Source: an uncultured Candidatus Saccharibacteria bacterium
GTDB taxonomy: Bacteria; Patescibacteriota; Minisyncoccia; Phycocordibacterales; UBA9973
DNA: 59,474 nucleotides
Assembly (NCBI GenBank): GCA_964563615.1
Contig: CAZLWF010000005.1
Location: 1-59,474, forward strand
Direction: 5' to 3'
Part shown: positions 1 through 59,474 of the stretch, in pieces
Position numbering within the stretch: the stretch's first letter is position 1
Layout: every line of letters starts with the position of its first letter
Made by a program: the position numbers and the translations under genes
The notes under the pieces: generated by a model
What the model was told of the DNA's origin: nothing
Databases searched by the model: none
What the model saw: the letters and a program-made list of their open reading frames with translations, nothing else

Positions 1-1241
1 ATCTGGTCAAGCTCACTGATGTGCCGGAATGTTATATCCATTGCTTCTTTAATATCAAATCCTTCCATAGCACGTATCCAATCTTCTGACATAGATTCCT
101 CAGGAATTGCAGGTGGTTTTTCCAAATGTGTCGTTGCCATTTTCATAATACGACTCGTGAGATTGCCTATACCATTTGCAAGTTTAGCATTGTAGGTATC
201 CTTAAATCGCTCCACAGTAAATGGACTATCTTCAAATGAACTCACTTCTGATAACAAGAAAAATCTAAGCGCTTCGGTACCATAATCTTGTGCAATAGTT
301 TTCGGATCAACAACATTACCGAGAGACTTAGACATTTTTACTCCACCTTCTGCTGTAATGAAGCCATTGACTACTATCTGGTTAGAATTCGGAAGTTCTG
401 CAGCCATGAGCATGGCTTGCCACATGACGGATTGGAATCGTGTATTGTCTTTACCGCAGTATTGAGTTGGCGTACCATCTATCCAATATTTGGTAAATGT
501 TTCAGTGTCATTGGGCCAACCAACCGTCGCAATATAGTTGACCAATGCATCAAACCAAACATACATTACTTGCTCTGGATCACCAGGTACAGGTATTCCC
601 CACTCCATCTTTGATTTGAGACGTGAAATAGAGAAATCTCGAAGTCCTCCTTTTACAAATGTCTTCATTTCATTGAAACGAAATTCTGGAATAACAAAGT
701 TCGGCTTTTTTTCATAGAACGTCAGGAGTTTGTCACCAAATGCTGAAAACTTAAAGAAATAATTCTCTTCATTAATAAGTTCAAGCTCGAGGTGCGGATG
801 TATTGGACACTTGCCTTCTACTAATTCAGAATCTGTCTTTTCTTCTTCACAGCCGACACAGTATTTGGTCTCGTAGCTTTTTTTATAAATATAGCCATTA
901 TCATTCACTCGTTTCCAAAATTCCTCTGCAGCTTTGATATGTTTTGACTCGGTCGTACGAATAAAATGCACCGATTCAGTAAGACCAAGCACTTTGACTG
1001 ATGCATAAAATTTCTCGACATTCTCATCGACAAATGTTTGGACTGCTTTGTCTTCCGCCTCTGCTTTTTTAAATATTTTTGACCCATGTTCATCAGTACC
1101 CGAATTAAAAAAGACATCATACCCCATGAGCATTTTGTATCGAGCTATCGCATCCGCCCGAATGAATTCAAGCGCATGACCCATATGGAGCTCCGCATTT
1201 ACATACGGCAGCGTTGTCGTGATATAGAAAGGTTTTGGCAT
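1..1241 (-). CDS. metG: Methionine--tRNA ligase, 3' end runs off the window (not in the ORF track)
   Basis: Manual translation from ATG at 1241: MPKPFYITTTLPYVNAELHMGHALEFIRADAIARYKMLMGYDVFFNSGTDEHG (HIGH-type HMGH and GTDEHG). A CxxC zinc knuckle (YCVGCEE) lies near 860. Confidence 0.95.
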   Translation of the reverse strand, partial: MPKPFYITTTLPYVNAELHMGHALEFIRADAIARYKMLMGYDVFFNSGTDEHGSKIFKKAEAEDKAVQTFVDENVEKFYASVKVLGLTESVHFIRTTESKHIKAAEEFWKRVNDNGYIYKKSYETKYCVGCEEEKTDSELVEGKCPIHPHLELELINEENYFFKFSAFGDKLLTFYEKKPNFVIPEFRFNEMKTFVKGGLRDFSISRLKSKMEWGIPVPGDPEQVMYVWFDALVNYIATVGWPNDTETFTKYWIDGTPTQYCGKDNTRFQSVMWQAMLMAAELPNSNQIVVNGFITAEGGVKMSKSLGNVVDPKTIAQDYGTEALRFFLLSEVSSFEDSPFTVERFKDTYNAKLANGIGNLTSRIMKMATTHLEKPPAIPEESMSEDWIRAMEGFDIKEAMDITFRHISELDQ

Positions 1242-1242
1242 A

Positions 1243-2307
1243 TTATATTCCTGCTTTGCGCTTCTCTATATCATTAAAGTACTCAAGCAAACATACAGCA
1301 ACAGGTACTGCTAAAATAATTCCCCAAAATCCAGCAAGCTTTGCTCCGATCAAAAGTGAAATAATAACAACGAGTGGCGAGACGCCAGTTACCTTTTTTA
1401 CAATGAGTGGAGAGAGCAAGTAGCCTTCGAATTGTTGAACAATCACATAGAAAAGCATCACCACAAAAGCAACTGAGACACCTCCGTCCAAATACGCAAA
1501 GACAATACCAGGTACCGCTGCGAGTACGACTCCAAATGGAATAAGCTCAAATATTGCCGCGACGATACCTAAAAGAAATGCATACTTGACCCCAATGAGC
1601 GCAAGTCCCAAGTACACCAACACACCGACGATCAAACCAAGCAATAGTTGCCCTTGGACCCACAAGCCAATCTTGCGTTCAGTACGCTGCCAAAGATCGA
1701 TGACATATGCTTCGTGTTTGTCTGGAATAATAATTCGAAGGAAATTTTCTACCCCACGCTCTTGGATCGATAAGTAAAATGAGACAACGACAAGTATGAT
1801 CAGATTTAAAAGACCACCAAAAAGTGCAGAGGCAGTATTCACAAATCCACCCGCAAGACCGCCGACAAATAATTGCGCTCGGGTAATTAAATCATCAAGA
1901 GAAAGATTTTGTGATATACCAGTCACTACCGCTTTGGCATCATTAACTGTTGTTGTATCTAGATTATTCAAGATGCTCCCGCTCGGTAAGTGTTTGGAAA
2001 TAAGCACAATAAAATTCGATACTTCTGCAGAGAATATCGGCAAAAATGCATAAAACAAACCTGTGAAAACTAGAAAGGTCACTAGGTAGAGCAAGATCAC
2101 TGCAAACATTCTCTGGATGCCATATTTTTTGAGCTTGCGAACGCCTGATTCTACAAATGATGCAACGACAATGGAAGTTAGAAGTACCAAGACAATATCT
2201 TTAATATAGAAAAGCATTAAGACAAACAGTACAAAAACTACTGTCTGTAAAATAGTTTTTTGGCTGATATGTATGGTCATTTCTGATTTTCCATTTCCCT
2301 CTTGCAT
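1243..2307 (-). CDS. AI-2E family (PerM/YhhT-like) transporter
   Basis: 354 aa multi-pass membrane protein with FELIPFG, QQFEGYLLSPLI, VSPLVVIISLLIG and GIILAVP motifs. Confidence 0.85.
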   Translation of the reverse strand: MQEGNGKSEMTIHISQKTILQTVVFVLFVLMLFYIKDIVLVLLTSIVVASFVESGVRKLKKYGIQRMFAVILLYLVTFLVFTGLFYAFLPIFSAEVSNFIVLISKHLPSGSILNNLDTTTVNDAKAVVTGISQNLSLDDLITRAQLFVGGLAGGFVNTASALFGGLLNLIILVVVSFYLSIQERGVENFLRIIIPDKHEAYVIDLWQRTERKIGLWVQGQLLLGLIVGVLVYLGLALIGVKYAFLLGIVAAIFELIPFGVVLAAVPGIVFAYLDGGVSVAFVVMLFYVIVQQFEGYLLSPLIVKKVTGVSPLVVIISLLIGAKLAGFWGIILAVPVAVCLLEYFNDIEKRKAGI

Positions 2308-2343
2308 AGTCGTATCATACCGCTAAAGTCGGTATCCAACAAC

Positions 2344-3612
2344 TTAGAAACGAAGTTCTTGTTTATACGGCAGTGAATTCGTATACGGGCCGACAATAGC
2401 CAGATTAAGATGCTTGGAACTAAAGATATTTGCGGCTACTTTTTGTATGTCGCGCGCCGTAACCTTTGCGAACTTTTTAGCAACCACATCAGCGCTTAAA
2501 AGCGGACGATGCATGACTTCTTGTCCGCCATACCACTGCGCGATCGCATCTGATGTTTCGAGCCCAAGCTTGATCGTGCCGATCAGATAGTCTTTCACTT
2601 TTTTAAGTTCTGGATTTTCTACTGGTTCGGATTGTAATTTTCTACACTCCGCCAATACTACTCGCATAACTTCTACAACACGATTTTTATCAATGCCTGC
2701 AGCTATTTCAAAAAATCCATGGTCACTATGGGTTTCATTATTTGCTCGCACGTAGTATGCGACTCCCATATCTTCTCTGAGCTTTTGAAAAAGTCGAGAA
2801 CTCATACTGCCTCCCAAGAGTGTCGAAAGAATGACAAGTGCTGGCGTATCTTTATGAGCGATCGGATATGTTCGAACACCGAGGACAACATGCGCTTGAT
2901 CAGTTTTTTTGTATTTGATTGCTAGTCCTGGTTTTGTTTGACTGTCAGATACTTTCTTCTTGCCAGTTTTATTACCTGCAGGTATTGCCTTAAATTGCGA
3001 TTTGATTTGATTGAGCGCATCGACGTGGGAAATATTCCCTGCCACGACGATCGTTGTAGCAGATGCAACATAGTGAGCATCTTTGTAATTAATAAAATCT
3101 TCCCTCTTGAAACTTTTAACATTTTCTTTGGTACCAGCTACGCTCCAACCTGCGGGTTGATCGCCGTAGAGGAGGCTCGTAAATACTTGTTGCACATCAC
3201 GCGCTGGCATGTCTTCGTACATATTGATTTCTTCAACAATAACGCCTTTCTCTTTCTCAATTTCTTTCTCCGGAAACGTCGAATTTTGGTAAATATCGGA
3301 AACAACATCGAGTAACTTTGGAAAGTACCGCGCTTCACCCTTGGCATAGTAGCCAGTGTACTCTTCTGTTGTAAATGCATTATAGTCAGCACCAAGCCCA
3401 TCGAGCTCATGTGCAATATGGAGTGCTGTCGGGCGCTTGGCCGTACCTTTGAAACACATATGCTCCAAGAAATGCGAAATGCCATTTAATTTTTTAGTTT
3501 CGTATTTCGACCCTGCCTCAACAAGCACTAATACCGTGACAGTTGGATTGTCTTTCATTGGTACGGTTATAATTCGCATACCGTTTTTTAAAACTGTTCG
3601 TTTGGGTTTCAT
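2344..3612 (-). CDS. M16 (pitrilysin/insulinase) family zinc peptidase
   Basis: Inverted zinc motif HFLEH and NAFTT, plus a C-terminal SSRLFQKLRE. Start moved to MKPKRTVL at 3612, which overlaps the upstream stop (TAATG). Confidence 0.9.
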   Translation of the reverse strand: MKPKRTVLKNGMRIITVPMKDNPTVTVLVLVEAGSKYETKKLNGISHFLEHMCFKGTAKRPTALHIAHELDGLGADYNAFTTEEYTGYYAKGEARYFPKLLDVVSDIYQNSTFPEKEIEKEKGVIVEEINMYEDMPARDVQQVFTSLLYGDQPAGWSVAGTKENVKSFKREDFINYKDAHYVASATTIVVAGNISHVDALNQIKSQFKAIPAGNKTGKKKVSDSQTKPGLAIKYKKTDQAHVVLGVRTYPIAHKDTPALVILSTLLGGSMSSRLFQKLREDMGVAYYVRANNETHSDHGFFEIAAGIDKNRVVEVMRVVLAECRKLQSEPVENPELKKVKDYLIGTIKLGLETSDAIAQWYGGQEVMHRPLLSADVVAKKFAKVTARDIQKVAANIFSSKHLNLAIVGPYTNSLPYKQELRF

Positions 3613-3806
3613 TAAAATACATTTATTATATGAGTACCGATTTTGCAGCCTGATTTTGATCCACGTGTACCGTGGAAGTAGTAGCCATATGGGCCAAGTT
3701 TCTCTTTGCATTGCTGGTCTACATAATGAAGAGCAAAGAAAAGTAACCCCGCAACACCAATAGCTACCATGAGTGTTACAATGTCGCGTTTAGTGATTTT
3801 TCTCAT
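3612..3806 (-). CDS. Small single-pass membrane protein, unknown function
   Basis: 64 aa with one hydrophobic segment. Its ATG directly follows the glyQS stop and its stop overlaps the M16 start. Confidence 0.7.
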   Translation of the reverse strand: MRKITKRDIVTLMVAIGVAGLLFFALHYVDQQCKEKLGPYGYYFHGTRGSKSGCKIGTHIINVF

Positions 3807-5183
3807 TTATAAATTATTTTTTATAAATTCCACAAGCATGCCTTGTTTAATTCTCTCCTGTTTCCCCGTATCTCGGTCCCGAACTGTTACTGTGTCGTCA
3901 GTAAGCGTATCAAAGTCAATGACAATGCACCAAGGAGTACCTATTTCATCTTGTCGTCGGTAGCGCTTACCAATATTGCCATTATCATCCCACATAACGC
4001 GTCCAAATTCTTTTTTCAAATTTGTATATACCTCTCGGGCTTTCTCGACGAGCTCTGGCTTGTTTTTAAGAAGTGGAGAGACTACACAGATAATAGGCGC
4101 AATTGATGGTCTCAACGAAAGATATACTCGTGCTTCATCTTCTTTTTTATCCTCCCGGTAAGCAGAGGTTATCACTGCAAGAATCGCTCTATCGATACTA
4201 ACTGTAGGTTCAATAACATGAGGCACATATCTCTCTTTTTTTTCTTCATCAAATACATCTAATGATTTTCCAGAGAATTCTTGATGTCGTTTTAAATCGT
4301 AATCACCTCTATGGGAAAGTCCAGTTAATTCTTTAATACCAAATGGGTATTCAAATTCTAGATCAACAGTTTTTTTACTATAATGAGCTCTTGCAGTTTC
4401 AGGATGTTCAAGTTGATGTAATTTTTCTACATCAATACCAATAGTTCCTAACCATTTTTTTTGTTCCTCAAGAAATTGATCAAAAATTTCTTCCCATTTT
4501 ACTGATGGCTGAATAAAGTATTCGAATTCCATTATCTCAAATTCACGCAAGCGGTATGTAAAATCTCGAGGTGTAATTTCATTTCGAAATGCCTTACCGA
4601 TCTGAGCAATACCAAAAGGTAGTTTTGGAGAAAAAGAATCCATAACATTTTTGAAATTTATAAACATACTTTGAGCTTCCTCTGGCCGAAGATATGTTGT
4701 AACAGATGTTTCTTCTACAGCACCCATTTTCGTTTCAAGCATTAAATTAAAAGACCGTACATCCGAAAATTGATTACCATCTGGGCTTTTTAATCCAAGT
4801 TCTTTAATCTTCTGATCCATTTGGGCTACGGAAAGCTTTTCTGCATCAATTCCTGCTTCCTCAAGTATGTGGTCAGCTCTATATCTTTTTTTAGTAATTA
4901 AATCGTCAACGAGTGGATCAATAAATTCTGTAGTATGACCAGATGCTTCCCAAACTCGGGGATGCATCAAAATTGCACTGTCAATCAAATACATATTATC
5001 TCGGGAAGTAACGAAATAGTTAAGCCAAGATTCACGAATGTTATTTTTTAAAACAGCTCCGAGTGGCCCATAATCATACGTTCCCGCAAGCCCACCATAT
5101 ATTTCTGACCCAGGATATATAAACCCGCGACGCTTGGCGAGTGACACAATTTTCTCCATTAGATTTTCCTTTTCTTCTTTCAT
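3807..5183 (-). CDS. glyQS: Glycine--tRNA ligase, homodimeric (alpha2) type
   Basis: KRRGFIYPGSEIYGG, YLRPEEAQ, GKAFRNEITPR and FEIMEFE motifs, with the anticodon domain IGKRYRRQDEIGTP. Confidence 0.95.
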   Translation of the reverse strand: MKEEKENLMEKIVSLAKRRGFIYPGSEIYGGLAGTYDYGPLGAVLKNNIRESWLNYFVTSRDNMYLIDSAILMHPRVWEASGHTTEFIDPLVDDLITKKRYRADHILEEAGIDAEKLSVAQMDQKIKELGLKSPDGNQFSDVRSFNLMLETKMGAVEETSVTTYLRPEEAQSMFINFKNVMDSFSPKLPFGIAQIGKAFRNEITPRDFTYRLREFEIMEFEYFIQPSVKWEEIFDQFLEEQKKWLGTIGIDVEKLHQLEHPETARAHYSKKTVDLEFEYPFGIKELTGLSHRGDYDLKRHQEFSGKSLDVFDEEKKERYVPHVIEPTVSIDRAILAVITSAYREDKKEDEARVYLSLRPSIAPIICVVSPLLKNKPELVEKAREVYTNLKKEFGRVMWDDNGNIGKRYRRQDEIGTPWCIVIDFDTLTDDTVTVRDRDTGKQERIKQGMLVEFIKNNL

Positions 5184-5224
5184 ATTTTTTATTATTTACT
5201 ATTCACTGTTTACTCTTCACTATT

Positions 5225-7150
5225 TCATTGCACTACCCGCTCCATACCAGAACTGAAGCTCGTGTCATTGTAGAGCGACGTGGTAAGTGCTGCCCAGGTA
5301 CTTCGTACGATCGTATTGGTATAGGCATCTGTTCCAGTGAGTACTGTCTGGAGTAGAATTTGCGGAATGCTACCAATTTGCGTCGTCGAAGGGGTTATAC
5401 CGATTTGAAATGATGCTTCCCGGAGTGGCAAGCTAATACCGGTTCCCTTGGTAACATTGCCTAATTTCCAGGTCACCGATCGAGTCGTTTCGTTGTAGGT
5501 AACAACTTCCTTTGCAGGCGAGGTCGGTCCAACAAATCTAGCATACGTAGGCAGTGTTGCAACTGCTTCAGCACCTGTTATGTCATTGACTGAGTTCGTT
5601 ACTGACCAGGTTACTGTATAGAGCGTCTCATGATCGGCTTGTGGTGGCATTGGGCCAGTGTTGGTAAATGGACCTTGGAAATGAAGCGCCTTACCGGCAA
5701 TCTGTAGATCTGAAGCGAAGATAAGCGTCTTTGATTCAGTATTCGTCACATCTGAGACCACGCCACCGAGTGATGGCTCTTTACCTTTGATCCCCACCGT
5801 AACAAGGATTTGCGGATTTGAAATATATGAACCTGAAGCATAAAGCGGCAACGGCTTAAACGAGAACGACACGGAGCCTTGCTCGCCTGGATCAATAGAA
5901 GCAAAAACACCACTTCTCGTCTTATCCCAAATAATTTTACTATTGAGCGAATCATAGAAGCCAGTCGACGTTTTGACTGTACTTTTATCATACGCATTAC
6001 CGGTTAGTGTTGCCGTCATTTCGACATCAGTTAGTCTGGTTTCTAAATTATTTTCCCAAATAATTTCTATATCTACTTCTTGATTCCCATTTAAAATATT
6101 AGTCGTACTATCTGCACCATTGACGAGAATAGATGTCGAGAGAAATGGGCGCTTGATAATAATTGTTCCGAGAAGTGATGTATAGGTTACTGCAAGCGTC
6201 GTCCGATCTGTTGCGCTTGCTTCACCAGAATACACACGGAAAGCTCTCTCTTCGCCATCTTGACCTTGGAGACTGCCGGTAATTTTTATTTCTTTTGTCA
6301 TACCTTTCCCCATATCACCAAGCTCCCACATATTGTCTCCAATAGCTGCAAGAGGTTCTGAAGTATTAACAATAAATCCCGAAGGATACTCCATTCGCAC
6401 CAGCATATTTGGTATTGGTTTTTCAGCATTGGAGAGTACTTTGATCGTCATTGTAAAGAGCTGATTTGAGGTAACTTGTTTTGGAACATCAAGCGACAGA
6501 GCAATCGGCGAGGAATTAATCGTGACCGAATACACTGTGTCTTTAACGAAAATAGCATTTGAACCTGCAACTCGATACTCGAGCGATGCTTTGACTGTCT
6601 TTTGTGTGCCTTGTTCGCCATAGAGAATAACCTTAACGCTTTGCGATGAGGTTTTGCCTGGACCCACAGTACCGAGCGTCATACGCGGCAATCTCACTTG
6701 TTCTCCATCACTACCCTCAACACTCCCTTTGGGATATGAGACCAGAAGATCAGCAAGCTCAAGGGGGACACTGTTTTTATTCGTCACTTCTATCTCAAGT
6801 GTGAGTTCATCACCACCACCGGTAAACGAGCTTCCTAAAATATTCACATCAATATTATCATTTGATACGGTATTATTGCCCCGAAGAAACGTGTAACCAG
6901 CATAAAGACCGGAGAGTACAAAAACACCTACTGAAAAGAAGAAAATAAATTTAAACATAGATGATGAAGGTTTGACTGGCATCGTTTCTGTTGCAACTGT
7001 TGACTCTTCTTTTTTCTCCCAAATTTTTGAAATCCCATAGTCACGGGGATGCAAAGTGCCACGCTTGCGTTTGCGGAGTAGGCTTTCATCTTTGCTATAG
7101 AGCCGCCGATTAAGCTCTTCGATTTGATTCGGCGCTTCATTACCGTCCAT
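5225..7150 (-). CDS. Membrane-anchored beta-rich extracellular protein (DUF11-like Ig repeats)
   Basis: 641 aa with one N-terminal TM helix followed by repeated beta-sandwich-like segments ending in W-x-(L/I)-G-x-(L/M/V). Confidence 0.6.
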   Translation of the reverse strand: MDGNEAPNQIEELNRRLYSKDESLLRKRKRGTLHPRDYGISKIWEKKEESTVATETMPVKPSSSMFKFIFFFSVGVFVLSGLYAGYTFLRGNNTVSNDNIDVNILGSSFTGGGDELTLEIEVTNKNSVPLELADLLVSYPKGSVEGSDGEQVRLPRMTLGTVGPGKTSSQSVKVILYGEQGTQKTVKASLEYRVAGSNAIFVKDTVYSVTINSSPIALSLDVPKQVTSNQLFTMTIKVLSNAEKPIPNMLVRMEYPSGFIVNTSEPLAAIGDNMWELGDMGKGMTKEIKITGSLQGQDGEERAFRVYSGEASATDRTTLAVTYTSLLGTIIIKRPFLSTSILVNGADSTTNILNGNQEVDIEIIWENNLETRLTDVEMTATLTGNAYDKSTVKTSTGFYDSLNSKIIWDKTRSGVFASIDPGEQGSVSFSFKPLPLYASGSYISNPQILVTVGIKGKEPSLGGVVSDVTNTESKTLIFASDLQIAGKALHFQGPFTNTGPMPPQADHETLYTVTWSVTNSVNDITGAEAVATLPTYARFVGPTSPAKEVVTYNETTRSVTWKLGNVTKGTGISLPLREASFQIGITPSTTQIGSIPQILLQTVLTGTDAYTNTIVRSTWAALTTSLYNDTSFSSGMERVVQ

Positions 7151-7173
7151 ATCGATAAGTATAGCAGATGGAT

Positions 7174-7752
7174 TTAGAGATTGCTCTCCTTGAGTGCTCG
7201 ATTGATTTCAAATAGTATTGTTTTCTTTTCAAGCTTTTTGTAAATTTCACTTCCTGGATCTATCGGAGCTTCCAAATAGTCAGCAAAGGTATCAGTCCGA
7301 CCAATATAGCCTAAGTTGTGAAGAATTCTAAGTACGAGCACAAGCTCAATAGTTTCATAGTTTTCTTGTATACGATCATGAGTGAGATGTGTTACGGTCG
7401 CAATTAGATCGTCAAAAATTTCAGGAATTGGCTCTTCACCTACGCATAACCGCTCGAGAAGCTTGGCAACACTTGCGATAATTTTTAAGCTTTGAGGATT
7501 GAGACGCAATCCATATGACTGTATCGCCACCCCTGATGTTACGCGCCACAACTCTTTACCTTGGACAAGATCAACTGTCGCATGTGAGAAATCTTGGAGA
7601 CCAAAACGAAGTTTGGACTTTCCGAGCCGTATCCCCTGCGCATGCGCATAGACAAGCCCAAGTTCGCGGGTATAGAGTGAAAGCATTTTGTTTGCTTCGC
7701 CGACATTGCGGCTCCCTATAACAAATGCTTCGCTGTGATAAATGTGGTTCAT
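7174..7752 (-). CDS. recO: DNA repair protein RecO (short form)
   Basis: GEANKMLSLYTRELGLVYAHAQGIRLGKSKL is a RecO N-terminal OB-fold pattern. No zinc-finger cysteines are present. Confidence 0.85.
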   Translation of the reverse strand: MNHIYHSEAFVIGSRNVGEANKMLSLYTRELGLVYAHAQGIRLGKSKLRFGLQDFSHATVDLVQGKELWRVTSGVAIQSYGLRLNPQSLKIIASVAKLLERLCVGEEPIPEIFDDLIATVTHLTHDRIQENYETIELVLVLRILHNLGYIGRTDTFADYLEAPIDPGSEIYKKLEKKTILFEINRALKESNL

Positions 7753-7753
7753 A

Positions 7754-8680
7754 TCAGTTTATTTCTTCTAAACCTAAAGCCTGTCGCATGTACATGTCTT
7801 TCTCTTCTTCATCATTACTTTGAAAATATGAAAGAACAGGGGAAAGATTATAGTCTTTACCGTGATTTCTTTCATGTATATATGAACCTAAAGTTGCCAA
7901 TACTCGCAGAGACCCTGGTCCCCAAATTTCATCTATTACCTTAAGGTACAGGATTGAACTTTCAAAATAACTTCGTTTCATGTTTTCCCATACATTCTTG
8001 GCAGATTCTTTCTTGACATCAGAAATTCCTTTTATTATTTGATCTAAAATTGGCTGGTAATAGTCATATCCAAAGGGTAAAGTTTGGTACTCCTCATATT
8101 CATCGTCCATTACAAATAATTCTTCTTTCAATTCCTTCTTGTGTATTAACCCAATTTCTCTTACTATCCCCTGCAAGATTATTTCATTTAGTCCAGTAAA
8201 ATGCGATCCTCCACCGATAGCAGAAGTTTTTTCGATACCATTTTCACTAATTGGATATCGATCTTTTTCAAAATGCCATTTTAATGACGGCACTTTATGT
8301 CCCATTTCATGGAGCAATACTTCAAACAATTGAATTCTATTAGGAAACTGATCTGACGCAATAAGTATTTCTTGGGTGTCAGTCATCTCATCTATATATG
8401 CATCTGATGAATCTTCTCCGTTTAGAATATCAATCGCATCGCGAGGGACAAAATGGATAGAATCTATTTCTATCTGCGAAAATGACATACCTATTTTTTC
8501 ACATTCGTTTTTATAATATCTATTGAAAAGTTCAATGGCCTTTAGTTCGTCTGGATTTTTCTCAAATTCATAGTCATTTAGCCAACCTCTCAAATATTCA
8601 CGATTGTTTTTTAACTCAGCGTAAAAATGTTCAACAGTTTCTTTTTTTATGCCTTTGCCAATGTAATCAGGGGTTCTCAT
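7754..8680 (-). CDS. Hypothetical protein with HExxH, putative zinc metallopeptidase
   Basis: LLHEMGH followed downstream by GLNE. Confidence 0.5.
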   Translation of the reverse strand: MRTPDYIGKGIKKETVEHFYAELKNNREYLRGWLNDYEFEKNPDELKAIELFNRYYKNECEKIGMSFSQIEIDSIHFVPRDAIDILNGEDSSDAYIDEMTDTQEILIASDQFPNRIQLFEVLLHEMGHKVPSLKWHFEKDRYPISENGIEKTSAIGGGSHFTGLNEIILQGIVREIGLIHKKELKEELFVMDDEYEEYQTLPFGYDYYQPILDQIIKGISDVKKESAKNVWENMKRSYFESSILYLKVIDEIWGPGSLRVLATLGSYIHERNHGKDYNLSPVLSYFQSNDEEEKDMYMRQALGLEEIN

Positions 8681-8681
8681 T

Positions 8682-9398
8682 TTAATATTTTCTTATCCAA
8701 TCATATGTTTCCTCAAATAATTTCTTTTCTGCTTCATGGGAATTAAAATTATGATCTGCGAAGTCAAGATTAATAAGCAACTTTGGCTTATTTGCTTTCA
8801 CAAAATACTTTTTACTGTCCTTACCTGTGCCTGTTCCAATAAATTTTACCGGAATATGTATTTTTTTAATAAGTTCTCCGCAATCTGGAAAATCGAATAA
8901 TTGCTTTATGAATTTCTCACCGATTCTAATTTTCATACCCCAATCTATGTAATACTCCTTCCCAATTTTATATTTAGTAAAAAACTTTTTCTCATCTTCA
9001 CTTTTTACATATGGGGCATCCCATAAAACAATGGCTTTCACCAAGCTCATATTAGAAAAAAGTAGTGATGTTCCACCAAAACTGTGACCAATGAGATAGA
9101 TACTTTTATATTGCTTTTGAAAATGACCAAGTACGGTTGTTATGTCATCACCATGCTGGCTAATACTAGTCTCTTCGAAATGCCTAGCATATTTATTATC
9201 ATTATAAAAATCAAAACGGAATGTATCGTAACCTTTCTCACCAAAAAATTTCGCCCCATTAAAATGGATATGCTCATTACGGTTACCCGTAAAACCATGA
9301 CAGAAGATGACTAATTTACTTGAACCCTTTTTGCTTTTAACGAGATCCCCATAGACGAAATGCCCATCCTTAGTTTTAATTTTTAGCTCTTTTTGCAT
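8682..9398 (-). CDS. Alpha/beta hydrolase
   Basis: HGFTG oxyanion motif, GHSFG nucleophile elbow and a C-terminal ADHNF. Confidence 0.85.
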   Translation of the reverse strand: MQKELKIKTKDGHFVYGDLVKSKKGSSKLVIFCHGFTGNRNEHIHFNGAKFFGEKGYDTFRFDFYNDNKYARHFEETSISQHGDDITTVLGHFQKQYKSIYLIGHSFGGTSLLFSNMSLVKAIVLWDAPYVKSEDEKKFFTKYKIGKEYYIDWGMKIRIGEKFIKQLFDFPDCGELIKKIHIPVKFIGTGTGKDSKKYFVKANKPKLLINLDFADHNFNSHEAEKKLFEETYDWIRKY

Positions 9399-9410
9399 AC
9401 AGAGACTATA

Positions 9411-9725
9411 TCATACAATCTTAAACGTAATCATTTTAACCATTGAACTATCATTTATATCTGCATAAAATCTTCGTAAATCAGTAAACATTTCTTCTTT
9501 AGAAGAATACTTACCTTTCATATCTTCTTCCGTGACTCCAGCGATTTGCTTATCAATAACGTTTGTTATTATCGCATGGGCAAAAACTTCATTTGTCGCA
9601 GATTCAATCAAAGCAATTTCATCATCAACCTTTAAATCTTTTGCACTATTAATTCGCCACGTAGAATCTTTGTTCCCTTCTAAAATCCAGTTCTTTTTGA
9701 TTTCTGTAAAACCAAGAGCTTTCAT
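9411..9725 (-). CDS. ASCH domain protein
   Basis: 104 aa with ILEGNKDSTWR, matching the ASCH GxKxxTxR signature. Confidence 0.7.
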   Translation of the reverse strand: MKALGFTEIKKNWILEGNKDSTWRINSAKDLKVDDEIALIESATNEVFAHAIITNVIDKQIAGVTEEDMKGKYSSKEEMFTDLRRFYADINDSSMVKMITFKIV

Positions 9726-9779
9726 ATTGCCTGTAATTTTTCTTGTAATGGACTTATTGATTTCAAATCAGTCATATAA

Positions 9780-10538
9780 TTATATTAAATCAAATTCGAG
9801 ATAAAGAGGATTATGATCAGAAACTACATCTGCCAACACTTTGAAATCTCTAACAATTATTTCTGGAGAGCAAAATATGTAATCAGCAAATTTAAGTGTT
9901 TTTTTATAGAGTTCTGTGCGGGTTGAAATTATATTATATTCTTTTATAAGATTTTTTAAACCTATATCTTCAAGCATTTGCATACTTTGAGTGTTCGGTA
10001 AAAGATTGAAATCACCTACTATAATCTGAGGACCATCAAAAGATTCTATTAAATCAACTACTATCTTTGATTGATTAAGTCTTTTTTCACTATCACTCTT
10101 CCCTTCCGGTCGATGAGTGAAGTGTGTATTCATTATCCTTAGTCTGCTGCCTTTCACTAGTAAATCAAACCATTGCAATTTCCTATCATGATCTCTATTT
10201 TCTACATCATTAGATTCTTCCCAATTTCCTTTAGCAATGAGAATATCTCCTTTTTCTAAAACTTCAATTTTTTTATTTATATATGTTGCAATACCATAAC
10301 GCTCCTCTAGTACATCACAAAATTCATAATTATGATTTTCTAAAGAATTTCTAATTTGTTCAAAAAGATCATGTTTTACTTCCCGACCTGAAACCTGAAC
10401 AAATGCTTGAGAATTTTGGTTCTGCTTATAAATTTCTTGAAAACAAAAGATGTCTATCTCATTTTTTCTACTTTCGATAAAGTTCTTTAGTCCAGGCCAG
10501 ACTCTTCCACCCCATGCATTAAGTGTAATAAGTTTCAT
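9780..10538 (-). CDS. Endonuclease/exonuclease/phosphatase (EEP) family protein
   Basis: LITLN, FCFQE, NTHF, GDFN, DYIF and SDHNP motifs. The ATG overlaps the ileS TGA (TGATG). Confidence 0.9.
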   Translation of the reverse strand: MKLITLNAWGGRVWPGLKNFIESRKNEIDIFCFQEIYKQNQNSQAFVQVSGREVKHDLFEQIRNSLENHNYEFCDVLEERYGIATYINKKIEVLEKGDILIAKGNWEESNDVENRDHDRKLQWFDLLVKGSRLRIMNTHFTHRPEGKSDSEKRLNQSKIVVDLIESFDGPQIIVGDFNLLPNTQSMQMLEDIGLKNLIKEYNIISTRTELYKKTLKFADYIFCSPEIIVRDFKVLADVVSDHNPLYLEFDLI

Positions 10539-13500
10539 CACTCTATGTTAATCGAAATAATAATTTCTCCAATATTTACTTCTTGCCCATTATTATCTGC
10601 AAACGTCACTTCTTTTGCCAAGACTGTCTTCTTAAAATCATTCATAAACGGCGTGACGAGTGATTCTGCTCCAGGTGAAATACTGAGAGATATGACATCA
10701 CTAGGAGTTAATCCTGCTTGCTTACGCATGTCTTGCACAGCTCGGACAAATTCTCGATACTCGCCTTCGAGCTTAAGCTCCGGTGTAATACGCTCATCAA
10801 AAACAATCACTGGACCTTTTTCAACAGCTTTGACATTGAGCTCATCTTTGATGAGTTCTTTGTAGTAATCACTTAGGTCTTCGGTGACGAAGAAAAATGC
10901 AAGTGGCTGGCGCACAGGGATATTAGCTTTCTTCCTGAGTGCATTTCCGACCGTGCACAAATCCCGAACAACCTGCATATTTTCTATTAACTGTTTACTA
11001 TTCACTATTGACTGTGTTCCTGGCCAATCACTTAGATGCACACTTTCTACATCTGCCTCATGTCGTAATCGTTGCCATATATCTTCCGCAGCAAATGGTG
11101 CAAATGGCGCCATCACTTGGGCGAGAATTTTTAATACTGTATACAATGTTTGCTTTGCATCAGTATCACCATCTTTGATGCGGTCTCTCGAACGACGTAG
11201 ATACCATGTCGAAAGATCACCAATAAAGTCTCGAATTGCCCGTACAGGTTCAAGGGCTTTGTATGCATCGAGCTTCTCGGTTGTGAGGACGATGACTTGA
11301 TCAAGCCGAGCCAGTACCCATTGATCAAGAATGTTTTTACTTTCGACTTTCGACGTATCACTTTCGACTATTGTATCCCTATACAACTCATAGAACGATA
11401 AAATATTATACAAGAGCCCAAATACTTGACGTTGAAGTTCGCCAACTGTCCGTTCATCGAAATTCTTGGACTCACCCGGCTGGTTGACTGAGTACATCCA
11501 CAAACGAAGCGTATCGACGCCGTATTTCTCAATCATCGTCCAGGGGTCAACAACATTCCCGATTGATTTAGACATTTTCTTGCCGTCTTTATCGAGAATA
11601 TGTCCGAGACAAATAACATTCTTGTACGCCAAACCACGATCCATGAGCACACCAACAGCGAGGAGTGTATAGAACCAGCCTCGTGTTTGATCGATCGCTT
11701 CAGAAATAAAGTCTGCTGGGTACCCTGGACCTTCGACAAAATCTTTATTCTCAAATGGATAATGATCCTGTGCGAACGGCATAGCACCTGAGTCAAACCA
11801 GACATCCATGACTTCTTTTACCCGACGGAATTCCTTGCCATCTCGCTCCAGTACGATTTCATCAATAAATGGACGATGCGGATCAAGCTCATAATTTACA
11901 TTATGCGGCAGTGGCACAAATGGAAGTTCCCTAACTTCTGCATTATTTAAATATTTAAATTCCTTTTTGTCCGTAACAAGATCGAGTGATCGATCTGGAT
12001 CTAAACCTTGCGCACCTGCAACCAAAAGCCATGATGGACCACCATGCGTCACCAGAAGAATATTTTTATTTTGATATTTTGATTCCAGCTCATACAAGAG
12101 ATCCATTGATCGCTTTTTTACATCCATATACGATTCCCCATCTGGATACGCAAATGAGAAATTCTCTGCATTTTTCGGAAGCGTCGTATGATATTCTATC
12201 CAGGTCTTGAAACCAGCATTACCAACTTTGAATTCGCGAAGTCGATCATCAATTATGATACTTTCTTTTGGGAGATCAAGAATCTCACGAATGATTTCTG
12301 TTGTTTCTTCTGTACGAACGAATGGTGAAGCAATGATAAGCTCAATATTTTGCTTTTTTAATTCTTCCGCGCTCACTCGCACCTGTTCTCTACCCTTCTC
12401 TGTGAGATGATCCGGCGCATCTACAATCTCGCTAATAAATCCACCTAGGTTGTGCTCTGCTTCCCCGTGTCGCATCACGAAATACGTATTACCTGACTTT
12501 TTCGTATATTTCTTGAGGGTTTCAAATGAATCGACAACCAATACCTCTCCGTCAGTTGCTACCCAAATCGGTAGTGGTGTTCCCCAGTACCGTTCACGAG
12601 AAATCGCCCAATCTTTCACTTCACGGATCCACTCACCAAAGCGCCCTTCTTTAGTATGATCTGGTTCCCAATTGATCTTATGATTTTCAGCAACAAGCGT
12701 ATCGCGAAGCGTTGACATGCGGATATACCAAGAATCTCGAGCATAATAGATAAGCGCAGTTTTACAACGCCAACAATGTGGATATGAGTGAGTGTATTTT
12801 TCTTTCTTGAAAAGTAATCCTCGATGTGCCAAATCTTTGATAACATCGACTGCTGTCTCTTCATCTTTGACAAATTTCCCTTCGAGGAAATCAGTGCCTT
12901 TGACGAAATGACCTGCCTCATCAACGAGGTGGAATTTAGGTAGTCCTACTTTTGTACCGAGCTCGAAATCTTCTTGCCCATACATGACTGCAGTGTGCAC
13001 AATGCCTGTACCATCAGTCGTGGTCACAAAATCTGCTGGATAGACCTTGTACGCATTTACTAATTTTTCATCACCAGCATCAAGATTTTGAAGATATGGG
13101 TAGAGAGGTTCATATTGCATACCTACCATTTCATTACCCGTATGCTCTGCAATAATTTCATGCGGTTCCGCAATAACAGATAAACGTTCTTTTGCTAACA
13201 CCAAAATTTCATCTCCGACTTTGACTTCTACATACACCACATCTTTACCCACCGCCAAACCAACATTGCCAGGCAGTGTCCATGGGGTCGTTGTCCATGC
13301 AAGAAAATAACCATTGTCTGTTCCGACAATTTTAAACTTTGCAGTTACTGAAAGGTCGGTATCATCTTGATACCCTTGGGCAAGTTCGTGTGACGAAAGC
13401 GCTGTCCCACAACGAGGACACCACGGTACGACTTTGTAGTCTTTGTAGAGCAAGCCTTTGTCATGTACTTTTGAGACAATATTCCAAATTGATTCGATAA

Positions 13501-13969
13501 AATCACTCTTGTAGGTGATGTAGGGATTTTTGTGATCTACCCAATATCCGGATCGATCAGTAAATCGTTCCCATTCATCGATATATTTCCACACACTCTC
13601 ACGGCATTTATCATTGAATGCTGCAATACCGTAGGATTCGATTTCTTTTTTGGATTTCAATCCCAATTCTTTTTCGACTTGGAGTTCTACTGGTAACCCA
13701 TGTGTATCCCAGCCGCCTTTCCTACGCACATGAAATCCTTGCATTGTTTTATACCGTGGAAATGCATCTTTGAAACAACGAGGTTCTAGGTGGTGAATGC
13801 CAGGCTTGCCATTGGCTGTCGGCGGACCATCATAGAAAACAAACTCACCCTTTGGAGATTCTTTCTCAAGAGATTTTTGGAATATAGTATTATCTTTCCA
13901 AAACTGCAAAACTGCTTCTTCACGAAGCGCTGTGTCTGATTTATTATTTTGTTCGTTGTTCTCTAACAT
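10538..13969 (-). CDS. ileS: Isoleucine--tRNA ligase, type 2, with inserted histidine-phosphatase domain
   Basis: FYDGPPTANGKPGIHH, GWDTHGLP, WTTTPWTLP, WAISRERYWG and KMSKS. The RHG...VTHGG domain is inserted before VMDVWFDSG. Confidence 0.95.
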   Translation of the reverse strand: MLENNEQNNKSDTALREEAVLQFWKDNTIFQKSLEKESPKGEFVFYDGPPTANGKPGIHHLEPRCFKDAFPRYKTMQGFHVRRKGGWDTHGLPVELQVEKELGLKSKKEIESYGIAAFNDKCRESVWKYIDEWERFTDRSGYWVDHKNPYITYKSDFIESIWNIVSKVHDKGLLYKDYKVVPWCPRCGTALSSHELAQGYQDDTDLSVTAKFKIVGTDNGYFLAWTTTPWTLPGNVGLAVGKDVVYVEVKVGDEILVLAKERLSVIAEPHEIIAEHTGNEMVGMQYEPLYPYLQNLDAGDEKLVNAYKVYPADFVTTTDGTGIVHTAVMYGQEDFELGTKVGLPKFHLVDEAGHFVKGTDFLEGKFVKDEETAVDVIKDLAHRGLLFKKEKYTHSYPHCWRCKTALIYYARDSWYIRMSTLRDTLVAENHKINWEPDHTKEGRFGEWIREVKDWAISRERYWGTPLPIWVATDGEVLVVDSFETLKKYTKKSGNTYFVMRHGEAEHNLGGFISEIVDAPDHLTEKGREQVRVSAEELKKQNIELIIASPFVRTEETTEIIREILDLPKESIIIDDRLREFKVGNAGFKTWIEYHTTLPKNAENFSFAYPDGESYMDVKKRSMDLLYELESKYQNKNILLVTHGGPSWLLVAGAQGLDPDRSLDLVTDKKEFKYLNNAEVRELPFVPLPHNVNYELDPHRPFIDEIVLERDGKEFRRVKEVMDVWFDSGAMPFAQDHYPFENKDFVEGPGYPADFISEAIDQTRGWFYTLLAVGVLMDRGLAYKNVICLGHILDKDGKKMSKSIGNVVDPWTMIEKYGVDTLRLWMYSVNQPGESKNFDERTVGELQRQVFGLLYNILSFYELYRDTIVESDTSKVESKNILDQWVLARLDQVIVLTTEKLDAYKALEPVRAIRDFIGDLSTWYLRRSRDRIKDGDTDAKQTLYTVLKILAQVMAPFAPFAAEDIWQRLRHEADVESVHLSDWPGTQSIVNSKQLIENMQVVRDLCTVGNALRKKANIPVRQPLAFFFVTEDLSDYYKELIKDELNVKAVEKGPVIVFDERITPELKLEGEYREFVRAVQDMRKQAGLTPSDVISLSISPGAESLVTPFMNDFKKTVLAKEVTFADNNGQEVNIGEIIISINIE

Positions 13970-14015
13970 ATTGACATAAAATTAATATTGTGATAAAATA
14001 TCATAAATAATAAAG

Positions 14016-14207
14016 ATGGAAAATCAAATAATAGTTTTACTTTGGATTTTAATAGGTATTTGCTATACAGGCACAGGATACCTGATAACACTTAAATTAA
14101 TTTCAGATAAGGGCAGACCCAGCCGTATGACACGATTGATTTCAATAATCCTGTGGCCATTTATGGGGCTATTGGCTGTAATTGCTCCCGAATCAACCAA
14201 GCATTAA
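14016..14207 (+). CDS. Small membrane protein, antisense within the ileS leader
   Basis: 63 aa with two hydrophobic segments. It has its own extended -10 (TGATAAAAT, 13991-13999) and its stop sits immediately before the shared hairpin. Confidence 0.65.
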   Translation: MENQIIVLLWILIGICYTGTGYLITLKLISDKGRPSRMTRLISIILWPFMGLLAVIAPESTKH

Positions 14208-14263
14208 AAAAACTCGTCCACGAATCACGATAAACATCATGATTCAAGGACGAGTTTCTTTTT
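14206..14263. terminator. Bidirectional intrinsic terminator (T-box terminator and terminator of 14016-14207)
   Basis: aaactcgtcc...gaatcacgat aaac atcatgattc...ggacgagttt, with T tracts on both strands. Confidence 0.85.
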
Positions 14264-14408
14264 ATATAAGAAATCGTGGTACCACCTTGCTTGCTTCTCA
14301 TTTACTGCTATTACGGGCTTACCCGTCAGGTTCTAGAGTCTTGCGACATTCTTCCTGAAGCTGCCCCCGTTTGGAGGACCAAGAGGTGATTGCCTCTTCA
14401 ATGCTTAT
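14206..14408 (-). promoter_or_regulatory. T-box riboswitch (Ile specifier AUC) upstream of ileS
   Basis: Minus strand: the antiterminator CAAGG-UGGUACC-ACG (14275-14289) pairs with CGU-CCUUG (14245-14252). The AAGAGG/CCUCUU hairpin has loop CAAUCA containing AUC (14388-14390), and there is an alternative terminator hairpin. An extended -10 TGATAGTAT lies at about 14415-14423. Confidence 0.9.
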
Positions 14409-14457
14409 AAAGAAATACTATCACATAGGTAATAAAAGTCTATGTTACAATATTTCC

Positions 14458-14700
14458 ATGGATCTCTCATCACTCGGGCACACTATCCTTCTTACTATCA
14501 CCAATATTCACCATTTAACTATTGGTTTTTGGATTTTAGTTGCCTTGGTTGTTTTTATTTCCTTTATTTTGATCTCCAATTTCCGTTCATACGGCGAGAA
14601 TTATTTAATTGGTTTTATATTCTATGCGCTCTATGGTTTTGGAGTATTTACCTTACTCACTAATATTTACAACCAGCTCCATATTATTGCTTCATTATGA
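14458..14700 (+). CDS. Small membrane protein
   Basis: 80 aa and hydrophobic. Start chosen at MDLSS because TGTTACAAT lies 6 nt upstream; the longer ORF-track start falls inside the T-box. Confidence 0.65.
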   Translation: MDLSSLGHTILLTITNIHHLTIGFWILVALVVFISFILISNFRSYGENYLIGFIFYALYGFGVFTLLTNIYNQLHIIASL

Positions 14701-15227
14701 CGTTACACAAAGATGAAACTAAAATAGCAGTCTACCGCAGACACTGGTTTTATTTTGTCACAGAAACACTCCTCTTTGGATTGCTTGCTGTTTTCCCTCT
14801 TGTTGCAGGCACCATACTGCCGACCTACATACCTTTCGAAATTCCAGCATATCTGTCAGTTTTATTTCATTTCCTTTATACACTCTGGCTTTTATTTGTC
14901 TGGATAACCTTTTTTATTTCCTACACGAATTATATTCTCGACCTTTGGATTTTGACTTCAGAAAGACTCGTCAATGTTGAGCAAATCGGTATATTCTCAC
15001 GTGAGGTTTCAACTTTGCAGATTGAGAAAGTTCAAGACATCACTGTCACACGAAGTGGCCTACTCGATGAACTCTTAGGCACAGGTAGCCTCCTCGTCGA
15101 AAGTGCTGGTGCTGATAAAAAGTTCTTCATGTCAAAAATCGCTAATGCCGAACGCGTCAAAGAGCACATTCTGAAAATCGTAGAAGCTAAAACTCATGAA
15201 GTAAAAACCGTACGAATCGAAAAATAG
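14697..15227 (+). CDS. PH-domain (bPH_2-like) membrane protein
   Basis: Two TM helices, then WILTSERLVNVEQIGIFSREVSTLQIEKVQDITV...GTGSLLVESAG. Confidence 0.75.
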   Translation: MTLHKDETKIAVYRRHWFYFVTETLLFGLLAVFPLVAGTILPTYIPFEIPAYLSVLFHFLYTLWLLFVWITFFISYTNYILDLWILTSERLVNVEQIGIFSREVSTLQIEKVQDITVTRSGLLDELLGTGSLLVESAGADKKFFMSKIANAERVKEHILKIVEAKTHEVKTVRIEK

Positions 15228-15647
15228 TTACGCTGCTTTTTGTTCTCTTCCTTCTTCTCTTACTTTCTTCTTTGCTAACTCTTCTCGGAGGAACCTAGGC
15301 ATATCTTCCTCTTTCATTATAAATATATTTTGTGCTTCAAAATCTGCAGTTGTTTTACAGTTCTCACAAAGCGACACACCAGCTTTACCGCCAAAAGCGA
15401 TATAGACGTCACGCGTTTTGGGATCGACACCAACAACTGGGCCATATTCGCGCATGGGCCAGCCTTGCTGTACATAGTCACCAGGCTTAAATGCAATACC
15501 TTCAAAAGACTCGGGATTAGTATCAAGCCAGATTTTATCTTGGCTCCAATTGCTCACAACAAACTCCTTGAGATGCGGATTGTTTGGGGGTTCCTGCAAA
15601 GGCTCACCGATATGGGCATGCTTCCGGGGAAAATCATTTTCTATCAT
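15228..15647 (-). CDS. Hypothetical protein
   Basis: 139 aa ORF with TACAAT 6 nt before the ATG. It converges on 14697-15227. Confidence 0.6.
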   Translation of the reverse strand: MIENDFPRKHAHIGEPLQEPPNNPHLKEFVVSNWSQDKIWLDTNPESFEGIAFKPGDYVQQGWPMREYGPVVGVDPKTRDVYIAFGGKAGVSLCENCKTTADFEAQNIFIMKEEDMPRFLREELAKKKVREEGREQKAA

Positions 15648-15677
15648 AGGTGGATTGTAACGCTTTCGTATAAAAAG

Positions 15678-15703
15678 AAAAGCCCAGAATGTCTGGGGCT
15701 TTT
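15678..15703 (-). terminator. Intrinsic terminator
   Basis: aaaagcccaga-atg-tctggggctttt hairpin with an A-rich flank, directly after the 15705-16229 stop. Confidence 0.7.
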
Positions 15704-15704
15704 A

Positions 15705-16229
15705 TTAGGTGAGATACGTATAGCAATCCCGATCGCCATCACTGAGTGTAGTAGCGATAGCTTTCGAACATCCTGGATCATGCTCAATAATCGAGCAGAA
15801 AAAATTTGTCGGTACTTGTACATTTTTCACAAAGGCCACGAGGATGCCATTAATTTTTTCTTTCTCTTGCACCAGTTGGTTATAGGAACCAATCAGGTAG
15901 AGCAACTGCTCCCACTCTGGATGCATTTCCGGCCTCGTCTTTATGGGGCGATCGCCTTCAAAAAATATCCTCTGCAGCAAAATATCGATTTTGGCTCTTT
16001 TTGTTCTGGCTTCATTTGCCATAAGCGAATTCTGTAATGAATATTTTATCAATACGCAGAGCGGTAATAATAAAATAATCCCGACAATAGAGCGAACTGC
16101 ATCAAGGTAAGATAAGACCTTGAGATCAATTGCTCCGATAAGTAACGAAAGAATCAGTACTATAAAATAATTCTTCTCCTTTACGGTCATTGGAAGCTGA
16201 TCATCAGGTGCAACAAGTTGATTTTCCAT
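15705..16229 (-). CDS. Hypothetical two-TM membrane protein
   Basis: 174 aa with two N-terminal hydrophobic helices, flanked by an upstream -10 and a terminator. Confidence 0.6.
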   Translation of the reverse strand: MENQLVAPDDQLPMTVKEKNYFIVLILSLLIGAIDLKVLSYLDAVRSIVGIILLLPLCVLIKYSLQNSLMANEARTKRAKIDILLQRIFFEGDRPIKTRPEMHPEWEQLLYLIGSYNQLVQEKEKINGILVAFVKNVQVPTNFFCSIIEHDPGCSKAIATTLSDGDRDCYTYLT

Positions 16230-16280
16230 GGAATGAATTTTTATTATTCTACCATAAAATATTTTATCTGTCGATGTAAA

Positions 16281-16306
16281 AGAAAAAACCCTCTTTTGAG
16301 GGCTTT
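16281..16306 (-). terminator. Intrinsic terminator
   Basis: Minus strand gccctc-aaaa-gaggg followed by ttttttctttt. Confidence 0.7.
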
Positions 16307-16604
16307 AAGTTAAAAAATTATACATAAGCTTACGAGCTTCTCTGGGCCATTTTTTGTAAATGAGTCTACATAACTGATGCACTTCTTTCGATTTGTGTTT
16401 ATACGACTCATTTTTCTCGTCAGCTAATATTTTTTCATATTTATCCAGGAATTTATTCAGTCCTTCATTGGCCTCTTCAAATGACTCTGCCTGAGTCACT
16501 TTCCATCGAGCCAATTCATAATCACTCTTTTCCTTAGTGGACTTTTTAATTTGCAAAATGAACATTATGAACCCAGAAAAAACTGAATGTATTTTTTGCG
16601 TCAT
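16305..16604 (-). CDS. Hypothetical protein
   Basis: Likely start MTQKIHSV (99 aa). The ORF-track start overlaps argS. Confidence 0.5.
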   Translation of the reverse strand: MTQKIHSVFSGFIMFILQIKKSTKEKSDYELARWKVTQAESFEEANEGLNKFLDKYEKILADEKNESYKHKSKEVHQLCRLIYKKWPREARKLMYNFLT

Positions 16605-16659
16605 ATTTTTCTTTTTACTATAGCATATATGACTACATTTGTCTAGCAAACTAAGAAAG

Positions 16660-18372
16660 CTACATTTTTTCGGGCACTTGTATACCCAAAAGCGATAGCC
16701 CATTTTTCATGACTATTGTAAATGTTTTTGTTAGAGCGATTTTGTATGGTGAATACTCATCTTTACTATCCACGATTGCAGTTTCTGCATAGAAACTATT
16801 GAATGCGCTCGCAAGTTCTATCAAATACGTCGCTATGTGGTGTGGTGCATAACTCTCCCCTGCGCGAACAACAACTTCCGGGAAGCGATACAATAAATGT
16901 TCCAGTAAACTAACCTGGCTTGGTGCTTGACCTGCATCAATTGCAATCCCCTCTGTTTCGGCTTTCCTCAAGACTGACTGGGCACGCGTTGCGCTGTATT
17001 GAAGATAAGGACCAGAATCACCCTCAAAGGAAATCGACTTGTCGAAATCATAGACAATATCACCACCAATCGCCGAGCGCAAAATGGCATATTTGATTGC
17101 AGCAACCGCTACCTGCGTGACGACTTCCTCACGCTCAAATGCAGTAAATGCCCGTCCTTGGACACGCTCGAGGATCACCTGCATTGCTTCATTTAGAAGC
17201 GACTCACCGGTAACCACATTGCCTTTACGTGAGGCCATTTTGCCCGACACGAGGCGCATCATACCGTTGGTGATATGCATCGTCCGATCTGCCCACATAG
17301 GTTCAATATGACGCATAGCCTCTTTGACCACTTTCATATATTCACCTTGTTCAACAGCGGTCGTAACAATAGAGAGATCAGGGTTTTCATAGGCAAATTT
17401 CTGCTTGGTAAGTCCAAGTTCTTTGGTCTCATAGGTTGGCAGCCCTTGGGAATTCACAAAGACGCGTGTGTGAAGCGCAGGATTATATTTCTCACCGTGA
17501 AAGACAACTGCCCCATCGCTTTTCTCAAAGACTCCTTTCTCTAGATATTCGTTCACAATCGCAAGACCGATCGGCGCCATCTCACTTTCAAAAAAAGAAT
17601 AATCAAACTTCGTGCCGAGTATTGTGTAAAGTGATTCAAATGCAGCAAGCGTTACGCCCCTGCCCCAATCATAAAGCTCGTTGATTTTCTCTTCGCTTCG
17701 ATCATAAATTTCTTTATTAATCGCATCAATTTCTTTTTTCGCTTCGGTATCATTTTCGTATGCATCGTTACCTTTGGCATAGCATTCGCCGATATAGAGC
17801 GCTTGTGCCGATACAGCTTCAAGTTCAGCTGGTATAGGATTTTTCATGAGACCATAAATCGCTTTCGCTACGTGTGGACCAACGTCGCCTTGATAGTTGG
17901 CACGGATCACTTTAGCACCGTGATATTCGACTATTCTTGAAATCGATTCACCGATGGCATTCGTCATCAAATGTCCAATATGAAATGGCTTGAATGGATT
18001 TGGCTGTGTATACTCAACCATGACTTTTTTCCCAGAAAGTATTTCATTTTTGCCATAGTTTTCATGTGCCTTGAGTATTGCCGCAACTTCATTTGTAAAA
18101 AATTCTCTACTCAAGTAGAAATTAATAAATCCAGGGCCAGCTATTTCAATCTTCTCGATCTCTGGCAGTTTAGTTTTCTCAAGTTCAGTAAGTATAAGCT
18201 TTGCAACGTCTTGTGGAGATTTGCCGAGTGGTTTTGCAAGTGCGAGAGCAACATTGGTCGAGTAGTCACCATGAGCAAAATCCCCAGGGTGGTCGAGCTT
18301 AATAGCTTGATCAGTAAAACCAAGTGCTGCTAGGGATTCCTGTATATAGGCTGTAAGCTTTTCTGCGATCAT
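16660..18372 (-). CDS. argS: Arginine--tRNA ligase
   Basis: HGDYSTNVAL, IAGPGFINF, VEYTQPNPFKPFHIGH, KMASRKG and GDSGPYLQY motifs. Confidence 0.95.
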   Translation of the reverse strand: MIAEKLTAYIQESLAALGFTDQAIKLDHPGDFAHGDYSTNVALALAKPLGKSPQDVAKLILTELEKTKLPEIEKIEIAGPGFINFYLSREFFTNEVAAILKAHENYGKNEILSGKKVMVEYTQPNPFKPFHIGHLMTNAIGESISRIVEYHGAKVIRANYQGDVGPHVAKAIYGLMKNPIPAELEAVSAQALYIGECYAKGNDAYENDTEAKKEIDAINKEIYDRSEEKINELYDWGRGVTLAAFESLYTILGTKFDYSFFESEMAPIGLAIVNEYLEKGVFEKSDGAVVFHGEKYNPALHTRVFVNSQGLPTYETKELGLTKQKFAYENPDLSIVTTAVEQGEYMKVVKEAMRHIEPMWADRTMHITNGMMRLVSGKMASRKGNVVTGESLLNEAMQVILERVQGRAFTAFEREEVVTQVAVAAIKYAILRSAIGGDIVYDFDKSISFEGDSGPYLQYSATRAQSVLRKAETEGIAIDAGQAPSQVSLLEHLLYRFPEVVVRAGESYAPHHIATYLIELASAFNSFYAETAIVDSKDEYSPYKIALTKTFTIVMKNGLSLLGIQVPEKM

Positions 18373-18391
18373 ATTGCACAGTTTAGCATAT

Positions 18392-18418
18392 AAAAACCCC
18401 TTTGTTACAGGAGTTTTT
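18392..18418 (-). terminator. Intrinsic terminator after glyA
   Basis: aaaaacccct-ttgttac-aggagttttt inverted repeat. Confidence 0.55.
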
Positions 18419-18431
18419 ATTGCATTTCAAT

Positions 18432-19598
18432 TTATTTTTGGCGTAATACTTTATCGATCTTCCGCGCTATTGTTATCATGTCTTTCTCCTTTTTGCCCCG
18501 TGTCGTCTCAGCTGGAGTACCGAGTCGTATGCCAGAGGGATCTACAGGACTTCGAGTATCAAATGGAATGGTATTTTTGTTAACAATGATACCTACTTGT
18601 TCCAATCTTTCACTAGCTTCTTTACCACCAATACCTTTGCCATCCATCCATGTATCAACAAGTAGCAAGTGTGAGTCAGTACCCCCTGAAACAATTCTCC
18701 AGCCGAGCTTCCCAAGTTCATGTGAAAGTACCGATGCATTTTTGGTAACTTGCTCCGCATATTTTTTAAATGCAGGAGTTGTAGCTTCTTTAAGAGCAAC
18801 AGCAACTGCTGCAATTTGATTCATATGCGGACCACCCTGAAGACCGGGGAAAATTGCTTTATCAATTTTTTGCGAGTAGTTTAATTTAGAAAAAATAAGT
18901 GCACTCCGAGGTCCTCGAAGTGTTTTGTGGACCGTCGTTGTAACTACATCTGCATACGGAAATGGTGATGGATACACCCCACCTGCTACGAGTCCTGCAA
19001 TATGCGACATATCAACCATAAGGATAGCACCACAAGCATCGGCAATAGATCGCCACTCTTTCCAATCAACTATACGCGGATATGCTGTATAGCCAGCAAC
19101 AATGAGAGCCGGTTTTTCTTTCATTGCAATTTTTTTGAGCTCTATGTAATTTAACGTTTCTGTTTTTTTATCAACTTGGTATGGTATTTGCGTCCACCAT
19201 TTTCCAGTAACTGAAACTTTATGTCCATGGGTAAGATGCCCTCCATGAGATAGCTCCATGCCCATAATCTTACCTCTTGGGGGGACAAGAGCTATCAATA
19301 CAGCAAGATTCGCAGGCGAACCTGAAAGACCTTGAACATTGACGCTCCATTTGTTCGTTGTAAGTCCAAACAAAGAAAGTGCTCGTGCACGACATAGATC
19401 ATCGAGCTTATCCACGATTTCATTGCCACCATAGTATCGCAATTTCGAATACCCTTCAGCGTACTTGTTGGTAAGCTCTGAACCCAATGCTTCAAGCACG
19501 TCTTTCGAAACATAGTTTTCTGAGGCAATCAAATTGATCACGCTTTTTTGGCGCTTTTTTTCTGCATCGATTAATTTTTTGATTTGAATGTCTTTCAT
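18432..19598 (-). CDS. glyA: Serine hydroxymethyltransferase
   Basis: LIASEN, NKYAEGY, GGHLTHG, TTTVHKTLRGPR (PLP lysine) and SGIRLGTP. Confidence 0.96.
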   Translation of the reverse strand: MKDIQIKKLIDAEKKRQKSVINLIASENYVSKDVLEALGSELTNKYAEGYSKLRYYGGNEIVDKLDDLCRARALSLFGLTTNKWSVNVQGLSGSPANLAVLIALVPPRGKIMGMELSHGGHLTHGHKVSVTGKWWTQIPYQVDKKTETLNYIELKKIAMKEKPALIVAGYTAYPRIVDWKEWRSIADACGAILMVDMSHIAGLVAGGVYPSPFPYADVVTTTVHKTLRGPRSALIFSKLNYSQKIDKAIFPGLQGGPHMNQIAAVAVALKEATTPAFKKYAEQVTKNASVLSHELGKLGWRIVSGGTDSHLLLVDTWMDGKGIGGKEASERLEQVGIIVNKNTIPFDTRSPVDPSGIRLGTPAETTRGKKEKDMITIARKIDKVLRQK

Positions 19599-20018
19599 TT
19601 ATTTTCCAGTGCTCCCAAATCTGCCTTCACCTCGGACAGATTCGGAGAGTGTATCAGTTTCTTCCAATGTTGCAATTGTGACAGGAAAAAGTATAAGCTG
19701 GGCTATTTTATCTCCTACCTCTACTGTGTATGCTTGCTTGCCTACATTCATAAGCTGGACGTTGTATTCACCTCGATAGCCTGCATCATACACTCCACCC
19801 ATAGTGTGGAGGCCTTTCTTTGCCATACCGCTTTTGTCTTTGACGATGGCAGCATACCCTTCTGGAAACTCTAATGCAAATCCAACAAAAAATATGTGTT
19901 GATCACCTGGCGATAGAGTTATTGATTCTCGGGAATACATATCAAGACCAACATCTCCTGGATGGCTATAGCTCGGTAGCTTTGTATCTTCGTAAAGCTT
20001 TTTTACTTTTATCTGCAT
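19599..20018 (-). CDS. dut: dUTP diphosphatase (trimeric)
   Basis: GDVGLD, KSG, GGVYDAGYRGE, IAQL and RGEGRFGSTG. Start set at MQIKVKK. Confidence 0.93.
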   Translation of the reverse strand: MQIKVKKLYEDTKLPSYSHPGDVGLDMYSRESITLSPGDQHIFFVGFALEFPEGYAAIVKDKSGMAKKGLHTMGGVYDAGYRGEYNVQLMNVGKQAYTVEVGDKIAQLILFPVTIATLEETDTLSESVRGEGRFGSTGK

Positions 20019-20054
20019 ATCCCATCTTAGCAATAAAATTGGCATTTACTAGAT

Positions 20055-20083
20055 TTGACAATTTGCCTTACTAAGAGTATGGT
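20055..20083 (+). promoter_or_regulatory. Sigma70-type promoter of thyA
   Basis: TTGACA-17 nt-TATGGT. Confidence 0.6.
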
Positions 20084-20099
20084 GAGGAAAATTCATTCC

Positions 20100-21071
20100 A
20101 TGAGAAAAAATAATGAAATCCCGGTTCAATACAAACCGTATTCAGAAAGAACACCAGACAACCAATACGAAAATCTACTTCATGATTTACTAAATCATCC
20201 TAATCGCGAGAAAAAAACAAGTTATCATTCACAAGCGAAGGAAAATGTAGGATCAGGGCATATGTACTGCTTTGAACTTCCATGTCGGATATTACAATTT
20301 CATACCTCAAATGGCGCACCAATAACAACAGTTCGTGACTTGGGTAACTTTGGAATATTCGGGGCTATTGGAGAAATGATTGGCTTCATAAATGGCGCAC
20401 GGACATTAAAAGAACTTATGGATTTTGGATGCCCTGAATCGTTCTGGGCATCATCGGTTACAAAAGAAAAGTGTAAAGTCTGGGGATTAGAAGAAGGCGA
20501 TTTAGGATTAGGATCATACGGTCCTAATTTTACCGCTCTTCCCACACACAATGGAGATTTATTTAATCAAATCACTGCCTTAAATAACCAGATTAAAAAC
20601 TATCCATCAGCACGAACAAATCTAATCAGTTCTTGGTACACCCCATTTGATATGGGAGATAAAACACAAAATTCTCCTAGAAAGGTTGTTGTTGCTCCAT
20701 GTCATGGAAATATGATCCAGTTTGATGTAATGGATAATAGAAACATGCATATGACCGTATACCAACGCTCTGCAGATTCCCCACTTGGTTTGGTATATAA
20801 TCTTACTCAATGGTACGCATTTGGCATGATGGTCGCCTATATCGGAAATTTAAATTTTGTGTGGTATACCCATGTACTACCCAATCCTCAAATTTACGAC
20901 ATCCAATTTGAAGCAGTGAAAGAATTATTGAGTAGAAAACCAGGCAAGTTGCCAAGCTTATATTTACGACCTAAAAACAAGGTGGAAAATCTAATTGATT
21001 TTCGTAAAGAAGATTTTGTAATTGAGGATTATTACCCTCAGCAAAAAATGAAGGTTCCATCAGTTGTTTAA
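20100..21071 (+). CDS. thyA: Thymidylate synthase (ThyA fold, divergent)
   Basis: APCH catalytic Cys, YQRSAD, GLVYN and QIY. Start set at MRKNNE. Confidence 0.85.
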   Translation: MRKNNEIPVQYKPYSERTPDNQYENLLHDLLNHPNREKKTSYHSQAKENVGSGHMYCFELPCRILQFHTSNGAPITTVRDLGNFGIFGAIGEMIGFINGARTLKELMDFGCPESFWASSVTKEKCKVWGLEEGDLGLGSYGPNFTALPTHNGDLFNQITALNNQIKNYPSARTNLISSWYTPFDMGDKTQNSPRKVVVAPCHGNMIQFDVMDNRNMHMTVYQRSADSPLGLVYNLTQWYAFGMMVAYIGNLNFVWYTHVLPNPQIYDIQFEAVKELLSRKPGKLPSLYLRPKNKVENLIDFRKEDFVIEDYYPQQKMKVPSVV

Positions 21072-21086
21072 ATATTTGCAATCCTC

Positions 21087-21113
21087 AAAGTCCAGCTAAA
21101 CTGGACTTTTTTT
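21087..21113 (+). terminator. Intrinsic terminator after thyA
   Basis: aaagtccag-ctaaa-ctggacttt followed by further T's. Confidence 0.75.
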
Positions 21114-21146
21114 ATTTATCAGGTATTGTATAGGAAAATACTAACT

Positions 21147-21575
21147 ATGAACTATGTAGACATCAATAACGTGCGCAGTGAAGAAATGCGCCAAAAATGG
21201 CAATCAATTATTGATAGAGGTATAGATCCATTCGATATACAGTATGTCGAAGAGTATGTTGGCCCTGTTATACTCCAGAGCGATCATTGGTATGTATTTC
21301 AAAATAATTATCCATATAAGGGCGCCTTGTATCAGCCCGTTTTGGTTTCAAAAAAATTTTATAGTGATGATGATGAAATGAGCGATGAAGAATGGCTTGA
21401 TCTCCGAAAGATAAAGAAACAGATGAAAGAATTGCTCGGTATTAAGGGCGGAGGATTCATCATGCGTTTCGGTGACACTAGTCTTTCTGGAGGAAGCGTT
21501 ATACATCTTCATGCGCAGCTTATTGTTCCAAAAGAAAACGAAGCGGTTGCTGCATGGTTTGGTTCAAAAAAATAA
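21147..21575 (+). CDS. HIT-superfamily nucleotide hydrolase/transferase
   Basis: NNYPY and GGSVIHLHAQL (HxHxQ variant). Start set at MNYVDIN. Confidence 0.7.
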   Translation: MNYVDINNVRSEEMRQKWQSIIDRGIDPFDIQYVEEYVGPVILQSDHWYVFQNNYPYKGALYQPVLVSKKFYSDDDEMSDEEWLDLRKIKKQMKELLGIKGGGFIMRFGDTSLSGGSVIHLHAQLIVPKENEAVAAWFGSKK

Positions 21576-21586
21576 AAACTGCAATT

Positions 21587-21620
21587 AAAAAATCCCGAAG
21601 AGTATTCTTCGGGATTATTT
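21587..21620. terminator. Bidirectional intrinsic terminator
   Basis: aatcccgaaga-gtat-tcttcgggatt between convergent genes. Confidence 0.8.
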
Positions 21621-22461
21621 ATTTTACTCGTACAATTTCTACACTAGCTGCTTTTAAATCTTCCTGAGCGTTTTGATTTGCATATCCCTCTTTAAAGAAC
21701 AGTTTTCTGATGCCTATTTTGGCAATCATTTGCGCACATGGAAGACACGGAAATGTTGTTACATACATATCTCTACCCCTAAGAACTATTCCCTTCTGTA
21801 ATGCTTGTGCAAAAAGAGCTTTCTCAGCATGTATTGCCCCACATACTTCAGGTTTTTCTCCTGGTTTCATAATAAGTCGCATGTCACCATTTACATAAGG
21901 TTCCATACTTGTTGGCATATGTTCATTAAATGCTACAAGCAATCCTTCTTCGGTTTGTATAGCAGCTCCAACTTGTCGCCAAAAATCAGAACTCTTGCTA
22001 GCTGTTTTTTCTGCCTCAAGAAGCATCTGCCGATCAAACTCCTTAGTAGAGATTTCATAGTCTGCAATCACTTCTTTTGGAATTATGGTATTCCTCCAGT
22101 CCCACCGCAAGAAAGCATTGTCATACTCAACATGCGTATTTGGAAGTTTTTTTGATAATGCGTGTGAAATATCTTCATCTGGCATCACAATTATGGAGAA
22201 TTCATCCAAAAATTTTCCGTCCTGGTCAAAATTTTCAATAACTTTAATACTGGAACTAGGAAATTTTATATGGAGATATGCACCAACTTCCTCTGCAGAA
22301 ATACAACGGATATCGCGACTTAACTGGTCAGCAATGACTGCGTCAATTTCCTTACAACCATTTGCGGTAAGCAATACAATATCAGCAGACTGATTACGTT
22401 CCAAAAAGGATATATACCCGCGATGAATCACTGGCATATACAAAACAATTCCCTTTGTCAT
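21619..22461 (-). CDS. dCMP-deaminase-like protein with extra N-terminal domain
   Basis: C-terminal RQVGA, IHAE and TFPCLPCA zinc-deaminase motifs. The N-terminal region contains PVIHRGY. Confidence 0.8.
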   Translation of the reverse strand: MTKGIVLYMPVIHRGYISFLERNQSADIVLLTANGCKEIDAVIADQLSRDIRCISAEEVGAYLHIKFPSSSIKVIENFDQDGKFLDEFSIIVMPDEDISHALSKKLPNTHVEYDNAFLRWDWRNTIIPKEVIADYEISTKEFDRQMLLEAEKTASKSSDFWRQVGAAIQTEEGLLVAFNEHMPTSMEPYVNGDMRLIMKPGEKPEVCGAIHAEKALFAQALQKGIVLRGRDMYVTTFPCLPCAQMIAKIGIRKLFFKEGYANQNAQEDLKAASVEIVRVK

Positions 22462-23099
22462 TTTCCACCTCCTTTCTTTTTTCTATCTTTAAAATGCTCC
22501 TCCACAACTGTAACAATTTTTTTACCCAGCTCTTCTGAAGCATCCATTGTCAGCGTTCGTATTCTGGCTGTTGTTGATGTTTCTGCCTGTGGTGGAAGGA
22601 CAATAATATTGTCAACATAATTTTTGTAAGCTTTCTTCATGTCTTGAATGAAGGTAGGTCGCCTGCTTTGTGTTGTTTTCGAGAATACCAGAATATTTGG
22701 TTTTATTTTCTTTATCAACTTGAATGGGTCATCTTTGACATTTCGTACAGTAATAATATTAACTGATCTATTTCTGATCAAAATATCAATTCGCTCTTCT
22801 AATCCAACAATTGGCCGTTTTGGCCCCTTATCTTTTTTTACCAATTCATCTGAATCAACCGCAAGAATCAGTACATCACAAAACTCTTTCGCTTTTTCAA
22901 GATACTTGGCATGACCAACATGAAACATGTCGTACACTCCACTTGTATAGCCAACCTTTAGCCCTTCTAACTTAAGGACACCAACAACCCAAGCAAGATC
23001 TTCATTATCAAGGATGATGCGGTCTTCTTTATTGATTCCACCATCCATAATTTTTAGTATTTTAACTCTTCTTGTTCTTTTCGTAGTTTCCATTTTCAA
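22458..23099 (-). CDS. Cytidylyltransferase-like (HIGH nucleotidyltransferase; RfaE-II/TagD-like)
   Basis: TSGVYDMFHVGHAKYL, LAVDSD, KGPKRPI and STT. ATGA overlap with the deaminase gene. Confidence 0.85.
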   Translation of the reverse strand: MKMETTKRTRRVKILKIMDGGINKEDRIILDNEDLAWVVGVLKLEGLKVGYTSGVYDMFHVGHAKYLEKAKEFCDVLILAVDSDELVKKDKGPKRPIVGLEERIDILIRNRSVNIITVRNVKDDPFKLIKKIKPNILVFSKTTQSRRPTFIQDMKKAYKNYVDNIIVLPPQAETSTTARIRTLTMDASEELGKKIVTVVEEHFKDRKKKGGGK

Positions 23100-23127
23100 A
23101 GAATTTTTTTGTTAGCAATTACCTCAC

Positions 23128-23183
23128 AGCCTAAACTTTTTTAAAACATTGTCAATTGACAAAATAAATTTTTAGAGTAGAGT
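23128..23183. promoter_or_regulatory. Back-to-back divergent sigma70 promoters
   Basis: The palindrome TTGTCAATTGACAA gives TTGACA on both strands. It is followed 16 nt later by TAGAGT (+, folA) and TAGGCT (-, cytidylyltransferase). Confidence 0.55.
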
Positions 23184-23201
23184 TATAAAAAACAATTTTC
23201 T

Positions 23202-23699
23202 ATGATAACAATCATTGCAGCAGTACAAAAAAAGGACAATGGTATAGGCAAGAACAATGACGTGCTTTTCCATATACGACCAGACTTTATTCGGATGAAA
23301 AAGATGACTATGGGTCATCCAGTTACCATGGGACGTCTGACGTATGAATCCTTACCTGAGAAATTTCGACCATTACCTGGCCGGACAAACATAGTTATTA
23401 CCAGAAAAATGGACTACCAAACTCCGGAAGGTATCATCGTCACACATTCCCTATCAGAAGCGACTGAGCGAGCATCAGCCATTGATCCTGATAATTTTAT
23501 TTTAGGAGGTGGAGAAATATACAAAGAAGCACTCAAGTTAGGTATCGTTGACCGACTAGAGCTCACGATTATTGACGGCAATAAAGAAGCTGATACTTTC
23601 TTTCCAGATTGGAACGGTTTTGGGAAAACGACAAATCGCATACAAGGCTACAGCGAGGAGGAAGGAGTATATTACGAATTCGTGACAATTGAAAAATAG
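23202..23699 (+). CDS. folA: Dihydrofolate reductase
   Basis: IIAA, GIGKNN, MGRLTYESL, RPLPGRTNIVIT, GGGEIY and ADTFFP. Confidence 0.95.
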   Translation: MITIIAAVQKKDNGIGKNNDVLFHIRPDFIRMKKMTMGHPVTMGRLTYESLPEKFRPLPGRTNIVITRKMDYQTPEGIIVTHSLSEATERASAIDPDNFILGGGEIYKEALKLGIVDRLELTIIDGNKEADTFFPDWNGFGKTTNRIQGYSEEEGVYYEFVTIEK

Positions 23700-23700
23700 A

Positions 23701-23736
23701 AAAACCGACATCATGATACATGATGTCGGTTTATTT
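23701..23736. terminator. Bidirectional intrinsic terminator
   Basis: aaaccgacatcatg-ata-catgatgtcggttt. Confidence 0.8.
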
Positions 23737-24301
23737 ATTCCACTTCGTATGGTGTATTCTTCTTATGCAAATGAGTAAAATATTGCTTTGCAATCTCATC
23801 AACCCAGGGTACTACCTGTGAAATATCAGTGTAGTACTGGAAACGATAATGTTTGTTAATATGTCCAAAATTTCTGACATACGCAGATTTACGCATTGCT
23901 TCAGGGCGTCCAGATTCAGAAATAATCAAAATTGGTATTTTGTTCCCATACATAATCTGCATGCCAATTTGTATCTCCGGTATGGTGACAACAGCGACCA
24001 ATATATTTGCCGTATCAATTGCCTTGTGAATTTTTTCTATATGCTCATTTTCAATAGCTTTAATTTCCTTACTGAGTTGAGTATGGAATGAGTCATTACG
24101 CATATGAATCTTTTCTTGATCATAATCTACCGGCAATCCAGCAGCAAAAAGTAGAGTTTCAATTTTCTGATTACTATCTTCAACTTCAATAATCTCATAA
24201 TTACGTTCAATCAACATTATTTTTAATTGCTGAAGCTGATTTTTAAAATACTCGGGAATATGCTGGGTCGCATGAATGAGGTATATTTTTATTTTTTTCA
24301 T
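23735..24301 (-). CDS. Hypothetical protein, possibly nucleoside 2-deoxyribosyltransferase/TIR-like fold
   Basis: KIYLIHA...IDTANILVAVVTIPEIQIGMQIMYG...PILII resembles the NDT/DNPH1 pattern (recalled, not searched). Confidence 0.4.
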   Translation of the reverse strand: MKKIKIYLIHATQHIPEYFKNQLQQLKIMLIERNYEIIEVEDSNQKIETLLFAAGLPVDYDQEKIHMRNDSFHTQLSKEIKAIENEHIEKIHKAIDTANILVAVVTIPEIQIGMQIMYGNKIPILIISESGRPEAMRKSAYVRNFGHINKHYRFQYYTDISQVVPWVDEIAKQYFTHLHKKNTPYEVE

Positions 24302-24350
24302 GGTCGAGACAATTTTGTTCGGGAACAGTATAGCATCTACGGTTTCGAGT

Positions 24351-24390
24351 GCAAGAAAAAATCGCCCCTTAGGGGGTGATTTTTTCTTGC
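24351..24390 (-). terminator. Intrinsic terminator after rplK
   Basis: gcaagaaaaaatcgcccc-tta-gggggtgattttttcttgc, a long inverted repeat with GU pairs. Confidence 0.8.
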
Positions 24391-24397
24391 ACGTTGA

Positions 24398-24823
24398 TTA
24401 TTTTACGATATCAATACCAGCTGCGCGAGCACTTCCTTCGATGATCTTCATAGCTCCAGCGAGGTCCTTGGCATTTAGATCTCGCATTTTCTTCTCAGCA
24501 ATCTGCTTGACCTGCTCTTTAGTGATCTTGCCTACCTTTGAGGTATTTGGCTTACCTGAACCTTTCTCAATACCAGCTGCCTTCATGATAAGACCAGCCA
24601 CAGGAGGCGTTTTGACAACAAAGTCATAACTGCGGTCTTCGTAGACGGTAATGTGAGCTGTAACCGTCTCCCCTGCAAATTCCTGGGTAACTGCATTAAA
24701 TTTCTGCACAAAATCTCCTATGTTAATACCTGCTTGACCAAGCGTTGGGCCAAGAGGTGGTGCCGGAGTCGCTTTGGCGCCCATTGCTCGAACTTTTACT
24801 TTTTTGATGATTTTTTTAGCCAT
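24398..24823 (-). CDS. rplK: 50S ribosomal protein L11
   Basis: KATPAPPLGPTLG, VYEDRSYDFVVKTPP and IIEGSARAAG. Confidence 0.97.
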   Translation of the reverse strand: MAKKIIKKVKVRAMGAKATPAPPLGPTLGQAGINIGDFVQKFNAVTQEFAGETVTAHITVYEDRSYDFVVKTPPVAGLIMKAAGIEKGSGKPNTSKVGKITKEQVKQIAEKKMRDLNAKDLAGAMKIIEGSARAAGIDIVK

Positions 24824-24869
24824 ATAATTATTGCGGAATAAGAAGCATATCCGATTGCTCTACCTTACT

Positions 24870-25418
24870 CTAAATCTTCTTGACTTGCAAGAAATCAAGT
24901 TCAACTGGGGTTTCGCGACCAAACATTGAAACGAGAACTTTGATTTTACCGCGCTCGTGATCGATGCCGTCAATTCTACCTTCAAGCTCTTTAAATGGTC
25001 CATCATTGATACGAACAATTTCACCGACGTCGAGATTGATGTTATGTTTTGCTGTTTTAGCACCTTCCATCTTGCCGAATAATGCAGTAATCTCTTCTTG
25101 GTTAAGTGGCACTGGATTAACACCTGCACCAACGAATCCAGTAACACGCGGAGTATTTCTAACCACAAACCACGAGTCATCAGTCACGATCATGTCAACG
25201 AGTACATATCCTGGATAGACTTTTTCTTCAACTTCAACTCGCTTGCCGCCTTTAATTTTTATCTTTTTCTCAGTCGGCACAATAACCGCAAAAATCTTGT
25301 CATGCATGCCAAGTGATTCAATACGCTGCAGTAAATTACGCATCACTGCATTTTCATAGCCAGAATACGTATGTATTGCGTACCAATTGCGTGTCCCTAG
25401 TGTTTCTTGTTTTGACAT
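24870..25418 (-). CDS. nusG: Transcription termination/antitermination factor NusG
   Basis: WYAIHTYSGYE, YPGYVLV, VRNTPRVTGFVG, the KOW motif DGPFKELEG and FGRETPVELDF. Confidence 0.97.
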   Translation of the reverse strand: MSKQETLGTRNWYAIHTYSGYENAVMRNLLQRIESLGMHDKIFAVIVPTEKKIKIKGGKRVEVEEKVYPGYVLVDMIVTDDSWFVVRNTPRVTGFVGAGVNPVPLNQEEITALFGKMEGAKTAKHNINLDVGEIVRINDGPFKELEGRIDGIDHERGKIKVLVSMFGRETPVELDFLQVKKI

Positions 25419-25422
25419 ATAG

Positions 25423-25605
25423 TTAAAATGGAAGAATTGTTTCTAATCCTTTTGAGAACAAAAAGTCAAACAGACCTAAGAGGTACGCTAAAATACCAGA
25501 GATAAGGAGGACAGCAATAGTTAGGAGAATTGCCTGTTGTCTGGTTGGCCAAATAACATGTTTGAGCTCTGTTTTTGTTTCTCGTAAATAGGTAATAATT
25601 TTCAT
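25423..25605 (-). CDS. secE: Preprotein translocase subunit SecE
   Basis: YLRETKTELKHVIWPT followed by one TM helix, directly upstream of nusG. Confidence 0.93.
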   Translation of the reverse strand: MKIITYLRETKTELKHVIWPTRQQAILLTIAVLLISGILAYLLGLFDFLFSKGLETILPF

Positions 25606-25642
25606 ATTTATTAAAAACCGCCCCGGAGGGCTTAATACATTC

Positions 25643-25671
25643 ATAGTAGCAAGCAAGCCTTCCGAAGTCAA
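25643..25671 (-). promoter_or_regulatory. Sigma70 promoter of secE-nusG-rplK
   Basis: Minus strand TTGACT-17 nt-TACTAT. Confidence 0.65.
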
Positions 25672-25678
25672 CATACAC

Positions 25679-25707
25679 AAAAAAACCGCCCTTTTGGGCG
25701 GTTTTTT
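25679..25707 (-). terminator. Intrinsic terminator
   Basis: aaaaaaccgccc-tttt-gggcggtttttt. Confidence 0.8.
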
Positions 25708-25718
25708 GAAATTGCGTC

Positions 25719-26507
25719 TTATCGAATTTCGTAGGTAATTGTTACGCTTGAGGTTATTTTGTTCTCACCTGCTGGCAGCTGTGGTGCTTGAGATTCATTG
25801 GCAACACTATCCATAGCCATACCTCCTTTGGCATAGTACATAGGCATTGGATAATTACCAGATTCACTAAAGCCAACAACACCAACAATTTTTACACCTA
25901 GTTCTTTGGCAAGCTCGTCAGCTTTGGCCTTTGCGTCATTGATAGCATTTGTACGAGCCTCTGCCTGAAGAGCTGTGTCATCATCAATAGTAAAATTAGG
26001 ACCAACTATTTCTGTCATACCCGCTGCAACCAATGCTTCAATAACGTCGCCTGCTTTGCCTGTATCACGAACCTTAACTTCGAGTGTCTCTCGGATTTCA
26101 TAGCCTGTAATTTTTGGATTTGAAGGACAGACCCTATCATAGTAGCCATAGCATGTCTCATACACTGGGTTGGCCATGTAACTTATAGTTTTGACATCTG
26201 TGGAGAGAATACCAAGCGCTTCTACTGCAGCCAATGCTTTTTCTTCTCGTGCAGTTGCATTGCTTTGCGCATCGCTAATAGTATTCGCTTTTTCAATAAC
26301 TGTAAAATCAATAGTTGCAATGTCAGGAATTGCAAATACCTCTCCAGTGCCAGAGACATTTATTGTTGTTCCTGCCACCCCACCTACATAGTGATAGGCT
26401 TTGGCAGTATTTAAAAACTGCATAAAGAGAAACAGTACTAGAGCGACAGCCCCAGCAGTAAGGATATAAAAAAGTACTTTTTGTTCTTCGTGTTTTATTG
26501 TAATCAT
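25719..26507 (-). CDS. SIMPL/DUF541 domain protein
   Basis: INVSGTGEVFAIPDIATIDF, AINDAKAKADELA and ITSSVTITYEIR. Start set at MITIKH. Confidence 0.88.
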   Translation of the reverse strand: MITIKHEEQKVLFYILTAGAVALVLFLFMQFLNTAKAYHYVGGVAGTTINVSGTGEVFAIPDIATIDFTVIEKANTISDAQSNATAREEKALAAVEALGILSTDVKTISYMANPVYETCYGYYDRVCPSNPKITGYEIRETLEVKVRDTGKAGDVIEALVAAGMTEIVGPNFTIDDDTALQAEARTNAINDAKAKADELAKELGVKIVGVVGFSESGNYPMPMYYAKGGMAMDSVANESQAPQLPAGENKITSSVTITYEIR

Positions 26508-26560
26508 ATATTTTCTATGGCGTATGAAAGAATATTTTCTTACATACAATTAAATAATAA

Positions 26561-27013
26561 TTATACGTGCACATTACTAACACTTTCAACGGGGGCGTTA
26601 CGCTTTGTGCTTTGAAAGAATTTCTTTGTCTCTGCATAAGGATCAACTCCAAGCAAAGTCTGCACTGCACCTTCTCGTTTCGCATGACCTGAAAGAGCTA
26701 CGATAAACCGAAGCATTGTCCCAATCCCTAAAAATACATAGATGATAGTAAATATTTTACCCGCATCAGTACTTGGTACCAATTGCCCTCCAGCGCCGAC
26801 AGTTGAAAGCGTCGTAACGCTAAAATATAGTGCATCCAAATATTTCCAATGCTCAACAAAATGATAAAATATTGAACCTGAAATTAAAAGTATGACTAAA
26901 AATGTCAATAAACTCCGAAGCTCTCGATCACGCAATACATCTCGCATCGTTCTCGTAAAGCGCACAATCATAAGAATAAAAGTTGCACTCATGACTATCT
27001 TACTTAATCGCAA
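26561..27013 (-). CDS. Two-TM potassium-channel family protein (Ion_trans_2) with atypical filter
   Basis: LDALYFSVTTLSTVGAGG...GKIFTIIYVFLGIG is a pore helix and filter pattern. Confidence 0.8.
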   Translation of the reverse strand: MRLSKIVMSATFILMIVRFTRTMRDVLRDRELRSLLTFLVILLISGSIFYHFVEHWKYLDALYFSVTTLSTVGAGGQLVPSTDAGKIFTIIYVFLGIGTMLRFIVALSGHAKREGAVQTLLGVDPYAETKKFFQSTKRNAPVESVSNVHV

Positions 27014-27473
27014 GCAATGTTACATCAAAAATAAGCGTAGCATTTGGAGGAATGGTTCCAGGAATACCAGATGGGCCATAGGCTAGATTTCCTGGAATAA
27101 TGAGTTTGCGCTCTTCGCCAACTTTCATACCAGCAACACCTTCATCCCAACCAGCGATCACCTGGTGTGCCCCTAAAGGAAAATCAAACGCTCCTCCGTG
27201 GTTTGCACTTGCATCAAAGATGGTCCCATCTTCAAGCATGCCAACATATGAGACAGAAACAGTCTGACCACTTGCTGCTATAGCACCAGTGCCTTCCTTT
27301 ATAATAGTATATCTAAGACCACTTGCTGTTGTTGTTTCTTGCATATCTAAAGTATTTGATTGATTGGCAGTATCCTCTATTGAGGATGAACGCTTATGCA
27401 CACCAATAACAATCGCTAAAATAATAAGAAAACCCATAATAGCACACGCACTCATAATTTGCTTTTTATTCAT
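27000..27473 (-). CDS. FKBP-type peptidyl-prolyl isomerase with N-terminal anchor
   Basis: VSYVGMLEDGTIFDAS, VIAGWDEG, GMKVGE, LAYG and IPPNATLIFDVTL. Confidence 0.93.
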   Translation of the reverse strand: MNKKQIMSACAIMGFLIILAIVIGVHKRSSSIEDTANQSNTLDMQETTTASGLRYTIIKEGTGAIAASGQTVSVSYVGMLEDGTIFDASANHGGAFDFPLGAHQVIAGWDEGVAGMKVGEERKLIIPGNLAYGPSGIPGTIPPNATLIFDVTLLAIK

Positions 27474-27556
27474 ATGCTCTAGTATAGCGTTGCAGATAGG
27501 TAAAAGAAAGTATGCTACACTTGTTCTATGTTAGGTTAAAGTTATAAATTACCTAT

Positions 27557-28000
27557 ATGCTTACTCAAGGACAAGAAGCGCCAGATTTTGCATTGCCAGA
27601 TGAGAAGGGCGAGATACATACACTCCATCAATACCAAGGAAATTGGCTATTGCTCTATTTTTATCCTAAAGATGATACGCCAGGCTGTACCAAAGAAGCC
27701 TGTTCGTTGCGCGACCATGCGCTCCAGTATGAGAAAAATGACACTATAGTTATAGGTATTTCTTCTGACTCTGGTGAGAGCCACAAACGCTTTATTGCAA
27801 AATACAAATTACCGTTTTTACTCCTGTCAGATAAAGGCAAAAAAGTCATTACAGCATATGGAGCAGCAAATGAGAACGGGGGAACAAAACGGATTTCATA
27901 TCTGATTGGACCAGACGGCATCATTGAAAAAACCTACTCACAGGTAAATCCAACAACCCACGCACAGGAAGTCCTCGCAGATATTGAGGCCCTTCGCTAA
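27557..28000 (+). CDS. bcp: Peroxiredoxin (BCP/PrxQ)
   Basis: LYFYPKDDTPGCTKEAC. Confidence 0.9.
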   Translation: MLTQGQEAPDFALPDEKGEIHTLHQYQGNWLLLYFYPKDDTPGCTKEACSLRDHALQYEKNDTIVIGISSDSGESHKRFIAKYKLPFLLLSDKGKKVITAYGAANENGGTKRISYLIGPDGIIEKTYSQVNPTTHAQEVLADIEALR

Positions 28001-28004
28001 TAAT

Positions 28005-28029
28005 AAAAACCCTGCCTTGCAGGGTTTTT
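28005..28029. terminator. Bidirectional intrinsic terminator
   Basis: aaaaaccctgc-ctt-gcagggttttt. Confidence 0.8.
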
Positions 28030-28041
28030 ATTATTAGCGAA

Positions 28042-28308
28042 CTATTGAATATTAGTATTCAAATCATCAAAATTCGTCGCGTCGAGATCTTCAGATATGT
28101 CATTGAGTTCATCAGAGTATGTATCATTTCCAGGCTGAATTGATGCTTCTTCCTGTATGACTGTTGGTGCTTCTACTTTTTCTCGTTGCATAAAAAAGTA
28201 CACGCCGCCCGCAATAATAATAGCGATGACAAGCACGATCGCAAGCGATGAGCCTTTTTTGTTCTCTGGCTCCATATTTGGCAAAGTGTTAGATGTTGTT
28301 GTATCCAT
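28042..28308 (-). CDS. Small single-pass membrane protein with acidic tail
   Basis: 88 aa with one TM helix and a D/E-rich C-terminus. Confidence 0.65.
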   Translation of the reverse strand: MDTTTSNTLPNMEPENKKGSSLAIVLVIAIIIAGGVYFFMQREKVEAPTVIQEEASIQPGNDTYSDELNDISEDLDATNFDDLNTNIQ

Positions 28309-28316
28309 ATAAATAA

Positions 28317-29129
28317 TTATTGTGTGCTAATTGCTTGATCAAGAGTAGTATTTGTTGTTGTATTGACTGGAATATTATTAGCTGCAGGTGAAATATTCGT
28401 AGTATTCTTTACTTGTCCAGAATTAGCTCCTGAAGCACCTAAGGCAGTTTTCATATTTTCAATAATAGCTGTTAGTGCCTTCTTTGCTATAGCAATTTCT
28501 TGTCGCAATGCCTCTGCTTTGCTTTTTAAGCTACCATCAGCAGCTGTATCTGTTGTCGCTGAAGCTTGAAGTGCTGCCAAATCACTTTCTGCAAGATCTA
28601 TAGCATTGTTAGCAGTTGCCAACATTGCTTCAAATGAACTCGTATCGCGACCCGTTGCTTGCACTTTGGCAATTCTACTTTCTATGCGGGTAGCAATCTC
28701 ATGTAATGTAACAATTGCATGAGTAAAACGCTCTGTTATATTTTCTCGAACTTTAATAATCTCCCCTGCTTTCTCTTCGCCAAATTTTTGACTGAGCATG
28801 TCTTTGTGCGCAGCGAGACTTGATTTAAACTCAGCTGTATCACCTTCCATTTTCGTCACTCGTGATTGCATAAGCTTTTCTATCTCAGCCCTATTGCGAG
28901 GAACCGGCATGGTCTTGGTCTGATTATTTGACAAAGGCAGCAGTTTGGTTTTTGAACCTAGTGTGTTGGTATTAATTCCCATAGGTACATCCACCTCAGT
29001 ATTGGCCGTCGTGACACTTTGAGTTTCAAACTTTGGCGGCATCATACTGTTGCTCGGCAATCCAATCGCATGAGCACCATGAGCGGAAACCATAAAGACC
29101 ATAACAAAAATAGCAATATATGTTTTCAT
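28317..29129 (-). CDS. Secreted alpha-helical/coiled-coil protein
   Basis: Signal-peptide-like N-terminus and an A/K/E-rich helical core (RIESRIAKVQATGRDTS). Confidence 0.65.
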   Translation of the reverse strand: MKTYIAIFVMVFMVSAHGAHAIGLPSNSMMPPKFETQSVTTANTEVDVPMGINTNTLGSKTKLLPLSNNQTKTMPVPRNRAEIEKLMQSRVTKMEGDTAEFKSSLAAHKDMLSQKFGEEKAGEIIKVRENITERFTHAIVTLHEIATRIESRIAKVQATGRDTSSFEAMLATANNAIDLAESDLAALQASATTDTAADGSLKSKAEALRQEIAIAKKALTAIIENMKTALGASGANSGQVKNTTNISPAANNIPVNTTTNTTLDQAISTQ

Positions 29130-29207
29130 TTGTATGTAATTAAATTATAAGAGGCACCATAAGATAGAACTTACAGCTACCAATACAAGTATAGCAAACA
29201 AAGCAAA

Positions 29208-29984
29208 CTAGCTATCCACATCTTTAGGGTTTCGCGACGGGGTAGCAGCAAGACCTTTCCAGACTTGTTCCCATTCTGCAAGCTCTTCATAATGCACTTT
29301 CCTATAGAGAGAAAAAGCTAGAGGTGTTTCTATTTCCATGCTTTTATTTTCTTTTGTTTTCATGCCAAAAAATAAGAGTGGGTCAACAGCAACTATTATA
29401 TCTTTCTTGCGAAACTCCATCTGGACGTGCACATGAGAAATAGTGCCATGTATGTTCCCTGTCTTTCCAACGCGCCCAAGTGCACGAGTAGCTTTAATAG
29501 GTAAAAGTGGATAGGTATGAAAACTTATTTCACGCAGAAACTTCTGACGACGAGTAAACTTAACAGTAAACTTCGACAAATGCATATACAGGCTATACAG
29601 TACAAAGCCATCTTCGGTTTTTATTTCTGGATGTGATAACAATACGTACTTGCCATTTGTTTCGTTAAATCCAGAGTACTCAAAAATACCTGGCGCTATT
29701 GGATAGACCAAGGTTCCAGATCGGTTCGGAATATCTATACCAACATGAAAATAATTTGACTTGTGTTTGATAGGATGAAAGCGAAAACCAAAATAGCCAA
29801 AATGTGCATCAATCTCTCGGTTACCGCGTTTGATTGGAAATTGCAATCCATCTAATCCTTTGGTTACTTTATATAATTTCTCCCAGAATTTTTTATCTTT
29901 GTCTGGAATATAGTGCTCAATTTTAGACGCATAGACGCCGGGGCGTTTTTGTATATGCTCTCCAATTGGTGGCAACAAAGTCAC
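29208..29984 (-). CDS. M23 family metallopeptidase
   Basis: HVGID (HxxxD), YMHLS and SHVHV. GTG start. Confidence 0.85.
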   Translation of the reverse strand: MTLLPPIGEHIQKRPGVYASKIEHYIPDKDKKFWEKLYKVTKGLDGLQFPIKRGNREIDAHFGYFGFRFHPIKHKSNYFHVGIDIPNRSGTLVYPIAPGIFEYSGFNETNGKYVLLSHPEIKTEDGFVLYSLYMHLSKFTVKFTRRQKFLREISFHTYPLLPIKATRALGRVGKTGNIHGTISHVHVQMEFRKKDIIVAVDPLLFFGMKTKENKSMEIETPLAFSLYRKVHYEELAEWEQVWKGLAATPSRNPKDVDS

Positions 29985-30046
29985 AATACTTAGAGTATAC
30001 TCCAGGTGTTTTCGGTTACCAACTTACCTTCAATAAACCTACTTTC

Positions 30047-30724
30047 TTAGCTATTTTTCTCAACAGCAACAACCTCGCCATCGCGGAGTGTAATAATTCG
30101 ATTTGCCAAATGGGCATATTCATCTTCGTGAGTAACCATGATGATAGTCTGCCCTTCTTTATGTAAATCTATAAAGGCATCAAGCACTGCACGAGACGTC
30201 TCACTATCTAGGTTTGCCGTTGGCTCATCAGCAAAAATAATTTTTGGGTTATGTGCTATCGCACGTGCGATGGCAACACGCTGCTGTTGCCCTCCTGATA
30301 ACTGTGACGGCAAACTGTGTAAACGATTACCAAGCCCCACACGTTCGAGCGCATGCTCAGACGCAAGTATCGCTTCGGATGTTGCTGCACCTTGCATCAA
30401 AAGCGGCAAGCTCACATTCTCTACTGCAGTGAGTGAAGGTAATATTGCGTAATCTTGAAAAACGTAGCCCAGATTTGCAAGACGAAATTCTGTTCGCTCA
30501 TGACTGGAGAGATCATTAGTCGCAATACTGTCAATAAAAATTGTGCCACTTGTTGGATGATCTAATAATCCTAGTTGATACAAAAGCGTACTCTTCCCTG
30601 ATCCAGATCGACCAGTGATAGCGATAAATTCTCCAGTCTCGACTCTAATATCAATATTTCGAAGCGCAGTAACAGGGCCTGCGCCGCTTTGAAATGTTTT
30701 AGTTAATTGTTTTGTTTCAATCAT
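30047..30724 (-). CDS. ABC transporter ATP-binding protein (LolD/MacB-like)
   Basis: GRSGSGKST, LSGGQQQRVAIAR, FADEPTANLD and VTHE. Start set at MIETKQ. Confidence 0.92.
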   Translation of the reverse strand: MIETKQLTKTFQSGAGPVTALRNIDIRVETGEFIAITGRSGSGKSTLLYQLGLLDHPTSGTIFIDSIATNDLSSHERTEFRLANLGYVFQDYAILPSLTAVENVSLPLLMQGAATSEAILASEHALERVGLGNRLHSLPSQLSGGQQQRVAIARAIAHNPKIIFADEPTANLDSETSRAVLDAFIDLHKEGQTIIMVTHEDEYAHLANRIITLRDGEVVAVEKNS

Positions 30725-30728
30725 ATAA

Positions 30729-32009
30729 TTACCTGCCAAGTATGGCATCAAGTGTATTTTGTTTAATAACAATTCTCGCAGGGATGTAGCCAGCAATTAT
30801 AGTTGCTACAAAAAGTATAATTGCTCGCACCATTGTCCCCGATATCGTGGCTACTAAAATACCATCTGAAAATGGAAAATCAATTGGATGTGCTGCAATG
30901 AGAGGTTTAAGCATAAGAAATACGATGAGTACTCCAAATCCAACACCCGCCATTGAATAAAACAGCGACTGCATAACATACGAGAATTGTATTGCTTGCC
31001 CAGAAATGCCAATACCTTTCAAAATACCAATAAATCGTCTGCGGGTAATGGCATTAACGAAAATAACAATGAAGATGGTAATTGATGCTACCGCAAGACC
31101 AATTGATCCGATAATATTTCCAATGAGTGCAAACGTGAGCTTTATATCTTTGAGAAATTTTGGCTGAGCTTCTTGCCAAGTTTGAATGCGGGCATTTTCA
31201 GAAACCCCCGAAGCGACGAGTGCTGCCTTGAACTCATCTGCCATCTTTGGGTCTGCAAGTTTTATCACAATTTCATCAAGATTCAGATCGCTTCGACCGA
31301 TTAATTTCCTGATTTCTGTATCAAGCATAAAAATTCTCGAATCAACTTCACCCACTTTGCCTTTGATAATACCTTTTACAATAACTTCACGAGAATTACC
31401 AGCAATATTGAGCCGCACCTTTGATCCAACTTCTACATTTTTGAGTGTTTGAAATCCTGGAGAATCAATTGGGGTATATTTAAAAAGTAAATCACCTCCT
31501 ATTAAAATACTATCAGTATCACCTGGCTCTAAGTATTCCCCCTCTACAACGAGCGACCCAAGCCCAGTAACTTTATCTTCATTAACTGGATCAATACCAG
31601 CCACTAGTCCGCCAGCACTGCTAACGACTTGATTGGGCTTGAGTGTGTCTTTGTAATTTGATTCAATTTTACCGCCTTGAGTATAACGGCCCGTATAGGC
31701 CACAAAACCTGGTACGGTTTTTATAATATTAATTATTTCAGAACTTTGGTCGATATAAGAGCGATCAGAAAATGGCGAGATGATAATGTCACTCGTATAG
31801 TGAATTTTATTTGCCTCTTCAGAACCTTGGATAAGGCCAACGAGGATACCCGAGACAACGATAAGATTCAGAAATGTAAGTGTCATCACAAAAATAATAA
31901 GTCCTGTCGTCCATTTATTTGCATGGATAATATCTCGGTAAGCCAAAAAAGCCCCAACCTTAAGGGATATTTTGGTCTTCGCAAATTTACTCATACTCGT
32001 TTTCTGCAT
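30729..32009 (-). CDS. ABC transporter permease (FtsX/MacB/LolE-like)
   Basis: One TM helix, a large extracytoplasmic domain and three TM helices, with RRRFIGILKGIG and YIPARIV. Confidence 0.88.
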   Translation of the reverse strand: MQKTSMSKFAKTKISLKVGAFLAYRDIIHANKWTTGLIIFVMTLTFLNLIVVSGILVGLIQGSEEANKIHYTSDIIISPFSDRSYIDQSSEIINIIKTVPGFVAYTGRYTQGGKIESNYKDTLKPNQVVSSAGGLVAGIDPVNEDKVTGLGSLVVEGEYLEPGDTDSILIGGDLLFKYTPIDSPGFQTLKNVEVGSKVRLNIAGNSREVIVKGIIKGKVGEVDSRIFMLDTEIRKLIGRSDLNLDEIVIKLADPKMADEFKAALVASGVSENARIQTWQEAQPKFLKDIKLTFALIGNIIGSIGLAVASITIFIVIFVNAITRRRFIGILKGIGISGQAIQFSYVMQSLFYSMAGVGFGVLIVFLMLKPLIAAHPIDFPFSDGILVATISGTMVRAIILFVATIIAGYIPARIVIKQNTLDAILGR

Positions 32010-32072
32010 ACATCGTACTATAGCAGAAAATGTATAGATTGATACACTGTGCTAGGTGTATTTAATTCCACG

Positions 32073-33809
32073 CTATATCTGTGGACAGTACTCCCACAAA
32101 TCTTTTTTATAATTATTTGAGCCAGACATTCCCGTTCCTAAATATCCCCTACTACCAATACTAAAAGCAATAGCATTTTTGCGCGCTGTTCCTGCAAAGT
32201 CGGCTTTTTGAGTCCAAGAGTCTAGTGTCGAGTCATATTCCCAGAAGTCTTTCAGAGTACTGTTATCCGTATTGCCTGTTCCAACATATCCCTTACTTCC
32301 AATAGTGAAGCCAACTGCCTCAGTGCGAGCTGCTCCTCCAAAGTCGGCTTTTTGCGTCCAGGTATTTCCTGTAGGATCGTATTCCCAGAAGTCTTTCTTT
32401 TTACCAAAATCATCTTCACCAGTTCCAAGATATCCTTTTCCATTCAATGCAAAGCCAATTGCGTCACTGCGACCAGCTCCCGCAAAGTCGGCTTTTTGCG
32501 TCCAGGTATTTACCAAAGGATCGTATGCCCAGAAAAAATTATTACTTGGGCCATTCATATTATGCCCGGTCCCAATATATTCTTTAGAATTTAAAGAAAA
32601 AGCCACACTACGATGCCAACCAATAATATTGGCACTAGCTTTCTGTGTCCAGGTATTAAGTAGTGGATTATATTCCCACATATCATCAAAAGGGCCAGTG
32701 GTCCAATTTATACCAGTTCCCACATATCCTTTATCGCCAATTTTTAAACCAACAGCTGCCATGCGCGCTGTTCCTGCAAAATCGGCTTTCTGCGTCCAGG
32801 TATTTGCAAGTTGGTCATATTGCCAGAAATCTTTATAAAATTTATTTGTTCCACCATTGTATGCATATCCCGTTCCTATATATCCTTTGTTATCAATAGA
32901 AAAACCGATAGCTTCATGGCGACCAGAACCTCCTAAATCTGCTTTCTGAGCCCAAGTATTGGGTGTACAAGCTGCGGGGGCGACATTAACTGTTATTTGT
33001 GCAGTTGCTGTATTTGCCGTACCAACTGCAGTCAATTTAAATACTGTTGTTTGAGTAAGCGGCGACGTAGTAACTGAACCTTGGATTATCGTTGGTGTGA
33101 TGGAACCAATACCTTGATCAATTAGCCCGGTATTGCAATTTGCTGTTTTCCAATTGAGTGTTGTTGTCTGTGCGTAGGCAATCGTTAGTGGAGTGGCATT
33201 AAAAAGCAAGATGGTGCACTGCGGCGGCGGAATGACTGTTATTGTTTTTGTAGCTGTCGCAGTATTGGTAGCATTTGATGCAGTTAGGGTAAATACTGTT
33301 GTTTGAGTTAAATTACCTGTAGAAATAGAACCATTGACTGGCACAGTAGTAATCGTAGGAGAAATAGAGGCATTCGTACAATTTTGTGTAGCCCAAGATA
33401 GGACAGATGCTGTATTGTAGGCAATTGAGATTGGGTTGGCTATAAAAGAATTAATACTACAGACTGACGGAGTGCCTACGGTGACGGTAGTATACGCAGT
33501 TGCACTATTGGCATCCCCTACTGCTGTTAGTGTATAAGTTTTTGTGACTGAGAGTGGGCCTGTTGAAACAGAACCAGAAGGCAGTGGAGAAGAAATAACT
33601 GAAGTAGAGCCTTGAGTGACAAGGTTGGTCATGCACCCTGTGGTAACCCATTTAAGTGACGATGACCCACCAGAACTTACTGAAGCAGGTACAGCTTTAA
33701 ATGATGTAATAGCACATGGAGTAAGTGTTTCGTCATCCGCTGAAACAGTAAAAGGGTTACAATAGATAAAAGCTACTACTATAAGGACTCCCCAAAATAT
33801 TTTTTTCAT
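32073..33809 (-). CDS. Secreted protein with three Ig-like repeats and a six-bladed Kelch propeller
   Basis: Signal peptide, three C-x-I-x-x-F-x-A-x-P repeats, and six W(T/A)QKA...GYxGTG repeats. Confidence 0.85.
   Translation of the reverse strand: MKKIFWGVLIVVAFIYCNPFTVSADDETLTPCAITSFKAVPASVSSGGSSSLKWVTTGCMTNLVTQGSTSVISSPLPSGSVSTGPLSVTKTYTLTAVGDANSATAYTTVTVGTPSVCSINSFIANPISIAYNTASVLSWATQNCTNASISPTITTVPVNGSISTGNLTQTTVFTLTASNATNTATATKTITVIPPPQCTILLFNATPLTIAYAQTTTLNWKTANCNTGLIDQGIGSITPTIIQGSVTTSPLTQTTVFKLTAVGTANTATAQITVNVAPAACTPNTWAQKADLGGSGRHEAIGFSIDNKGYIGTGYAYNGGTNKFYKDFWQYDQLANTWTQKADFAGTARMAAVGLKIGDKGYVGTGINWTTGPFDDMWEYNPLLNTWTQKASANIIGWHRSVAFSLNSKEYIGTGHNMNGPSNNFFWAYDPLVNTWTQKADFAGAGRSDAIGFALNGKGYLGTGEDDFGKKKDFWEYDPTGNTWTQKADFGGAARTEAVGFTIGSKGYVGTGNTDNSTLKDFWEYDSTLDSWTQKADFAGTARKNAIAFSIGSRGYLGTGMSGSNNYKKDLWEYCPQI
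32341..32511. repeat. Intragenic Kelch-repeat duplication
   Basis: The 27 bp aagtcggctttttgcgtccaggtattt is identical at 32341-32367 and 32485-32511, 144 bp apart. Further degenerate copies flank it. Confidence 0.9.
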
Positions 33810-33854
33810 AAGCGCGTTATATCATATGTGTATTATTTGTCAAATTTGGAGCAG

Positions 33855-33883
33855 TTGACTTATTCTAGAATTTAAGGTACAAC
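33855..33883 (+). promoter_or_regulatory. Sigma70 promoter of 33960-35576
   Basis: TTGACT-17 nt-TACAAC. Confidence 0.55.
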
Positions 33884-33959
33884 GTTACCAAGCTGTTACT
33901 CGCGCCTGGACCTTTCCTTGCGGATAAAGAGCAGTTTTTTTACAAAAAAATAACAAGAG

Positions 33960-35576
33960 ATGAAAAAGATTTTCTCACTTACATTAGGGGCAATGCTTTG
34001 CCTTACACTTTTTTTCACCGCACCAGCGATGGCACAATCAGCACCAAACGTCGAATGGCAGAAAAGTCTCGGCGGAACAAAAAGTGAAGTTTTCAATAAG
34101 GTGTTTCAAACACCCGATGGTGGACAGCTATCCATAGGATATGCATTCTCAAATGATGGGAATGTATCCGACAATCACAGCAACAATGGCTCCGATGCAT
34201 GGATTGTGAAAACTAACTCCATGGGAGATATCCAATGGCAGAAATGCCTCGGTGGAAACAAAAACGAAGCCTTCCTTGGTGGCACTCCACTCAGTAATGG
34301 AAACTGGGCATTCGTTGGATATACATCTACACAAAATAACACTGATGATGTAAAAGATAAGCATGGCAACGACACAATAAATGACATATGGGTTGTCATA
34401 ACTGATCCCAACGCTAATATTATAGTCCAAAAATGTCTGGGTGGCGCCTTAAGTGAAGTGGGTAATTCTGTCATTGAAATAGATGGAGGTGACATATTGG
34501 TTGCTGGATACACAGAGTCGAGCGACGGAGATGTTACCGGACACAAAGGTGGTAAAGATGCATGGGTTGTCAGACTTACCTCAAGCCTCGGTGTCGTTTG
34601 GAGCAAAACCTACGGCGGAAGTGATGATGACTATGCGAACGAGCTATTTTATTATGCAGGAAAATGTGCTTTTGCTGGGGCATTCAAATCTGCAGATGGT
34701 GACATCACAGACTGGGGCTACGAAAATGCTGGCGGATTTGATGGAATAGCACTCCACTTTTCGCCCACTAATGGTAACATCGCTGCACTTACAGCATGGG
34801 GAGGTAGTAATGATGATTATCTTACTTGCGTCGCATTAGGAACAGACAATAACCTTATGTTTGCCGGAGCAAGTAATTCTGGGGATGGAAATATACCGGA
34901 AAACAAAGGTGAAGCTGACTGTCTCAACGTACAACTTGATCAAGAAGGAACCAGCTGGTATTTCACCACAACTGATGGCGGAAGTGACATTGATAGTGTG
35001 ATGGCAATCTGCACGGTAAATCAATTCTTCATTGAAGCTGGCGCTTCCCGTTCAAATGACGGAGATGTTACCGAGAATAAAGGCGGATACGACGTCAGAT
35101 TGACTGAAAAATTGCTTGAGGATGGAACAGTTGTGTGGGATAAGACCTATGGTGGAAGCGGTGATGACTATGCAAATAGCATTGCTTCGGCTGGAAGTGG
35201 TAGTTATTTTGTTGCTGGAGCTACAAGCTCTACTGACATTGATACAATGACCAACCACGGTGAACTTGATGGATTATTGATCAAATTCTCTGGCGATTTC
35301 GGAACCAACACTCCAGCCATTGCAAACGAAGATGTGTTTGCGGTGAATATTTATCCAAACCCAACTTCTGACTTAGTGACTATTTCCTTCAATGGAATGG
35401 CACCAACAGAATTTGCATTGTTCAAGACAAACGGTCAACTCATCACCCGGGAGAATGTGGCACTCGGAACACAGCAGATGACATTTGATCTAAAGAACTT
35501 TGCAGCCGGTACATATACTTTCCGTTTTGCTGGCAACGGAAAGGCATATATAGAACGAGTTGTAGTTGCAAAATAA
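33960..35576 (+). CDS. Secreted beta-propeller protein with T9SS type-A C-terminal sorting domain
   Basis: Signal peptide and repeated W(Q/S/D)K(S/C/T)(L/Y)GG blades. The C-terminus reads VNIYPNPTSDLVTI...NGQLI...DLKNFAAGTYTFRF...IERVVVAK. Confidence 0.85.
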   Translation: MKKIFSLTLGAMLCLTLFFTAPAMAQSAPNVEWQKSLGGTKSEVFNKVFQTPDGGQLSIGYAFSNDGNVSDNHSNNGSDAWIVKTNSMGDIQWQKCLGGNKNEAFLGGTPLSNGNWAFVGYTSTQNNTDDVKDKHGNDTINDIWVVITDPNANIIVQKCLGGALSEVGNSVIEIDGGDILVAGYTESSDGDVTGHKGGKDAWVVRLTSSLGVVWSKTYGGSDDDYANELFYYAGKCAFAGAFKSADGDITDWGYENAGGFDGIALHFSPTNGNIAALTAWGGSNDDYLTCVALGTDNNLMFAGASNSGDGNIPENKGEADCLNVQLDQEGTSWYFTTTDGGSDIDSVMAICTVNQFFIEAGASRSNDGDVTENKGGYDVRLTEKLLEDGTVVWDKTYGGSGDDYANSIASAGSGSYFVAGATSSTDIDTMTNHGELDGLLIKFSGDFGTNTPAIANEDVFAVNIYPNPTSDLVTISFNGMAPTEFALFKTNGQLITRENVALGTQQMTFDLKNFAAGTYTFRFAGNGKAYIERVVVAK

Positions 35577-35594
35577 AAACAGCCAGACGCGTAC

Positions 35595-35627
35595 AAACCT
35601 TCCTGAGGAAATCAGGAAGGTTTTTTT
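35595..35627. terminator. Intrinsic terminator
   Basis: aaaccttcctga-ggaaa-tcaggaaggttt followed by T's. Confidence 0.85.
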
Positions 35628-35684
35628 ATTTCCGGAAATGGCACGAACTATTTATTTTAATTTTTCTCAATTCAAAAGAAGAAT

Positions 35685-36722
35685 CTACAAAATCGGTTCT
35701 CGTTGTTGTGGCTTGTACCAATGATGTTCGATCGTATATTCGTCATAGCCATGGGTAAACGTTGCGATTGCAGTACCGATAAGGATAAGATGTGGCCACA
35801 CCGCTTCTCCGAAAAAGAGAAGTGACATCGTCAAAAACGAGAGGAAGAAAAGCGAAGTGAATCGTATTTCAAATCCAATCATAAAGAAAAATCCAATGAG
35901 AAGTTCAAGCGTAAACGCACCGAAAACGAGAAACATCGGATCAAATGGAAAGTAGTTTGTTAGGTGATATTTGGCGACCGTATCAAGTGCAAGTGTGCCA
36001 TGAAGAAACTTGGCGTAGCAGGAAGCAAACATAAGCGATATACCAAAAAGTATTCGCATAATGAGGAAGCTATACGGCCGTATATGAGCTGCCATTTGAG
36101 TCAGCATTATTGACCATGACGTAGGCTTTGAGTATATGCGATATGCACCACCAAAAATAACGAGGACTGTCGCTTCGCCCAGGTAAGTAAAGTAGCTAAC
36201 CATGTAGATTCCTTTTTTAGAAAGCATATAGAGAAAAAGCAATCCAACGACAAAGCTTCCAATTCGAGGAAAGAACCCAAAAAGTACTGAGACACCTACA
36301 GTATAGACAATAAATTGGAATAAGATTGTTTGTACTGGAAAGAAATAACTGAACGGCAATTCCAATCCAAAAATTGATCCATAGTATGCGCTTGCGATGA
36401 GCGCCAATCCGAAAGTCGCCTGGGCAATGTGACCTGCATATGGCTTTATTTTAAATAAGAAGGGATCAATCTTGCGTTCGAGCCATTTTGAAATTGAAAG
36501 GAAAAAGACAAGTGTAATACTAATGCAGACGACGAAACCCCAAAAAAGAAATTCATAGGTATGCCCTAAAACAACTTGTCTAAAATTGAGCGCCGGTGCT
36601 TGGAGAGCACTCGTTACCTCCTCTGTATTTAAAACATAGACTTCGTGTGCACGAGCTATGTACGGCAATATGATAGCGCTGATACTACCAAGGATGAGGC
36701 CAAAACGTTTTGAGAGTTGCAT
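35685..36722 (-). CDS. DoxX-like multi-pass membrane protein
   Basis: Two internally similar halves (MRILFGISL...YAKFL...LELLIG) and EAVWPHLILIG. Confidence 0.65.
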   Translation of the reverse strand: MQLSKRFGLILGSISAIILPYIARAHEVYVLNTEEVTSALQAPALNFRQVVLGHTYEFLFWGFVVCISITLVFFLSISKWLERKIDPFLFKIKPYAGHIAQATFGLALIASAYYGSIFGLELPFSYFFPVQTILFQFIVYTVGVSVLFGFFPRIGSFVVGLLFLYMLSKKGIYMVSYFTYLGEATVLVIFGGAYRIYSKPTSWSIMLTQMAAHIRPYSFLIMRILFGISLMFASCYAKFLHGTLALDTVAKYHLTNYFPFDPMFLVFGAFTLELLIGFFFMIGFEIRFTSLFFLSFLTMSLLFFGEAVWPHLILIGTAIATFTHGYDEYTIEHHWYKPQQREPIL

Positions 36723-36748
36723 AGAAAAAGTATACCAGGAAAAAGAAC

Positions 36749-37441
36749 TTATTTGTAATTTTTATATGCTGCAATTTCACCTTTACGAAAAGCATTGACG
36801 AGCAAGTGAGCTTGGCGTGTTGGTTCCGGCAACCGATATCCTCGTGCTAGTTCAAGTGCGATGTCACGCGCATTATCTATCGACATTTGATTGCCCGGAG
36901 AAATAAACATTGGCTTCACATTAGTTTTTGTACGAAGAACTGTACCGATTACATCTCGAGTCTTTGGATCATAGAGATATGCATAACTTCCCTTTTCATG
37001 TTTTGGTTCATCGTAGGTGCCATATAATTTTTTCTTAGCTGCACCAAGCGTCGAGATATTAATGGCAAGTCCAAAGTGGGCAGCAATACCGAGTCTTCTT
37101 GGATGCGCGACCCCATGACCATCAACCATGATGGCATCAGGAATGTGTTTAATCTTTTTCCATACTTCTAGAAGCGGTGGAATTTCACGAAATGAAAGTA
37201 ACCCTGGCACATATGGAAAATTGACTTCCATCTTCACACACGAGTGTTCAATAGGTATGAGGTCAGGATATGATAGTACGATGATGCCAGCATAAACATC
37301 TTTTTCATATTTATTAAACGACACATCAGCTCCTGCAATCATTTTTATTGGCACTGCAAGTGGAGTAAGGTCAACATGTCCTTCTAATTTTTTCTGGATT
37401 TGAAATGCTTCTTTTGGTGTGACGTTCCATGCGTGTTTCAT
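36749..37441 (-). CDS. nfi: Endonuclease V
   Basis: AGADVSF, FPYVPGLLSFREIP, MVDGHGVAHPRRLGIA, FISPG and RLPEPTRQAH. Confidence 0.95.
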   Translation of the reverse strand: MKHAWNVTPKEAFQIQKKLEGHVDLTPLAVPIKMIAGADVSFNKYEKDVYAGIIVLSYPDLIPIEHSCVKMEVNFPYVPGLLSFREIPPLLEVWKKIKHIPDAIMVDGHGVAHPRRLGIAAHFGLAINISTLGAAKKKLYGTYDEPKHEKGSYAYLYDPKTRDVIGTVLRTKTNVKPMFISPGNQMSIDNARDIALELARGYRLPEPTRQAHLLVNAFRKGEIAAYKNYK

Positions 37442-37552
37442 CGTAGAAGTATACTATTGCAATCATCAAGTGGAAAACGTCATTGACGAGGCTTTGCTAC
37501 ATACTACAATATTAGAAGGCCGAATTTATTAAAGTATTACACTTATAATTAT

Positions 37553-37744
37553 ATGCTTAAATGGAGTGTCATTTTTCTCGTCATTGCGATTATTGCGGGC
37601 TTACTAGGTTTTACAACAATTGCTGGAACTTCAATCACAATTGCAAAAGTACTTTTCTTTGTATTTTTAGTTATATTTATTATTACCTTACTTATTGGAG
37701 GAGCGTTATTTAAAGGTATTAAAAATACAATTTCAAAGCAATAA
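37553..37744 (+). CDS. DUF1328 (YtjA-like) small membrane protein
   Basis: [25 protein letters not shown]...AKVLFFVFL. Confidence 0.88.
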
Positions 37745-37763
37745 AATTCCTTATTGTTGAAAT

Positions 37764-37788
37764 AAAAACTCCCATTTCGGGAGTTTTT
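37764..37788. terminator. Bidirectional intrinsic terminator
   Basis: aaaaactccc-atttc-gggagttttt. Confidence 0.8.
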
Positions 37789-37794
37789 ATAATT

Positions 37795-39537
37795 TTATAT
37801 GCGTTCACCTATTTGCTGGCGCCACATGGCAAAGTAAAGACCTTTTTTGTCTAATAGCTCATCATGATTTCCGACTTCGACTATGTTGCCTTTTTCTAAC
37901 ACATAGATACGGTCAGCATGCATAATAGTTGAGAGTCGGTGTGCAATAAGGACAGAAATTCTTTCATTACCAGCTGATACATCACGGATAGTTTTAGTAA
38001 TTTCTTCTTCAGTAATTGAATCAAGTGATGATGTTGCCTCATCAAAAATAAGAATAGTTGGTTTACGCAATAAAGCCCTGGCAACAGACAGACGTTGTTT
38101 TTCACCTCCTGAAACTTTCACTCCACCTTCGCCAATAACAGTATCGAGCCCTGCTCCACCGCGTGCAAGCAAGTTCTGGCATTGCGCTGATGCAAGTGCA
38201 TCTAAACATTCCTCGTCAGTTGCATGTGGATTTACAAAGAGGAGATTCTCTCGTATCGTGCCAGCAAAAAGTTGAGTATCTTGGGTGACAAATCCAAACT
38301 GTCCTCGCAATATATTCATGTCTAATACGTGCATAGGAATGTCATTAAAAGTTATTTCTCCAGATTTTGGTGTATATAACCCAACTAATAACTTAACCAA
38401 ACTGGTTTTTCCTGAACCGGATGGCCCGACGAAAGCAATTGTCTCGCCTTTTGTTACTTCAAATGTAATATTTTCAAGCGCTGCATTTCCTGCACTTTTA
38501 TATTTAAATGAAATATCTTTAAACGCAACATGTGTAATATTTGATATCTGAGTACTATTTTTAGGTTTTGCTTCCGACGGCGCTTGCATAATCTCTTCAA
38601 AGCGTTTAAGCGCAACCTGTGCTTCTCGATAGCTATTGATAACATTACCGAGCTCTTGGAGCGGCTGAAAAATAAAGAATGAGTATATGTAGAGAGAGAA
38701 GAATTGGCCAAAAGTAACAATTTTTGCAAATACGAGATAGAGCAGGAATGCCAATATCAGCGTGCGCATTAAATTGATAAGCGTTCCTTGTACAAAGGAA
38801 ATACTTCTAATGTAGCGTAGCTTCTTGAGTTCAAGCTTAAGTATTTTATCTGTTGTCGAATTCAGCCGATTTATTTCTTGACTAACTAGTCCCAAACTTT
38901 TCACAAGCTCAATATTTCGAAGTGACTCAGTCGTTGATCCAGCTAATGCTGTTGTTTCAGCTAAAATGATTTTCTGAATCTTTTTTACCTTAGCTGTTAA
39001 GGCATATGATAGTCCACCAATAATGGGGATAGTAAGCGCATATACAACAGCGACACCCCAATAAATTTTAGCGGCGTATATCGTGACAAAAATAAATCCG
39101 ATAATCGAAACAAACAAGACATTAATGAAAGCATTTATAAATGCTTCACTTGAGGTTCTTACTTTCTGCAAAGTGCCGAGTGTCTCACCACTGCGCTGGT
39201 CTTCGAATACTTCATACGGCAATGCGAGAGAATGTTCAATGCCATCATTGTAGATTTTCGCACCAGTTCGTTGGGTGACAGTATTCAAGTAATAGTCTTG
39301 AAAATTTTTCGCGACACGTGATACAAAGGCTACCCCAACCGCAAGCAATAAGAGATACGATACACCTCTAAAAAACTCACCAAAGGTAAAGGAGTCAAAC
39401 TTAGTTGCATAGTCATCTATAATATGACGAAAAATGAGTGGGTCTAATAGTGAGAAAGTTTGATTGATTGCTGCCAATAGAATTACTCCCACACAAAGCC
39501 ATGCATGTTGTTTTAAATATGAGACAAGAATCTTCAT
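37795..39537 (-). CDS. ABC exporter, fused permease/ATPase (MsbA/MdlB-like)
   Basis: Multi-pass membrane domain, GPSGSGKT, VSGGEKQR, FDEATSSLD and IAHRLST. The start MKILVS overlaps the upstream TGA. Confidence 0.92.
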   Translation of the reverse strand: MKILVSYLKQHAWLCVGVILLAAINQTFSLLDPLIFRHIIDDYATKFDSFTFGEFFRGVSYLLLLAVGVAFVSRVAKNFQDYYLNTVTQRTGAKIYNDGIEHSLALPYEVFEDQRSGETLGTLQKVRTSSEAFINAFINVLFVSIIGFIFVTIYAAKIYWGVAVVYALTIPIIGGLSYALTAKVKKIQKIILAETTALAGSTTESLRNIELVKSLGLVSQEINRLNSTTDKILKLELKKLRYIRSISFVQGTLINLMRTLILAFLLYLVFAKIVTFGQFFSLYIYSFFIFQPLQELGNVINSYREAQVALKRFEEIMQAPSEAKPKNSTQISNITHVAFKDISFKYKSAGNAALENITFEVTKGETIAFVGPSGSGKTSLVKLLVGLYTPKSGEITFNDIPMHVLDMNILRGQFGFVTQDTQLFAGTIRENLLFVNPHATDEECLDALASAQCQNLLARGGAGLDTVIGEGGVKVSGGEKQRLSVARALLRKPTILIFDEATSSLDSITEEEITKTIRDVSAGNERISVLIAHRLSTIMHADRIYVLEKGNIVEVGNHDELLDKKGLYFAMWRQQIGERI

Positions 39538-40034
39538 GCTGTAATTTGAGGAGCTGGCGCATCCATACCTGCCCAAAGATTAATCGTACCAATCGAGGCA
39601 TCACTACTGGCTTTGATATACAAGAATAGCTGCATTTTATATGCTGTTATCATTTTTAACGCATCTAAAATAAAAAATCTTTTCTCTGCAGTCCTACCCC
39701 AAAGTGAGAGCACCTTTGCTAGTTCAGCATCATTAAATTTCTCATATAGCTCTTTCATTTCTATCTCTTGTTTATCCATCATTTCGGCAAAATTCTCTAG
39801 TGTTACCCCTTCCGACTCTGTGATATATCCTGTAAAACCTTCAGTTCTTTCTTCAAGCACAGCTCGAAATACTCCTTTGCCCATTCTTGCTATGTACTGC
39901 ATAAGCTCAAGTGTCGTTCTTTGTTTTTCTGTTGGTTTATGATCAAGCCCATCTGGTGATATTTTCTCTCCTAGGTGCTTAATGATTCTTATTTCATTGG
40001 TAAATGATGCCCAGATTTCTTCTTTTGTATACAT
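39534..40034 (-). CDS. DinB/YfiT-like four-helix protein
   Basis: 166 aa helical protein with KPTEKQRTTLELMQYI...YKMQLFLYIKAS. This resembles DinB-fold proteins but lacks the metal histidines. Confidence 0.5.
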   Translation of the reverse strand: MYTKEEIWASFTNEIRIIKHLGEKISPDGLDHKPTEKQRTTLELMQYIARMGKGVFRAVLEERTEGFTGYITESEGVTLENFAEMMDKQEIEMKELYEKFNDAELAKVLSLWGRTAEKRFFILDALKMITAYKMQLFLYIKASSDASIGTINLWAGMDAPAPQITA

Positions 40035-40080
40035 ATAAATAAAATGATTACTAAGTCCCGAAAGTATAGCAAACTATAAT

Positions 40081-40115
40081 AAAAAAATCCTCTTACTTTG
40101 GTAGAGGATTTTTTT
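40081..40115 (-). terminator. Intrinsic terminator
   Basis: aaaaaaatcctct-tactttggt-agaggattttttt. Confidence 0.75.
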
Positions 40116-40125
40116 ATTATAGTTC

Positions 40126-40833
40126 TTATTTACCAAAAGCTTTAAGACCAGCAAGGATTTTTCTACCATCAATTGTCGCAGCATGTAAATCAGCTGAACC
40201 CTGCTTAATCATTGCACGTATGGTTTTTGCAATAGCGACGTTTTGGGTATTCATTGTTTCATCACCTAAAATCGTTGCAGCTGCAATTTTGCCATTATTG
40301 TATTGCACTTCTGCATCAGCTAATCTAGCTTTCATGTCGGCAAGTGTATTTGTGATGCTTGTTACATCATGACCAGCCGTCTTGGCTTCCCCAATCCGTA
40401 TTTCAAATTCTTCTACTGTATCACCCATCAAATCAGTCCTAACATCCATATTAAGAGCACGCATCTGCATATGTGTTTTAAGAGAGGTTATACCATACAT
40501 ACGAACAGATTGCATAAGTGATTTTATTGTAGCGCTATCAGTCCCTGAAGCTGCACTAGCTTTTATTTTTTCGAGTCCAGCAATAGTAGTCTGCGCATTT
40601 TGCGTAAGCATTGCTTTTTCTTCAGTAGTAATTAATTTGGTTTGAATGGCTATGATAAGATTTTGTAAATATGAGATTCTCTCATCAATCCGTTCAGTTA
40701 AACTAGTGACACTCTCAGTATTGCTTTCGCTGTGCTTCCGATTTGCAGCAGTGGCAGTTATAGGCACTACGCCAATGCACATAATAAAAACTAACATTAC
40801 GCCAACAACTGTAGCTTTATTCCAAAATTTCAT
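40126..40833 (-). CDS. Secreted alpha-helical/coiled-coil protein
   Basis: Signal peptide and a helical core (FEIRIGEAKTAGHDVT) similar to 28317-29129. Confidence 0.65.
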   Translation of the reverse strand: MKFWNKATVVGVMLVFIMCIGVVPITATAANRKHSESNTESVTSLTERIDERISYLQNLIIAIQTKLITTEEKAMLTQNAQTTIAGLEKIKASAASGTDSATIKSLMQSVRMYGITSLKTHMQMRALNMDVRTDLMGDTVEEFEIRIGEAKTAGHDVTSITNTLADMKARLADAEVQYNNGKIAAATILGDETMNTQNVAIAKTIRAMIKQGSADLHAATIDGRKILAGLKAFGK

Positions 40834-40914
40834 ATATATCTAAAAAGTTACCAATAATAATACAGATAGTACTGTTGACGAGTTGCCACTCAAACTGTGA
40901 CAAGGAGAAGTTAC

Positions 40915-41691
40915 TTATGAAAATCTAGCAAGTATGGCTGCTATCCATGCATGCCACTCAACTGGCTCACCGCCATGATCAACTTCATCTCGCTCTTTAA
41001 CAGATTGCAAATAATAATCTATCATTGACGGATCAATAGTAATGCCAGGATAAGGCTCTTGGGACGCTGGCACTCGATTAACAACTTTTTGCACCAATGT
41101 CTTAAGTCTAATATCTGCCAATCCATATTTTTGAAGCATAATGGTCTGCACCTCTGGATCACCAACCTTAAATACTTCGTAAACTATCTTGTCGTAATTG
41201 CCAAATTGACCAATAGTAGGATCAATGTACATAAATCTGTTGTCAAAGTAGATTTCAAGCCATGCATGATCAACCATATGTTGGTCTTTTTTACTTTCTT
41301 GATTCTGAAAAGCAAAGCTGAATCGCTCAACTATTTCATGTGTATTGCCGTGATAGGTAGCACCAATCGGAAGCTCATTATCAAAAAATTTTTGATTAAG
41401 TACTTTTGCAAGTGCATAACTTGACGGGCCACACCCCCACGATGGGACATTATTTTCTTCTGCTAGTGCTGTCACAGTCGTAATAAATTGAGGTGAAATA
41501 CTATCCAGATACTCTCCAATTTCTATGATTTTTTTATCATCATCGCTTTGCCAAAAAATAATAGGGGTATTTTGGGTTCTAGCTGTATATATCTGCCAGC
41601 TAAGTTGACCAAGAGTAAGCAGCAGTGCAATACTAGCAATATAGAAAGTTACCCCAACCTTTCTGTTCATTTTTATTGTTTGGTTTTCCAT
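40915..41691 (-). CDS. Membrane-anchored transglutaminase-like (Cys-His-Asp) protein
   Basis: TM anchor, WGCGPSS and DHAWLE...YIDPT. Start set at MENQTI. Confidence 0.65.
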   Translation of the reverse strand: MENQTIKMNRKVGVTFYIASIALLLTLGQLSWQIYTARTQNTPIIFWQSDDDKKIIEIGEYLDSISPQFITTVTALAEENNVPSWGCGPSSYALAKVLNQKFFDNELPIGATYHGNTHEIVERFSFAFQNQESKKDQHMVDHAWLEIYFDNRFMYIDPTIGQFGNYDKIVYEVFKVGDPEVQTIMLQKYGLADIRLKTLVQKVVNRVPASQEPYPGITIDPSMIDYYLQSVKERDEVDHGGEPVEWHAWIAAILARFS

Positions 41692-41729
41692 ACAGATCAC
41701 TCAATAGCCAAATGTCGTGTCTATAGTAA

Positions 41730-41975
41730 CTAATTATCCTTCTTGTCTCCTTGCTGTGGTGTTGTGTGTACATGGATAACAGTTTCATCTCGAGATGCTG
41801 GGATAATAAGAATTGAGATGCCATATGCAATAAGTCCAGGGATGAGACCTGTCACAAATGACAGAAAAAGAAATATCACTCGAATAAGTACTGGATCTAT
41901 TTCAAAATATTCTCCTACGCCACCACAAATGCCACTTACTACTCGATTTGTCTCACTTCGGTAAAGTCTTTTCAT
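41730..41975 (-). CDS. PspC domain protein
   Basis: KRLYRSETNRVVSGICGGVGEYFEIDPVLIRV. Confidence 0.92.
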   Translation of the reverse strand: MKRLYRSETNRVVSGICGGVGEYFEIDPVLIRVIFLFLSFVTGLIPGLIAYGISILIIPASRDETVIHVHTTPQQGDKKDN

Positions 41976-42007
41976 GTGAGTAGTATAGCAAGTAACAAGT
42001 TGCCTTA

Positions 42008-42043
42008 CTAATTAAAAAATACCCGAAGGTATTTTTTAATTAG
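42008..42043 (-). terminator. Intrinsic terminator
   Basis: ctaattaaaaaatacc-cgaa-ggtattttttaattag inverted repeat. Confidence 0.7.
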
Positions 42044-42045
42044 TC

Positions 42046-44523
42046 TTATAATTTTGGACATGTTTCTTGAGCCCAGGTGGTGTAGAGACCTTGTGTTATC
42101 TTACCCCATAGACCATCCACTTTAGTTCCGAGAATCGTCTGGGCTGTTTTAATACCAGTCAAGGATTTTGGACCAATAATACCGTCCGTCACTAGCTGAG
42201 GTGTAGCTGCATCTAGCTGATTAACAGCCTTTTGTACCACTTTTGCGTCTTCACCTTTGAGTCCAATCTTAACCAATACATTAGGTGTCCCAACAATTTC
42301 ACATCCGAGAGTATAGCCACTAGGATCTATTTCATTATCATCGACGGTGCTTGTACAACCCGGATCACTTGGATAATCCATCTTGCCATCTCCATCATTG
42401 TCTTGCCCATCACTGCAACTATACGAAATATAGTTGCCGCCTGAACCTAATGGAGGAGCCGGAGTATCTTCGACTATAACTTCTTCATCAGACTCGTCAT
42501 CATCGCTTGCAGTTGTACAGCCCGGATCATTCTCATCCGAAAGACTATCTCCGTCATTATCAACACCATCTCCACACTGATAGGTTACTGTATTTCCGGT
42601 TGTAAAGGTTTGGTCAGGAGAACTTACTGTATTACTGCTTTCATCAGTTGATATGATCGACGCATGGTAGAGCGTACCCGGAGTTAGGTCGTGCAATGTA
42701 ACAGAGTGACTTGTAACTCGTGGCAGTGTATCACTTGTCCCAGTCGTTAATCCATAACCCGTTGTGGTGCCATAATTAACGAGCGTCGAAGCTAATTCGT
42801 CAGTTGTCCAAGTTATTACTGCTGTTGTATCTGTTGGAGAAATAGTAATGCTCGATAATACTGGATCTATAGTATCTGGGGCATCCGGCGTCACTTCTGT
42901 ATAACTAAAGCCTGATGAACAGCCAGAGACATTGCCAGAACTATCAGTTGCTGTTGATCGGAATGTTGTTGTTGAATTGTCTGCAACTGAGACAGTGAGA
43001 CCTGGGGAGGCAAATTTATTTGATGTGCCTGAAATAATAACACTTCCAGCACATGTGCTATCTGCGTATATTTTTACTGTTGTACCGCTTGGTGCTGTTC
43101 CTTTTAGTTTAGGGCTGTTATTGTTAGAACCAGAAATTGGATTAGAAGAGCTTATTGTTGGGGTTACTGGTAAAACAACAGCGAGAGTGGTAAAGAAATT
43201 ATCCGACGAAGCTCCAATATTCCCTGCTGCATCTTTTGATTTTACAGAAAAATGATACAGCGTATTTGCAGCTAGTCCGGTTATCGTCACGCTATGGTTA
43301 GTCACTTTCGGTGAAATATTTGTTTCACTTGTCGAATTAGTGTACGAAGTCGTTGTCCCGTAATCAACACTTGATGAAGATGCTTCGTTGGTAGTCCAGG
43401 TAATAGTTGCCGTCGTTTGTGTAGGCGTAACCCCTATCGAAGAGATTACAGGATCAGTAGCATCCGGCGTCACTTCTGTATAACTAAAGCCTGATGAACA
43501 GCCAGAGACATTGCCAGAACTATCAGTTGCTGTTGATCGGAATGTTGTTGTTGAATTGTCTGCAACTGAGACAGTGAGACCTGGGGAGGCAAAGGCTGCC
43601 GCAGTTCCTGAAGCAACTGGACTTCCACTACAGCTAACTGTTGTATAAAGTGCAACAGTCGTACCCGCATCAGCAGAGCCTAATAGCTTTGGACTATTGT
43701 TGTTTGACCCGGAAATTGGATTCGATGAAGTGATAGCTGGTGTAGCTGGAAGAATAACAACAGCTGTGTCTGTTGTAAATGTATTATCTGAAGAAGTACC
43801 TGTATTACCACTTGCATCTTTTGATTTCACATCAAAATGGTAAGCCGTATTTTGTGTAAGACCAGTTATCGTAACTGAGTGTTGAGTTACCATAGGCAAT
43901 ACATCCTCCTCAGTCGTTGTGCCATATGAAATAGTGCGACCATACTCGACGATTGAAGATGCATCTTCATTAGTACTCCACGTTATGGTTGCCGATGTTT
44001 CTCCTGGATTGACTGCAATTGAGGAAATGATTGGAGCACTTGTATCTGGAACAATAACATCCGTTATAACAACAGTAATCGGATCACTTTGCTCTGATGT
44101 ATTACCACTTCCATCAGTTGCAGAAACTGCAAATTTATAGGTACCAGCGGTAAGACCACTGATTGTAGCTGTATTTGTTGTAACCGTTGCTACGATATTA
44201 CTTGTCTTTTCATTTATATTTTGCGTTGCATTCGGGGTAAGGGCACTCTTGATACTGCTACCAAAATCAACAATACTATTAACAACAGTTGAGAATGTAC
44301 TTTCTTGTTTTGGCACTGGGGTTGGTGTAGGTGTCTCTGGCTCTGATTGAGTAGGTCTTTGGCGTGGAGTATCAGTTACTCTTGGTTCAGATGTATCAAT
44401 AACTCTAGCAACGCCGGTAAAATTTTGGTTACTGTGGGTCAAAACAAAATAACCACCACCAAGTATAACGGCCAAAAGTAAAAGTACTTTTACTGCGTTG
44501 TAGTTCGGATTAGAGAAATTCAT
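42046..44523 (-). CDS. Surface protein with FN3/Ig-like repeats, two Cys/Asp-rich motifs and a C-terminal peptidoglycan-binding domain
   Basis: N-terminal TM helix, ATITWxTNE..SS.V.YG repeats and CxDGxDNDGD..xxDPGC twice. The PG_binding_1-like end reads GEDAKVVQKAVN...DGIIGPKS...VDGLWG. Confidence 0.85.
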   Translation of the reverse strand: MNFSNPNYNAVKVLLLLAVILGGGYFVLTHSNQNFTGVARVIDTSEPRVTDTPRQRPTQSEPETPTPTPVPKQESTFSTVVNSIVDFGSSIKSALTPNATQNINEKTSNIVATVTTNTATISGLTAGTYKFAVSATDGSGNTSEQSDPITVVITDVIVPDTSAPIISSIAVNPGETSATITWSTNEDASSIVEYGRTISYGTTTEEDVLPMVTQHSVTITGLTQNTAYHFDVKSKDASGNTGTSSDNTFTTDTAVVILPATPAITSSNPISGSNNNSPKLLGSADAGTTVALYTTVSCSGSPVASGTAAAFASPGLTVSVADNSTTTFRSTATDSSGNVSGCSSGFSYTEVTPDATDPVISSIGVTPTQTTATITWTTNEASSSSVDYGTTTSYTNSTSETNISPKVTNHSVTITGLAANTLYHFSVKSKDAAGNIGASSDNFFTTLAVVLPVTPTISSSNPISGSNNNSPKLKGTAPSGTTVKIYADSTCAGSVIISGTSNKFASPGLTVSVADNSTTTFRSTATDSSGNVSGCSSGFSYTEVTPDAPDTIDPVLSSITISPTDTTAVITWTTDELASTLVNYGTTTGYGLTTGTSDTLPRVTSHSVTLHDLTPGTLYHASIISTDESSNTVSSPDQTFTTGNTVTYQCGDGVDNDGDSLSDENDPGCTTASDDDESDEEVIVEDTPAPPLGSGGNYISYSCSDGQDNDGDGKMDYPSDPGCTSTVDDNEIDPSGYTLGCEIVGTPNVLVKIGLKGEDAKVVQKAVNQLDAATPQLVTDGIIGPKSLTGIKTAQTILGTKVDGLWGKITQGLYTTWAQETCPKL
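42881..43593. repeat. Perfect 134-bp intragenic direct repeat
   Basis: 42881-43014 is identical to 43460-43593 by base-by-base reading. Confidence 0.92.
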
Positions 44524-44595
44524 ATTGGTTTTAATTTTACCATACTAATACAATTAAGTTAAACACTAATCTATATACATAATGTTTCCTTCTGG

Positions 44596-47493
44596 TTAAT
44601 TCAAAATTTTTGCAATATTGCTATAATTTTGCGGACAGCCACCCACAATAACATCTGTATATAGTTTAGCGAAAATATCTGGAATAATTTCATCTGCATG
44701 ACCTACTTTATGACCTGTGCCAGGCCAATGGGTAAACGTAGATGGGATAACAGCCATAATCTGGTCAAAAGCACTTTTAACTGATGTGTATTCAAGCGTA
44801 TGGTCATCTTCACCATGATAATCATGCATTGGTCCATCATTTACATCAAGAAACGTATTTAGCATGGTCATCGTTACACCGCCCGGATGTCCAGCTGCAG
44901 AACAAATCCATGAAGGTTCATTCATATTACTCAAGCTCACTCTTGCATCGCTTGTAATCGCCGCATTATTCATATTGTTACCTAGCATGTCAGCTGTAAA
45001 TGAGGTAAGGCCACCTGCTGAGGTACCGGTTGCGACAATGCGGTTTTTATCAAAATTATAAACTCCTGCATTCGCGCGGGCCCATCGTACCGCAGCCGCA
45101 AGATCTGTACCTGCCAAAATTTGATTAGCATTATTAAAATTGCCACCGCCTTCACCTCGATAGTTTATCGATGCACATGCCCAGCCCCGCATAGTGAAAT
45201 CTTTACACCACCCACTATCAGCTTTATCTCCTCCGCCACCATGAAGATTAAACGCAAGTGGCAATCGTTCATTAGATTCATTTGGTGGTAAATATAAATC
45301 TAGAAATAGTTCTGTATTATCACCGTCTGGCGCAGTTGCATATTGATAGGTATTTTTTGATACTTCTGAAAAAGCAAAAATCTCATTGCAGTAGCGTAGC
45401 GTTCCCGTATCATTACCATTGCTCGTAACGCAATTTGTCCCGCCGCCCACGGTACTACCTGACTCATCCTCCCCTTCAATCTGATACACCGTATACTCTG
45501 CGACATTACCACTATCATCAGTTGATGCATCCCACGAGAGAGTGGCTGATGAGGGTGTTGTTGATTGGGTGGCAAGATTAGTTGGGATAGATGGTGGAGT
45601 GGTGTCATCGGCAAGTGTAGCAAGACCAAGTCCTTCAATTTTTGTTATAGAATATTTTGCCAATGAAACACAGTCTGTTCCTGTTGCTTGTGATTCACCG
45701 ATCATGCAAGATGTTATCGGTGTAATTTGATCAAATAGGTTATCAGTAACCATGAGATCCATATTTTCAGCATCAGGATTTCTGTCATCCCCTATACCGT
45801 AGGTTGAAGAAAGTGATTCTCCTTTTATCCAAGAAACTGACAGAGTTGCCTGAGGATCACTAATTGCCTCTCCGTTTATTTCGATCGTCGAAAGTGGCAC
45901 CACTCGATCAGACCAGTTTATAAAATAATATGTTTTTTCACTCGTGAGAATATCCTCGAAACCATAGACTTGGAATTGCCCTTGTGGGACACCACTTACA
46001 GTTGATTGGAGATCAATTACTTTTTGATGCCCTGAGAAAACATCTTTAATGAGTTTGTACGTCAATCCAGAAACATAGAGCTTTAGTGGCGCTGAATCAT
46101 AACTGCCCGTACTGTTATACACTTCATTATCAGGGATTTGCTGGTCTTTAGTTGCGGGATTAATGCTTTTGGCAACTTTTTGCTTTCCTAGAACATGACT
46201 TGAATATCCTCCCAAATTCGTACTCGAAGCACTTGCAATAATGTTGTCATGCGTATGGTTAAATTGTGCAAGTTTGAACAGATACTCAGCCTCAAATGCA
46301 GCGTTGGCTATAGTATTATTGAATGCAGCAGCGGTAAAATTAGATGTCAATTGACTTTGATCGTAATTGTTGATTTCTTTTTGCGTAACTCTAAATTTAT
46401 GATTACCAAAATAGCTTGTATAGCTCGTAAGTGCAGCTTGCATTTTGCCATCTAAAAATTCTCGACTCTTATCACGGAAGCAGTCAAATATATCTATACC
46501 AGGATGTTGCGATGGATCACAGACATTATCATAATCCACCAAATCATCACCATTTAAGTAGGTGCCATACTCAATATTTACTATATCGCTAAAACCAATT
46601 TTACAATTTGGATCAGAACTTGTTGAGTCCCCTTTAATACACTTATTCCAACTCGAACTTGCACCGTAGTCTTGTGCATCTTTTTTAGGCTTCTTCACGT
46701 GAATCTGAATTTTCAAATCTGGCATGTTATGAGTTTGAGCCCAAGCTTGTATTGCCAAAGCAAGAGGATGAACGCGTGCCACAAAGTGACTTGCACTTGT
46801 AAATGCTTGCACTCCTTGTGTTGTCGACGGAGCTTCAACACTACACTCTGAGCAAAGCTGCACACCTTCAAGTACAACACCTGGATGGTTGCTACGTATG
46901 TCATTAAGCAGTGCAATATTTTCATCAATCATTTTCTGTATACTTCCTGGATCAGTTGGGATTGGTGCGGTGAGCGGCATACCATCAGCTACTTGTGTAA
47001 CAACATTCAACGAATAAGTCGCTACTGGTCGGCGCATGTGTGGAATAACATTCAAGAACTTATCGTGAAAACGAGCGATGTTAGTATACTTGGTTGTATA
47101 GTTTTGTTCAGTTTCTTTTGTGCCATCGCCGTTCCAAAAGTCAGTTTCATTGGCACGAAATCCTTCTCCCCACCCGTCGAAATGTGCATAGTTGGCATTT
47201 ACTCCTGGTAGATAACGGAGCATATTGAGCCCTGTGTCATTTAATGCATTAAAAAAATCCTGGTTTTCAACGTTATAAAAACTATCAATCTGATTATCGA
47301 GGCCAGAAGACAGTAGTGACGGCAAGACTGCACCATCGTAAATTAGACCACCAATGTCAATTGTTTGTGCACCATTAAAATTAGTCCTACGTACTATATT
47401 GAAAACTATAAAAATTCCAAGCACAATAATAACAAGTATTAATAGGAGAATTTTGACAACATTGTACTCTGGTTTTCTTAAAAAATTAAACAT
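44596..47493 (-). CDS. Surface protein with a clan-A-like glycoside hydrolase barrel, FN3 and an alpha/beta esterase
   Basis: TM anchor, LRYLPG...LCSE barrel motifs and a DTTPPSIPTNL...LSWDASTD FN3. The esterase shows LHGGGG, GTSAGG, HGEDD and GH. Confidence 0.75.
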   Translation of the reverse strand: MFNFLRKPEYNVVKILLLILVIIVLGIFIVFNIVRRTNFNGAQTIDIGGLIYDGAVLPSLLSSGLDNQIDSFYNVENQDFFNALNDTGLNMLRYLPGVNANYAHFDGWGEGFRANETDFWNGDGTKETEQNYTTKYTNIARFHDKFLNVIPHMRRPVATYSLNVVTQVADGMPLTAPIPTDPGSIQKMIDENIALLNDIRSNHPGVVLEGVQLCSECSVEAPSTTQGVQAFTSASHFVARVHPLALAIQAWAQTHNMPDLKIQIHVKKPKKDAQDYGASSSWNKCIKGDSTSSDPNCKIGFSDIVNIEYGTYLNGDDLVDYDNVCDPSQHPGIDIFDCFRDKSREFLDGKMQAALTSYTSYFGNHKFRVTQKEINNYDQSQLTSNFTAAAFNNTIANAAFEAEYLFKLAQFNHTHDNIIASASSTNLGGYSSHVLGKQKVAKSINPATKDQQIPDNEVYNSTGSYDSAPLKLYVSGLTYKLIKDVFSGHQKVIDLQSTVSGVPQGQFQVYGFEDILTSEKTYYFINWSDRVVPLSTIEINGEAISDPQATLSVSWIKGESLSSTYGIGDDRNPDAENMDLMVTDNLFDQITPITSCMIGESQATGTDCVSLAKYSITKIEGLGLATLADDTTPPSIPTNLATQSTTPSSATLSWDASTDDSGNVAEYTVYQIEGEDESGSTVGGGTNCVTSNGNDTGTLRYCNEIFAFSEVSKNTYQYATAPDGDNTELFLDLYLPPNESNERLPLAFNLHGGGGDKADSGWCKDFTMRGWACASINYRGEGGGNFNNANQILAGTDLAAAVRWARANAGVYNFDKNRIVATGTSAGGLTSFTADMLGNNMNNAAITSDARVSLSNMNEPSWICSAAGHPGGVTMTMLNTFLDVNDGPMHDYHGEDDHTLEYTSVKSAFDQIMAVIPSTFTHWPGTGHKVGHADEIIPDIFAKLYTDVIVGGCPQNYSNIAKILN

Positions 47494-47546
47494 GTATAAA
47501 TAGTATACCAGCTTCTTATCTTTTTTTGCTATACAGGTACATCCTG

Positions 47547-50534
47547 TTAGTCAGCAATGTGTGTAAGATTGCTATAACTTTGCGGGCAGCTTTCACCAAT
47601 TAGCTCATTATAGGCTCTAGGGATAACAATTTTATCTATTGCATCATCTTCTCCGAGACCATGACCTGAATCATCAAAACATTGGAAGTAACTTGGAATA
47701 CCGAAGCTTTGCATAATGCCAAGTGCCTCATCACCATCATCATTTTGTGCATCATCTGGATCTGAACAGTGCCAACCATGAGTCGTGTCTTCACCACCTA
47801 GGAAAAAGACGGACGGCGGATCATTAGCATCAATATAATTATACGCAAACGGCGCAAGTGGCCCAGATGTACTTGTTACCATGCAGCTCCACGATGGAAC
47901 AATACCCCCACTTTGATATGTTTGATTATCTCTGTTAACCAGCGTATCGCTTGATGGGTAAAATGATGCATCATTGGCAGTGGTCGCAGCAAGCATAGAA
48001 GTAATACCTCCAGCAGAAGTACCTGCCAATATTATTTTGTTGGGATCTATACCATAGTCAGTCGCATGTAGTCGTGCAAATCTAATTAACGCTAGCATAT
48101 CTGAAGCCGCATGTTTTTGCTCTGACATGGTAAAACCCATATTTGTGTGGTCAGTTCGATAATCACCAGAGATACAGACATACCCTAGTCGAGCTGCTTC
48201 ATTACATGGAGCTGCCCCTCCTTCAGATTCACCGCCACCGCCATGCATAAATATTTTAAGTGGACGATTTCTTGCTGTATCTGAAAGTGGCGGTGTGTAG
48301 AGATCAAACGCCAAATCATACGTGCTTGAAAATTCTATACCGGCAGTACCTAAGGCAACCGAAGGCTCTGGAATCTCTGACTGAGTGAAGATCTCATTAC
48401 AGTAGCGAAGCTCACCCGGAGTACCCGCAACATCTGGATCACAAACTGGAATTTCTTCCTCTTCTCCCCCGTCATCAGTAATCTGATACACCGTATACTC
48501 TGCGACATTACCACTATCATCAGTTGATGCATCCCATGAGAGGACAGCTGACGTTGGAGTTGTTGATTGCACGACAAGATTACTAGGAACAGATGGTGGA
48601 GTAGTGTCGGCAGGCAGAGCTACCATTTGATTTGGATCAAAGACAAAGTAACCAAAGGAATACGCTGGTATATAGAGGCTGCCAAGTGTTGTGTCGACAT
48701 CTTTATAAACAACTGCAGTTTCATTTGCATCGATATACCCATCAGTTTTTAGATTTGTATTACCTCTGCCTGCATAGAGATGATCTCCAGCTATATACGC
48801 ATAGGTAATTGGTGTCTCAATATTTATAGGTTCATTATTTACAACAAATGGCGCAGTATCTCCAACTTGTCTTAATCCAAGTGAAACTCCTGAAAGGTTC
48901 GTAACATAGACAAAATATTTTCCGTCTTCTCCTCTGTATGCATCTACTCGTAAATAAGGATTGGTGTCATCAGAAATAATATCTGTATCGTTTGATGTAC
49001 TGACTGAGGCATCAACGTATGATGCATTATTTTCAACAATAGTATTCATAAACTGTATTGGCCAATAAGTCATCCGACGAACTGCATCATCTTTATGCGT
49101 ACCTGCAGCAACCACATCGGTAACGGTATTATTTATTTCATCCCAATCGCCCACACTATCAACAAAACCTTCAGGTCCATCGAGTGTACCAATCGGACCA
49201 AATAGATTTGTACTAATTGCATGAATATCAGCTACAGGCACAGTGCCAGGATGTGCTGCATTATAAGCATTAATTGTATTCAAAAATCCACCAACGAATA
49301 TTGCCTGAAGTAGAGTGTTTGAATACAGTCCTTCCGTTGGTGTCGTTTTTATTTCAGTATTGTACTCAGTAAAGAGAATCTCTTTGCCTGGCATAAGCGC
49401 CTGATAATACTCAATAGTATCAATAACTAATTCATTATCATTGATGGCATGGGAAGCTCGAGCGCAATCCATCAAAGCATCAATACCCCCCAAAGTACCA
49501 CAGACCTGACTACCCGAAGAACCTGAGGGTGGATATGCTACGGGAGGGTAGTAATGAGTCGTAATCGCATCTGCAGTTAAAGTTCCATTTTGCATAGCAT
49601 TCGCGAGGCCATTATTCCAATTCTTGTAACTAATATTATTATTGAGGCCTACCTTCCAGTAAGGCGCTGCATTGGCAGCAATGACAATTGATGGATCAAA
49701 ATCACGGATAGCTTGCGCATATGGTTCGACGCGTGCGACATAATCAGCAACTTTGTATAAACCATTTGTACAACCAGTGTCGCAATACCATGCATTGTCT
49801 GCTTGTATATAATGTTCTTCACCAAGTTCGACATACTTTACATCTACACCGAGTGCCTTGAGGCGACCAAGTGCAGAAAGCACATCGCTGACTGTGCCCG
49901 TTGAAGGATTAATGGTAAACATATTCGTTGCATCAATGCGCGTAGCCATTGGTGCAAAATCTTCCAGATAATTATGTCCAATTGTTGTTTGATTCTGATA
50001 GGTGCCTTGACTGACATCTTCAGCATATGAATTATCTGGACTGTATATGAACATTTGACATGGCCAATGCCCATTGCCGTGGTTCAATGCCCCAAGCGGC
50101 ATAGCAAAAATAGGATCACCAGACAGATCGTGGAGCGACGGGCATGATTTGTACTGATCAGGCACAACGGCATCAATTGGATGAAAAAAATTTGCTTCAG
50201 CTCCAGGCATGCGGTAGTTAGTAAATCCTGCTGCGTCAAGAAACGCATTTAGCGTTTCATCATGAAAATCCATCGTATCAAATATTGCTTCCAAATTAAC
50301 ACCGAGTAAATCTGACTCAACCGGTGCATGTACAACATCTGTGATTGCAATCGTTATTGACTCTTCAGCTGTGGCGTCTCCCCAGGGGTAGACGAAGTCA
50401 ATAACTTGCGCTCCGTTAAAGTTATACCTAAGACTTGTATTAAAAACCACAAAAACTCCAAGTGCAATAATCGCAACTATGAGAAAAAAGAGTTTAACGA
50501 CATCGTATTGAGGATTTCGTAGAAAATAAAACAT
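47547..50534 (-). CDS. Surface protein with a clan-A-like glycoside hydrolase (GH51/GH79-like), FN3 and an alpha/beta esterase
   Basis: YRMPG, VKYVELGEE, ITTHYY and LFTEYN, then an FN3 domain. The esterase shows MHGGGG, GTSAGG, GGED and SGH. Confidence 0.8.
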   Translation of the reverse strand: MFYFLRNPQYDVVKLFFLIVAIIALGVFVVFNTSLRYNFNGAQVIDFVYPWGDATAEESITIAITDVVHAPVESDLLGVNLEAIFDTMDFHDETLNAFLDAAGFTNYRMPGAEANFFHPIDAVVPDQYKSCPSLHDLSGDPIFAMPLGALNHGNGHWPCQMFIYSPDNSYAEDVSQGTYQNQTTIGHNYLEDFAPMATRIDATNMFTINPSTGTVSDVLSALGRLKALGVDVKYVELGEEHYIQADNAWYCDTGCTNGLYKVADYVARVEPYAQAIRDFDPSIVIAANAAPYWKVGLNNNISYKNWNNGLANAMQNGTLTADAITTHYYPPVAYPPSGSSGSQVCGTLGGIDALMDCARASHAINDNELVIDTIEYYQALMPGKEILFTEYNTEIKTTPTEGLYSNTLLQAIFVGGFLNTINAYNAAHPGTVPVADIHAISTNLFGPIGTLDGPEGFVDSVGDWDEINNTVTDVVAAGTHKDDAVRRMTYWPIQFMNTIVENNASYVDASVSTSNDTDIISDDTNPYLRVDAYRGEDGKYFVYVTNLSGVSLGLRQVGDTAPFVVNNEPINIETPITYAYIAGDHLYAGRGNTNLKTDGYIDANETAVVYKDVDTTLGSLYIPAYSFGYFVFDPNQMVALPADTTPPSVPSNLVVQSTTPTSAVLSWDASTDDSGNVAEYTVYQITDDGGEEEEIPVCDPDVAGTPGELRYCNEIFTQSEIPEPSVALGTAGIEFSSTYDLAFDLYTPPLSDTARNRPLKIFMHGGGGESEGGAAPCNEAARLGYVCISGDYRTDHTNMGFTMSEQKHAASDMLALIRFARLHATDYGIDPNKIILAGTSAGGITSMLAATTANDASFYPSSDTLVNRDNQTYQSGGIVPSWSCMVTSTSGPLAPFAYNYIDANDPPSVFFLGGEDTTHGWHCSDPDDAQNDDGDEALGIMQSFGIPSYFQCFDDSGHGLGEDDAIDKIVIPRAYNELIGESCPQSYSNLTHIAD

Positions 50535-50597
50535 TGTAGCTAATTGTATAGTAGCAAATTAGAAAATCACAAGCAAAAACAACCTACGATGCATAGC

Positions 50598-51311
50598 TTA
50601 TTTTATTTTCTTCTGAGTTTTGTATGACGTATTTTTTTTGATCAGTGATTTTGCGGACGGTGAATGAAGGAGTCGGGCATTTGGAATAATGCAGTGGCCA
50701 CCTATCGGACCATCAACGTGTTTCAAATATGGCCGCAGGACTTCATGTCTACCTAGTTTTATGTACCCTTCATTGTAGGTTTGGTTACCTAGCCGATAGA
50801 CAACATCGGCATCTAAACCAAATTTTTTGCAATATGCGTGAATTTCTTTCTCAAGAGCGATGAGTAGACCATACTGCGTCGTATCCCAAAGCTTCAAAGC
50901 TTCTGTTGTTTCAGAAAGCGCCGTTGCATACACATTGATACCTCTATTTTTAAATAGTTTTGCTGCCTGCTTCGCATCTTTACCACCAAAGAATTTCACA
51001 AATGTTTTTATGCCTTTTGCTATATGAGGGTGGACACCTCGTATAGGTGAATGCACGGCAGCGAGTTTGCGCGATGTGCCAACAGGAACAGATGAGTGGA
51101 TAATCGTTAATGTTGGTTTAAATAATTTCTGATAACTTTTAACATGACGTATAAATGTAGGGGTATATGGGATAGCAATATGTATGACATCGTAGTGTTT
51201 CTTAGATGCAATCATATGCTTGTACGGGTCATGGCAATCACAGGCTAAAACCTCTTTTAGTGCTTGCCCAACTTCCCCGTATCCAATGACAACTTGAGAT
51301 CTATGTACCAT
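50598..51311 (-). CDS. Short UDP-glucose/GDP-mannose dehydrogenase-family protein
   Basis: VIGYGEVG Rossmann motif, HSSVPVGT, EALKL and PIGGHC catalytic Cys. Confidence 0.75.
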   Translation of the reverse strand: MVHRSQVVIGYGEVGQALKEVLACDCHDPYKHMIASKKHYDVIHIAIPYTPTFIRHVKSYQKLFKPTLTIIHSSVPVGTSRKLAAVHSPIRGVHPHIAKGIKTFVKFFGGKDAKQAAKLFKNRGINVYATALSETTEALKLWDTTQYGLLIALEKEIHAYCKKFGLDADVVYRLGNQTYNEGYIKLGRHEVLRPYLKHVDGPIGGHCIIPNARLLHSPSAKSLIKKNTSYKTQKKIK

Positions 51312-51418
51312 AGCAAAAGTATACTATAGTTTTTCTTGTCTGATTACCGAACATGCTACAGAGTCCACAGACTATATATTCCCTTAGAATAACTTTTATA
51401 GTAAACTTTAAAGCAGTA

Positions 51419-51817
51419 ATGGACACATCGTTAGATACAAGAAAAATCTTAATCGTTGAGGATGAAGAAATCATGCTTAATCTTTTAGGCGATGCACTTG
51501 AAAAGAAGGGCTGCGTGGTCTTTAGAGCAAACAATGGTGAGGATGGATTAAAACTTGCCTTGAGTGAGAGTCCTGATTTAATTTTGCTCGATATCCTTTT
51601 GCCAAAAATTGACGGACTTCAAGTTTTAAAGAAAATCCGTGAAGGAGCTGAGGCAATAAAAGATGTACCAGTTATTTTGCTGACTAATTTAAATCCTGAT
51701 AAAGAAGAAATCAATCAAACGATTACCCAAACCTACCCTGCTTACTACCTCGTTAAGTCCAACTGGAACGTCGATGATGTGATTGATAAAGTCCGTGAGC
51801 GATTATCTCGCAAGTAA
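51419..51817 (+). CDS. Single-domain response regulator receiver
   Basis: ILIVEDE, DLILLDILLPKIDG, VILLTN and YLVK. No kinase gene is adjacent. Confidence 0.92.
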   Translation: MDTSLDTRKILIVEDEEIMLNLLGDALEKKGCVVFRANNGEDGLKLALSESPDLILLDILLPKIDGLQVLKKIREGAEAIKDVPVILLTNLNPDKEEINQTITQTYPAYYLVKSNWNVDDVIDKVRERLSRK

Positions 51818-51835
51818 TCTTTAATTAAATTAGTT

Positions 51836-52021
51836 TTATTCTGTCGTCTTACCTTCAAATGCAGATATCTCTGCATTTTCTACTTCATAGCTAATATCTA
51901 TCGGATGACAGCAGACTTCACAATCCTCAATATAGCTTTGGCTTCCAGCCGATACGTCTAAAATAACTGAGATTTCTTCTCCGCAATATGGGCAATTAAA
52001 AAAGTGTTCTTTGGTTTCCAT
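51836..52021 (-). CDS. CPxCG-motif cysteine-rich zinc-ribbon protein
   Basis: CPYCGE...YIEDCEVCCHPI. Start METKEH lies 6 nt after TATACT. Confidence 0.85.
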   Translation of the reverse strand: METKEHFFNCPYCGEEISVILDVSAGSQSYIEDCEVCCHPIDISYEVENAEISAFEGKTTE

Positions 52022-52096
52022 GGTTGTAGTATACAATTGATTGCACAAACAATGTCACATTATTGACTTCATATTCGTCTCACTTAATATAGACCT

Positions 52097-53311
52097 ATGC
52101 ATAAATATTCAAAAAACTTTTCTATAGTATTTTCTTTTCTCGTAGTAGTACTTACGCTTTTTGGTGTATCACAAGCCAGCTTTGCGGCAACAACCCAAGT
52201 AAAACCATTTGAAGTCACTGGCTGGATTCCCTACTGGAGTGTGACTGCAGGCACAACCGTAGCAAATAAAAATTTAACTACTTTAACCTCGATATTTCCT
52301 TTCGGCTACGGCGTCAATACTGATGGCACCCTTACTGATCTCGCCAAACTCGCTACATCACCGACGTGGGCAAGTCTCAAGACTAGTGCTAATGCTAAAC
52401 AAGTAAAATTTATTCCGACGATCACCTGGACAGACGGTACAGCGATCAATCAAATACTCTCTGATAAAACCCTTCGTACCAAACATGTCGACACTATTGT
52501 CGCTATGGTTGAAAATGGCAAATTTGATGGCGTCGATATTGACTATGAGAAAAAACTTGCAGTAACGAAAGACAACTTCTCTATGTTTCTAACGGAGCTC
52601 AAAGCAAAGCTCGGCAGTAAAACTCTCGTCTGCTCGATCGAAGCTCGCACACCACTTGCATCGTTATATCGTGTCATTCCGACAAACATCCAGTATGCCA
52701 ATGACTACAAAGCTATCGGCAAAGCATGCGATAGAGTCGTCATACTCGCCTATGATCAAGGCCGTGCAGATTTCGTCTTGAATAATACCAAAGCTGGTGC
52801 ACCGTATAATCCCATCGCTGATGTTGAGTGGGTAAGAAAAGTAGCAACACTTGCATCTGAATCAATCCCAAAAGAGAAAATCCTCCTCGGTATTCCGACC
52901 TATGGATTTAACTATGAAGTAACGATCGCACCGAACTGGTTCAAGAGTTACAAAAAGGTCTCTTCTGCTACCGCTTCATATGCCACCCAAACTGCGACAC
53001 TCTTTGGTATCACTCCTACGCGCAATAAATCAGGCGAGATGAGCTACTCATTTGCCACTGGATCCACACCCAAAGAAGTCGCAACCTACAAACTACCAAG
53101 TACACTCACGAGTGATACATTTGCCAACCGAGCACTCGCCTATGCTAATGCTACCGGCAAAACGTTTACCTTCAACACTGTCTGGTGGAGCGACGCTGAT
53201 GCTATCAAGCAGAAAGTAACTCTCGCTAAAGAGTTAGGTCTCGCAGGCATTTCCCTATTTAAAATAGATGGCAATGAAGATCCAAATATCTGGGCGATGC
53301 TTGCCAAATAA
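52097..53311 (+). CDS. Secreted GH18 glycoside hydrolase (chitinase/spore-cortex-lytic-like)
   Basis: Signal peptide, intact FDGVDIDYE (DxxDxDxE), LAYD, LGIPTYG and WWSD...KVTLAKELGLAGI. Confidence 0.88.
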   Translation: MHKYSKNFSIVFSFLVVVLTLFGVSQASFAATTQVKPFEVTGWIPYWSVTAGTTVANKNLTTLTSIFPFGYGVNTDGTLTDLAKLATSPTWASLKTSANAKQVKFIPTITWTDGTAINQILSDKTLRTKHVDTIVAMVENGKFDGVDIDYEKKLAVTKDNFSMFLTELKAKLGSKTLVCSIEARTPLASLYRVIPTNIQYANDYKAIGKACDRVVILAYDQGRADFVLNNTKAGAPYNPIADVEWVRKVATLASESIPKEKILLGIPTYGFNYEVTIAPNWFKSYKKVSSATASYATQTATLFGITPTRNKSGEMSYSFATGSTPKEVATYKLPSTLTSDTFANRALAYANATGKTFTFNTVWWSDADAIKQKVTLAKELGLAGISLFKIDGNEDPNIWAMLAK

Positions 53312-53319
53312 AACTGGGG

Positions 53320-53715
53320 CTATTGTTGTAGGTAATCTAAAAACGTCATCAAGCTACATAGTGATGTAGCTGCCGAAAATATATGCCACATGCTGTGGTT
53401 AATAGTATATCCATATTTGTGTTGCCGTATATAAAATACGACAGAAACTACTGCACATATGATTGCTAGAAAAGCGTATGGAAAATTCCATCGTCCCATA
53501 AAAAGTAGATAAAAATTCGATGCCATCAAAAGATACGCAAACGTTACATCTTTAAATGCAAAATATCTTTCTCTTGATAAATGAAAACATGTGGACACAA
53601 TGAGAACCATACCCATGAGGAATGCATACCAATATATTTGATTAGCAAAAGCTACAGTTAGTGGTACCAAGAAAAACAAATTACTTAAAATTGTAAGTTT
53701 CAACATTTGCTTCAT
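53320..53715 (-). CDS. Small multi-pass membrane protein (CREST/hemolysin-III-like motifs)
   Basis: SNLFFL, STCFH and HSMWHIFS. Confidence 0.55.
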   Translation of the reverse strand: MKQMLKLTILSNLFFLVPLTVAFANQIYWYAFLMGMVLIVSTCFHLSRERYFAFKDVTFAYLLMASNFYLLFMGRWNFPYAFLAIICAVVSVVFYIRQHKYGYTINHSMWHIFSAATSLCSLMTFLDYLQQ

Positions 53716-53831
53716 TAAATATTGCTCGAATTTTCTTTTATTTTAACTTTCATAGTTAAATCTTAGTAGGAAAATTATCTAAAAGGTAAACCTTTCGTAC
53801 AACCTACCTAAAGAAGAAACAGTTTGCCTTT

Positions 53832-54341
53832 TTATTGACTAATAACTTCATTGTAAACCTGTTCTGCTATTTTCTCAGGGCTATTTTTTGTTGTATCTAT
53901 TTCCACAAAGGCAGAAAAGTCTTTAGACTGTTGCATTTCGTAGGTATAATCAAATCGTTCTCGATTCGGCATTTTATTCCTTTCTTCTCCTCTCTTTTGA
54001 ATTCTCTCCCACAATACATCCTTTGGAGCAGAAAGATAGTACATAAAAAAAGGCACATTACATTTAGTAACAATCTCCTTCAATTTTTTATCTCGTTCTT
54101 TTGTAATACCACTATCGATAACAATACTAACTCCATTAGAAAGAAATGATTCAGTGAGTGAAAAAATTACGTCAAAAGCTATAACATTATACTCATCCGT
54201 TGCTTTTGACTTTGTAATTAAATTTCGCACTAAATCAAGACCTACAAATGCTGTATTTTCCATTTTTTCTTTCAGTAAGTTACTTACTGTTGACTTACCT
54301 GCTCCTCGTGCTCCATCTAAGATAATAAGTTTTGCTTTCAT
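53832..54341 (-). CDS. P-loop kinase (AAA_33/nucleotide-kinase-like)
   Basis: LIILDGARGAGKST, IVIDS and LWERIQKR. Confidence 0.8.
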   Translation of the reverse strand: MKAKLIILDGARGAGKSTVSNLLKEKMENTAFVGLDLVRNLITKSKATDEYNVIAFDVIFSLTESFLSNGVSIVIDSGITKERDKKLKEIVTKCNVPFFMYYLSAPKDVLWERIQKRGEERNKMPNRERFDYTYEMQQSKDFSAFVEIDTTKNSPEKIAEQVYNEVISQ

Positions 54342-54346
54342 ATTAG

Positions 54347-54942
54347 TTATAGATAATTTTTTAATTCTTCCGACAGTAAATCAATTGTTTTGAAGGTGAT
54401 TCCATTCAAACCATATTCTTTTGCTTTGCTAATATTTTTTTCTCCATCATCTATAAAAATTGCTTCATCAGGATTAACCCCAAGCTTTTGAAGAGTTACA
54501 TCAAATATTTCTTTAGTCGGCTTTTTAATCCCAAGCTCCCAAGAAAATGATACTACATCGAAATAATCCCTTATTCCCCATTTATCTAGTACTGCAGCTT
54601 CGAAAACTGTCGTATTTGAAATAAACCCAATTTATATTTTTTCTTAAGATCAAGAAGCAAGTCTCTCATGCCAGCAAACATCGTCGCTTTTTCAATTCCC
54701 TCCCTGAATAAATTAATAACGTATTCAATATTTTCTTGATTCTGTTCAATCTTAAATTCTTTTAGAAAATTTACAGCCATATCTTGTTCTGATTTCCATT
54801 CATTAAGTTGGACTGAAGCTTCGTACAAATGCATGAAATCAGGTGTCTTTTCAATTCCAAATTTGTCTTGCAGTGACCTGGAAATACCGACATTCTTTGT
54901 ACCTAATGTTTCCCACAAATCAAAAATGATTGCTTTTACCAT
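54347..54942 (-). pseudogene. HAD-family hydrolase split by a -1 frameshift at about 54622-54628
   Basis: Frame 1 reads IIFDLWETLG...YKLG. The shifted frame continues ISNTTVFE...ELGIKKPTKEIF...FIDDGEKNI...NYL to a stop at 54347. Confidence 0.85.
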
Positions 54943-54965
54943 AAAGTGAGTTTATCAGACCGGAA

Positions 54966-55538
54966 CTAAAAAGTCCTTTCGGTTTTTCCATAAGACTTTT
55001 GTTTTATATAAATCATTGTATCGTATCCACGTGTTACCTGATCACTTATATCAACACCAAGACTAACCAGAAAATCAAAAAGTTCTTTTTGCACTATTTC
55101 TGCATCAGCATCTTTGTCCATAATTTTTTCTGCTTCTATAAATGAACCCAAATCTCTAACTTCATCTAAACAAATTTCCATATTCTGATATGTTGTTTTG
55201 ATTCTTTCTTTGTGAACATGAACTACTTCTTTGTATCCCATGACGAGGAGAGCTTGTTTGAATTCTTTTGAATCAGTGATCTCTGTTTCATGCTCAATAG
55301 CATCAAATTCATTCTTATTGGGTTGCTTGAGGGTAAAGATAAATTTTCCATTTGATTCCCGAATTCGTAAAATATTTTTACCCGCCTGAAATTCATCATA
55401 TGCGCCGTAGTTTTGATCTACAAAAGTAACATCGTCTTGAACAACTGATGCAGATAAGATGCACCCAAGCTCTTGTAGCTTTTCTATAATTTTCTCTTTA
55501 TCTCTTAATTTTGCTTTTACTTCAATTTCTTTACGCAT
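54966..55538 (-). CDS. CYTH-domain protein (class IV adenylate cyclase/CyaB-like)
   Basis: EIEVK (ExExK), LRIRE, FTLK, EHETE, KER and LGSFIEAE. Confidence 0.85.
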   Translation of the reverse strand: MRKEIEVKAKLRDKEKIIEKLQELGCILSASVVQDDVTFVDQNYGAYDEFQAGKNILRIRESNGKFIFTLKQPNKNEFDAIEHETEITDSKEFKQALLVMGYKEVVHVHKERIKTTYQNMEICLDEVRDLGSFIEAEKIMDKDADAEIVQKELFDFLVSLGVDISDQVTRGYDTMIYIKQKSYGKTERTF

Positions 55539-55636
55539 AAATTATTTTTGGTATCTATCGGGATTTTCCCTCGACTCAAAATTCGCCGCCACTCATTTTA
55601 GTCTAGATACCAGCTCGTTTATTTCTATATTGAAAA

Positions 55637-56890
55637 TTATTTGTTGTTTATAATATCTTCGATTTCCATAAGTCTATTATATTTGCAGACTCTCTCAGCA
55701 CGAACAAGTGATCCTGACTTAATATAGTCACTGGCAAGTCCAACTGCAAGATCGGCAATAAACGTATCTGTCGTGTCACCGGATCGATGGGATACAAACG
55801 GAGACCAGCCCTGCTTTTTTGTCAGCTGAATCGCCTCTATAGTTTCAGTCAGCGTGCCAATTTGATTTGGTTTGATAAGCACAGCATTGATCGCCTGTTT
55901 ATCGATGGCAACTTGTATCCTTTTACTATTTGTCACCGTGAGATCGTCGCCAACGATTTTTATCTTGTCGCCCAATCTTTTTCTCATTTCGACAAAACCC
56001 TCCCAGTCGTCCTCTGCTAGACCATCCTCGATAGAAATAATTGGATGTCTTTCGATCAATTCCTCATACCAATCAATTACTTGATTGGTTGTCCTATCTG
56101 CGCTTTCTCCGGCAATTTTCAATCGGTATATACCATTCTTATAGAAACTCGATGCAGCCGCGTCTATTGCGATCTTAACCTGGTCTAATGTGTAGTTAGC
56201 GACTACAATCGCCTCTTCAATAAGTTCCAATGCCTCTTCAGAGGTTGTGAGTCTTGGTGCAAAACCACCTTCGTCGCCGACACTTGTTGTATAACCCTTA
56301 GATTTCAATATCTTTTTTAATGACAAAATGATTTCTCCCGTAGCTTGCACTTTCCGACGGAAAGAATCAAAACCAATGGGAGCAAGCATGAATTCCTGAA
56401 TATCTAAGCCACTATCAGCATGCTTGCCACCATTAATAACATTAAACATTGGTTGCGGAAGTTTAAAGTTCATGGTACTCCCCAGTCCTCCCAAATATTC
56501 GTACAGCTCAACCTTTTGCTCTTCTGCACAAGCACGGGCAAAAGCCAAGGAGACTCCGAGAAGTGCATTTGCACCGAGGCGTGATTTGTTTTCCGTACCA
56601 TCTCGCTGAATTAGAGCCATATCGAGACTAGTCTGATCAAAGTCTTTACCTTTGATAGACTCATAAATTTCTGTATTTACATTTTCGATAGCTCTAAGTA
56701 CGCCGAGTCCTCCGTATCTGCTCTGATCGTGATCACGCAATTCAAGAGCCTCATGAACTCCAGTACTTGCTCCGGAGGGGACAGATGCCTTTGCCATCAC
56801 ACCGCGCGAGAGTGTACAGCAAACTTCTAACGTTGGATTGCCACGCGAATCGATAATCTCTTTTGCTGTAACTGATTGTATCTTTGCCAT
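55637..56890 (-). CDS. eno: Enolase
   Basis: DSRGNPT, VPSGASTG, NGGKHA, GDEGGF, IEDG, VGDDL, IKPNQIGT and SHRSG. Confidence 0.97.
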   Translation of the reverse strand: MAKIQSVTAKEIIDSRGNPTLEVCCTLSRGVMAKASVPSGASTGVHEALELRDHDQSRYGGLGVLRAIENVNTEIYESIKGKDFDQTSLDMALIQRDGTENKSRLGANALLGVSLAFARACAEEQKVELYEYLGGLGSTMNFKLPQPMFNVINGGKHADSGLDIQEFMLAPIGFDSFRRKVQATGEIILSLKKILKSKGYTTSVGDEGGFAPRLTTSEEALELIEEAIVVANYTLDQVKIAIDAAASSFYKNGIYRLKIAGESADRTTNQVIDWYEELIERHPIISIEDGLAEDDWEGFVEMRKRLGDKIKIVGDDLTVTNSKRIQVAIDKQAINAVLIKPNQIGTLTETIEAIQLTKKQGWSPFVSHRSGDTTDTFIADLAVGLASDYIKSGSLVRAERVCKYNRLMEIEDIINNK

Positions 56891-56891
56891 A

Positions 56892-57704
56892 TTATATGCT
56901 TTTCAGTTGGTTAAAAGTGACACTACCAGAGAGATGTTTCTCTGCTTCAATGATAATTTTCTCCATCATTATTACCGTTTCGACTGGATACTTGCCTTTT
57001 GCTGTTTCGTCCGAAAGCATAACTGCATCAGCACCCTCGAGAATGGCAGTAGCCACATCGGTCACTTCCGCCCGAGACGGTGTAAGGTTTTCTACCATAG
57101 AAAGAAGCATCTGGGTAGCGACGATGACAGGTTTGCCTGCTTTTCGTGCTTTTTTAATTATCCGATCTTGTATAAACGGTATCTGTTCGAGAGGCACCTC
57201 ATTGCCAAGATCGCCACGGGCTATCATAACAGCATCAGCTTCGGCAATAATCTGTTCGAGCGACAGAAGTGCTATAGCTCTTTCTATTTTTGCTATTACC
57301 ATCTGTCTACCTCCAAAACCATGCACCAATCCTCTACATTTTTCTATATCCTCCGGACCACCAACGAAAGAAACAGCTACGTAGTCAACAGCATGAAGAG
57401 CAGCAAATTTTATGAACTCCTCATCATTGCTCGTAATCGATGAGAGTGCTCGAAAGTCATACGTATGACTCTCATTTTCCTGGACCCGAGGACCAGGTAA
57501 GTCGATGATAATCGGAATTCGCCGACCACATTCTTTTTCGAGTTGTCGTATAAAAGTGATTTGTTCTGCCCATAGGGCGAGATCGCCCCAGGAAAAGTTA
57601 AGTCTCACCACATCTAGCTGGTGACTCACCATCGCCCTTAGGATGTCTGCTTTTTCTGACACCGGACCGAGTGTGACTACAATTTGTGCTTTGGAATTTG
57701 TCAT
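56892..57704 (-). CDS. pyk: Pyruvate kinase, minimal (barrel only)
   Basis: TLGP, RLNFS, IAKIE, MIARGDLG, ATQML and VMLSDETAKGKYP, in only 270 aa. Confidence 0.85.
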   Translation of the reverse strand: MTNSKAQIVVTLGPVSEKADILRAMVSHQLDVVRLNFSWGDLALWAEQITFIRQLEKECGRRIPIIIDLPGPRVQENESHTYDFRALSSITSNDEEFIKFAALHAVDYVAVSFVGGPEDIEKCRGLVHGFGGRQMVIAKIERAIALLSLEQIIAEADAVMIARGDLGNEVPLEQIPFIQDRIIKKARKAGKPVIVATQMLLSMVENLTPSRAEVTDVATAILEGADAVMLSDETAKGKYPVETVIMMEKIIIEAEKHLSGSVTFNQLKSI

Positions 57705-58333
57705 GAGGGTACTTGTGATTCAGTCTGGCGAATCTCCTTGTGTATCATATGGCCAGTCTCGTCAATATCATAAATAAGAATCGAGCCAAAGGGTATCTCG
57801 ATATCTGCTATATTCTCGTCGGAAATGTTCTCAATATATTTGACGAGCGTGCGAAGCGAATTACCATGCGCTACGACCAGTATATTTTTATTTTCCATAA
57901 CTCGTGGCAAGATTTTTTCTAAAAAATAAGGGACCGCGCGATCATAGACCATCTTAAGCGATTCGCCATTGGGTATGGGATATTCCCAGCCTCGTCGGAG
58001 TTTCTTAAATTCTTCTTCGCCGAGAATCTTCTCCATTTCCCATTTATTCTTTCCTGTATAGTCACCATAATCGCGTTCATTCAAAGCGGCAGCGTGCTCT
58101 GTTGGTACTTTGTATCGCTTACATACATTGAGCATGCAGGAAAGTGTCTCAATAGAACGCACGAGCATCGAAGCAAAGGCATAGTCGATCTCGATATCTT
58201 GTATGAGGAATCCCATATCTTCGGATTTATTGAATCCATATTGGTCCAAATGGCGATCACGCAAACCTGTCCATTTACCGAGCTTGTTCCATTCTGATTC
58301 GTGATGTCGTGCCAAGAGAAGTTTGCTTGTCAT
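57701..58333 (-). CDS. gpmA: 2,3-bisphosphoglycerate-dependent phosphoglycerate mutase
   Basis: LARHHESEWN, WTG, LNERDYG, GESL and VAHGNSLR. Confidence 0.88.
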   Translation of the reverse strand: MTSKLLLARHHESEWNKLGKWTGLRDRHLDQYGFNKSEDMGFLIQDIEIDYAFASMLVRSIETLSCMLNVCKRYKVPTEHAAALNERDYGDYTGKNKWEMEKILGEEEFKKLRRGWEYPIPNGESLKMVYDRAVPYFLEKILPRVMENKNILVVAHGNSLRTLVKYIENISDENIADIEIPFGSILIYDIDETGHMIHKEIRQTESQVPS

Positions 58334-58336
58334 AGT

Positions 58337-59311
58337 TTAAGGATTAACAATATTCTCTGGAGTTCTGCCTTCAAAGAAGCTAATAATATTGCGAGCTACA
58401 ATTTCAGCCATCTGGTTTCGAGCCCCAATACTTGCCGAGGCAATATGTGGAGTCAGAATAATATTCTGTAATTTGAGAAGTCCCGGAACGGTTTTGGGTT
58501 CAAATTCAAAAACATCAAGAGCTGCACCGCTAATACTTTTTTCTCTCAAAGCCACCTCAAGAGCCTTCTCATCAATAATTGGACCACGTGAAGTATTAAT
58601 GAGAAAAGCAGATGGTTTCATAAGTCGAAGGCGTGCTTCATTTATCAGATGCCTTGTCGAATCAAGAAGTGGTACATGCAGACTCGTGACATCCGCCTGG
58701 GGTAAAAGCATCTCAATTGTACTACAGTATGTCGCGCCACACTCTTTTTCGATGCGATCATTTCTTGTCACATCAGTATAGATAATTTTCATACCAAGAC
58801 CCTTAGCATAATAGGCAACTCTCTCACCGATCCGACCGGCTCCAACAAGACCAAGTGTGCTCCCAAGAATGTCTGTACCAATAAACTGCATCGGCGCCCA
58901 GCCTTTATACTTTCCTCGCCTGACAAACTCATCAGCTTCGACAATTCTCGCCGCAAGAGCAAGTATGAGAGCTATTGTGTGTTCTGCGACAGCTTCAGTG
59001 GAAAGAGGAGCGGGAGCATTTGTTACTGTTATTCCAAGTTTTTTTGCTTCAGCCACATCTATATTGTCGAAACCAGTAGCATAGTTGGCATATAGTTTTA
59101 TGTTTGGCACATGATGAAATACTTTTGCATCTATCCTGTCAACCAAAAGGGTGAGTACTGCATCATATGGTTTCTTTTTCAAAAATGAAATGAGTTGTTT
59201 TTGAGAAAGTGGATAATCCTTTGGATTGATATCCACCGTATATCCTTTTTGCTTCAGCATATTAATTCCAATATTAGGGATTTGTCGAGTTACAAAAATA
59301 TTTTTTGACAT
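58337..59311 (-). CDS. D-isomer-specific 2-hydroxyacid dehydrogenase (glyoxylate reductase/D-glycerate dehydrogenase-like)
   Basis: ATGFDNID, EAVAEH, GAGRIG, LHVPL, INTSRG, DVFEFEP and TPHIAS. Confidence 0.9.
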   Translation of the reverse strand: MSKNIFVTRQIPNIGINMLKQKGYTVDINPKDYPLSQKQLISFLKKKPYDAVLTLLVDRIDAKVFHHVPNIKLYANYATGFDNIDVAEAKKLGITVTNAPAPLSTEAVAEHTIALILALAARIVEADEFVRRGKYKGWAPMQFIGTDILGSTLGLVGAGRIGERVAYYAKGLGMKIIYTDVTRNDRIEKECGATYCSTIEMLLPQADVTSLHVPLLDSTRHLINEARLRLMKPSAFLINTSRGPIIDEKALEVALREKSISGAALDVFEFEPKTVPGLLKLQNIILTPHIASASIGARNQMAEIVARNIISFFEGRTPENIVNP

Positions 59312-59355
59312 ACCTATATTTTAGCAGGTATCTATACAAATTGCTGACTTACACA

Positions 59356-59453
59356 GGGGAACTAGTAAATGGTATTGTGTGTTCCTAAAGAAAATATTAC
59401 TGCTCTGTTCAAATCCAGAGCGCGAGTGAAATAGTTCACTCGCTTACCCACCA
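59356..59453 (+). other. Degenerate tRNA-like/structured intergenic element
   Basis: It starts GGGGAACTAG, has AATGGTA and GTTCAAATCC, and ends ACCCACCA. The anticodon and acceptor stems are imperfect and an extra hairpin is present. Confidence 0.25.
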
Positions 59454-59474
59454 CTCGCTTTGCTCGAGGGTGCC

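Follow-up and report, generated by a model that had tools for sequence, protein, structure and literature searches.

Results

On its reverse strand, the window (the whole stretch of 59,474 nucleotides that was analysed) carries a complete gene for a type-2 isoleucyl-tRNA synthetase (IleRS), preceded by a T-box-like leader and, further upstream, by argS (Table 1). The encoded protein has the originally predicted length of 1143 aa, with IleRS sequence on both sides of an insert. It scores 876.4 bits with TIGR00392 (ileS; cut-off 621.4) and aligns with IleRS2 of Priestia megaterium (PDB 8C8W) with an E value of 2.4e-238; the AF2 model of the whole enzyme (pLDDT 91.1, pTM 0.84) matched 8C8U in Foldseek with a TMt of 0.80. 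Residues 1–493 comprise the first Rossmann half, in which HIGH appears as the variant PGIHH, followed by the CP1 editing domain, and end with WGTPLPIW and the helix SFETLKKY; the editing motifs are WTTTPWTLPGN (WTTTPWT at 225–231) and GTGIVH (320–325). Residues 687–1143 hold the LPHNVNYELDPHRP return strand, DVWFDSG, KMSKS (798–802), the anticodon-binding domain (Pfam Anticodon_1, 882–1023) and the type-2 C-terminal domain (DUF5915, 1054–1143). Residues 7–473 and 688–1048 align with residues 4–461 and 479–846 of 8C8W, respectively. The ileS equivalog score, DUF5915, KMSKS and the editing motifs together assign the window protein to the type-2 IleRS. The genome of this Patescibacteria/CPR bacterium is very small, and a tblastn search across its 645-kb assembly found no second IleRS, leaving the window ileS as the sole one.

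Table 1. Features of the ileS locus and of the window, with the evidence for each
Feature	Position	Strand	Evidence or remark
ileS	10538..13969	-	ORF, TIGR00392, PDB 8C8W match, AF2, Foldseek
IleRS residues 1-493	12491..13969	-	Pfam tRNA-synt_1 20-491; 8C8W alignment
Zinc knuckle, first half, degenerate (residues 470-475, VATDGE for CxxC)	12545..12562	-	Homologue comparison
Nested His_Phos_1 (branch 1) domain, residues 494-686	11912..12490	-	Pfam, HMM envelope 494-686, AF2, Foldseek
R500-H501-G502, RHG motif with the presumed nucleophilic His	12464..12472	-	Codons cga cac ggg
R552 (ASPFVRT), second phosphate-binding Arg	12314..12316	-	100% conserved
E579 (LREF), presumed proton donor	12233..12235	-	100% in 108 homologues
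H642-G643 (THGG), second catalytic His	12041..12046	-	H642 100% conserved
IleRS residues 687-1143	10538..11911	-	8C8W alignment; Pfam Anticodon_1, DUF5915
Zinc knuckle, second half, degenerate (residues 708-713, ERDGKE for CxCGG)	11831..11848	-	Homologue comparison; 8C8W shows the canonical sequence
T-box-like leader upstream of ileS	14243..14410	-	Rfam RF00230, 29.5 bits, E 1.3e-4, below the gathering score of 93
argS (ArgRS), 2.7 kb upstream of ileS	16660..18372	-	Pfam Arg_tRNA_synt_N, tRNA-synt_1d, DALR_1
dPGM, free gene	57743-58321		TIGR01258, 170 vs 81.7

The insert, 193 residues long, lies in a loop of the catalytic core. Pfam His_Phos_1 (PF00300) covers residues 497–663 (E 1.5e-32; 113.3 bits against a cut-off of 21.7) with tRNA-synt_1 on either side, which, together with the 8C8W alignment and TIGR00392, confirms the predicted intact histidine-phosphatase domain inside IleRS and assigns it to branch 1. 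All of its proposed motifs were found, namely YFVMRHGEAEHN (496–507), LTEKG (522–526), ASPFVRT (547–553), LREF (577–580) and LVTHGG (639–644). Its limits, first placed at 11925–12495 (residues 492–682), were revised to residues 494–686 (11912–12490); the flanking strings quoted as its borders, said to be about 190 aa apart, are separated by 223 residues. Relative to P. megaterium 8C8W, residues 474–687 (214 residues) replace 17 residues, a net excess of about 197. The insert modelled alone with AF2 (pLDDT 95.0, pTM 0.92) is predicted to form the alpha/beta/alpha sandwich of histidine phosphatases, and Foldseek returned PspA (4IJ5/4IJ6) and GpgP (4QIH/6S2Q) with TM 0.79–0.80 (rmsd 2.5–2.7 Å to 4IJ5/4IJ6). 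The match is far stronger than chance could produce, and the nested domain is virtually certain to be real. A chimeric contig, or two genes called as one, has a negligible probability: the frame is unbroken, IleRS sequence flanks the insert, no compositional (GC) break was found at its junctions, and the same architecture recurs in more than 1000 clusters, in independent assemblies from NCBI, JGI, ENA and Logan and in 39 inspected genomes, each assembled independently. Misassembly was ruled out by this continuity in GC, by the clusters and by the genomes of the same class described below.

At E ≤ 1e-3, 1674 long proteins match the insert sequence; the best 120 of these 1674 are all IleRS with His_Phos. 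Of 23 genomes sampled within the class, 22 contain a match, which in 19 lies in a frame of IleRS size; the whole class has inherited the arrangement. In the wider phylum, 174 of 401 sampled genomes lack a homologue at E ≤ 1e-5. An exhaustive homologue search identified 827 representatives with E ≤ 1e-10, in which free and embedded forms are mixed, and a word-indexed search for free homologues yielded few matches.

The insertion site is the zinc-knuckle loop between WGxPxPxW and the DVWFDSG strand, which we take to line the isoleucine pocket. The knuckle of type-2 IleRS (CxxC...CxC) is missing in the window protein, with all four Cys replaced. CxxC before and CxC after the insert are kept in 34 of 108 insert-bearing homologues, and all four Cys are lost in 71, the window protein included; by this comparison, the loss is lineage-specific and no argument against IleRS identity. 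The body of the enzyme aligns end to end with IleRS2 (8C8U/8C8W) and with Thermus thermophilus IleRS (1ILE), with E values of 1e-231 to 1e-238 and TMt of 0.80–0.84, and shares with them the type-2 C-terminal domain, KMSKS, the editing motifs and a GxHH-type signature. It differs from them in the knuckle loop of 17 residues, which has grown to about 214 residues holding a whole enzyme, and in the four lost Cys.

The full catalytic set, claimed from the window sequence, is present and invariant among the homologues: R500, H501, N507, R552, E579 and H642 are identical in all 108, and G502 is kept in 99%. A phylum-wide sample of 50 domains from all contexts, at 25–40% identity, retains the catalytic residues in 49–50 cases (R and H of RHG in 50/50; E, or D in three cases, at the position of E579 in 50/50; the H642 equivalent in 49/50), and the free-standing relatives in it retain the same residues. 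The relaxed selection on RHG and HGG that would have spoken against an active enzyme was looked for in the homologues and not seen. Entropy in the insert is 1.61, compared with 1.56 in the anticodon-binding domain, with no gaps; judged by these values, the phosphatase domain evolves under a constraint equal to that of the anticodon-binding domain. The junction residues K490, K491, S492, G493 and N494 on one side and P688, H689 and D696 on the other are also highly conserved.

All 40 long-frame hosts that were inspected are tRNA synthetases (29 IleRS, 9 ValRS and 2 AlaRS), and the matches to this phosphatase lineage include no long host other than a synthetase. The lineage also occupies a second site in IleRS, occurs in tandem copies in other families (L020, L021), and in one genome is inserted in both IleRS and ValRS. 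The insertion points differ: they are the zinc knuckle, a loop ahead of the anticodon-binding domain and, in AlaRS, the core. The hosts span both synthetase classes, and at least five apparently separate captures are needed to account for them (the two IleRS sites, the distinct second domain of the tandem, ValRS and AlaRS). One protein (P0147) joins glucosyl-3-phosphoglycerate synthase to a His_Phos domain of another lineage.

A free-standing form of the phosphatase branches from within the inserted forms (bootstrap support 100%). The gene of P0121, the closest free homologue, and the argS stop share 1 nt, and in one family (f15) the order is argS, phosphatase and then ileS without an insert. 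Free copies also adjoin insert-bearing ileS, and in an unrelated family a valS without an insert is preceded, at a distance of 126 bp, by a free copy. Among the 40 top-scoring free homologues in the phylum, two directly adjoin a synthetase gene and two more lie within 4 kb of one. The argS...ileS synteny is itself conserved (L054–L056, L037–L039, L046), and relatives carry a free phosphatase gene at this place, so that the position of the free gene may amount to no more than lying upstream of ileS; we accordingly downgraded the adjacency to argS as an independent link to ArgRS. The surroundings of ileS in close relatives contain many nucleotide house-cleaning genes (Tmk, NUDIX, dUTPase, CYTH, NDK, Maf and HAD). 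A gene of the EEP family overlapping the ileS stop drew attention, since healing of RNA 3' ends is known for some enzymes of that family; it is without a homologue in any other examined locus, and we regard it as incidental.

The free branch-1 phosphatases used for comparison were PspA of H. thermophilus (4IJ5), M. tuberculosis GpgP (Rv2419c, 4QIH/6S2Q), B. stearothermophilus PhoE (1H2E/1EBB), CobC (6NRU) and the HFP of the riboflavin pathway (9MMH). The insert shares their fold (TM 0.77–0.80), size and catalytic residues, with sequence E values of about 1e-10; it differs from them in that identity is only 22–28% and in being nested in another enzyme. It falls below the NCBIfam equivalog cut-offs for CobC (78.8 vs 162.9), PspA (55 vs 350) and SixA (45.7 vs 74.5), and likewise for archaeal dPGM (NF038349, 75 vs 225). 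We rejected a role as glycolytic phosphoglycerate mutase: the genome has a true dPGM (Table 1), and the insert fails the mutase cut-offs, with no match to TIGR01258. The filling of a vacant pyrophosphatase role was also rejected as a necessity, given a family-I PPase homologue on contig C1 with 36% identity to an E. coli Ppa query.

Discussion

The best explanation of these findings is that the gene encodes a bifunctional housekeeping enzyme in which an IleRS carries a putative phosphatase. The retention and invariance of the catalytic set make an active phosphatase a reasonable inference, and we consider the nested domain likely to be catalytically active. It would be a phosphomonoesterase with the usual covalent mechanism, in which (i) R500, R552, N507 and H642 would hold the phosphate; (ii) H501 would attack it; and (iii) E579 would protonate the leaving group. 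Alternatively, the domain could be catalytically silent, a structural or ligand-binding module that replaces the zinc knuckle or senses a phosphorylated metabolite to regulate IleRS. The loss of the four knuckle Cys in most insert-bearing homologues, including the window protein, fits an insert that braces this region, as do the highly conserved junctions. However, the knuckle coexists with the insert in 34 homologues, the nucleophilic His, both Arg, the second His and the Glu are invariant over deep divergence, and the free-standing relatives share them, while pure scaffolds normally lose their catalytic residues. We consider a silent domain very unlikely.

A harder choice is whether the phosphatase works together with tRNA charging or is a mere passenger. 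We propose the former tentatively, on the grounds of its repeated capture, observed only by tRNA synthetases, and of the position of its closest free relatives beside argS/ileS or valS; functional coupling to aminoacylation is in our judgement plausible, if just short of probable. The other possibility is an active small-molecule housekeeping phosphatase, for instance a nucleotidase or a phosphatase of phospho-sugars or phospho-amino acids, that is independent of IleRS and shares only its expression. Its gene would once have lain between argS and ileS and, as the genome was compacted, have ended up inside a surface loop that tolerates insertions. Much is consistent with this history. The nearest structures and profiles are those of PspA, GpgP, PhoE, CobC and the riboflavin-pathway phosphatase, all small-molecule phosphatases, which speaks against coupling, as do the lack of a synthetase neighbour for most free homologues and the 174 of 401 sampled genomes of the phylum in which no homologue was detected. 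The house-cleaning genes around ileS in close relatives would suit such an enzyme, and in 12 of the 19 insert-bearing genomes of the class no copy of the phosphatase besides the insert was detected, as expected if it replaced a free gene. Synthetase loops in these bacteria also host GNAT and IS200-type (Y1) transposase domains, which points to a general tolerance of passengers, and the differing insertion points do not give the domain one shared geometry towards the acceptor end. Against an independent enzyme stand the inspected hosts, which are synthetases of both classes without exception and suggest a working link with tRNA charging, the at least five apparently separate captures, and the lack of any fusion to other long proteins among the matches to the lineage; moreover, argS-ileS synteny does not account for the free copy next to valS in an unrelated family. 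We hold an independent phosphatase to be possible but somewhat doubtful.

If the phosphatase is coupled to charging, its substrate would, speculatively, most likely be a phosphorylated adenosine-ribose compound encountered by every synthetase. It could be a 2'/3'-phosphate or pyrophosphate that blocks the A76 end of tRNA, or a nucleotide by-product or poison. The substrates first suggested from the sequence, namely a tRNA 3'-phosphate, a phospho-amino acid or a nucleotide, are likewise hypothetical. RNA-end healing phosphatases are exemplified by T4 Pnkp and the 2',3'-cyclic phosphatase ANGEL2, and hydrolases reverse the 3'-pyrophosphorylation of tRNA by toxSAS/CapRel. These enzymes have the folds HAD, EEP and HD, unrelated to that of the insert; the likeness would be a hypothetical functional analogy only, in the removal of a phosphate that blocks the 3' end. 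We know of no member of the histidine-phosphatase superfamily that has been shown to act on RNA ends. Nor do we know of a phosphomonoester intermediate in aminoacylation, which is a further point against coupling. A sign of an RNA-binding surface was looked for and none was found; the domains are acidic (median pI of about 6; 5.05 for the window domain), which argues mildly against healing of the tRNA 3' end and suits a small-molecule enzyme. Action on the tRNA 3' end is speculative and rather improbable. The boldest version, in which the phosphatase domain gives the synthetase a third active site that deblocks A76 while the tRNA is bound, or that destroys a phosphorylated adenosine-type poison of the active site, we judge to be decidedly improbable. 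The block at A76 (2'/3'-phosphate or pyrophosphate) could then stem from toxin attack or from unusual 3' processing, and the free form beside argS/ileS/valS would have the same role.

Few enzymes have been studied as thoroughly as the aminoacyl-tRNA synthetases, and it is rare for their catalytic cores to contain a whole foreign enzyme. In Patescibacteria/CPR, an apparently active phosphatase has repeatedly been built into IleRS, ValRS and AlaRS, and in many genomes the synthetase-borne copy is the sole one of its lineage. Coupling to charging would mean that tRNA charging or repair includes a step not yet described; an independent enzyme would exemplify how, in reduced genomes, enzymes come to be housed in tolerant loops of essential genes. 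Were the deblocking of A76 true, tRNA-end conditioning would be integral to aminoacylation in a large bacterial radiation, and this would be the first nucleic-acid-directed histidine phosphatase.

The window gene is a typical, cleanly assembled single-insert member of a known, uncharacterised architecture. Kantor et al. 2013 (mBio, PMC3812714) gave one descriptive sentence, with no function, to an 'unusual isoleucine-tRNA synthetase' of SR1/ACD80, which is said there to carry Nudix and two PGM-type domains. Both proteins are CPR IleRS split in frame by a PGM-type (His_Phos) domain; the window protein differs in having one His_Phos and no NUDIX (Pfam), and its organism, going by homologue names, belongs to a different class, in a Paceibacteria lineage of Nomurabacteria type. 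A functional study of such fusions was not found in the literature searched, where Kantor et al. 2013 was the only report met with, which bears out the original prediction that they occur in CPR annotations without one. The window gene adds no new kind beyond the databases and that paper. IleRS with a nested whole enzyme are also catalogued in NCBIfam, as NF040702 ('ileS_w_GNAT'), with an N-acetyltransferase as the guest; the window protein, with a different guest enzyme and a score of 310 against a cut-off of 1999, is not a member. One Patescibacteria IleRS (L011) bears both GNAT and His_Phos.

An intact phosphatase domain nested in isoleucyl-tRNA synthetase

NCBIfam identifies the ileS product as an isoleucyl-tRNA synthetase (IleRS; TIGR00392, 876 bits, cut-off 621). 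Pfam places tRNA-synt_1 on both sides of a branch-1 histidine phosphatase domain (His_Phos_1, residues 497–663, E 1.5e-32) and also matches Anticodon_1 as well as DUF5915, the C-terminal domain of type 2. This bears out the original prediction of such a domain inside IleRS; the predicted position (11925–12495) agrees with the envelope of an HMM built from homologues, and all motifs it quoted are found in the ORF. The insert sits within the zinc-knuckle loop (CxxC...CxC) downstream of WGxPxPxW. About 30 residues separate its end from the DVWFDSG strand, whose Trp presumably lines the isoleucine pocket, as in the T. thermophilus structure. Both cysteine pairs around the insert are retained in 34 of 108 insert-bearing homologues, and all four knuckle cysteines are gone in 71, the window IleRS among them. 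Among solved structures, that of P. megaterium IleRS2 (8C8W) is closest; its residues 4–461 and 479–846 align with 7–473 and 688–1048 of the window IleRS, so that about 214 residues replace 17 of the canonical enzyme. AlphaFold models the whole IleRS with a pLDDT of 91.1 (pTM 0.84) and the insert alone with 95.0 (pTM 0.92).

With its KMSKS and editing motifs (WTTTPWT, GTGIVH), the host appears to be a functional synthetase. No second IleRS was found in the 645-kb, 86%-complete assembly, leaving this ileS as the sole copy; a T-box-like leader is weakly matched upstream. Its class I HIGH signature is of the GxHH type, a variant linked in IleRS2 with mupirocin hyper-resistance (title of PDB 8C8W).

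Coordinates of the genes and domains discussed (window positions unless a contig is named)
Feature	Position	Strand	Remarks
ileS ORF	10538–13969	minus	1143 residues
HIGH signature of IleRS	13790–13801		PGIHH, residues 57–60
Insert envelope	11912–12490		residues 494–686
argS	16660–18372		
dPGM-type phosphoglycerate mutase, free	57743–58321	minus	193–211 aa; TIGR01258, 170 bits vs cut-off 81.7
EEP-family gene	9780–10541	minus	Exo_endo_phos, PF03372, E 1.6e-12
ASCH-domain gene	9411–9725		
Alpha/beta hydrolase gene	8682–9398		
Third His_Phos protein of the window genome	C7:1228–1839		204 aa, pI 9.3
L011, Patescibacteria IleRS	G147:C25, 3938–8290	minus	GNAT at residues ~666–764
L017, IleRS of another Patescibacteria family	G314:C85, 1156–5400	minus	PF01797 (E 6e-10) at residues 299–375
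L022, ValRS	G127:C5, 3117–7190	minus	1358 aa

Distribution across the clade

The nested domain is not an artefact and is clade-wide. There is no GC break at the insert junctions and the architecture recurs in independent assemblies, which speaks against the misassembly considered in the original prediction. A search with the insert region matched 1674 long proteins at E ≤ 1e-3, and all 120 of the matches listed, drawn from NCBI, JGI, ENA and Logan assemblies, combine IleRS with His_Phos. In an even sample of 401 genomes across the phylum, long frames with the domain occur in at least 60. Within the window's class, 22 of 23 genomes are matched, and for 19 of these the matching frame measures 940–1250 aa. 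An unusual IleRS of one CPR bacterium (SR1), reported to carry a Nudix domain and two PGM-type domains, had already been noted (Kantor et al. 2013, PMC3812714), and full-text literature searches yielded nothing further and no functional study, in line with what the original prediction stated. The window ileS is thus a typical member of a known, uncharacterised architecture: the phenomenon is interesting, the gene an ordinary instance of it.

Catalytic competence and substrate

The catalytic residues are retained, as had been suggested: R500, H501, N507, R552, E579 and H642 are invariant across 108 full-length homologues (G502, 99%), and their equivalents persist in 49–50 of 50 domains that represent all contexts encountered in the phylum, at 25–40% identity. 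Column entropy of the insert (1.61) compares with 1.56 for the anticodon-binding and 1.61 for the C-terminal domain, and the homologue alignment contains no case of insert deletion. The nearest folds (Foldseek, TM 0.77–0.80) are small free phosphatases, namely PspA (4IJ5), GpgP (4QIH/6S2Q), the riboflavin-pathway HFP (9MMH), PhoE and CobC. Residue conservation makes it likely that the insert is an active phosphomonoesterase nested in a housekeeping IleRS, and both the observation and the cautious interpretation first given to it stand. The insert reaches no NCBIfam equivalog cut-off, and its substrate is therefore not given by homology. Two roles are excluded for this genome: glycolytic mutase, since a bona fide dPGM is encoded in the window, and a vacant pyrophosphatase, since a Ppa homologue is present. 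The third His_Phos protein of the genome belongs to the insert's own lineage.

Possible relation to tRNA charging

All 40 hosts classified from long-frame matches of 39 fetched genomes are tRNA synthetases. The insert occupies the window IleRS site in 24 and stands there as two tandem copies in two; in three IleRS of one family it lies in the loop that joins the stem-contact fold to the anticodon-binding domain (site B), nine are ValRS with the insert at the equivalent of the window site, and two are class II AlaRS, a fusion that is rare (three clusters among 5.8 billion proteins). One genome bears the insert in both IleRS and ValRS. In a maximum-likelihood tree, the site-B inserts group together as a separate clade (100% support), free forms are nested among inserted ones (one such grouping at 100%), and the true dPGM branches as a remote outgroup. 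The IleRS of family f15, which belongs to the window's class, has no insert; there the phosphatase is a separate gene directly 3' of argS, 0.7–2.5 kb upstream of ileS. In a large protein collection, the nearest free homologue shares one base with the argS stop, another family has a free copy 126 bp ahead of a valS that lacks the insert, and insert-bearing ileS genes are also adjoined by free copies.

We lean, tentatively, towards a phosphatase that works with tRNA charging. This reading is tempered by several controls. Among the best 40 free homologues of the phylum sample, a synthetase gene directly adjoins only two and lies within 4 kb of two more. The argS...ileS synteny is itself conserved in the window and its close relatives, so that argS adjacency of the free phosphatase is not independent evidence. 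Synthetase loops also take other guests (a GNAT domain in one IleRS, an IS200-type transposase domain in another), the His_Phos domains are acidic, 174 of the 401 sampled genomes have no homologue, and the insertion sites have no obvious common geometry. An independent passenger, working apart from IleRS, is a somewhat less likely alternative. Specific action on the tRNA 3' end, as a narrower form of the favoured coupling to charging, appears unlikely.

The argS...ileS region of close relatives is full of nucleotide house-cleaning genes. At three of their loci (L054–L056) the order is Tmk/dNK, NUDIX, dUTPase, argS, a small unknown ORF and ileS(His_Phos), followed downstream by CYTH, NDK, Maf or HAD genes. 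This places ileS amid genes for nucleotide house-cleaning.

Other guests and neighbours

The GNAT acetyltransferase domain of L011 interrupts the second Rossmann half of an IleRS with an additional His_Phos domain ahead of the anticodon-binding domain; the ValRS of the same genome (L012) has two His_Phos stretches. In L017, an in-frame IS200-like Y1 transposase domain lies in the CP1 editing domain, and His_Phos at the second insertion site. The L022 ValRS carries some 200 residues (~715–920) beyond its His_Phos insert without a Pfam match. No homologue of the window's EEP gene was found beside ileS in the other fetched loci. In the window, the start of this gene overlaps the ileS stop codon (TGATG), suggesting that the two are probably co-translated, and the ASCH-domain and alpha/beta hydrolase genes follow it.

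Follow-up and report, generated by a model that had tools for sequence, protein, structure and literature searches.

Can a T-box riboswitch with an ultrashort stem I act through a transcriptional terminator? The question is raised by a compact leader on the minus strand of a 59,474-nt stretch of DNA from an uncultured Candidatus Saccharibacteria bacterium (GCA_964563615.1, CAZLWF010000005.1:1-59474; this whole stretch is referred to below as the window). The original prediction read positions 14206-14408 as an Ile T-box in an apparent CPR genome, with a stem I of about 50 nt and a strong intrinsic terminator, and did not recognise this hybrid architecture as described. Class III ileS T-boxes with an ultrashort stem I are known from the Actinobacteria Mycobacterium smegmatis, M. 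tuberculosis and Nocardia farcinica (Sherwood, Grundy and Henkin 2015, as cited in PMC7583486, PMC10482949 and bioRxiv 10.1101/2023.02.28.530422). In these citing papers the ultrashort class is presented as translational and ileS-only (bioRxiv 10.1101/2023.02.28.530422), classes III and IV are said to ‘mostly’ regulate translation (PMC10482949), and a long stem I platform is generally needed by transcriptional T-boxes (review PMC7583486).

The bacterium has a tiny genome and belongs to the Patescibacteria (CPR). Our comparisons at the sequence level confirm that the leader of the window is a real Ile T-box, with a class III type aptamer and what appears to be a transcriptional output. We consider it likely, with good though not full confidence, that it senses tRNA-Ile and controls ileS by transcription attenuation.

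Architecture of the ileS leader

The leader and the gene that it putatively regulates consist of the following parts.

14409-14206, minus strand: ileS leader RNA (T-box riboswitch), compact
14358-14406, minus strand: stem I, 49 nt, AG bulge and distal platform absent
14406-14403 with 14361-14358, minus strand: basal helix of stem I, AAGC/GCUU
14397-14382, minus strand: specifier hairpin AGAGG/CCUCU, 5 bp, with the 6-nt apical loop CAAUCA (14392-14387)
14390-14388, minus strand: specifier AUC, with an A directly 3' of the codon, both inside the CAAUCA loop
14377-14364, minus strand: side hairpin CCUCC-AAAC-GGGGG, 3' of the specifier hairpin and before the basal helix
14327-14357, minus strand: stem II, CAGG-AAGAA-UGUC-GCAA-GACU-CUAGAA-CCUG, with the conserved GAAGAA/UAGAA S-turn-like motif; aligns to stem II of RF00230
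14325-14314, minus strand: stem IIA hairpin CGGG-UAAG-CCCG
14309-14307, minus strand: AGC, the IIB pseudoknot partner, pairing with GC(C) of the IIA loop
14290-14306, minus strand: purine-rich linker AGUAAAUGAGAAGCAAG, with no stem III hairpin
14245-14289, minus strand: antiterminator, composed of helix A1, the 7-nt T-box bulge and helix A2
14289-14285 with 14249-14245, minus strand: A1, CAAGG with CCUUG
14284-14278, minus strand: T-box bulge UGGUACC, 7 nt
14277-14250, minus strand: A2, ACGA-UUUCUU...AAGAAA-CUCGU, an extended helix
14206-14258, minus strand: intrinsic terminator, formed by a ~22-bp hairpin that takes the 3' strand of A2 and A1 as its 5' arm and runs into U7 (14212-14206)
10538-13969, minus strand: ileS, encoding a 1143-aa isoleucyl-tRNA synthetase (IleRS); 237 nt from the U tract to the ileS start

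All the pieces of stem I named in the original prediction (the AAGC/GCUU base, the AGAGG/CCUCU hairpin with its CAAUCA loop, and the side hairpin) are present, as are CAGG...CCUG of stem II, the IIA-like element and the antiterminator, whose ACG/CGU helix turned out to be part of the longer A2. The reading had to be amended in that the 3' GA of the K-turn is missing, stem III is absent, the terminator is common to a convergent ORF, and the leader belongs to a large family and is not a one-off; the rest of it stood. The 5' strand of the K-turn (AUUGA) is intact in the window copy and the 3' strand reads UG instead of GA; after the UG come the side hairpin, then CA, then GCUU, which gives a three-way junction. 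The motif in stem II would fold into an S-turn.

The A2 helix has a 6-bp A-U extension that is common to the genus, and the antiterminator aligns to RF00230 positions 186-219 with a posterior probability near 1. Folded alone, the antiterminator has an energy of -9.3 kcal/mol and the terminator (with its flanking A and U runs) one of -32.5 kcal/mol; both values lie within the range given by TBDB for transcriptional T-boxes. The fold of the whole leader region has z = -4.6 relative to shuffles. A simple terminator scan did not pick up the T-box terminator because of internal mismatches in its stem; RNAfold recovers it.

Identification of the T-box and its match to tRNA and gene

At the gathering threshold, Rfam gave no match anywhere in the whole window. 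A permissive search with RF00230, the model that the original prediction had proposed to use, produced an end-to-end alignment of 29.5 bits against a gathering cut-off of 93 (E=1.7e-4 in a 1-kb stretch, 2.6e-5 in the whole genome), so the leader is found, but below threshold. The low score is due to the missing distal stem I: 86 model positions are reduced to 34 nt, and all other blocks are in register. TBDB uses RF00230 for transcriptional T-boxes and applies its translational model to Actinobacteria only, and its pipeline would therefore miss CPR leaders.

The downstream gene is assigned to IleRS by NCBIfam TIGR00392 (876 bits, cut-off 621) and by Pfam tRNA-synt_1 and Anticodon_1. ARAGORN found no tRNA within the window, and tRNA genes were taken from the whole genome (645 kb, 29 contigs, 86% complete). 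The tRNA-Ile(GAU) of this genome ends in ...CACACGC-A-CCA, with A73 and an encoded CCA; the UGGU of the bulge thus pairs with A73-C-C-A of the organism's own tRNA-Ile, as had been proposed from the bulge. With ileS downstream and AUC-A in the loop, the assignment to Ile at this position and on this strand is borne out.

This IleRS carries a complete His_Phos_1 histidine-phosphatase domain (residues 497-663; 11981-12481, minus strand) that splits the tRNA-synt_1 match, and it is closest to the MupA/MupB (type 2) group. Its 80 best relatives align over nearly all 1143 residues, which means that the His_Phos_1 insert is conserved across Nomurabacteria and Paceibacteria.

There are exactly two T-boxes in the genome, in the ileS and aspS leaders; a covariance model built from CPR leaders (see below) matches no others. 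The second one (contig C4:14749-14880, plus strand; locus L001:1498-1631) precedes an aspS gene of the non-discriminating type. Its K-turn is clean, and its 4-bp stem I ends in the loop UUGACAG (GAC, then A); the leader also has a stem II that is a small hairpin without the GAAGAA/UAGAA motif, IIA, stem III, a UGGCACC bulge and a terminator with a U tract, and the UGGC of the bulge fits G73 of the genome's tRNA-Asp. Codon, bulge base, tRNA and gene agree in both leaders of the genome, which leaves little room for chance, and the aspS leader indicates that the ultrashort design is not restricted to ileS.

Conservation and covariation among relatives

RF00230 matches were found in 27 out of 41 related genomes, all of them below the cut-off (none of the 41 genomes reaches the gathering threshold), so that Rfam-based annotation misses the T-box regulons of these genomes. 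A protein search with IleRS gave as the 80 best loci sequences labelled Candidatus Nomurabacteria, Paceibacteria and other Patescibacteria, and 54 of these 80 have the exact sequence GGUGGUACC upstream of ileS. Nearly all these leaders run from the K-turn through a 4-6 bp stem and a loop NNAUCA to GA-GCUU. The K-turn has the full GA/GA motif in most relatives and is degenerate in same-genus relatives, as it is in the window copy.

In an alignment of 43 relatives, the AUC is invariant and the A that follows nearly so, and the two loop bases 5' of the codon vary, leaving AUC as the only conserved triplet. The T-box sequence given above is invariant in the same 43 relatives, as are the U, A and A of UAGA in stem II. 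Every helix is supported by covariation, which had been suggested as a check: 91.3% of the cells are paired (IIB pseudoknot included) and 18 of 29 pairs are altered on both sides. None of 500 shuffles was as high, and slid controls were 31-51% paired. Compensatory changes are seen in the basal helix of stem I and in the specifier hairpin (four out of five specifier-stem pairs altered on both sides), in all four base pairs of the base helix of stem II, and in IIB, where a GC pair becomes AU in relatives and the third pair occurs as UA, GU, AU and GC.

The covariance model built from this alignment, and so from CPR leaders only, matches 142 out of 401 sampled Patescibacteria genomes at E <= 1e-4. 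The leader of the window is its top-scoring match (117 bits) and keeps all 27 invariant columns. A second alignment, of another 100 matches including a few contigs already sampled, is 93.7% paired, with changes on both sides in 24 of 26 pairs (526 such cells), figures that are somewhat favoured by the alignment being fitted to the model. The antiterminator helices covary in both alignments.

The relatives also tell which parts can vary. In 100 relatives, 20-42 nt (median 23) separate the two basal strands of stem I, in keeping with the predicted lack of an AG bulge and T-loop module. A foldable but unrelated hairpin stands at the position of the side hairpin in at least 11 of 52 parsed relatives. 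The stem III insert is missing in 20 of 43 relatives (the rest have a hairpin between GAGAAG and UAAAAAG), and IIA/B, present in the window copy, is missing in 14 of 43; IIA/B is thus not obligatory within the CPR family. Both are missing in about eight of the 43 (e.g. L035, L036, L041 and L075). Without their terminator, the smallest leaders are ~111 nt long, counting from 13 nt 5' of the stem I hairpin through the antiterminator.

Some matches differ in their loop or their label. One relative (L031) has the loop AAAACA (AAC or AAA) and a UGGU bulge upstream of an AspRS/AsnRS-like gene, and the phylum-wide matches include the loops CUAGUCA (GUC, Val) and CCAACA (AAC). CPR-type ileS T-boxes also occur in two contigs labelled Pseudomonadales / Gammaproteobacteria (L143 and L185). 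The CPR model gives L143 114 bits, and its 8-kb stretch has 33% G+C, so this contig appears to be mislabelled or mis-binned; for L185 the score is lower (70.5 bits, 45% G+C) and the case less clear.

Putative promoter, convergent ORF and proposed control of ileS

Four further features bear on how transcription reaches the leader and ileS, or lie next to it.

14415-14442, minus strand: putative leader promoter, found by eye; -35 TAGACT (14442-14437), 16-nt spacer, extended -10 TG-A-TAGTAT (14423-14415)
14458-14700, plus strand: divergent gene for an 80-aa membrane protein, with an ATGA overlap with the next gene
14697-15227, plus strand: bPH_2 (bacterial PH-domain) gene
14016-14207, plus strand: convergent 63-aa hydrophobic two-helix ORF, between the terminator and ileS and ending at the terminator

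The promoter-like site TAGACT-16-TGATAGTAT is directly before stem I. It scores 8/12 plus TG, which is under the scan threshold, and resembles other TG-extended promoter-like sites in the window; relatives have TTGCAA-17-TATTCT at this position. The transcript is predicted to start at about 14409-14407, 1-3 nt 5' of stem I. A longer canonical stem I folding from an upstream start, the case that the original prediction had named against itself, was not found and can be excluded: the divergent gene starts at 14458 and the relatives' promoter stands directly before stem I, and with a promoter-like site there in the window as well no room is left for a longer stem I.

Within 20 kb, the best promoter-like site (TTGACA-17-TG-TAAAAT, 13971-13999; 11/12 with TG) is the one preceding the 63-aa ORF. 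No homologue was found in the relatives by tblastn or BLASTP, and the ORF matches no Pfam or NCBIfam family. At the corresponding position, L024, L028, L039, L038 and L050 have small antisense ORFs that are unrelated to it. In two same-genus species the arrangement is that of the window, a T-box, then a small antisense ORF, then ileS, and the gap is ~297 nt. Any transcript that reads through from the T-box into ileS must cross the 63-aa ORF in the antisense direction, and this is the main local uncertainty about the control of ileS from the leader.

It is conceivable that the leader is decoupled from ileS or is a relic. The hairpin would then mainly end the 63-aa ORF, a separate promoter shortly 5' of 13969 would drive ileS, and the T-box, no longer in control of ileS, would give rise to nothing more than a short RNA or one antisense to the ORF. 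The end of the ORF does coincide with the hairpin, whose A-run and U-run flanks on both strands mean that it can serve the convergent ORF too, and the strength of the ORF's promoter-like site points the same way. A promoter-like site (TTGATT-16-TATGAT, 14027-14000) also precedes ileS and could uncouple it from the leader, but this site is weak (9/12) and five such sites against 3.3 expected is chance level. Further evidence against decoupling is that the leader is intact, with its top score and full set of invariant columns; that the order of T-box, antisense ORF and ileS is kept in the two same-genus species, so the arrangement is stable and not decaying; and that the 5' arm of the hairpin is the antiterminator strand in 69/69 relatives, most of which have no such ORF. 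We therefore regard decoupling as unlikely, and argue, from the intact top-scoring leader and an arrangement that is stable across species, that ileS should still be under the control of the leader.

In L061, L070 and L076, the gap between the T-box terminator and ileS holds a sense-strand gene for a membrane protein of 84-86 aa. By eye this protein resembles a SemiSWEET-type transporter (...IQPI..T.NC..WSLYA...), and it would be co-regulated by tRNA-Ile.

Termination or translational control

A terminator hairpin that includes the 3' strand of the antiterminator was found in all of 69 distinct leaders (69/69; median -25.3 kcal/mol, ~48 nt), and the U tract right after the stem has a median of 8 U in 9. 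This tract and ileS are separated by -2 to 380 nt, so Shine-Dalgarno masking cannot be the general mode. No GGAGG-like sequence is present in the hairpin of the window or in the 30 nt upstream of the ileS AUG. The window has 24 terminator-like sites (13.6 +/- 3.3 expected), an enrichment suggesting that the organism uses intrinsic termination. Taken together, the terminators in every leader, the variable spacing, the lack of a GGAGG-like sequence and the enrichment leave attenuation as the only mechanism consistent across the family, and we infer that transcription attenuation is the output of the CPR leaders.

The same check applied to CPR and actinobacterial leaders gave opposite results. 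The terminator is found in 26 out of 28 CPR leaders (of the two exceptions, one has an interrupted U run and the other meets a contig end) but in only two out of 45 from Actinobacteria; in the other 43 the Shine-Dalgarno sequence by the AUG is sequestered in a helix. Two low-GC leaders, L171 (Nanopelagicaceae) and L222 (Actinomycetota MAG), have the Shine-Dalgarno sequence within the hairpin, then a U-rich tract, and the start codon almost at once, a platform that could act on transcription and translation alike.

If the switch, like those of Actinobacteria, acted post-transcriptionally (on translation or on RNA stability), the hairpin and U tract would be incidental features of an AT-rich genome. 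The aptamer class is described as mostly translational (PMC10482949), and dual-looking platforms do exist, as in L171 and L222, where a Shine-Dalgarno hairpin is followed by U7. In the window, however, 237 nt separate the hairpin from the ileS AUG, and no sequence that could be masked in this way is present in the hairpin or in the region before the AUG; and across the relatives the spacing drifts over hundreds of nucleotides while the U tract stays constant. We hold this reading to be improbable, more so than decoupling, and attenuation remains the preferred one. Chance resemblance in an RNA that binds no tRNA, to which the distance from the Rfam cut-off could be taken to point, can be dismissed as very improbable, given that the low score comes from one large deletion with the remaining blocks aligned, that the structure covaries across relatives, and that codon, discriminator base and downstream gene are concordant in two separate leaders of the genome.

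Comparison with known T-box classes

An exact pattern derived from CPR leaders retrieved CPR and actinobacterial leaders alike, the latter from Corynebacterium, Propionibacteriaceae, Kribbella, Jiangella and others. The CPR-only covariance model likewise matches 39 actinobacterial-labelled leaders at full length (positions 1-141) with 45-67 bits. Judged by pattern and model, the CPR and actinobacterial aptamers form a single family, which corresponds to class III as defined in PMC10482949. They share a short stem I that lacks the elbow-binding platform, a hexanucleotide apical loop in which an A comes after the AUC, the GAAGAA/UAGAA motif of stem II, the IIA/B pseudoknot, the UGGUACC bulge and the gene, ileS. 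They differ in their output: the window and the CPR leaders have an intrinsic terminator, the actinobacterial ones a sequestrator of the Shine-Dalgarno sequence adjoining the AUG. The window copy further departs from class III in having no stem III, a degenerate K-turn with a side hairpin, and 237 nt between it and the gene. In addition, the CPR design also serves Asp, and apparently Val and Asn, whereas the ultrashort class has been described as ileS-only.

With class I (the Bacillus subtilis tyrS type, RF00230) the leader has in common the competition between terminator and antiterminator, the UGGN-NCCA pairing, stem II and IIA/B, and an aminoacyl-tRNA synthetase gene under transcription attenuation. 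Unlike class I, it has no long stem I, specifier internal loop, AG bulge or distal loop (the 86 deleted positions). A likeness to class IV is seen in L004, L009, L052, L057, L070 and L104, which have a small hairpin 5' of the codon and the specifier at a junction; in the window, by contrast, the codon keeps its place in the apical loop, and the extra hairpin comes 3' of it, with stem I on one side and the basal helix on the other.

In the literature searched, papers naming CPR lineages made no mention of T-box riboswitches, and an ultrashort stem I combined with a terminator was not described (primary papers of 2008, 2015 and 2019 may note a few such leaders). Within this literature, the hybrid can still be called undescribed.

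Proposed mechanism

Control of ileS by attenuation would proceed as follows. Transcription would start a few bases 5' of stem I, whose apical loop would offer AUC-A to the GAU anticodon of tRNA-Ile. On the model of the ileS structures solved for Nocardia and Mycobacterium, the S-turn purines of stem II would dock on the codon-anticodon helix and the IIA/B pseudoknot would set the geometry. With uncharged tRNA, A73-C-C-A would pair with UGGU and stabilise the weak antiterminator (-9 kcal/mol), allowing RNA polymerase to read through, across the antisense ORF, the 237 nt into ileS. With charged tRNA, the 3' strand of the antiterminator would join the 22-bp terminator, and the transcript would end at U7 (14212-14206); the charge of the tRNA would have to be sensed without stem III. 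Counted against the attenuation reading are the lack of a platform, the lack of stem III and the degenerate K-turn, in which the 3' GA is replaced by UG and the side hairpin.

Implications

According to the rule that the field works by, a transcriptional T-box depends on the long stem I platform for quick capture of the tRNA, and T-boxes with an ultrashort stem I and no platform are translational, ileS-specific and actinobacterial. The CPR family pairs an ultrashort aptamer with a terminator. It may well be (we see the case as evenly balanced) that CPR carry a minimal class III aptamer with a terminator as a widespread T-box type, the only architecture in the inspected leaders, which is reused for Ile, Asp and apparently Val/Asn, and in which the platform is absent in all of these leaders, stem III in about half and IIA/B in about a third, with the K-turn degenerate in the genus. 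If so, the smallest natural tRNA-sensing transcriptional switch would be ~110 nt plus a terminator, and such very small tRNA-responsive switches may be of use in engineering. If the leaders also act co-transcriptionally, the platform, stem III and the K-turn would not be required for kinetic T-box control. Because stem III, the pseudoknot or the K-turn has been lost lineage by lineage, the CPR family would provide a ready-made deletion series for co-transcriptional tRNA sensing.

Follow-up and report, generated by a model that had tools for sequence, protein, structure and literature searches.

Canonical thymidylate sets bring thyA and folA together with dut, tmk, glyA and either comEB or dcd, and phage T4 carries the comparable cd-td-frd group. 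[quoted passage not shown] We know of no step in thymidylate synthesis that is performed by a HIT protein. Here we describe, in a 59,474-nt stretch of DNA from an uncultured Candidatus Saccharibacteria bacterium (the window), one complete copy of a five-gene patescibacterial thymidylate module that encodes a divergent thymidylate synthase (ThyA*), DHFR, a HIT-fold protein, a nucleotidyltransferase (NT) and an extended deaminase. This combination is conserved and so far undescribed, and we found no published account of the NT/HIT/deaminase trio in the literature. That ThyA*, in 13 families, is always inherited with three nucleotide enzymes points to an undescribed step in the textbook thymidylate pathway.

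Results

All eight open reading frames predicted between 18432 and 24301 are present at their coordinates (8/8), and a paralogue search of the 645-kb assembly returned none for any of them (0/8). Seven of the eight original identities stand: serine hydroxymethyltransferase (SHMT), dUTPase, ThyA-family, HIT-fold protein, two-domain dCMP-type deaminase, HldC/ECT-like NT and DHFR. The eighth, described as NDT-like, does not. Terminator-like hairpins punctuate the region at 21087–21109 (plus strand, 3′ of thyA*), at 21591–21616 (bidirectional, separating the convergent HIT and deaminase genes), at 23702–23732 (bidirectional, separating folA from the eighth frame) and at 24349–24392; in total, 13 such sites were counted in the region, where 5.6 ± 2.7 would be expected.

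The minus-strand genes glyA (18432–19598, SHMT of 388 aa; PF00464 516 bits, NF000586 513 bits against a cut-off of 335) and dut (19599–20045, dUTP diphosphatase; NF001862 118.7 bits against 103) are ordinary. For dut, translation probably begins at the ATG at 20018, giving a protein of ~139 aa, the length seen in relatives. Both genes are loosely attached neighbours outside the conserved core, since glyA adjoins the module in 4/22 loci and dut in 6/22. The cluster had been called self-contained; this layout is thus partly peculiar to this genome.

The supposed NDT-like frame (23735–24301, minus strand, 188 aa) is an orphan that could be assigned to no family. It has no match in Pfam, PHROG, PADLOC or the PDB and no homologue in an index of 5.8 billion proteins, and a search of 1.84 billion representatives yielded, besides its own fragment, a single distant homologue of 144 aa with 37% identity (P0013). 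It occupies an insertion of ~660 bp between folA and rplK, which abut elsewhere, and is found at 0 of ~35 related loci. The orphan is thus an unrelated, window-specific insertion outside the module, not a third partner of thyA.

The thyA* gene (20055–21071, plus strand; PF00303 133 bits) likely starts at the ATG at 20100, preceded by GAGGAAA and a promoter-like site at 20055–20083. ThyA* is the only thymidylate synthase copy in the genome, where ThyX was not found, and it reaches none of the NCBIfam equivalog cut-offs (best 112.7 against 327). Its catalytic, uracil-binding and folate-binding residues are all retained; Cys146, His147, Arg126, Arg166, Ser167, Asp169, Asn177, Tyr209, Glu58, Trp80 and Tyr94 are present, with substitutions at Arg21, Arg127 and His207. 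The phosphate-clamp residue Arg21 is missing from 17/17 ThyA* sequences and retained in 14/16 canonical ThyAs; Arg127 is missing from 11/17 ThyA* sequences. In the tree, ThyA* and canonical ThyA form separate clades (support 100/100). Because the module ThyAs are one clade, the loss of Arg21 was perhaps a single historical event rather than a repeated adaptation. A Vibrio TS that naturally lacks Arg127′ still uses dUMP as its substrate (PMC6005164). The partner gene folA (23202–23699, plus strand; PF00186 132.6 bits, with a promoter-like site at 23156–23183) is present at every module locus.

The HIT-fold gene (21126–21575, plus strand, likely start ATG 21147) was assigned as a nucleotide hydrolase or transferase from an AF2 model (pLDDT 87.6) and Foldseek. 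The protein has no sequence match in Pfam, PHROG or the PDB, and its profile reaches PDB entries at E values of at least 0.014. The model matches ecHinT, hHint1, Fhit and Rv2613c, Ap4A-phosphorylase-type structures included, with a Foldseek probability of 1.0, and an orthologue with 34% identity (locus L015) scores 22.2 bits for PF01230, whose cut-off is 21.5. The protein carries the motif H127-L-H129-A-Q131; most members have Q at the third position, making H-x-H-x-Q the commonest form. In six genomes (L021, L022, L026, L028, L029 and L030) the HIT domain is fused to DHFR.

The two-domain deaminase (21619–22461, minus strand; AF2 pLDDT 86) matches PF00383 at residues 142–256. Its C-terminal dCMP-deaminase domain (aa ~142–280, HAE...PCLPC) has the S. 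mutans, S-TIM5, T4 and human dCMP deaminases as best structural matches. The N-domain (aa 1–135, 22057–22461), of alpha/beta type with the motif PVIHRGY, has no PDB sequence match. It is possibly a degenerate cytidylyltransferase-like domain: it aligns weakly to that fold (hhalign E 0.023 and 0.033) in register on HxGH, and presents a degenerate HxGY at the position of this catalytic motif. The neighbouring NT (22458–23099, minus strand; PF01467 49.6 bits) is an HldC/ECT-like enzyme of the HIGH-motif type (FHVGH ... ETSTT), which scores 94 bits against TIGR02199 (rfaE domain II; cut-off 181.5) and 58.7 bits against the ECT structure 3elb. The NT stop and deaminase start overlap as ATGA, with the Shine-Dalgarno sequence GGAGGTGG upstream, so the two genes are translationally coupled, and NT adjoins the deaminase at all loci that extend far enough. 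A phage contig of 158 kb (97% complete) carries the NT and extended-deaminase pair without HIT or ThyA, indicating that the pair can work without HIT.

We then surveyed 401 Patescibacteria genomes with profiles of the HIT-like protein and the deaminase N-domain. The HIT-like profile recovered 16/401 genomes at E < 1e-20, spread over 13 families, and the N-domain profile 15/401, all within the same 16; in the sixteenth, the locus is on a contig of 2 kb and is truncated within the gene by the contig end. HIT and the N-domain are never more than about 3 kb away from ThyA* and DHFR, and every module locus holds ThyA*, DHFR, HIT, the extended deaminase and NT together. Gene order, strand and flanks differ from locus to locus (argS/rplK in the window, topA/tmk in L015), and the five genes are thus co-inherited and remain neighbours despite rearrangement. 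NT and HIT occur at 0/16 canonical thyA-folA loci, one of them from the window's own family, and several of these loci carry a short ComEB-type deaminase in place. In a second variant, NT or a tandem NT, HIT and a short or extended deaminase stand beside an MtrA-ThyA-like-PterinBD (pterin-binding) fusion. The original prediction had been staked beforehand on its three extra genes co-occurring with thyA elsewhere; the HIT and cytidylyltransferase-like genes do so across 13 families, and the NDT-like frame does not.

Discussion

We consider it somewhat probable that the module combines thymidylate synthesis by ThyA* and DHFR with a candidate dUMP-supply arm, in which NT, deaminase and HIT act through a pyrophosphate-linked deoxypyrimidine intermediate. 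ThyA* and DHFR, with SHMT, would still make thymidylate by reductive methylation. NT, docked on the deaminase via its extra domain, would transfer a deoxycytidylyl group, probably from dCTP, to a phosphate acceptor; the deaminase would convert C to U on, or beside, the pyrophosphate-linked intermediate; and HIT would cleave the link and release the monophosphate, before or after methylation. This reading rests on the match of the deaminase domain to dCMP deaminase structures and on the fold of the HIT protein, as well as on the short ComEB-type deaminase that several canonical loci carry instead and on the distribution of dCTP deaminase, since Dcd scores above cut-off in 1/16 module genomes and 8/16 canonical ones. 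Against it stand the weak link between the N-domain and cytidylyltransferases, the phage pair without HIT or ThyA, the perhaps single loss of Arg21, and the Vibrio TS without Arg127′ that uses dUMP (PMC6005164). A detour via dCTP also looks wasteful, and because ribonucleotide reductase was not found in this genome or in a complete family-mate, the dCTP would need a salvage origin.

A bolder version of this scheme would have both conversions, C to U and U to T, take place on the conjugate (dCDP-X or Np2dC, then its dU and dT forms), with ThyA* methylating it through an opened phosphate pocket and HIT acting last, by hydrolysis to dTMP or phosphorolysis to dTDP. The arginine losses beside intact catalytic residues fit such a route, as do the placement of HIT within the thyA-folA operon and its fusions to DHFR. 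Among HIT proteins, the prevalent H-x-H-x-Q form is typically found in the transferase/phosphorylase branch, and canonical Tmk was not detected in 6/16 module genomes against 2/16 canonical ones. However, tmk adjoins the module in five loci, whether the third motif residue is Q or H bears no relation to the presence of Tmk, and genomes without canonical Tmk carry generic P-loop kinases that could replace it (53832–54341 in the window, for example). Together with the phage pair and the tolerance of a dUMP-using TS to loss of a phosphate-clamp arginine (PMC6005164), these points leave the fully conjugated route rather unlikely. We find it less likely still that the extra genes are regulatory, with the deaminase, ThyA* and DHFR catalysing the textbook reactions on dCMP and dUMP in free form, and with the N-domain and NT serving as dCTP/dTTP sensors, or as makers of a dinucleotide signal degraded by HIT, to set the dC:dT balance. 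In known dCMP deaminases, dCTP and dTTP indeed act as allosteric regulators (the best fold matches include 2hvw and 5c2o), the N-domain has HxGY in place of HxGH, and anti-phage DcdV, which gives partial matches here, also joins a nucleotide-binding domain to a deaminase. Yet NT has kept HxGH intact together with an ISTT-like motif and so looks catalytic, a purely regulatory pair would be an unusual setting for DHFR-HIT fusions and for strict co-inheritance of five genes, and the altered phosphate site of ThyA* is left unexplained.

The two proposals made originally fare worse. Scavenging, in which HIT and NT running in reverse would release dCMP or dUMP from nucleotide conjugates of the host, CDP-alcohols for example, would suit a genome without ribonucleotide reductase, which must salvage deoxynucleotides, and HIT enzymes, which the module protein matches in fold, cleave NMP-X conjugates. 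However, the reductase is present in 13/16 module genomes, the module has no conserved transporter or nuclease gene, and the coupling of NT to the deaminase suggests that the NT product is deaminated rather than an imported compound. Known nucleotidyltransferases of the HldC/ECT-like family build pyrophosphate conjugates and do not cleave them, so scavenging gains no specific support, and we judge it very improbable. Least probable is that the module makes a modified pyrimidine destined for DNA, or that unrelated housekeeping genes stand together by chance; chance is ruled out because the genes keep together in 13 families although their order is shuffled. Among pathways to modified bases and nucleoside antibiotics, some combine ThyA-family enzymes with NDT-like hydrolases, and ThyA* is divergent. 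A modified product is nevertheless disfavoured: the uracil-specifying Asn177, the catalytic Cys146 and an obligatory DHFR partner fit methyl transfer yielding DHF, tmk is adjacent in the five loci noted above, ThyA* is the sole thymidylate synthase of its genome, and the NDT-like frame is an orphan outside the module.

Several described systems resemble parts of the module. Like HldC (RfaE domain II) and ECT (Pcyt2), the module NT has HxGH and ISTT-type motifs, with TIGR02199 and 3elb as best matches, and the tandem-CT architecture of ECT recurs in the second-variant loci; unlike them, it scores below the equivalog cut-off, lacks a heptose or phospholipid gene context and is coupled to a dCMP-type deaminase. 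The HIT protein shares its fold and catalytic His-x-His with Hint, Fhit and Ap4A phosphorylase, but is very divergent, mostly has Q as third motif residue and is linked, sometimes fused, to DHFR. DcdV-type anti-phage dCTP/dCMP deaminases (NF041025, PADLOC dCTPase) similarly pair a nucleotide-binding N-domain with a dCMP-type deaminase domain, whereas the match here is confined to the zinc-motif stretch (62 bits against a cut-off of 400), the N-domain differs and the context is housekeeping thymidylate synthesis. The Vibrio parahaemolyticus (VAAP-clade) TS has also naturally lost a phosphate-clamp arginine and stays a dUMP methylase (PMC6005164); it has lost one arginine and has no accessory genes, whereas ThyA* always lacks Arg21, usually lacks Arg127 and is accompanied by NT, HIT and the extended deaminase. 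As in bifunctional DHFR-TS, DHFR can be fused to another protein of its pathway, but here the partner is a HIT domain instead of TS. Finally, canonical sets, of which the 16 Patescibacteria control loci are the ordinary version, share with the window the clustering of ThyA-family, DHFR, SHMT, dUTPase and dCMP-type deaminase genes with the catalytic residues of all present, whereas the module alone adds NT, HIT, an extra deaminase domain and a separate ThyA clade without Arg21.

Gene content and layout of the region

Region 18432–24301 contains eight non-overlapping ORFs in five orientation blocks, six of which are identified by family searches. Three have familiar products: SHMT from glyA (18432–19598, minus strand; PF00464, 516 bits; NF000586, 513 against a cut-off of 335), a dUTPase from dut (19599–20045, minus; NF001862, 118.7 against a cut-off of 103) and a DHFR from folA (23202–23699, plus; PF00186, 132.6 bits). 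The others are a ThyA-family protein, here ThyA* (20055–21071, plus; PF00303, 133 bits versus 24.3), a 280-aa deaminase (21619–22461, minus) in which residues 142–256 form a dCMP/cytidine deaminase zinc domain, and a nucleotidyltransferase, NT (22458–23099, minus), with matches to PF01467 (49.6 bits), rfaE domain II (94 versus 181.5) and human ECT 3elb (58.7 bits). The true starts of thyA and of the HIT gene described below are probably the ATG codons at 20100 and 21147, respectively. Terminator-like hairpins lie at the unit boundaries (21087–21109, 21591–21616, 23702–23732 and 24349–24392), and the region has 13 terminator-like sites, compared with 5.6 ± 2.7 expected. The NT stop and deaminase start overlap as ATGA, immediately after GGAGGTGG, and this pair is translationally coupled. 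The window holds a complete, typical copy of a five-gene module (thyA, folA, HIT, NT and deaminase), along with an unrelated orphan and two ordinary neighbouring genes.

Five genes are co-inherited across Patescibacteria

Homologues of the HIT protein at 51–96% identity share a single gene order, argS-(dut)-thyA>HIT> <deaminase<NT folA> <rplK, but the genomes of these relatives are syntenic throughout, so conserved order there proves little alone. The flanks differ, with topA upstream and tmk downstream, around a homologue of 34% identity from a 1.08-Mb contig, yet that locus still groups thyA and HIT with dut, NT, a deaminase of 298 aa and a DHFR-type reductase. We then surveyed 401 genomes spread over the phylum with a HIT profile (full-length, E < 1e-20), which was positive in 16 genomes from 13 GTDB families and found no match in two same-family and five same-order genomes. 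In all 16 positive genomes tblastn locates ThyA, DHFR and the N-extended deaminase within ~3 kb, as well as NT wherever the locus reaches. Gene order varies, with thyA-folA-HIT, folA-thyA-HIT and all-on-one-strand forms. A profile of the N-terminal 135 residues of the deaminase detects 15 of the 401 genomes, every one inside the HIT-positive set; in the sixteenth, the deaminase gene is cut off by the end of a 2-kb contig.

Most ThyA-family genes lack the module, as they are present in 195 of the 401 genomes. At 16 canonical-ThyA loci, one from the window's own family, thyA-folA is found with tmk, dut, glyA or a short ComEB-type deaminase, and neither NT nor HIT is present at any. glyA adjoins the module in 4 of 22 loci and dut in 6 of 22. 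The five genes are co-inherited. The original prediction was to be refuted if the extra genes of the cluster did not accompany thyA elsewhere; HIT and NT, which do so across 13 families, withstand this test.

Its third proposed partner, an NDT-like (nucleoside 2-deoxyribosyltransferase) gene at 23735–24301 (minus), fares differently, as this ORF is present in none of the compared loci. It has no match in Pfam, PHROGs, PADLOC or PDB sequences, no PF05014 match even at E = 10, and no homologue in a 5.8-billion-protein word index; phmmer against 1.84 billion representatives recovered no more than a fragment of the ORF itself and a 144-aa protein of 37% identity (P0013). The likeness to the NDT catalytic Glu motif GT..E.G is by eye alone, with Gln where Glu would align. 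With no family or homologue search supporting the NDT identity, we dropped the gene from the module. In relatives folA abuts rplK, where the window has a ~660-bp insertion carrying the orphan ORF. Common to the ORF and P0013 are an N-terminal MKIKI(Y/L)LIH strand and an (A)D/N-I-(V/L)-x-A-(V/L)...(E/Q)-(V/I)-G motif, with Glu in P0013 and Gln in the window protein; by their sequences, the two look like a rare small Rossmann-like family.

A ThyA clade with a remodelled phosphate site

The module ThyAs separate from canonical ThyAs, including E. coli ThyA, on a branch with 100/100 support. Cys146, His147, Arg166, Ser167, Asp169, Glu58, Trp80 and Tyr94 are kept in all 17 module ThyAs, while Arg126 (Lys in one) and the uracil-specifying Asn177 are each kept in 16. 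Arg21 is found in none of the 17, compared with 14 of 16 canonical ThyAs, and Arg127 is replaced by Thr or Asn in 11. The window ThyA* has the full catalytic, uracil and folate set (Cys146, His147, Arg166-Ser167, Asp169, Asn177, Glu58, Trp80 and Tyr94). It diverges at three other sites, with Tyr in the MAFFT column of Arg21, Thr for Arg127 and Gln for His207; the four-arginine dUMP phosphate clamp (Arg21, Arg126′, Arg127′ and Arg166) and the ribose contact His207 are incomplete. ThyA* also falls under every NCBIfam ThyA equivalog cut-off (112.7 versus 327; 96.3 versus 108.35). Residue roles follow PMC6005164, Table 2. The sole published natural loss of a clamp arginine is that of Arg127′ in Vibrio TS, which is still dUMP-active with lower affinity (PMC6005164). 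ThyA* combines an intact catalytic core with a remodelled phosphate site. Two otherwise canonical ThyAs (L067, 6863–7804; L078, 6745–7731) carry His21, Lys126 and His127 in place of three clamp arginines, a further natural variant of this site.

ThyA* is the only ThyA of the window genome, in which neither ThyX nor a second ThyA was found, and the idea of either as the 'real' synthase was rejected. Because DHFR is its obligatory neighbour or fusion partner and Asn177 is kept, the most plausible reading of ThyA* is a genuine reductive methylase of the dUMP type, which would turn dUMP and CH2-THF into dTMP and dihydrofolate; its place as sole thymidylate synthase of the genome lends this indirect support.

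A third ThyA class in the phylum, 25–30% identical to ThyA*, adjoins DHFR without NT or HIT. Intermediate-scoring ThyAs without HIT belong to this separate class and were rejected as counter-examples to the association. The genes (L085, L088–L094 and L096) lie near position 7000–8200 of each locus, beside DHFR, tmk or dut, and their products keep the Arg21 equivalent. In 9 of 12, Asp occupies the Asn177 position (RSNDMMLGNPHD) and Pro or Val that of His147. Such a pattern is characteristic of ThyA-family enzymes specific for cytosine, and the proteins may therefore be dCMP methylases or hydroxymethylases.

The HIT protein and its arrangements

Family searches gave no sequence-level family, including no PF01230 match, for the ORF at 21126–21575 (plus). 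A model built from 12 homologues (pLDDT 87.6) matches Hint, Fhit and Ap4A-phosphorylase structures with a Foldseek probability of 1.0, and has the HIT alpha+beta fold of 3n1s, 1kpa, 2fit and 3ano (target-normalised TM-score up to 0.8). The window motif H127-x-H129-x-Q131 reads H-L-H-A-Q-L-I, with Gln for the third His of His-x-His-x-His-x-x; orthologues have Q or H at this position, and one (L015) passes PF01230 (22.2 versus 21.5). Because the model matches HIT structures and the motif is H-x-H-x-Q, the predicted product is a HIT-fold enzyme, bearing out the original call of a HIT protein.

In six genomes DHFR and HIT form a single 306–331-aa protein with no internal stop. Four others (L060–L063) have a second variant of the module without DHFR, in which an NT, tandem-domain (395–412 aa) or single, is followed by a canonical-looking HIT (PF01230, 47.6 bits) and then by a short (174 aa) or N-extended (302 aa) deaminase. 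Immediately adjacent to these genes is a ~500-aa protein with MtrA-like, ThyA-like and PterinBD-DUF4346 parts (L060, 12535–14082; L061, 3028–4596; L062, 10053–11561; L063, 2135–3559). NT, HIT and deaminase therefore accompany two widely differing ThyA-family enzymes, which speaks for a role of this trio in thymidylate synthesis itself. An APH-fold kinase is adjacent in two of the four genomes of this second variant and absent from the clusters of the window's variant, and was rejected as a universal component. In one genome (L046, 11149–11901, plus) a F420-0:gamma-glutamyl-ligase-family gene (PF01996, 123.5 bits), which could encode a folate-related glutamyl ligase, lies inside the module between NT and DHFR.

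The translationally coupled deaminase and nucleotidyltransferase

Both zinc motifs of the deaminase, AIHAE and FPCLPC, are present, and its fold is that of dCMP deaminases (closest structures 2hvw, 4p9c, 1vq2 and 2w4l). At 280 aa with a conserved extra N-domain, it departs from the ~150-aa single-domain architecture, and it scores 43 bits against 219 for the dCMP-deaminase equivalog TIGR02571. The N-domain has a predicted alpha/beta fold and aligns in register with the NT family, PVxHxGY on HxGH (hhalign E 0.023 and 0.033). Its profile had no match among PDB sequences, and Foldseek of the two-domain model returned deaminase matches only, none assigning the N-domain. Mainly because a tandem NT with a short deaminase exists in the second variant, we tentatively consider it a degenerate cytidylyltransferase-like docking domain. 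A defence-system (DcdV-like) reading was rejected: the anti-phage dCTP deaminase (NF041025/PADLOC dCTPase) matches only the zinc-motif stretch at residues 207–272 (62 bits versus a cut-off of 400), and its kinase-like N-domain is unmatched.

The NT motifs FHVGH and ETSTT fit the HxGH and RTxGISTT types, and its PF01467 score passes the threshold of 21. HldC (heptose-1-phosphate adenylyltransferase) was rejected as its identity, since NT reaches 94 bits against 181.5 for the equivalog TIGR02199 and neighbours thymidylate genes, not LPS/heptose genes. The pair of NT and N-extended deaminase also occurs, at 35–48% identity, on a 158-kb, 97%-complete phage contig (L081, 5477–6812; IMGVR_UViG_3300037483_001116), where it adjoins a Tad3 anti-Thoeris gene. 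ThyA and HIT are absent from the whole phage record, which has only a weak Thy1 match (25.7 bits), so the pair can function without HIT. It may be a self-sufficient nucleotide-conversion unit used by phages.

Nucleotide supply in module genomes

Searches for ribonucleotide reductases of class I/II (PF02867) and class III (PF13597) were negative in the window's assembly (645 kb, 86% complete) and in a family member whose genome is 100% complete, and the window lineage probably depends wholly on salvaged deoxynucleotides. The enzyme is present in 13 of 16 module genomes. Dcd (dCTP deaminase) is over cut-off in 1 of 16 module genomes versus 8 of 16 canonical ones, and several of the remaining canonical loci have a short dCMP deaminase instead. 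This pattern agrees with a trio that supplies the module with its dUMP.

Searches for canonical Tmk were negative in 6 of 16 module genomes, the window's included, versus 2 of 16 canonical. In the Tmk-negative module genomes a second model finds weak P-loop candidates, and tmk adjoins the module in five loci. The only Tmk-like candidate in the window's assembly is a generic P-loop small-molecule kinase at 53832–54341 (minus; AAA_18, 51.8 bits; AAA_33, 50.3 bits) with weak Tmk, dNK and Zeta-toxin matches. For these reasons, we do not claim a replacement of Tmk. A HIT phosphorylase in that role is not established, as the Q/H form of the motif does not track the absence of Tmk. Near this kinase is a CYTH-domain protein (54966–55538).

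Discussion

We judge it somewhat better than an even chance that NT, deaminase and HIT form a dUMP-supply arm acting through pyrophosphate-linked species. NT, docked to the deaminase, would transfer a deoxycytidylyl group to a phosphate acceptor, with deamination on the pyrophosphate-linked species or immediately after; HIT would then cleave the link to give the monophosphate, and ThyA* and DHFR, with SHMT, would complete the cycle. A more radical route, which we hold to be unlikely but worth stating, would make thymidine nucleotides on the carrier itself. Using dCTP, NT would charge a phosphorylated acceptor with the deoxycytidylyl group, the NT-docked deaminase would give a deoxyuridylyl conjugate, the Arg21-less ThyA* would methylate this conjugate, and the DHFR-associated HIT would release dTMP, or dTDP by phosphorolysis. 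If true, the textbook pathway would have a so far unrecognised 'masked nucleotide' version, in which phosphoanhydride energy is saved and free dUMP and dUTP are kept low.

A regulatory role is less probable still, and the scavenging of host conjugates put forward by the original prediction is very unlikely in our assessment. We give least credence to a modified base or a chance assembly; the reading of ThyA* as a dUMP-type methylase speaks against the modified-base idea.

A supply arm through pyrophosphate-linked species remains our preferred reading, and the module is a real, conserved and uncharacterised extension of the thymidylate pathway. Few pathways have been studied as closely as thymidylate synthesis, a classic drug target. 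Here, across 13 families of ultra-small bacteria, a whole ThyA clade with a remodelled phosphate site never occurs without NT, a two-domain deaminase and HIT, the last sometimes fused to DHFR, which implies a step, intermediate or control missing from the textbook. CPR symbionts rely on hosts for nucleotides, and understanding the module would improve their metabolic models. The phage copy of the NT–deaminase pair suggests that this unit matters in virus–host nucleotide conflicts too. A full-text literature search turned up no account of the module. Its nearest known counterparts are ordinary thyA-folA clusters, the T4 cd-td-frd set, the protozoan DHFR-TS fusion, the HldC and ECT nucleotidyltransferases, Hint- and Fhit-type HIT enzymes and the Arg127′-less Vibrio TS; the module differs from all of them, as none brings its parts together.

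Follow-up and report, generated by a model that had tools for sequence, protein, structure and literature searches.

A secreted β-propeller protein encoded in a Nomurabacteria-type CPR genome ends in a genuine type-A C-terminal domain (CTD) of the T9SS (type IX secretion system), and none of the T9SS components searched for was found in that genome or in nine of its relatives. We give an even chance to the reading that this is a native, FCB-derived propeller-CTD protein, whose CTD serves independently of any T9SS as a retaining, docking, or stabilizing module at the cell surface or at the interface with a partner. The analyzed stretch of DNA, here called the window, comprises 59,474 nucleotides, and the features of the gene and its surroundings are the following.

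32073..33809, minus strand: secreted protein combining Ig-like repeats with a kelch propeller, a conserved neighbor (Pfam kelch matches)
33837..33866, plus strand: candidate sigma-70-like promoter, TTGTCA-18-TATTCT, weak (9/12 consensus positions)
33960..35576, plus strand: propeller-CTD gene, 538 aa, secreted type, frame intact, stop codon counted in
33960..34034, plus strand: Sec (SPase I-type) signal peptide, aa 1-25, MKKIFSLTLGAMLCLTLFFTAPAMA with Q as the next residue (putative cleavage site)
34050..35288, plus strand: seven-bladed β-propeller, aa 31-443, ~60-aa repeats (alignment A1 and AlphaFold2)
35295..35339, plus strand: flexible linker, aa 446-460 (AlphaFold2 pLDDT <50 at residues 448-459)
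35340..35573, plus strand: type-A T9SS CTD, aa 461-538, through the last residue (HMMs and AlphaFold2)
35595..35633, plus strand: intrinsic terminator with a 12-bp stem, a 5-nt loop, and a T-run
35685..36722, minus strand: polytopic DoxX-like membrane protein, a conserved neighbor (weak DoxX match)

The open reading frame runs through its 538 codons without interruption, in agreement with the earlier note, which had described an intact frame with a native-looking promoter and terminator. The terminator is clean, with its 12-bp stem at 35595-35623, and bears out that description. The promoter, located ~95 nt upstream of the ATG, is a weak consensus match and is treated as a candidate only, because such sites are no more numerous in the region than in shuffled sequence. 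Nothing relevant came up when the window was scanned for Rfam families and tRNAs. By sequence inspection, the signal peptide (from MKKIF to APAMA, with Q following) carries basic residues along with a hydrophobic core and has an A-x-A site; the AlphaFold2 model of the protein (mean pLDDT, 85.8) shows a helix of low pLDDT at residues 2-19 of this region.

Two profile HMMs identify the C-terminal domain. PF18962 (Por_Secre_tail) aligns with its full profile, positions 1-75 of 75, to residues 464-536 (E 9.9e-11; 42.2 bits, with a gathering cutoff of 27 bits), and TIGR04183 matches over positions 1-71 of 72, with 31.5 bits for the whole protein and 37.7 bits when only the last 77 aa are scored (cutoff, 23 bits). 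The type-A pattern that the earlier note had read in the last ~78 aa is legible as NIYPNP, TNGQ, AGTY, and a terminal ERVVVAK, and TIGR04183, the model it had named as a check, accepts the domain. The CTD model had zero matches in 14 named control genomes, Bacteroides thetaiotaomicron among them. The matched residues (aa 464-536 of 538) sit at the very C-terminal end, and the N-terminus bears the Sec signal peptide. At residues 461-536, following the disordered linker, AlphaFold2 predicts a β-sandwich of seven strands (strands at 461-465, 472-478, 484-489, 494-499, 506-510, 517-525, and 528-536; block pLDDT, 75-86), the same fold as the seven-stranded sandwich described for CTDs (PMC10994853). 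Among the solved structures comprising the CTDs of RgpB (gingipain R2) and mirolase and a lipase chain's C-terminal part (5hfs, 5ag8, 8qb1, and 7pzj), a PDB sequence search with the last 81 aa matched the lipase 7pzj at residues 298-358 of 366 (E 9e-4), a C-terminal part that is taken to be a sorting domain, judged from its YPNP motif; the chains of gingipain R2 (5hfs) and of mirolase (8qb1) gave only non-significant matches (E 0.09-0.4). The domain is thereby confirmed as a genuine type-A T9SS CTD.

The source genome (645 kb in 29 contigs, with a uniform GC of 0.37-0.42) is a real Nomurabacteria-type CPR genome. Its ArgRS has its relatives in Nomurabacteria, Paceibacterota, and other Patescibacteria MAGs, and on these relatives an FCB-group origin of the genome is rejected. 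Reviews describe the T9SS as specific to Bacteroidota or to the FCB group (PMC7463736, PMC12398890). In the source genome and nine relatives, three of the ten being single-contig genomes, searches at E <= 0.01 for SprA, PorV, PorU, GldM/PorM, GldK/PorK, GldL/PorL, and Omp85/BamA found none of these families (0/10), and all seven were found in each of three Bacteroidota genomes used as positive controls. Specifically, PF14349 and NF033710 (SprA/Sov translocon and PorV shuttle) matched 0/10 CPR genomes and 3/3 controls; NF033707, TIGR03525, TIGR03513, and TIGR03517 (PorU and PorK/L/M) gave nothing above cutoff in the ten and were present in 3/3 controls. The earlier note had suggested looking for sprA and porK-N, and the SprA, PorK, PorL, and PorM families were without a match above cutoff, so that its picture of a CPR genome lacking a T9SS stands. 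PF01103 (Omp85/BamA), whose absence serves as a genomic proxy for the lack of an outer membrane, was likewise found in 0/10 CPR genomes and 3/3 Bacteroidota controls, as well as in 7 of the 14 named controls, genomes that we take to belong to double-membrane bacteria. A T9SS CTD is generally understood as a signal for outer-membrane translocation and attachment. With SprA, PorV, PorU, PorK, PorL, PorM, and BamA all missing, secretion of the protein by a T9SS of the cell itself is excluded, and the CTD therefore cannot act here as an outer-membrane translocation signal; Sec export alone should then be enough to place the propeller-CTD protein outside the cell.

The cargo part of the protein is predicted to be a propeller of 28 strands in 7 blades (pLDDT mostly >85 in the AlphaFold2 model), with the repeat consensus WQK.LGG...D.A.SIQQT.DGGYIVAG.T.SNDGDVTGNHG..D.WVVKL in alignment A1; compared with the Bacteroidota consensus, blades 4-6 are degenerate. 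A homology search with the whole protein gave 5541 matches (best E 9e-160, 98% coverage); full-length homology and the motifs WQK..GG, DGGY, DGD..G.HG, and D.W assign it to a Bacteroidota family of seven-bladed propellers with ~60-aa repeats. Some members of this family carry the JGI label “delta-60 repeat.” At E <= 1, NCBIfam returned only CTD-related models for the protein. Its counterparts among the type-A T9SS cargo of Bacteroidota (PF18962/TIGR04183) are ~510-aa proteins of Chryseobacterium, Flavobacterium, Chitinophagales, and Saprospiraceae, which share the Sec signal, the seven ~60-aa repeats, the linker, and a C-terminal CTD with the same motifs and predicted fold, at 30-39% full-length identity. 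Unlike them, the CPR protein has degenerate blades 4-6 and an Arg in place of the near-C-terminal Lys, and is encoded in a genome without T9SS parts or BamA. The ~510-aa relatives are annotated as “T9SS type A sorting domain-containing protein.” The best Foldseek match to the propeller was the CylK propeller 7ron (TM 0.64, E 5e-21). CylK-type propellers (7ron and 7fh6; TM 0.64-0.66, E about 5e-21) and Photorhabdus PLL/PHL lectin propellers (target-normalized TM of about 0.65) are the nearest solved folds, with identities of only 18-20% and about 10-12%, respectively; both matches are limited to the propeller part. By inference only, the propeller may be a binding scaffold.

Comparison with related genomes points to a gene that is native, long-resident, and very fast-evolving. 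Positions 32960-36576 are 100% identical in four separate assemblies, so the chimeric contig that the earlier note had allowed for did not materialize. The kelch neighbor has counterparts in three relatives (74% identity in G041, 68% in G025, and 64% in G044), each adjoining a propeller-CTD homologue, and the DoxX-like neighbor shares 92% identity with its positional counterpart in G041. The propeller-CTD gene itself is only ~35% identical to its counterpart in G041, a genome of the same genus, as opposed to 74% and 92% for the flanking genes, which makes it a candidate for diversifying selection. In three or more genera of the CPR family, a homologue stands beside this same neighbor gene, and one of the relatives with a homologue at this locus is a single-contig genome. 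GC, GC3, and codon usage of the gene are within the native range. The source genome contains two further CTD genes, adjoining nusA and secA, which puts three CTD genes on three contigs. In a phylogenetic tree, obtained by a quick search and with long CPR branches, the four CPR copies group together as a separate clade (99% SH-aLRT) nested among Bacteroidota. Since the protein family is overwhelmingly of Bacteroidota/FCB, horizontal transfer from that group is the best reading of its origin. The propeller-plus-CTD family would have entered from FCB/Bacteroidota by an old transfer, before several CPR genera split. The earlier note's simplest explanation, horizontal acquisition from Bacteroidota, is thus upheld as regards the donor group. 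A recent, one-off event is rejected, given the separate CPR clade, the same neighbors in three genera, and the fast divergence to 35% identity within a genus.

CTDs are widespread in the CPR family to which the genome belongs. Of its 101 genomes, 81 have a CTD match and 20 have none; TIGR04183 scored above cutoff in 78 of the 101, and CTD matches occur in 41 of its 45 genera. Phylum-wide, by contrast, 18 of 401 genomes (about 4%) have a match. All 107 CPR CTDs are located at the C-terminal end of their frames, none internally, and their cargo includes a sulfatase with FN3-like repeats, an M23 peptidase combined with propeller and Ig domains, as well as dockerin and Pfam-less domains. One Pfam-less cargo domain was searched and had CPR relatives only, at limited sensitivity. 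CTD presence differs between genomes of one genus, which implies no essential dedicated pathway; no CTD partner was found in the CPR genomes, and the gene neighborhoods have no recurring companion. Column-wise information content of the 107 CPR and 91 Bacteroidota CTDs is strongly correlated (r = 0.976), with the resemblance inflated by the fact that the CPR set was gathered with the CTD model itself. A lineage-specific CTD subtype was considered and rejected, its signal being weak (AUC 0.81, ~4 bits) and perhaps due to amino acid composition or relatedness. Because the CTD is always C-terminal, is conserved position by position as in Bacteroidota, and is joined to several different cargo domains, it appears to be kept by selection in the CPR family. 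Conserved CTD motifs mostly set the fold, not contacts with the machinery (PMC10994853), so the shared conservation profile speaks for selection of the fold and says nothing on signal activity. Full-text searches of the literature found no paper on T9SS CTDs in CPR/Patescibacteria.

The CPR family, made up of ultra-small and presumably single-membrane bacteria, keeps canonical CTDs without the machine, so the domain should either have a second, machine-independent function or be read by a partner's T9SS. According to the first option, which is the reading we prefer, the CTD would be a portable C-terminal module found on several types of exported cargo without a T9SS in the same cell, and it would retain, dock, or stabilize these proteins at the surface of the epibiont or at the interface with a partner cell. 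Besides the missing CTD partner and the uneven CTD presence within genera, one finding counts against such a T9SS-independent role. The Lys near the C-terminus of type-A CTDs is reported to be near-invariant and functionally important, and it is the sole conserved residue that the fold leaves unexplained (PMC10994853). Its column is occupied by K in 76% and R in 13% of the CPR CTDs (n = 107), as against K in 72% and R in 17% of the Bacteroidota CTDs (n = 91); the residue tied to T9SS function is equally conserved in both. Judged from these sequences, the conserved Lys/Arg is compatible with engagement with a T9SS no less than with a T9SS-independent role.

The second option amounts to host mimicry, in which the CTD of the Sec-exported protein is read by the PorV shuttle and the PorU/PorZ/PorQ complex of a Bacteroidota/FCB host, and the epibiont protein becomes docked on the host surface or even covalently attached. 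This matches the bolder idea of the earlier note, to which the conserved Lys/Arg lends plausibility without demonstrating it. We hold it to be rather unlikely, though further findings favor it. A [KR]-hydrophobic motif 5-6 residues from the C-terminal end is present in 82% of CPR and 89% of Bacteroidota CTDs and in 22% of other ORFs, and on a model built from Bacteroidota only, CPR CTDs score 49.8 bits versus 54.5 bits for held-out Bacteroidota CTDs. The donor lineage of the propeller-CTD family is FCB, Bacteroidota reportedly donate genes to aquifer Patescibacteria comparatively often (PMC12455944), and the M23 peptidase and sulfatase cargo could act on the envelope of a partner. On the other hand, CTD binding in one published set of structures takes place at the translocon (PMC10994853), the Lys has become Arg in the propeller-CTD protein (ERVVVAK) and Glu in one positional counterpart, and it may have a structural role as well. 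Extended to the whole family, the same idea would have its Sec-exported effectors or adhesins bear recognition-competent CTDs that are captured by PorV and PorU/PorZ of a Bacteroidota host and perhaps become covalently fixed to its outer membrane, a proposal that we consider doubtful. If mimicry were true, a secretion signal of one organism would be read by the machinery of another, and Bacteroidota would be identified as the hosts of this CPR family, which is large and uncultured.

We are equally doubtful of a passive carry-over, by which the CTD came with its Bacteroidota cargo and was kept for stability, with no role in sorting, anchoring, or docking. That the conserved motifs specify the fold and not machinery contacts (PMC10994853) would suit this explanation, as would the whole propeller-CTD architecture being common to Bacteroidota and the CTD genes being accessory and variable within genera. 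However, the CTD still passes its model despite a streamlined 0.65-Mb genome and 35% within-genus identity, and the domain is never internal in CPR frames and also accompanies a cargo domain whose only relatives found were from CPR. Furthermore, the Lys/Arg that is not due to the fold is retained, and the B. thetaiotaomicron control genome has no CTD match.

It is far less probable that a cryptic, divergent T9SS-like or other C-terminal sorting machine, or a second membrane, reads the CTD within the CPR lineage. The strict C-terminal position and the conserved Lys/Arg do resemble a signal that is read, and Pfam leaves many proteins of these genomes without a match. Yet searches at E <= 0.01, whose positive controls worked, found neither the six T9SS families nor Omp85 in 10 genomes, genomes of 0.6-0.8 Mb have little room for a ~20-gene system, and the distribution of CTDs within genera is patchy. 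An artifact, whether from a chimeric contig, from a bin contaminated by Bacteroidota, or from a fortuitous HMM match, can be practically dismissed: the best database relatives of the gene are indeed from Bacteroidota, but the locus is identical in four assemblies, relatives have a homologue next to the same neighbors, composition falls in the native range, the three CTD genes lie on three contigs beside housekeeping genes, and both HMMs score above their curated cutoffs, with control genomes free of matches.

In P. gingivalis, PorU removes such CTDs, and the cargo becomes attached to A-LPS. The CPR genome has no PorU, in which it differs from the setting of the gingipain and mirolase CTDs, and an outer leaflet for A-LPS is not expected in a CPR cell without BamA. 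As an analogy and no more, tagging systems of single-membrane cells, LPXTG/sortase, PGF-CTERM/archaeosortase, and GlyGly-CTERM/rhombosortase, also place a strictly C-terminal module on many unrelated exported proteins within a lineage. These tags, however, consist of a short motif plus a transmembrane helix and are served by a dedicated enzyme encoded in the genome, whereas the CPR CTD is a folded 75-aa sandwich for which no partner enzyme was found. Whether the CTD works on its own or through a partner's T9SS, the answer informs how CPR epibionts display surface proteins and which organisms are their hosts. The NCBI annotation pipeline already gives such CPR proteins the T9SS label.

The gene at 33960–35576 (+) encodes a seven-bladed propeller protein ending in a canonical sorting tag for type IX secretion (by the T9SS), and this tag is maintained in a lineage that has neither a T9SS nor an outer membrane. 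The reading frame is open over 538 aa, the first of which make up a typical signal peptide for Sec export (MKKIFSLTLGAMLCLTLFFTAPAMA|Q). The frame and the terminator bear out the native appearance that the earlier note had given the gene, while the promoter is only a weak consensus match. The layout below combines the locus with an AlphaFold2 model (22 aligned homologues as input, mean pLDDT 85.8).

Locus and predicted protein layout
32073–33809 (−), kelch-Ig neighbor
33837–33866, promoter-like site, weak consensus match
33960–35576 (+), propeller-CTD gene
35595–35623, clean intrinsic terminator after the stop codon
35685–36722 (−), DoxX-like neighbor
Residues 2–19, signal-peptide helix (model)
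Residues 31–443, seven four-stranded blades, 28 strands (model)
Residues 448–459, disordered linker (model)
Residues 461–536, seven-stranded sandwich (model)

By domain criteria, the C-terminus is a genuine member of the type-A C-terminal domain (CTD) family. PF18962 (Por_Secre_tail) matches residues 464–536 over its full profile (E 9.9e-11, 42.2 bits, cut-off 27). TIGR04183 (“T9SS type A sorting domain”), the check that the earlier note had proposed, gives 31.5 bits with the full protein and 37.7 bits with the last 77 aa alone (cut-off 23), while it matched none of 14 named control genomes. The motifs on which the tag had been recognized (NIYPNP, NGQ, GTY, and a terminal strand, here ending in K) are all readable in the sequence. 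The predicted seven-stranded sandwich is the fold given for T9SS CTDs (PMC10994853). When the last 81 aa were compared with solved structures, the C-terminal part of lipase chain 7pzj was matched by sequence (E 9e-4), and the E-values of the gingipain R2 and mirolase chains were non-significant. The solved fold nearest to the propeller is that of CylK (TM 0.64–0.66), with bacterial lectin propellers further down the list.

The T9SS machinery was searched for in all six frames of whole genomes, namely the window's own genome and nine relatives, three of them single-contig, with Flavobacterium dankookense, Chryseobacterium ginsengisoli, and Runella aurantiaca as positive controls. SprA_N, PorV, PorU sortase, GldM/PorM, GldK/PorK, and GldL/PorL, the six families of the search (GldN/PorN lies outside the set), were above cut-off in 0 of 10 CPR genomes and in all three Bacteroidota controls, in line with the expectation that this genome should lack a T9SS. 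Omp85/BamA showed the same split, with 0 of 10 CPR genomes and all three Bacteroidota controls positive. Of the 14 named control genomes, 7 have it, and these seven are, as we take it, double-membrane bacteria. At the genomic level, the cell thus has no T9SS and no outer-membrane assembly factor and, judged by gene content, no outer membrane.

Lauber et al. 2024 (PMC10994853) report that the motifs conserved among type-A CTDs set the fold and not the translocon contacts. The sole exception is a functionally important lysine close to the C-terminus that hardly ever varies, and it therefore provides a usable test of T9SS-like constraint. We compared 107 distinct CTDs of the CPR family with 91 Bacteroidota/FCB CTDs. 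The information content per column is correlated between the two sets (r = 0.976), and the lysine column holds K in 76% and R in 13% of CPR CTDs, versus 72% and 17% in Bacteroidota. With the C-terminus as anchor, a [KR]-hydrophobic motif 5 to 6 residues from the end is shared by 82% of the CPR and 89% of the Bacteroidota CTDs, versus 22% of the own genome's other ORFs. A Bacteroidota-only CTD model scored CPR CTDs at 49.8 bits and held-out Bacteroidota CTDs at 54.5 bits. The CPR set of the whole comparison was gathered with a CTD profile, which inflates its likeness to that profile. The lineage signature in CPR CTDs is weak (AUC 0.81). The lysine position, which may have a structural role too, is Arg in the focal protein and Glu in one positional counterpart. 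Bacteroides thetaiotaomicron, one of the 14 named controls, is not known to have a T9SS, and the CTD model found no match in it, which suggests that CTDs do not merely linger after the machine is lost.

The CTD is kept across the CPR family (UBA9973) and is always C-terminal, ending within a few residues of the stop codon in every extracted CPR case. TIGR04183 was above cut-off in 78 of 101 sampled genomes of this GTDB family and gave matches in 41 of its 45 genera, with one to eight copies per genome, single-contig genomes included. In an even, phylum-wide sample of 401 genomes, only 18 matched. Two of these are members of the family, and its sister families in the same order, represented by five genomes, gave no match. 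The CTD genes are patchy within genera (g31, g38, and g14, for example, each mix genomes with and without them); they therefore behave as accessory genes, gained and lost. Their cargo is varied: apart from propellers, there are a sulfatase, a dockerin, an M23 peptidase joined with propeller repeats and Ig domains, and domains without a Pfam match. The own genome encodes two further CTD proteins on other contigs, both with signal peptides: one of 727 aa with a sulfatase domain and putatively FN3-like N-terminal repeats, adjoining secA, and one of 435 aa adjoining nusA (contig C1, 66941–68248; L001). The cargo domain of the latter, searched by itself, has only CPR relatives, and the protein looks as fast-evolving as the focal one, since one of these relatives is only 37% identical. 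Three same-genus proteins (L128, L131, and L135, from G088, G065, and G078) of ~970 to 985 aa end in a type-A CTD and share the same propeller repeats. In L128, the one scanned for domains, an M23 peptidase domain and Ig domains accompany the repeats; judged by these domains, it would fit a cell-wall-cutting enzyme carrying the tag.

The focal gene is native, old, and fast-evolving. Searching 5.8 billion proteins brought up over 5,500 relatives; those that bear a name are in overwhelming majority Bacteroidota proteins of ~510 aa with the same propeller-plus-CTD layout and 30 to 39% identity. Among GTDB species representatives, most of the best 80 loci belong to Bacteroidota, Chlorobiota, and Kapaibacterium, with a few records named only “bacterium” and none labeled CPR. 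Close propeller relatives of 33 to 41% identity also occur in methanogens (Methanosarcina, Methanotrichaceae, Methanospirillum, Methanolinea) and Thermotogae (Kosmotoga, Pseudothermotoga), so the cargo domain is spread across domains of life; these matches (loci L056, L065, L090, L115, and L073; proteins P0047 and P0081) extend over just the propeller, and the domain listings of the two named proteins contain no Por_Secre_tail.

Elsewhere in the CPR family, the same-genus genome G041 as well as G025 and G044 have a full-length homologue, which the flanking genes place at the same position in the genome. Between G041 and the own genome, the kelch-Ig neighbor is 74% and the DoxX-like neighbor 92% identical, whereas the propeller-CTD gene that they enclose reaches just 35%. 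The kelch-Ig gene also adjoins the propeller-CTD copy in G025 (68% identical) and G044 (64%), and it has therefore evolved far more slowly than its partner. This neighbor, beside the propeller-CTD gene in three genera, encodes a secreted protein of 578 aa in which a kelch propeller comes after several Ig-like repeats in tandem. Propeller and CTD have diverged at an equal rate (33 to 37% identity). In a maximum-likelihood tree of 73 full-length proteins (a quick search, subject to long-branch effects), the four CPR copies form one clade (99% SH-aLRT) nested, with long branches, among Bacteroidota. Another four CPR sequences group separately in a position of weak support, and all eight may have a single origin. 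The gene is best read as an old transfer from an FCB donor to an ancestor of the CPR family, after which it was inherited vertically without leaving its locus and diverged very fast, as expected of a surface protein exposed to host or phages. Of the horizontal acquisition from Bacteroidota proposed earlier, the donor is retained, while the event is old and its product sits at a conserved position.

Several CPR CTD proteins are already labeled as such by the annotation pipeline of NCBI, and full-text literature searches found no paper discussing the CTD proteins of the CPR family. New here are the machinery tests with positive controls, the contrast of the CPR family with the rest of the phylum, the locus contrast (a 35%-identical gene versus 74 to 92%-identical neighbors), and the lysine-column test. 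Sec export alone would put the focal protein outside a single-membrane cell, so the CTD would not be an outer-membrane translocation signal here; presumably it is kept because it does something. Our best guess, to which we give middling probability, is a role independent of the own cell's T9SS, in which the CTD would be a portable C-terminal module that retains, docks, or stabilizes exported proteins at the epibiont surface or in contact with a partner, with the propeller as a variable binding face. The main rival, the bolder idea of the earlier note, is that a Bacteroidota host reads the tag with PorV/PorU exposed on its surface. This would agree with the conserved Lys/Arg, with the FCB donor, and with a published report in which Patescibacteria receive genes comparatively often from Bacteroidota (PMC12455944), and yet we consider it rather improbable. 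Passive carry-over of the CTD is disfavored and a minor possibility, given that the domain persists in a streamlined genome and on a cargo domain whose relatives, as far as found, are all CPR. That the own cell has a cryptic sorting machine is very unlikely. By functional criteria, the focal protein is not cargo of a T9SS of its own cell, since the components that define one were searched for and are absent.

An artefact at the locus has a negligible chance of explaining the observation: two JGI metagenomes and two Logan run assemblies, four separate assemblies in all, contain the exact protein and both gene junctions (32960–36576) with 100% identity, which excludes the feared chimera, the gene's composition is within the native range (GC 0.436; among the long ORFs of the genome, 86th percentile for GC, 70th for GC3, and 81st for codon usage), and two more CTD genes lie on other contigs. 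The assembly (29 contigs, 645 kb) has a uniform GC of 0.37 to 0.42. The genome is CPR, as had been assumed, since the closest relatives of the window's arginyl-tRNA synthetase (44 to 63% identity) are in MAGs labeled Candidatus Nomurabacteria, Paceibacterota, Parcubacteria, Patescibacteria, or Saccharibacteria. Ordinary housekeeping genes surround the locus (an FtsE/FtsX/M23 module, endonuclease V, ABC exporters, aminoacyl-tRNA synthetases, and enolase). A GH18 chitinase-like protein at 52097–53311 (+) and three large tandem surface proteins at 42046–50534 (−) with FN3, purple-acid-phosphatase N-terminal, and esterase domains form a dense group of exported proteins in the window. A class-I aminoacyl-tRNA synthetase of 1143 aa at 10538–13969 (−), with tRNA-synt_1 and Anticodon_1 domains, carries a full histidine-phosphatase domain (His_Phos_1, aa 497–663, E 1.5e-32) inserted in the middle of its catalytic domain.
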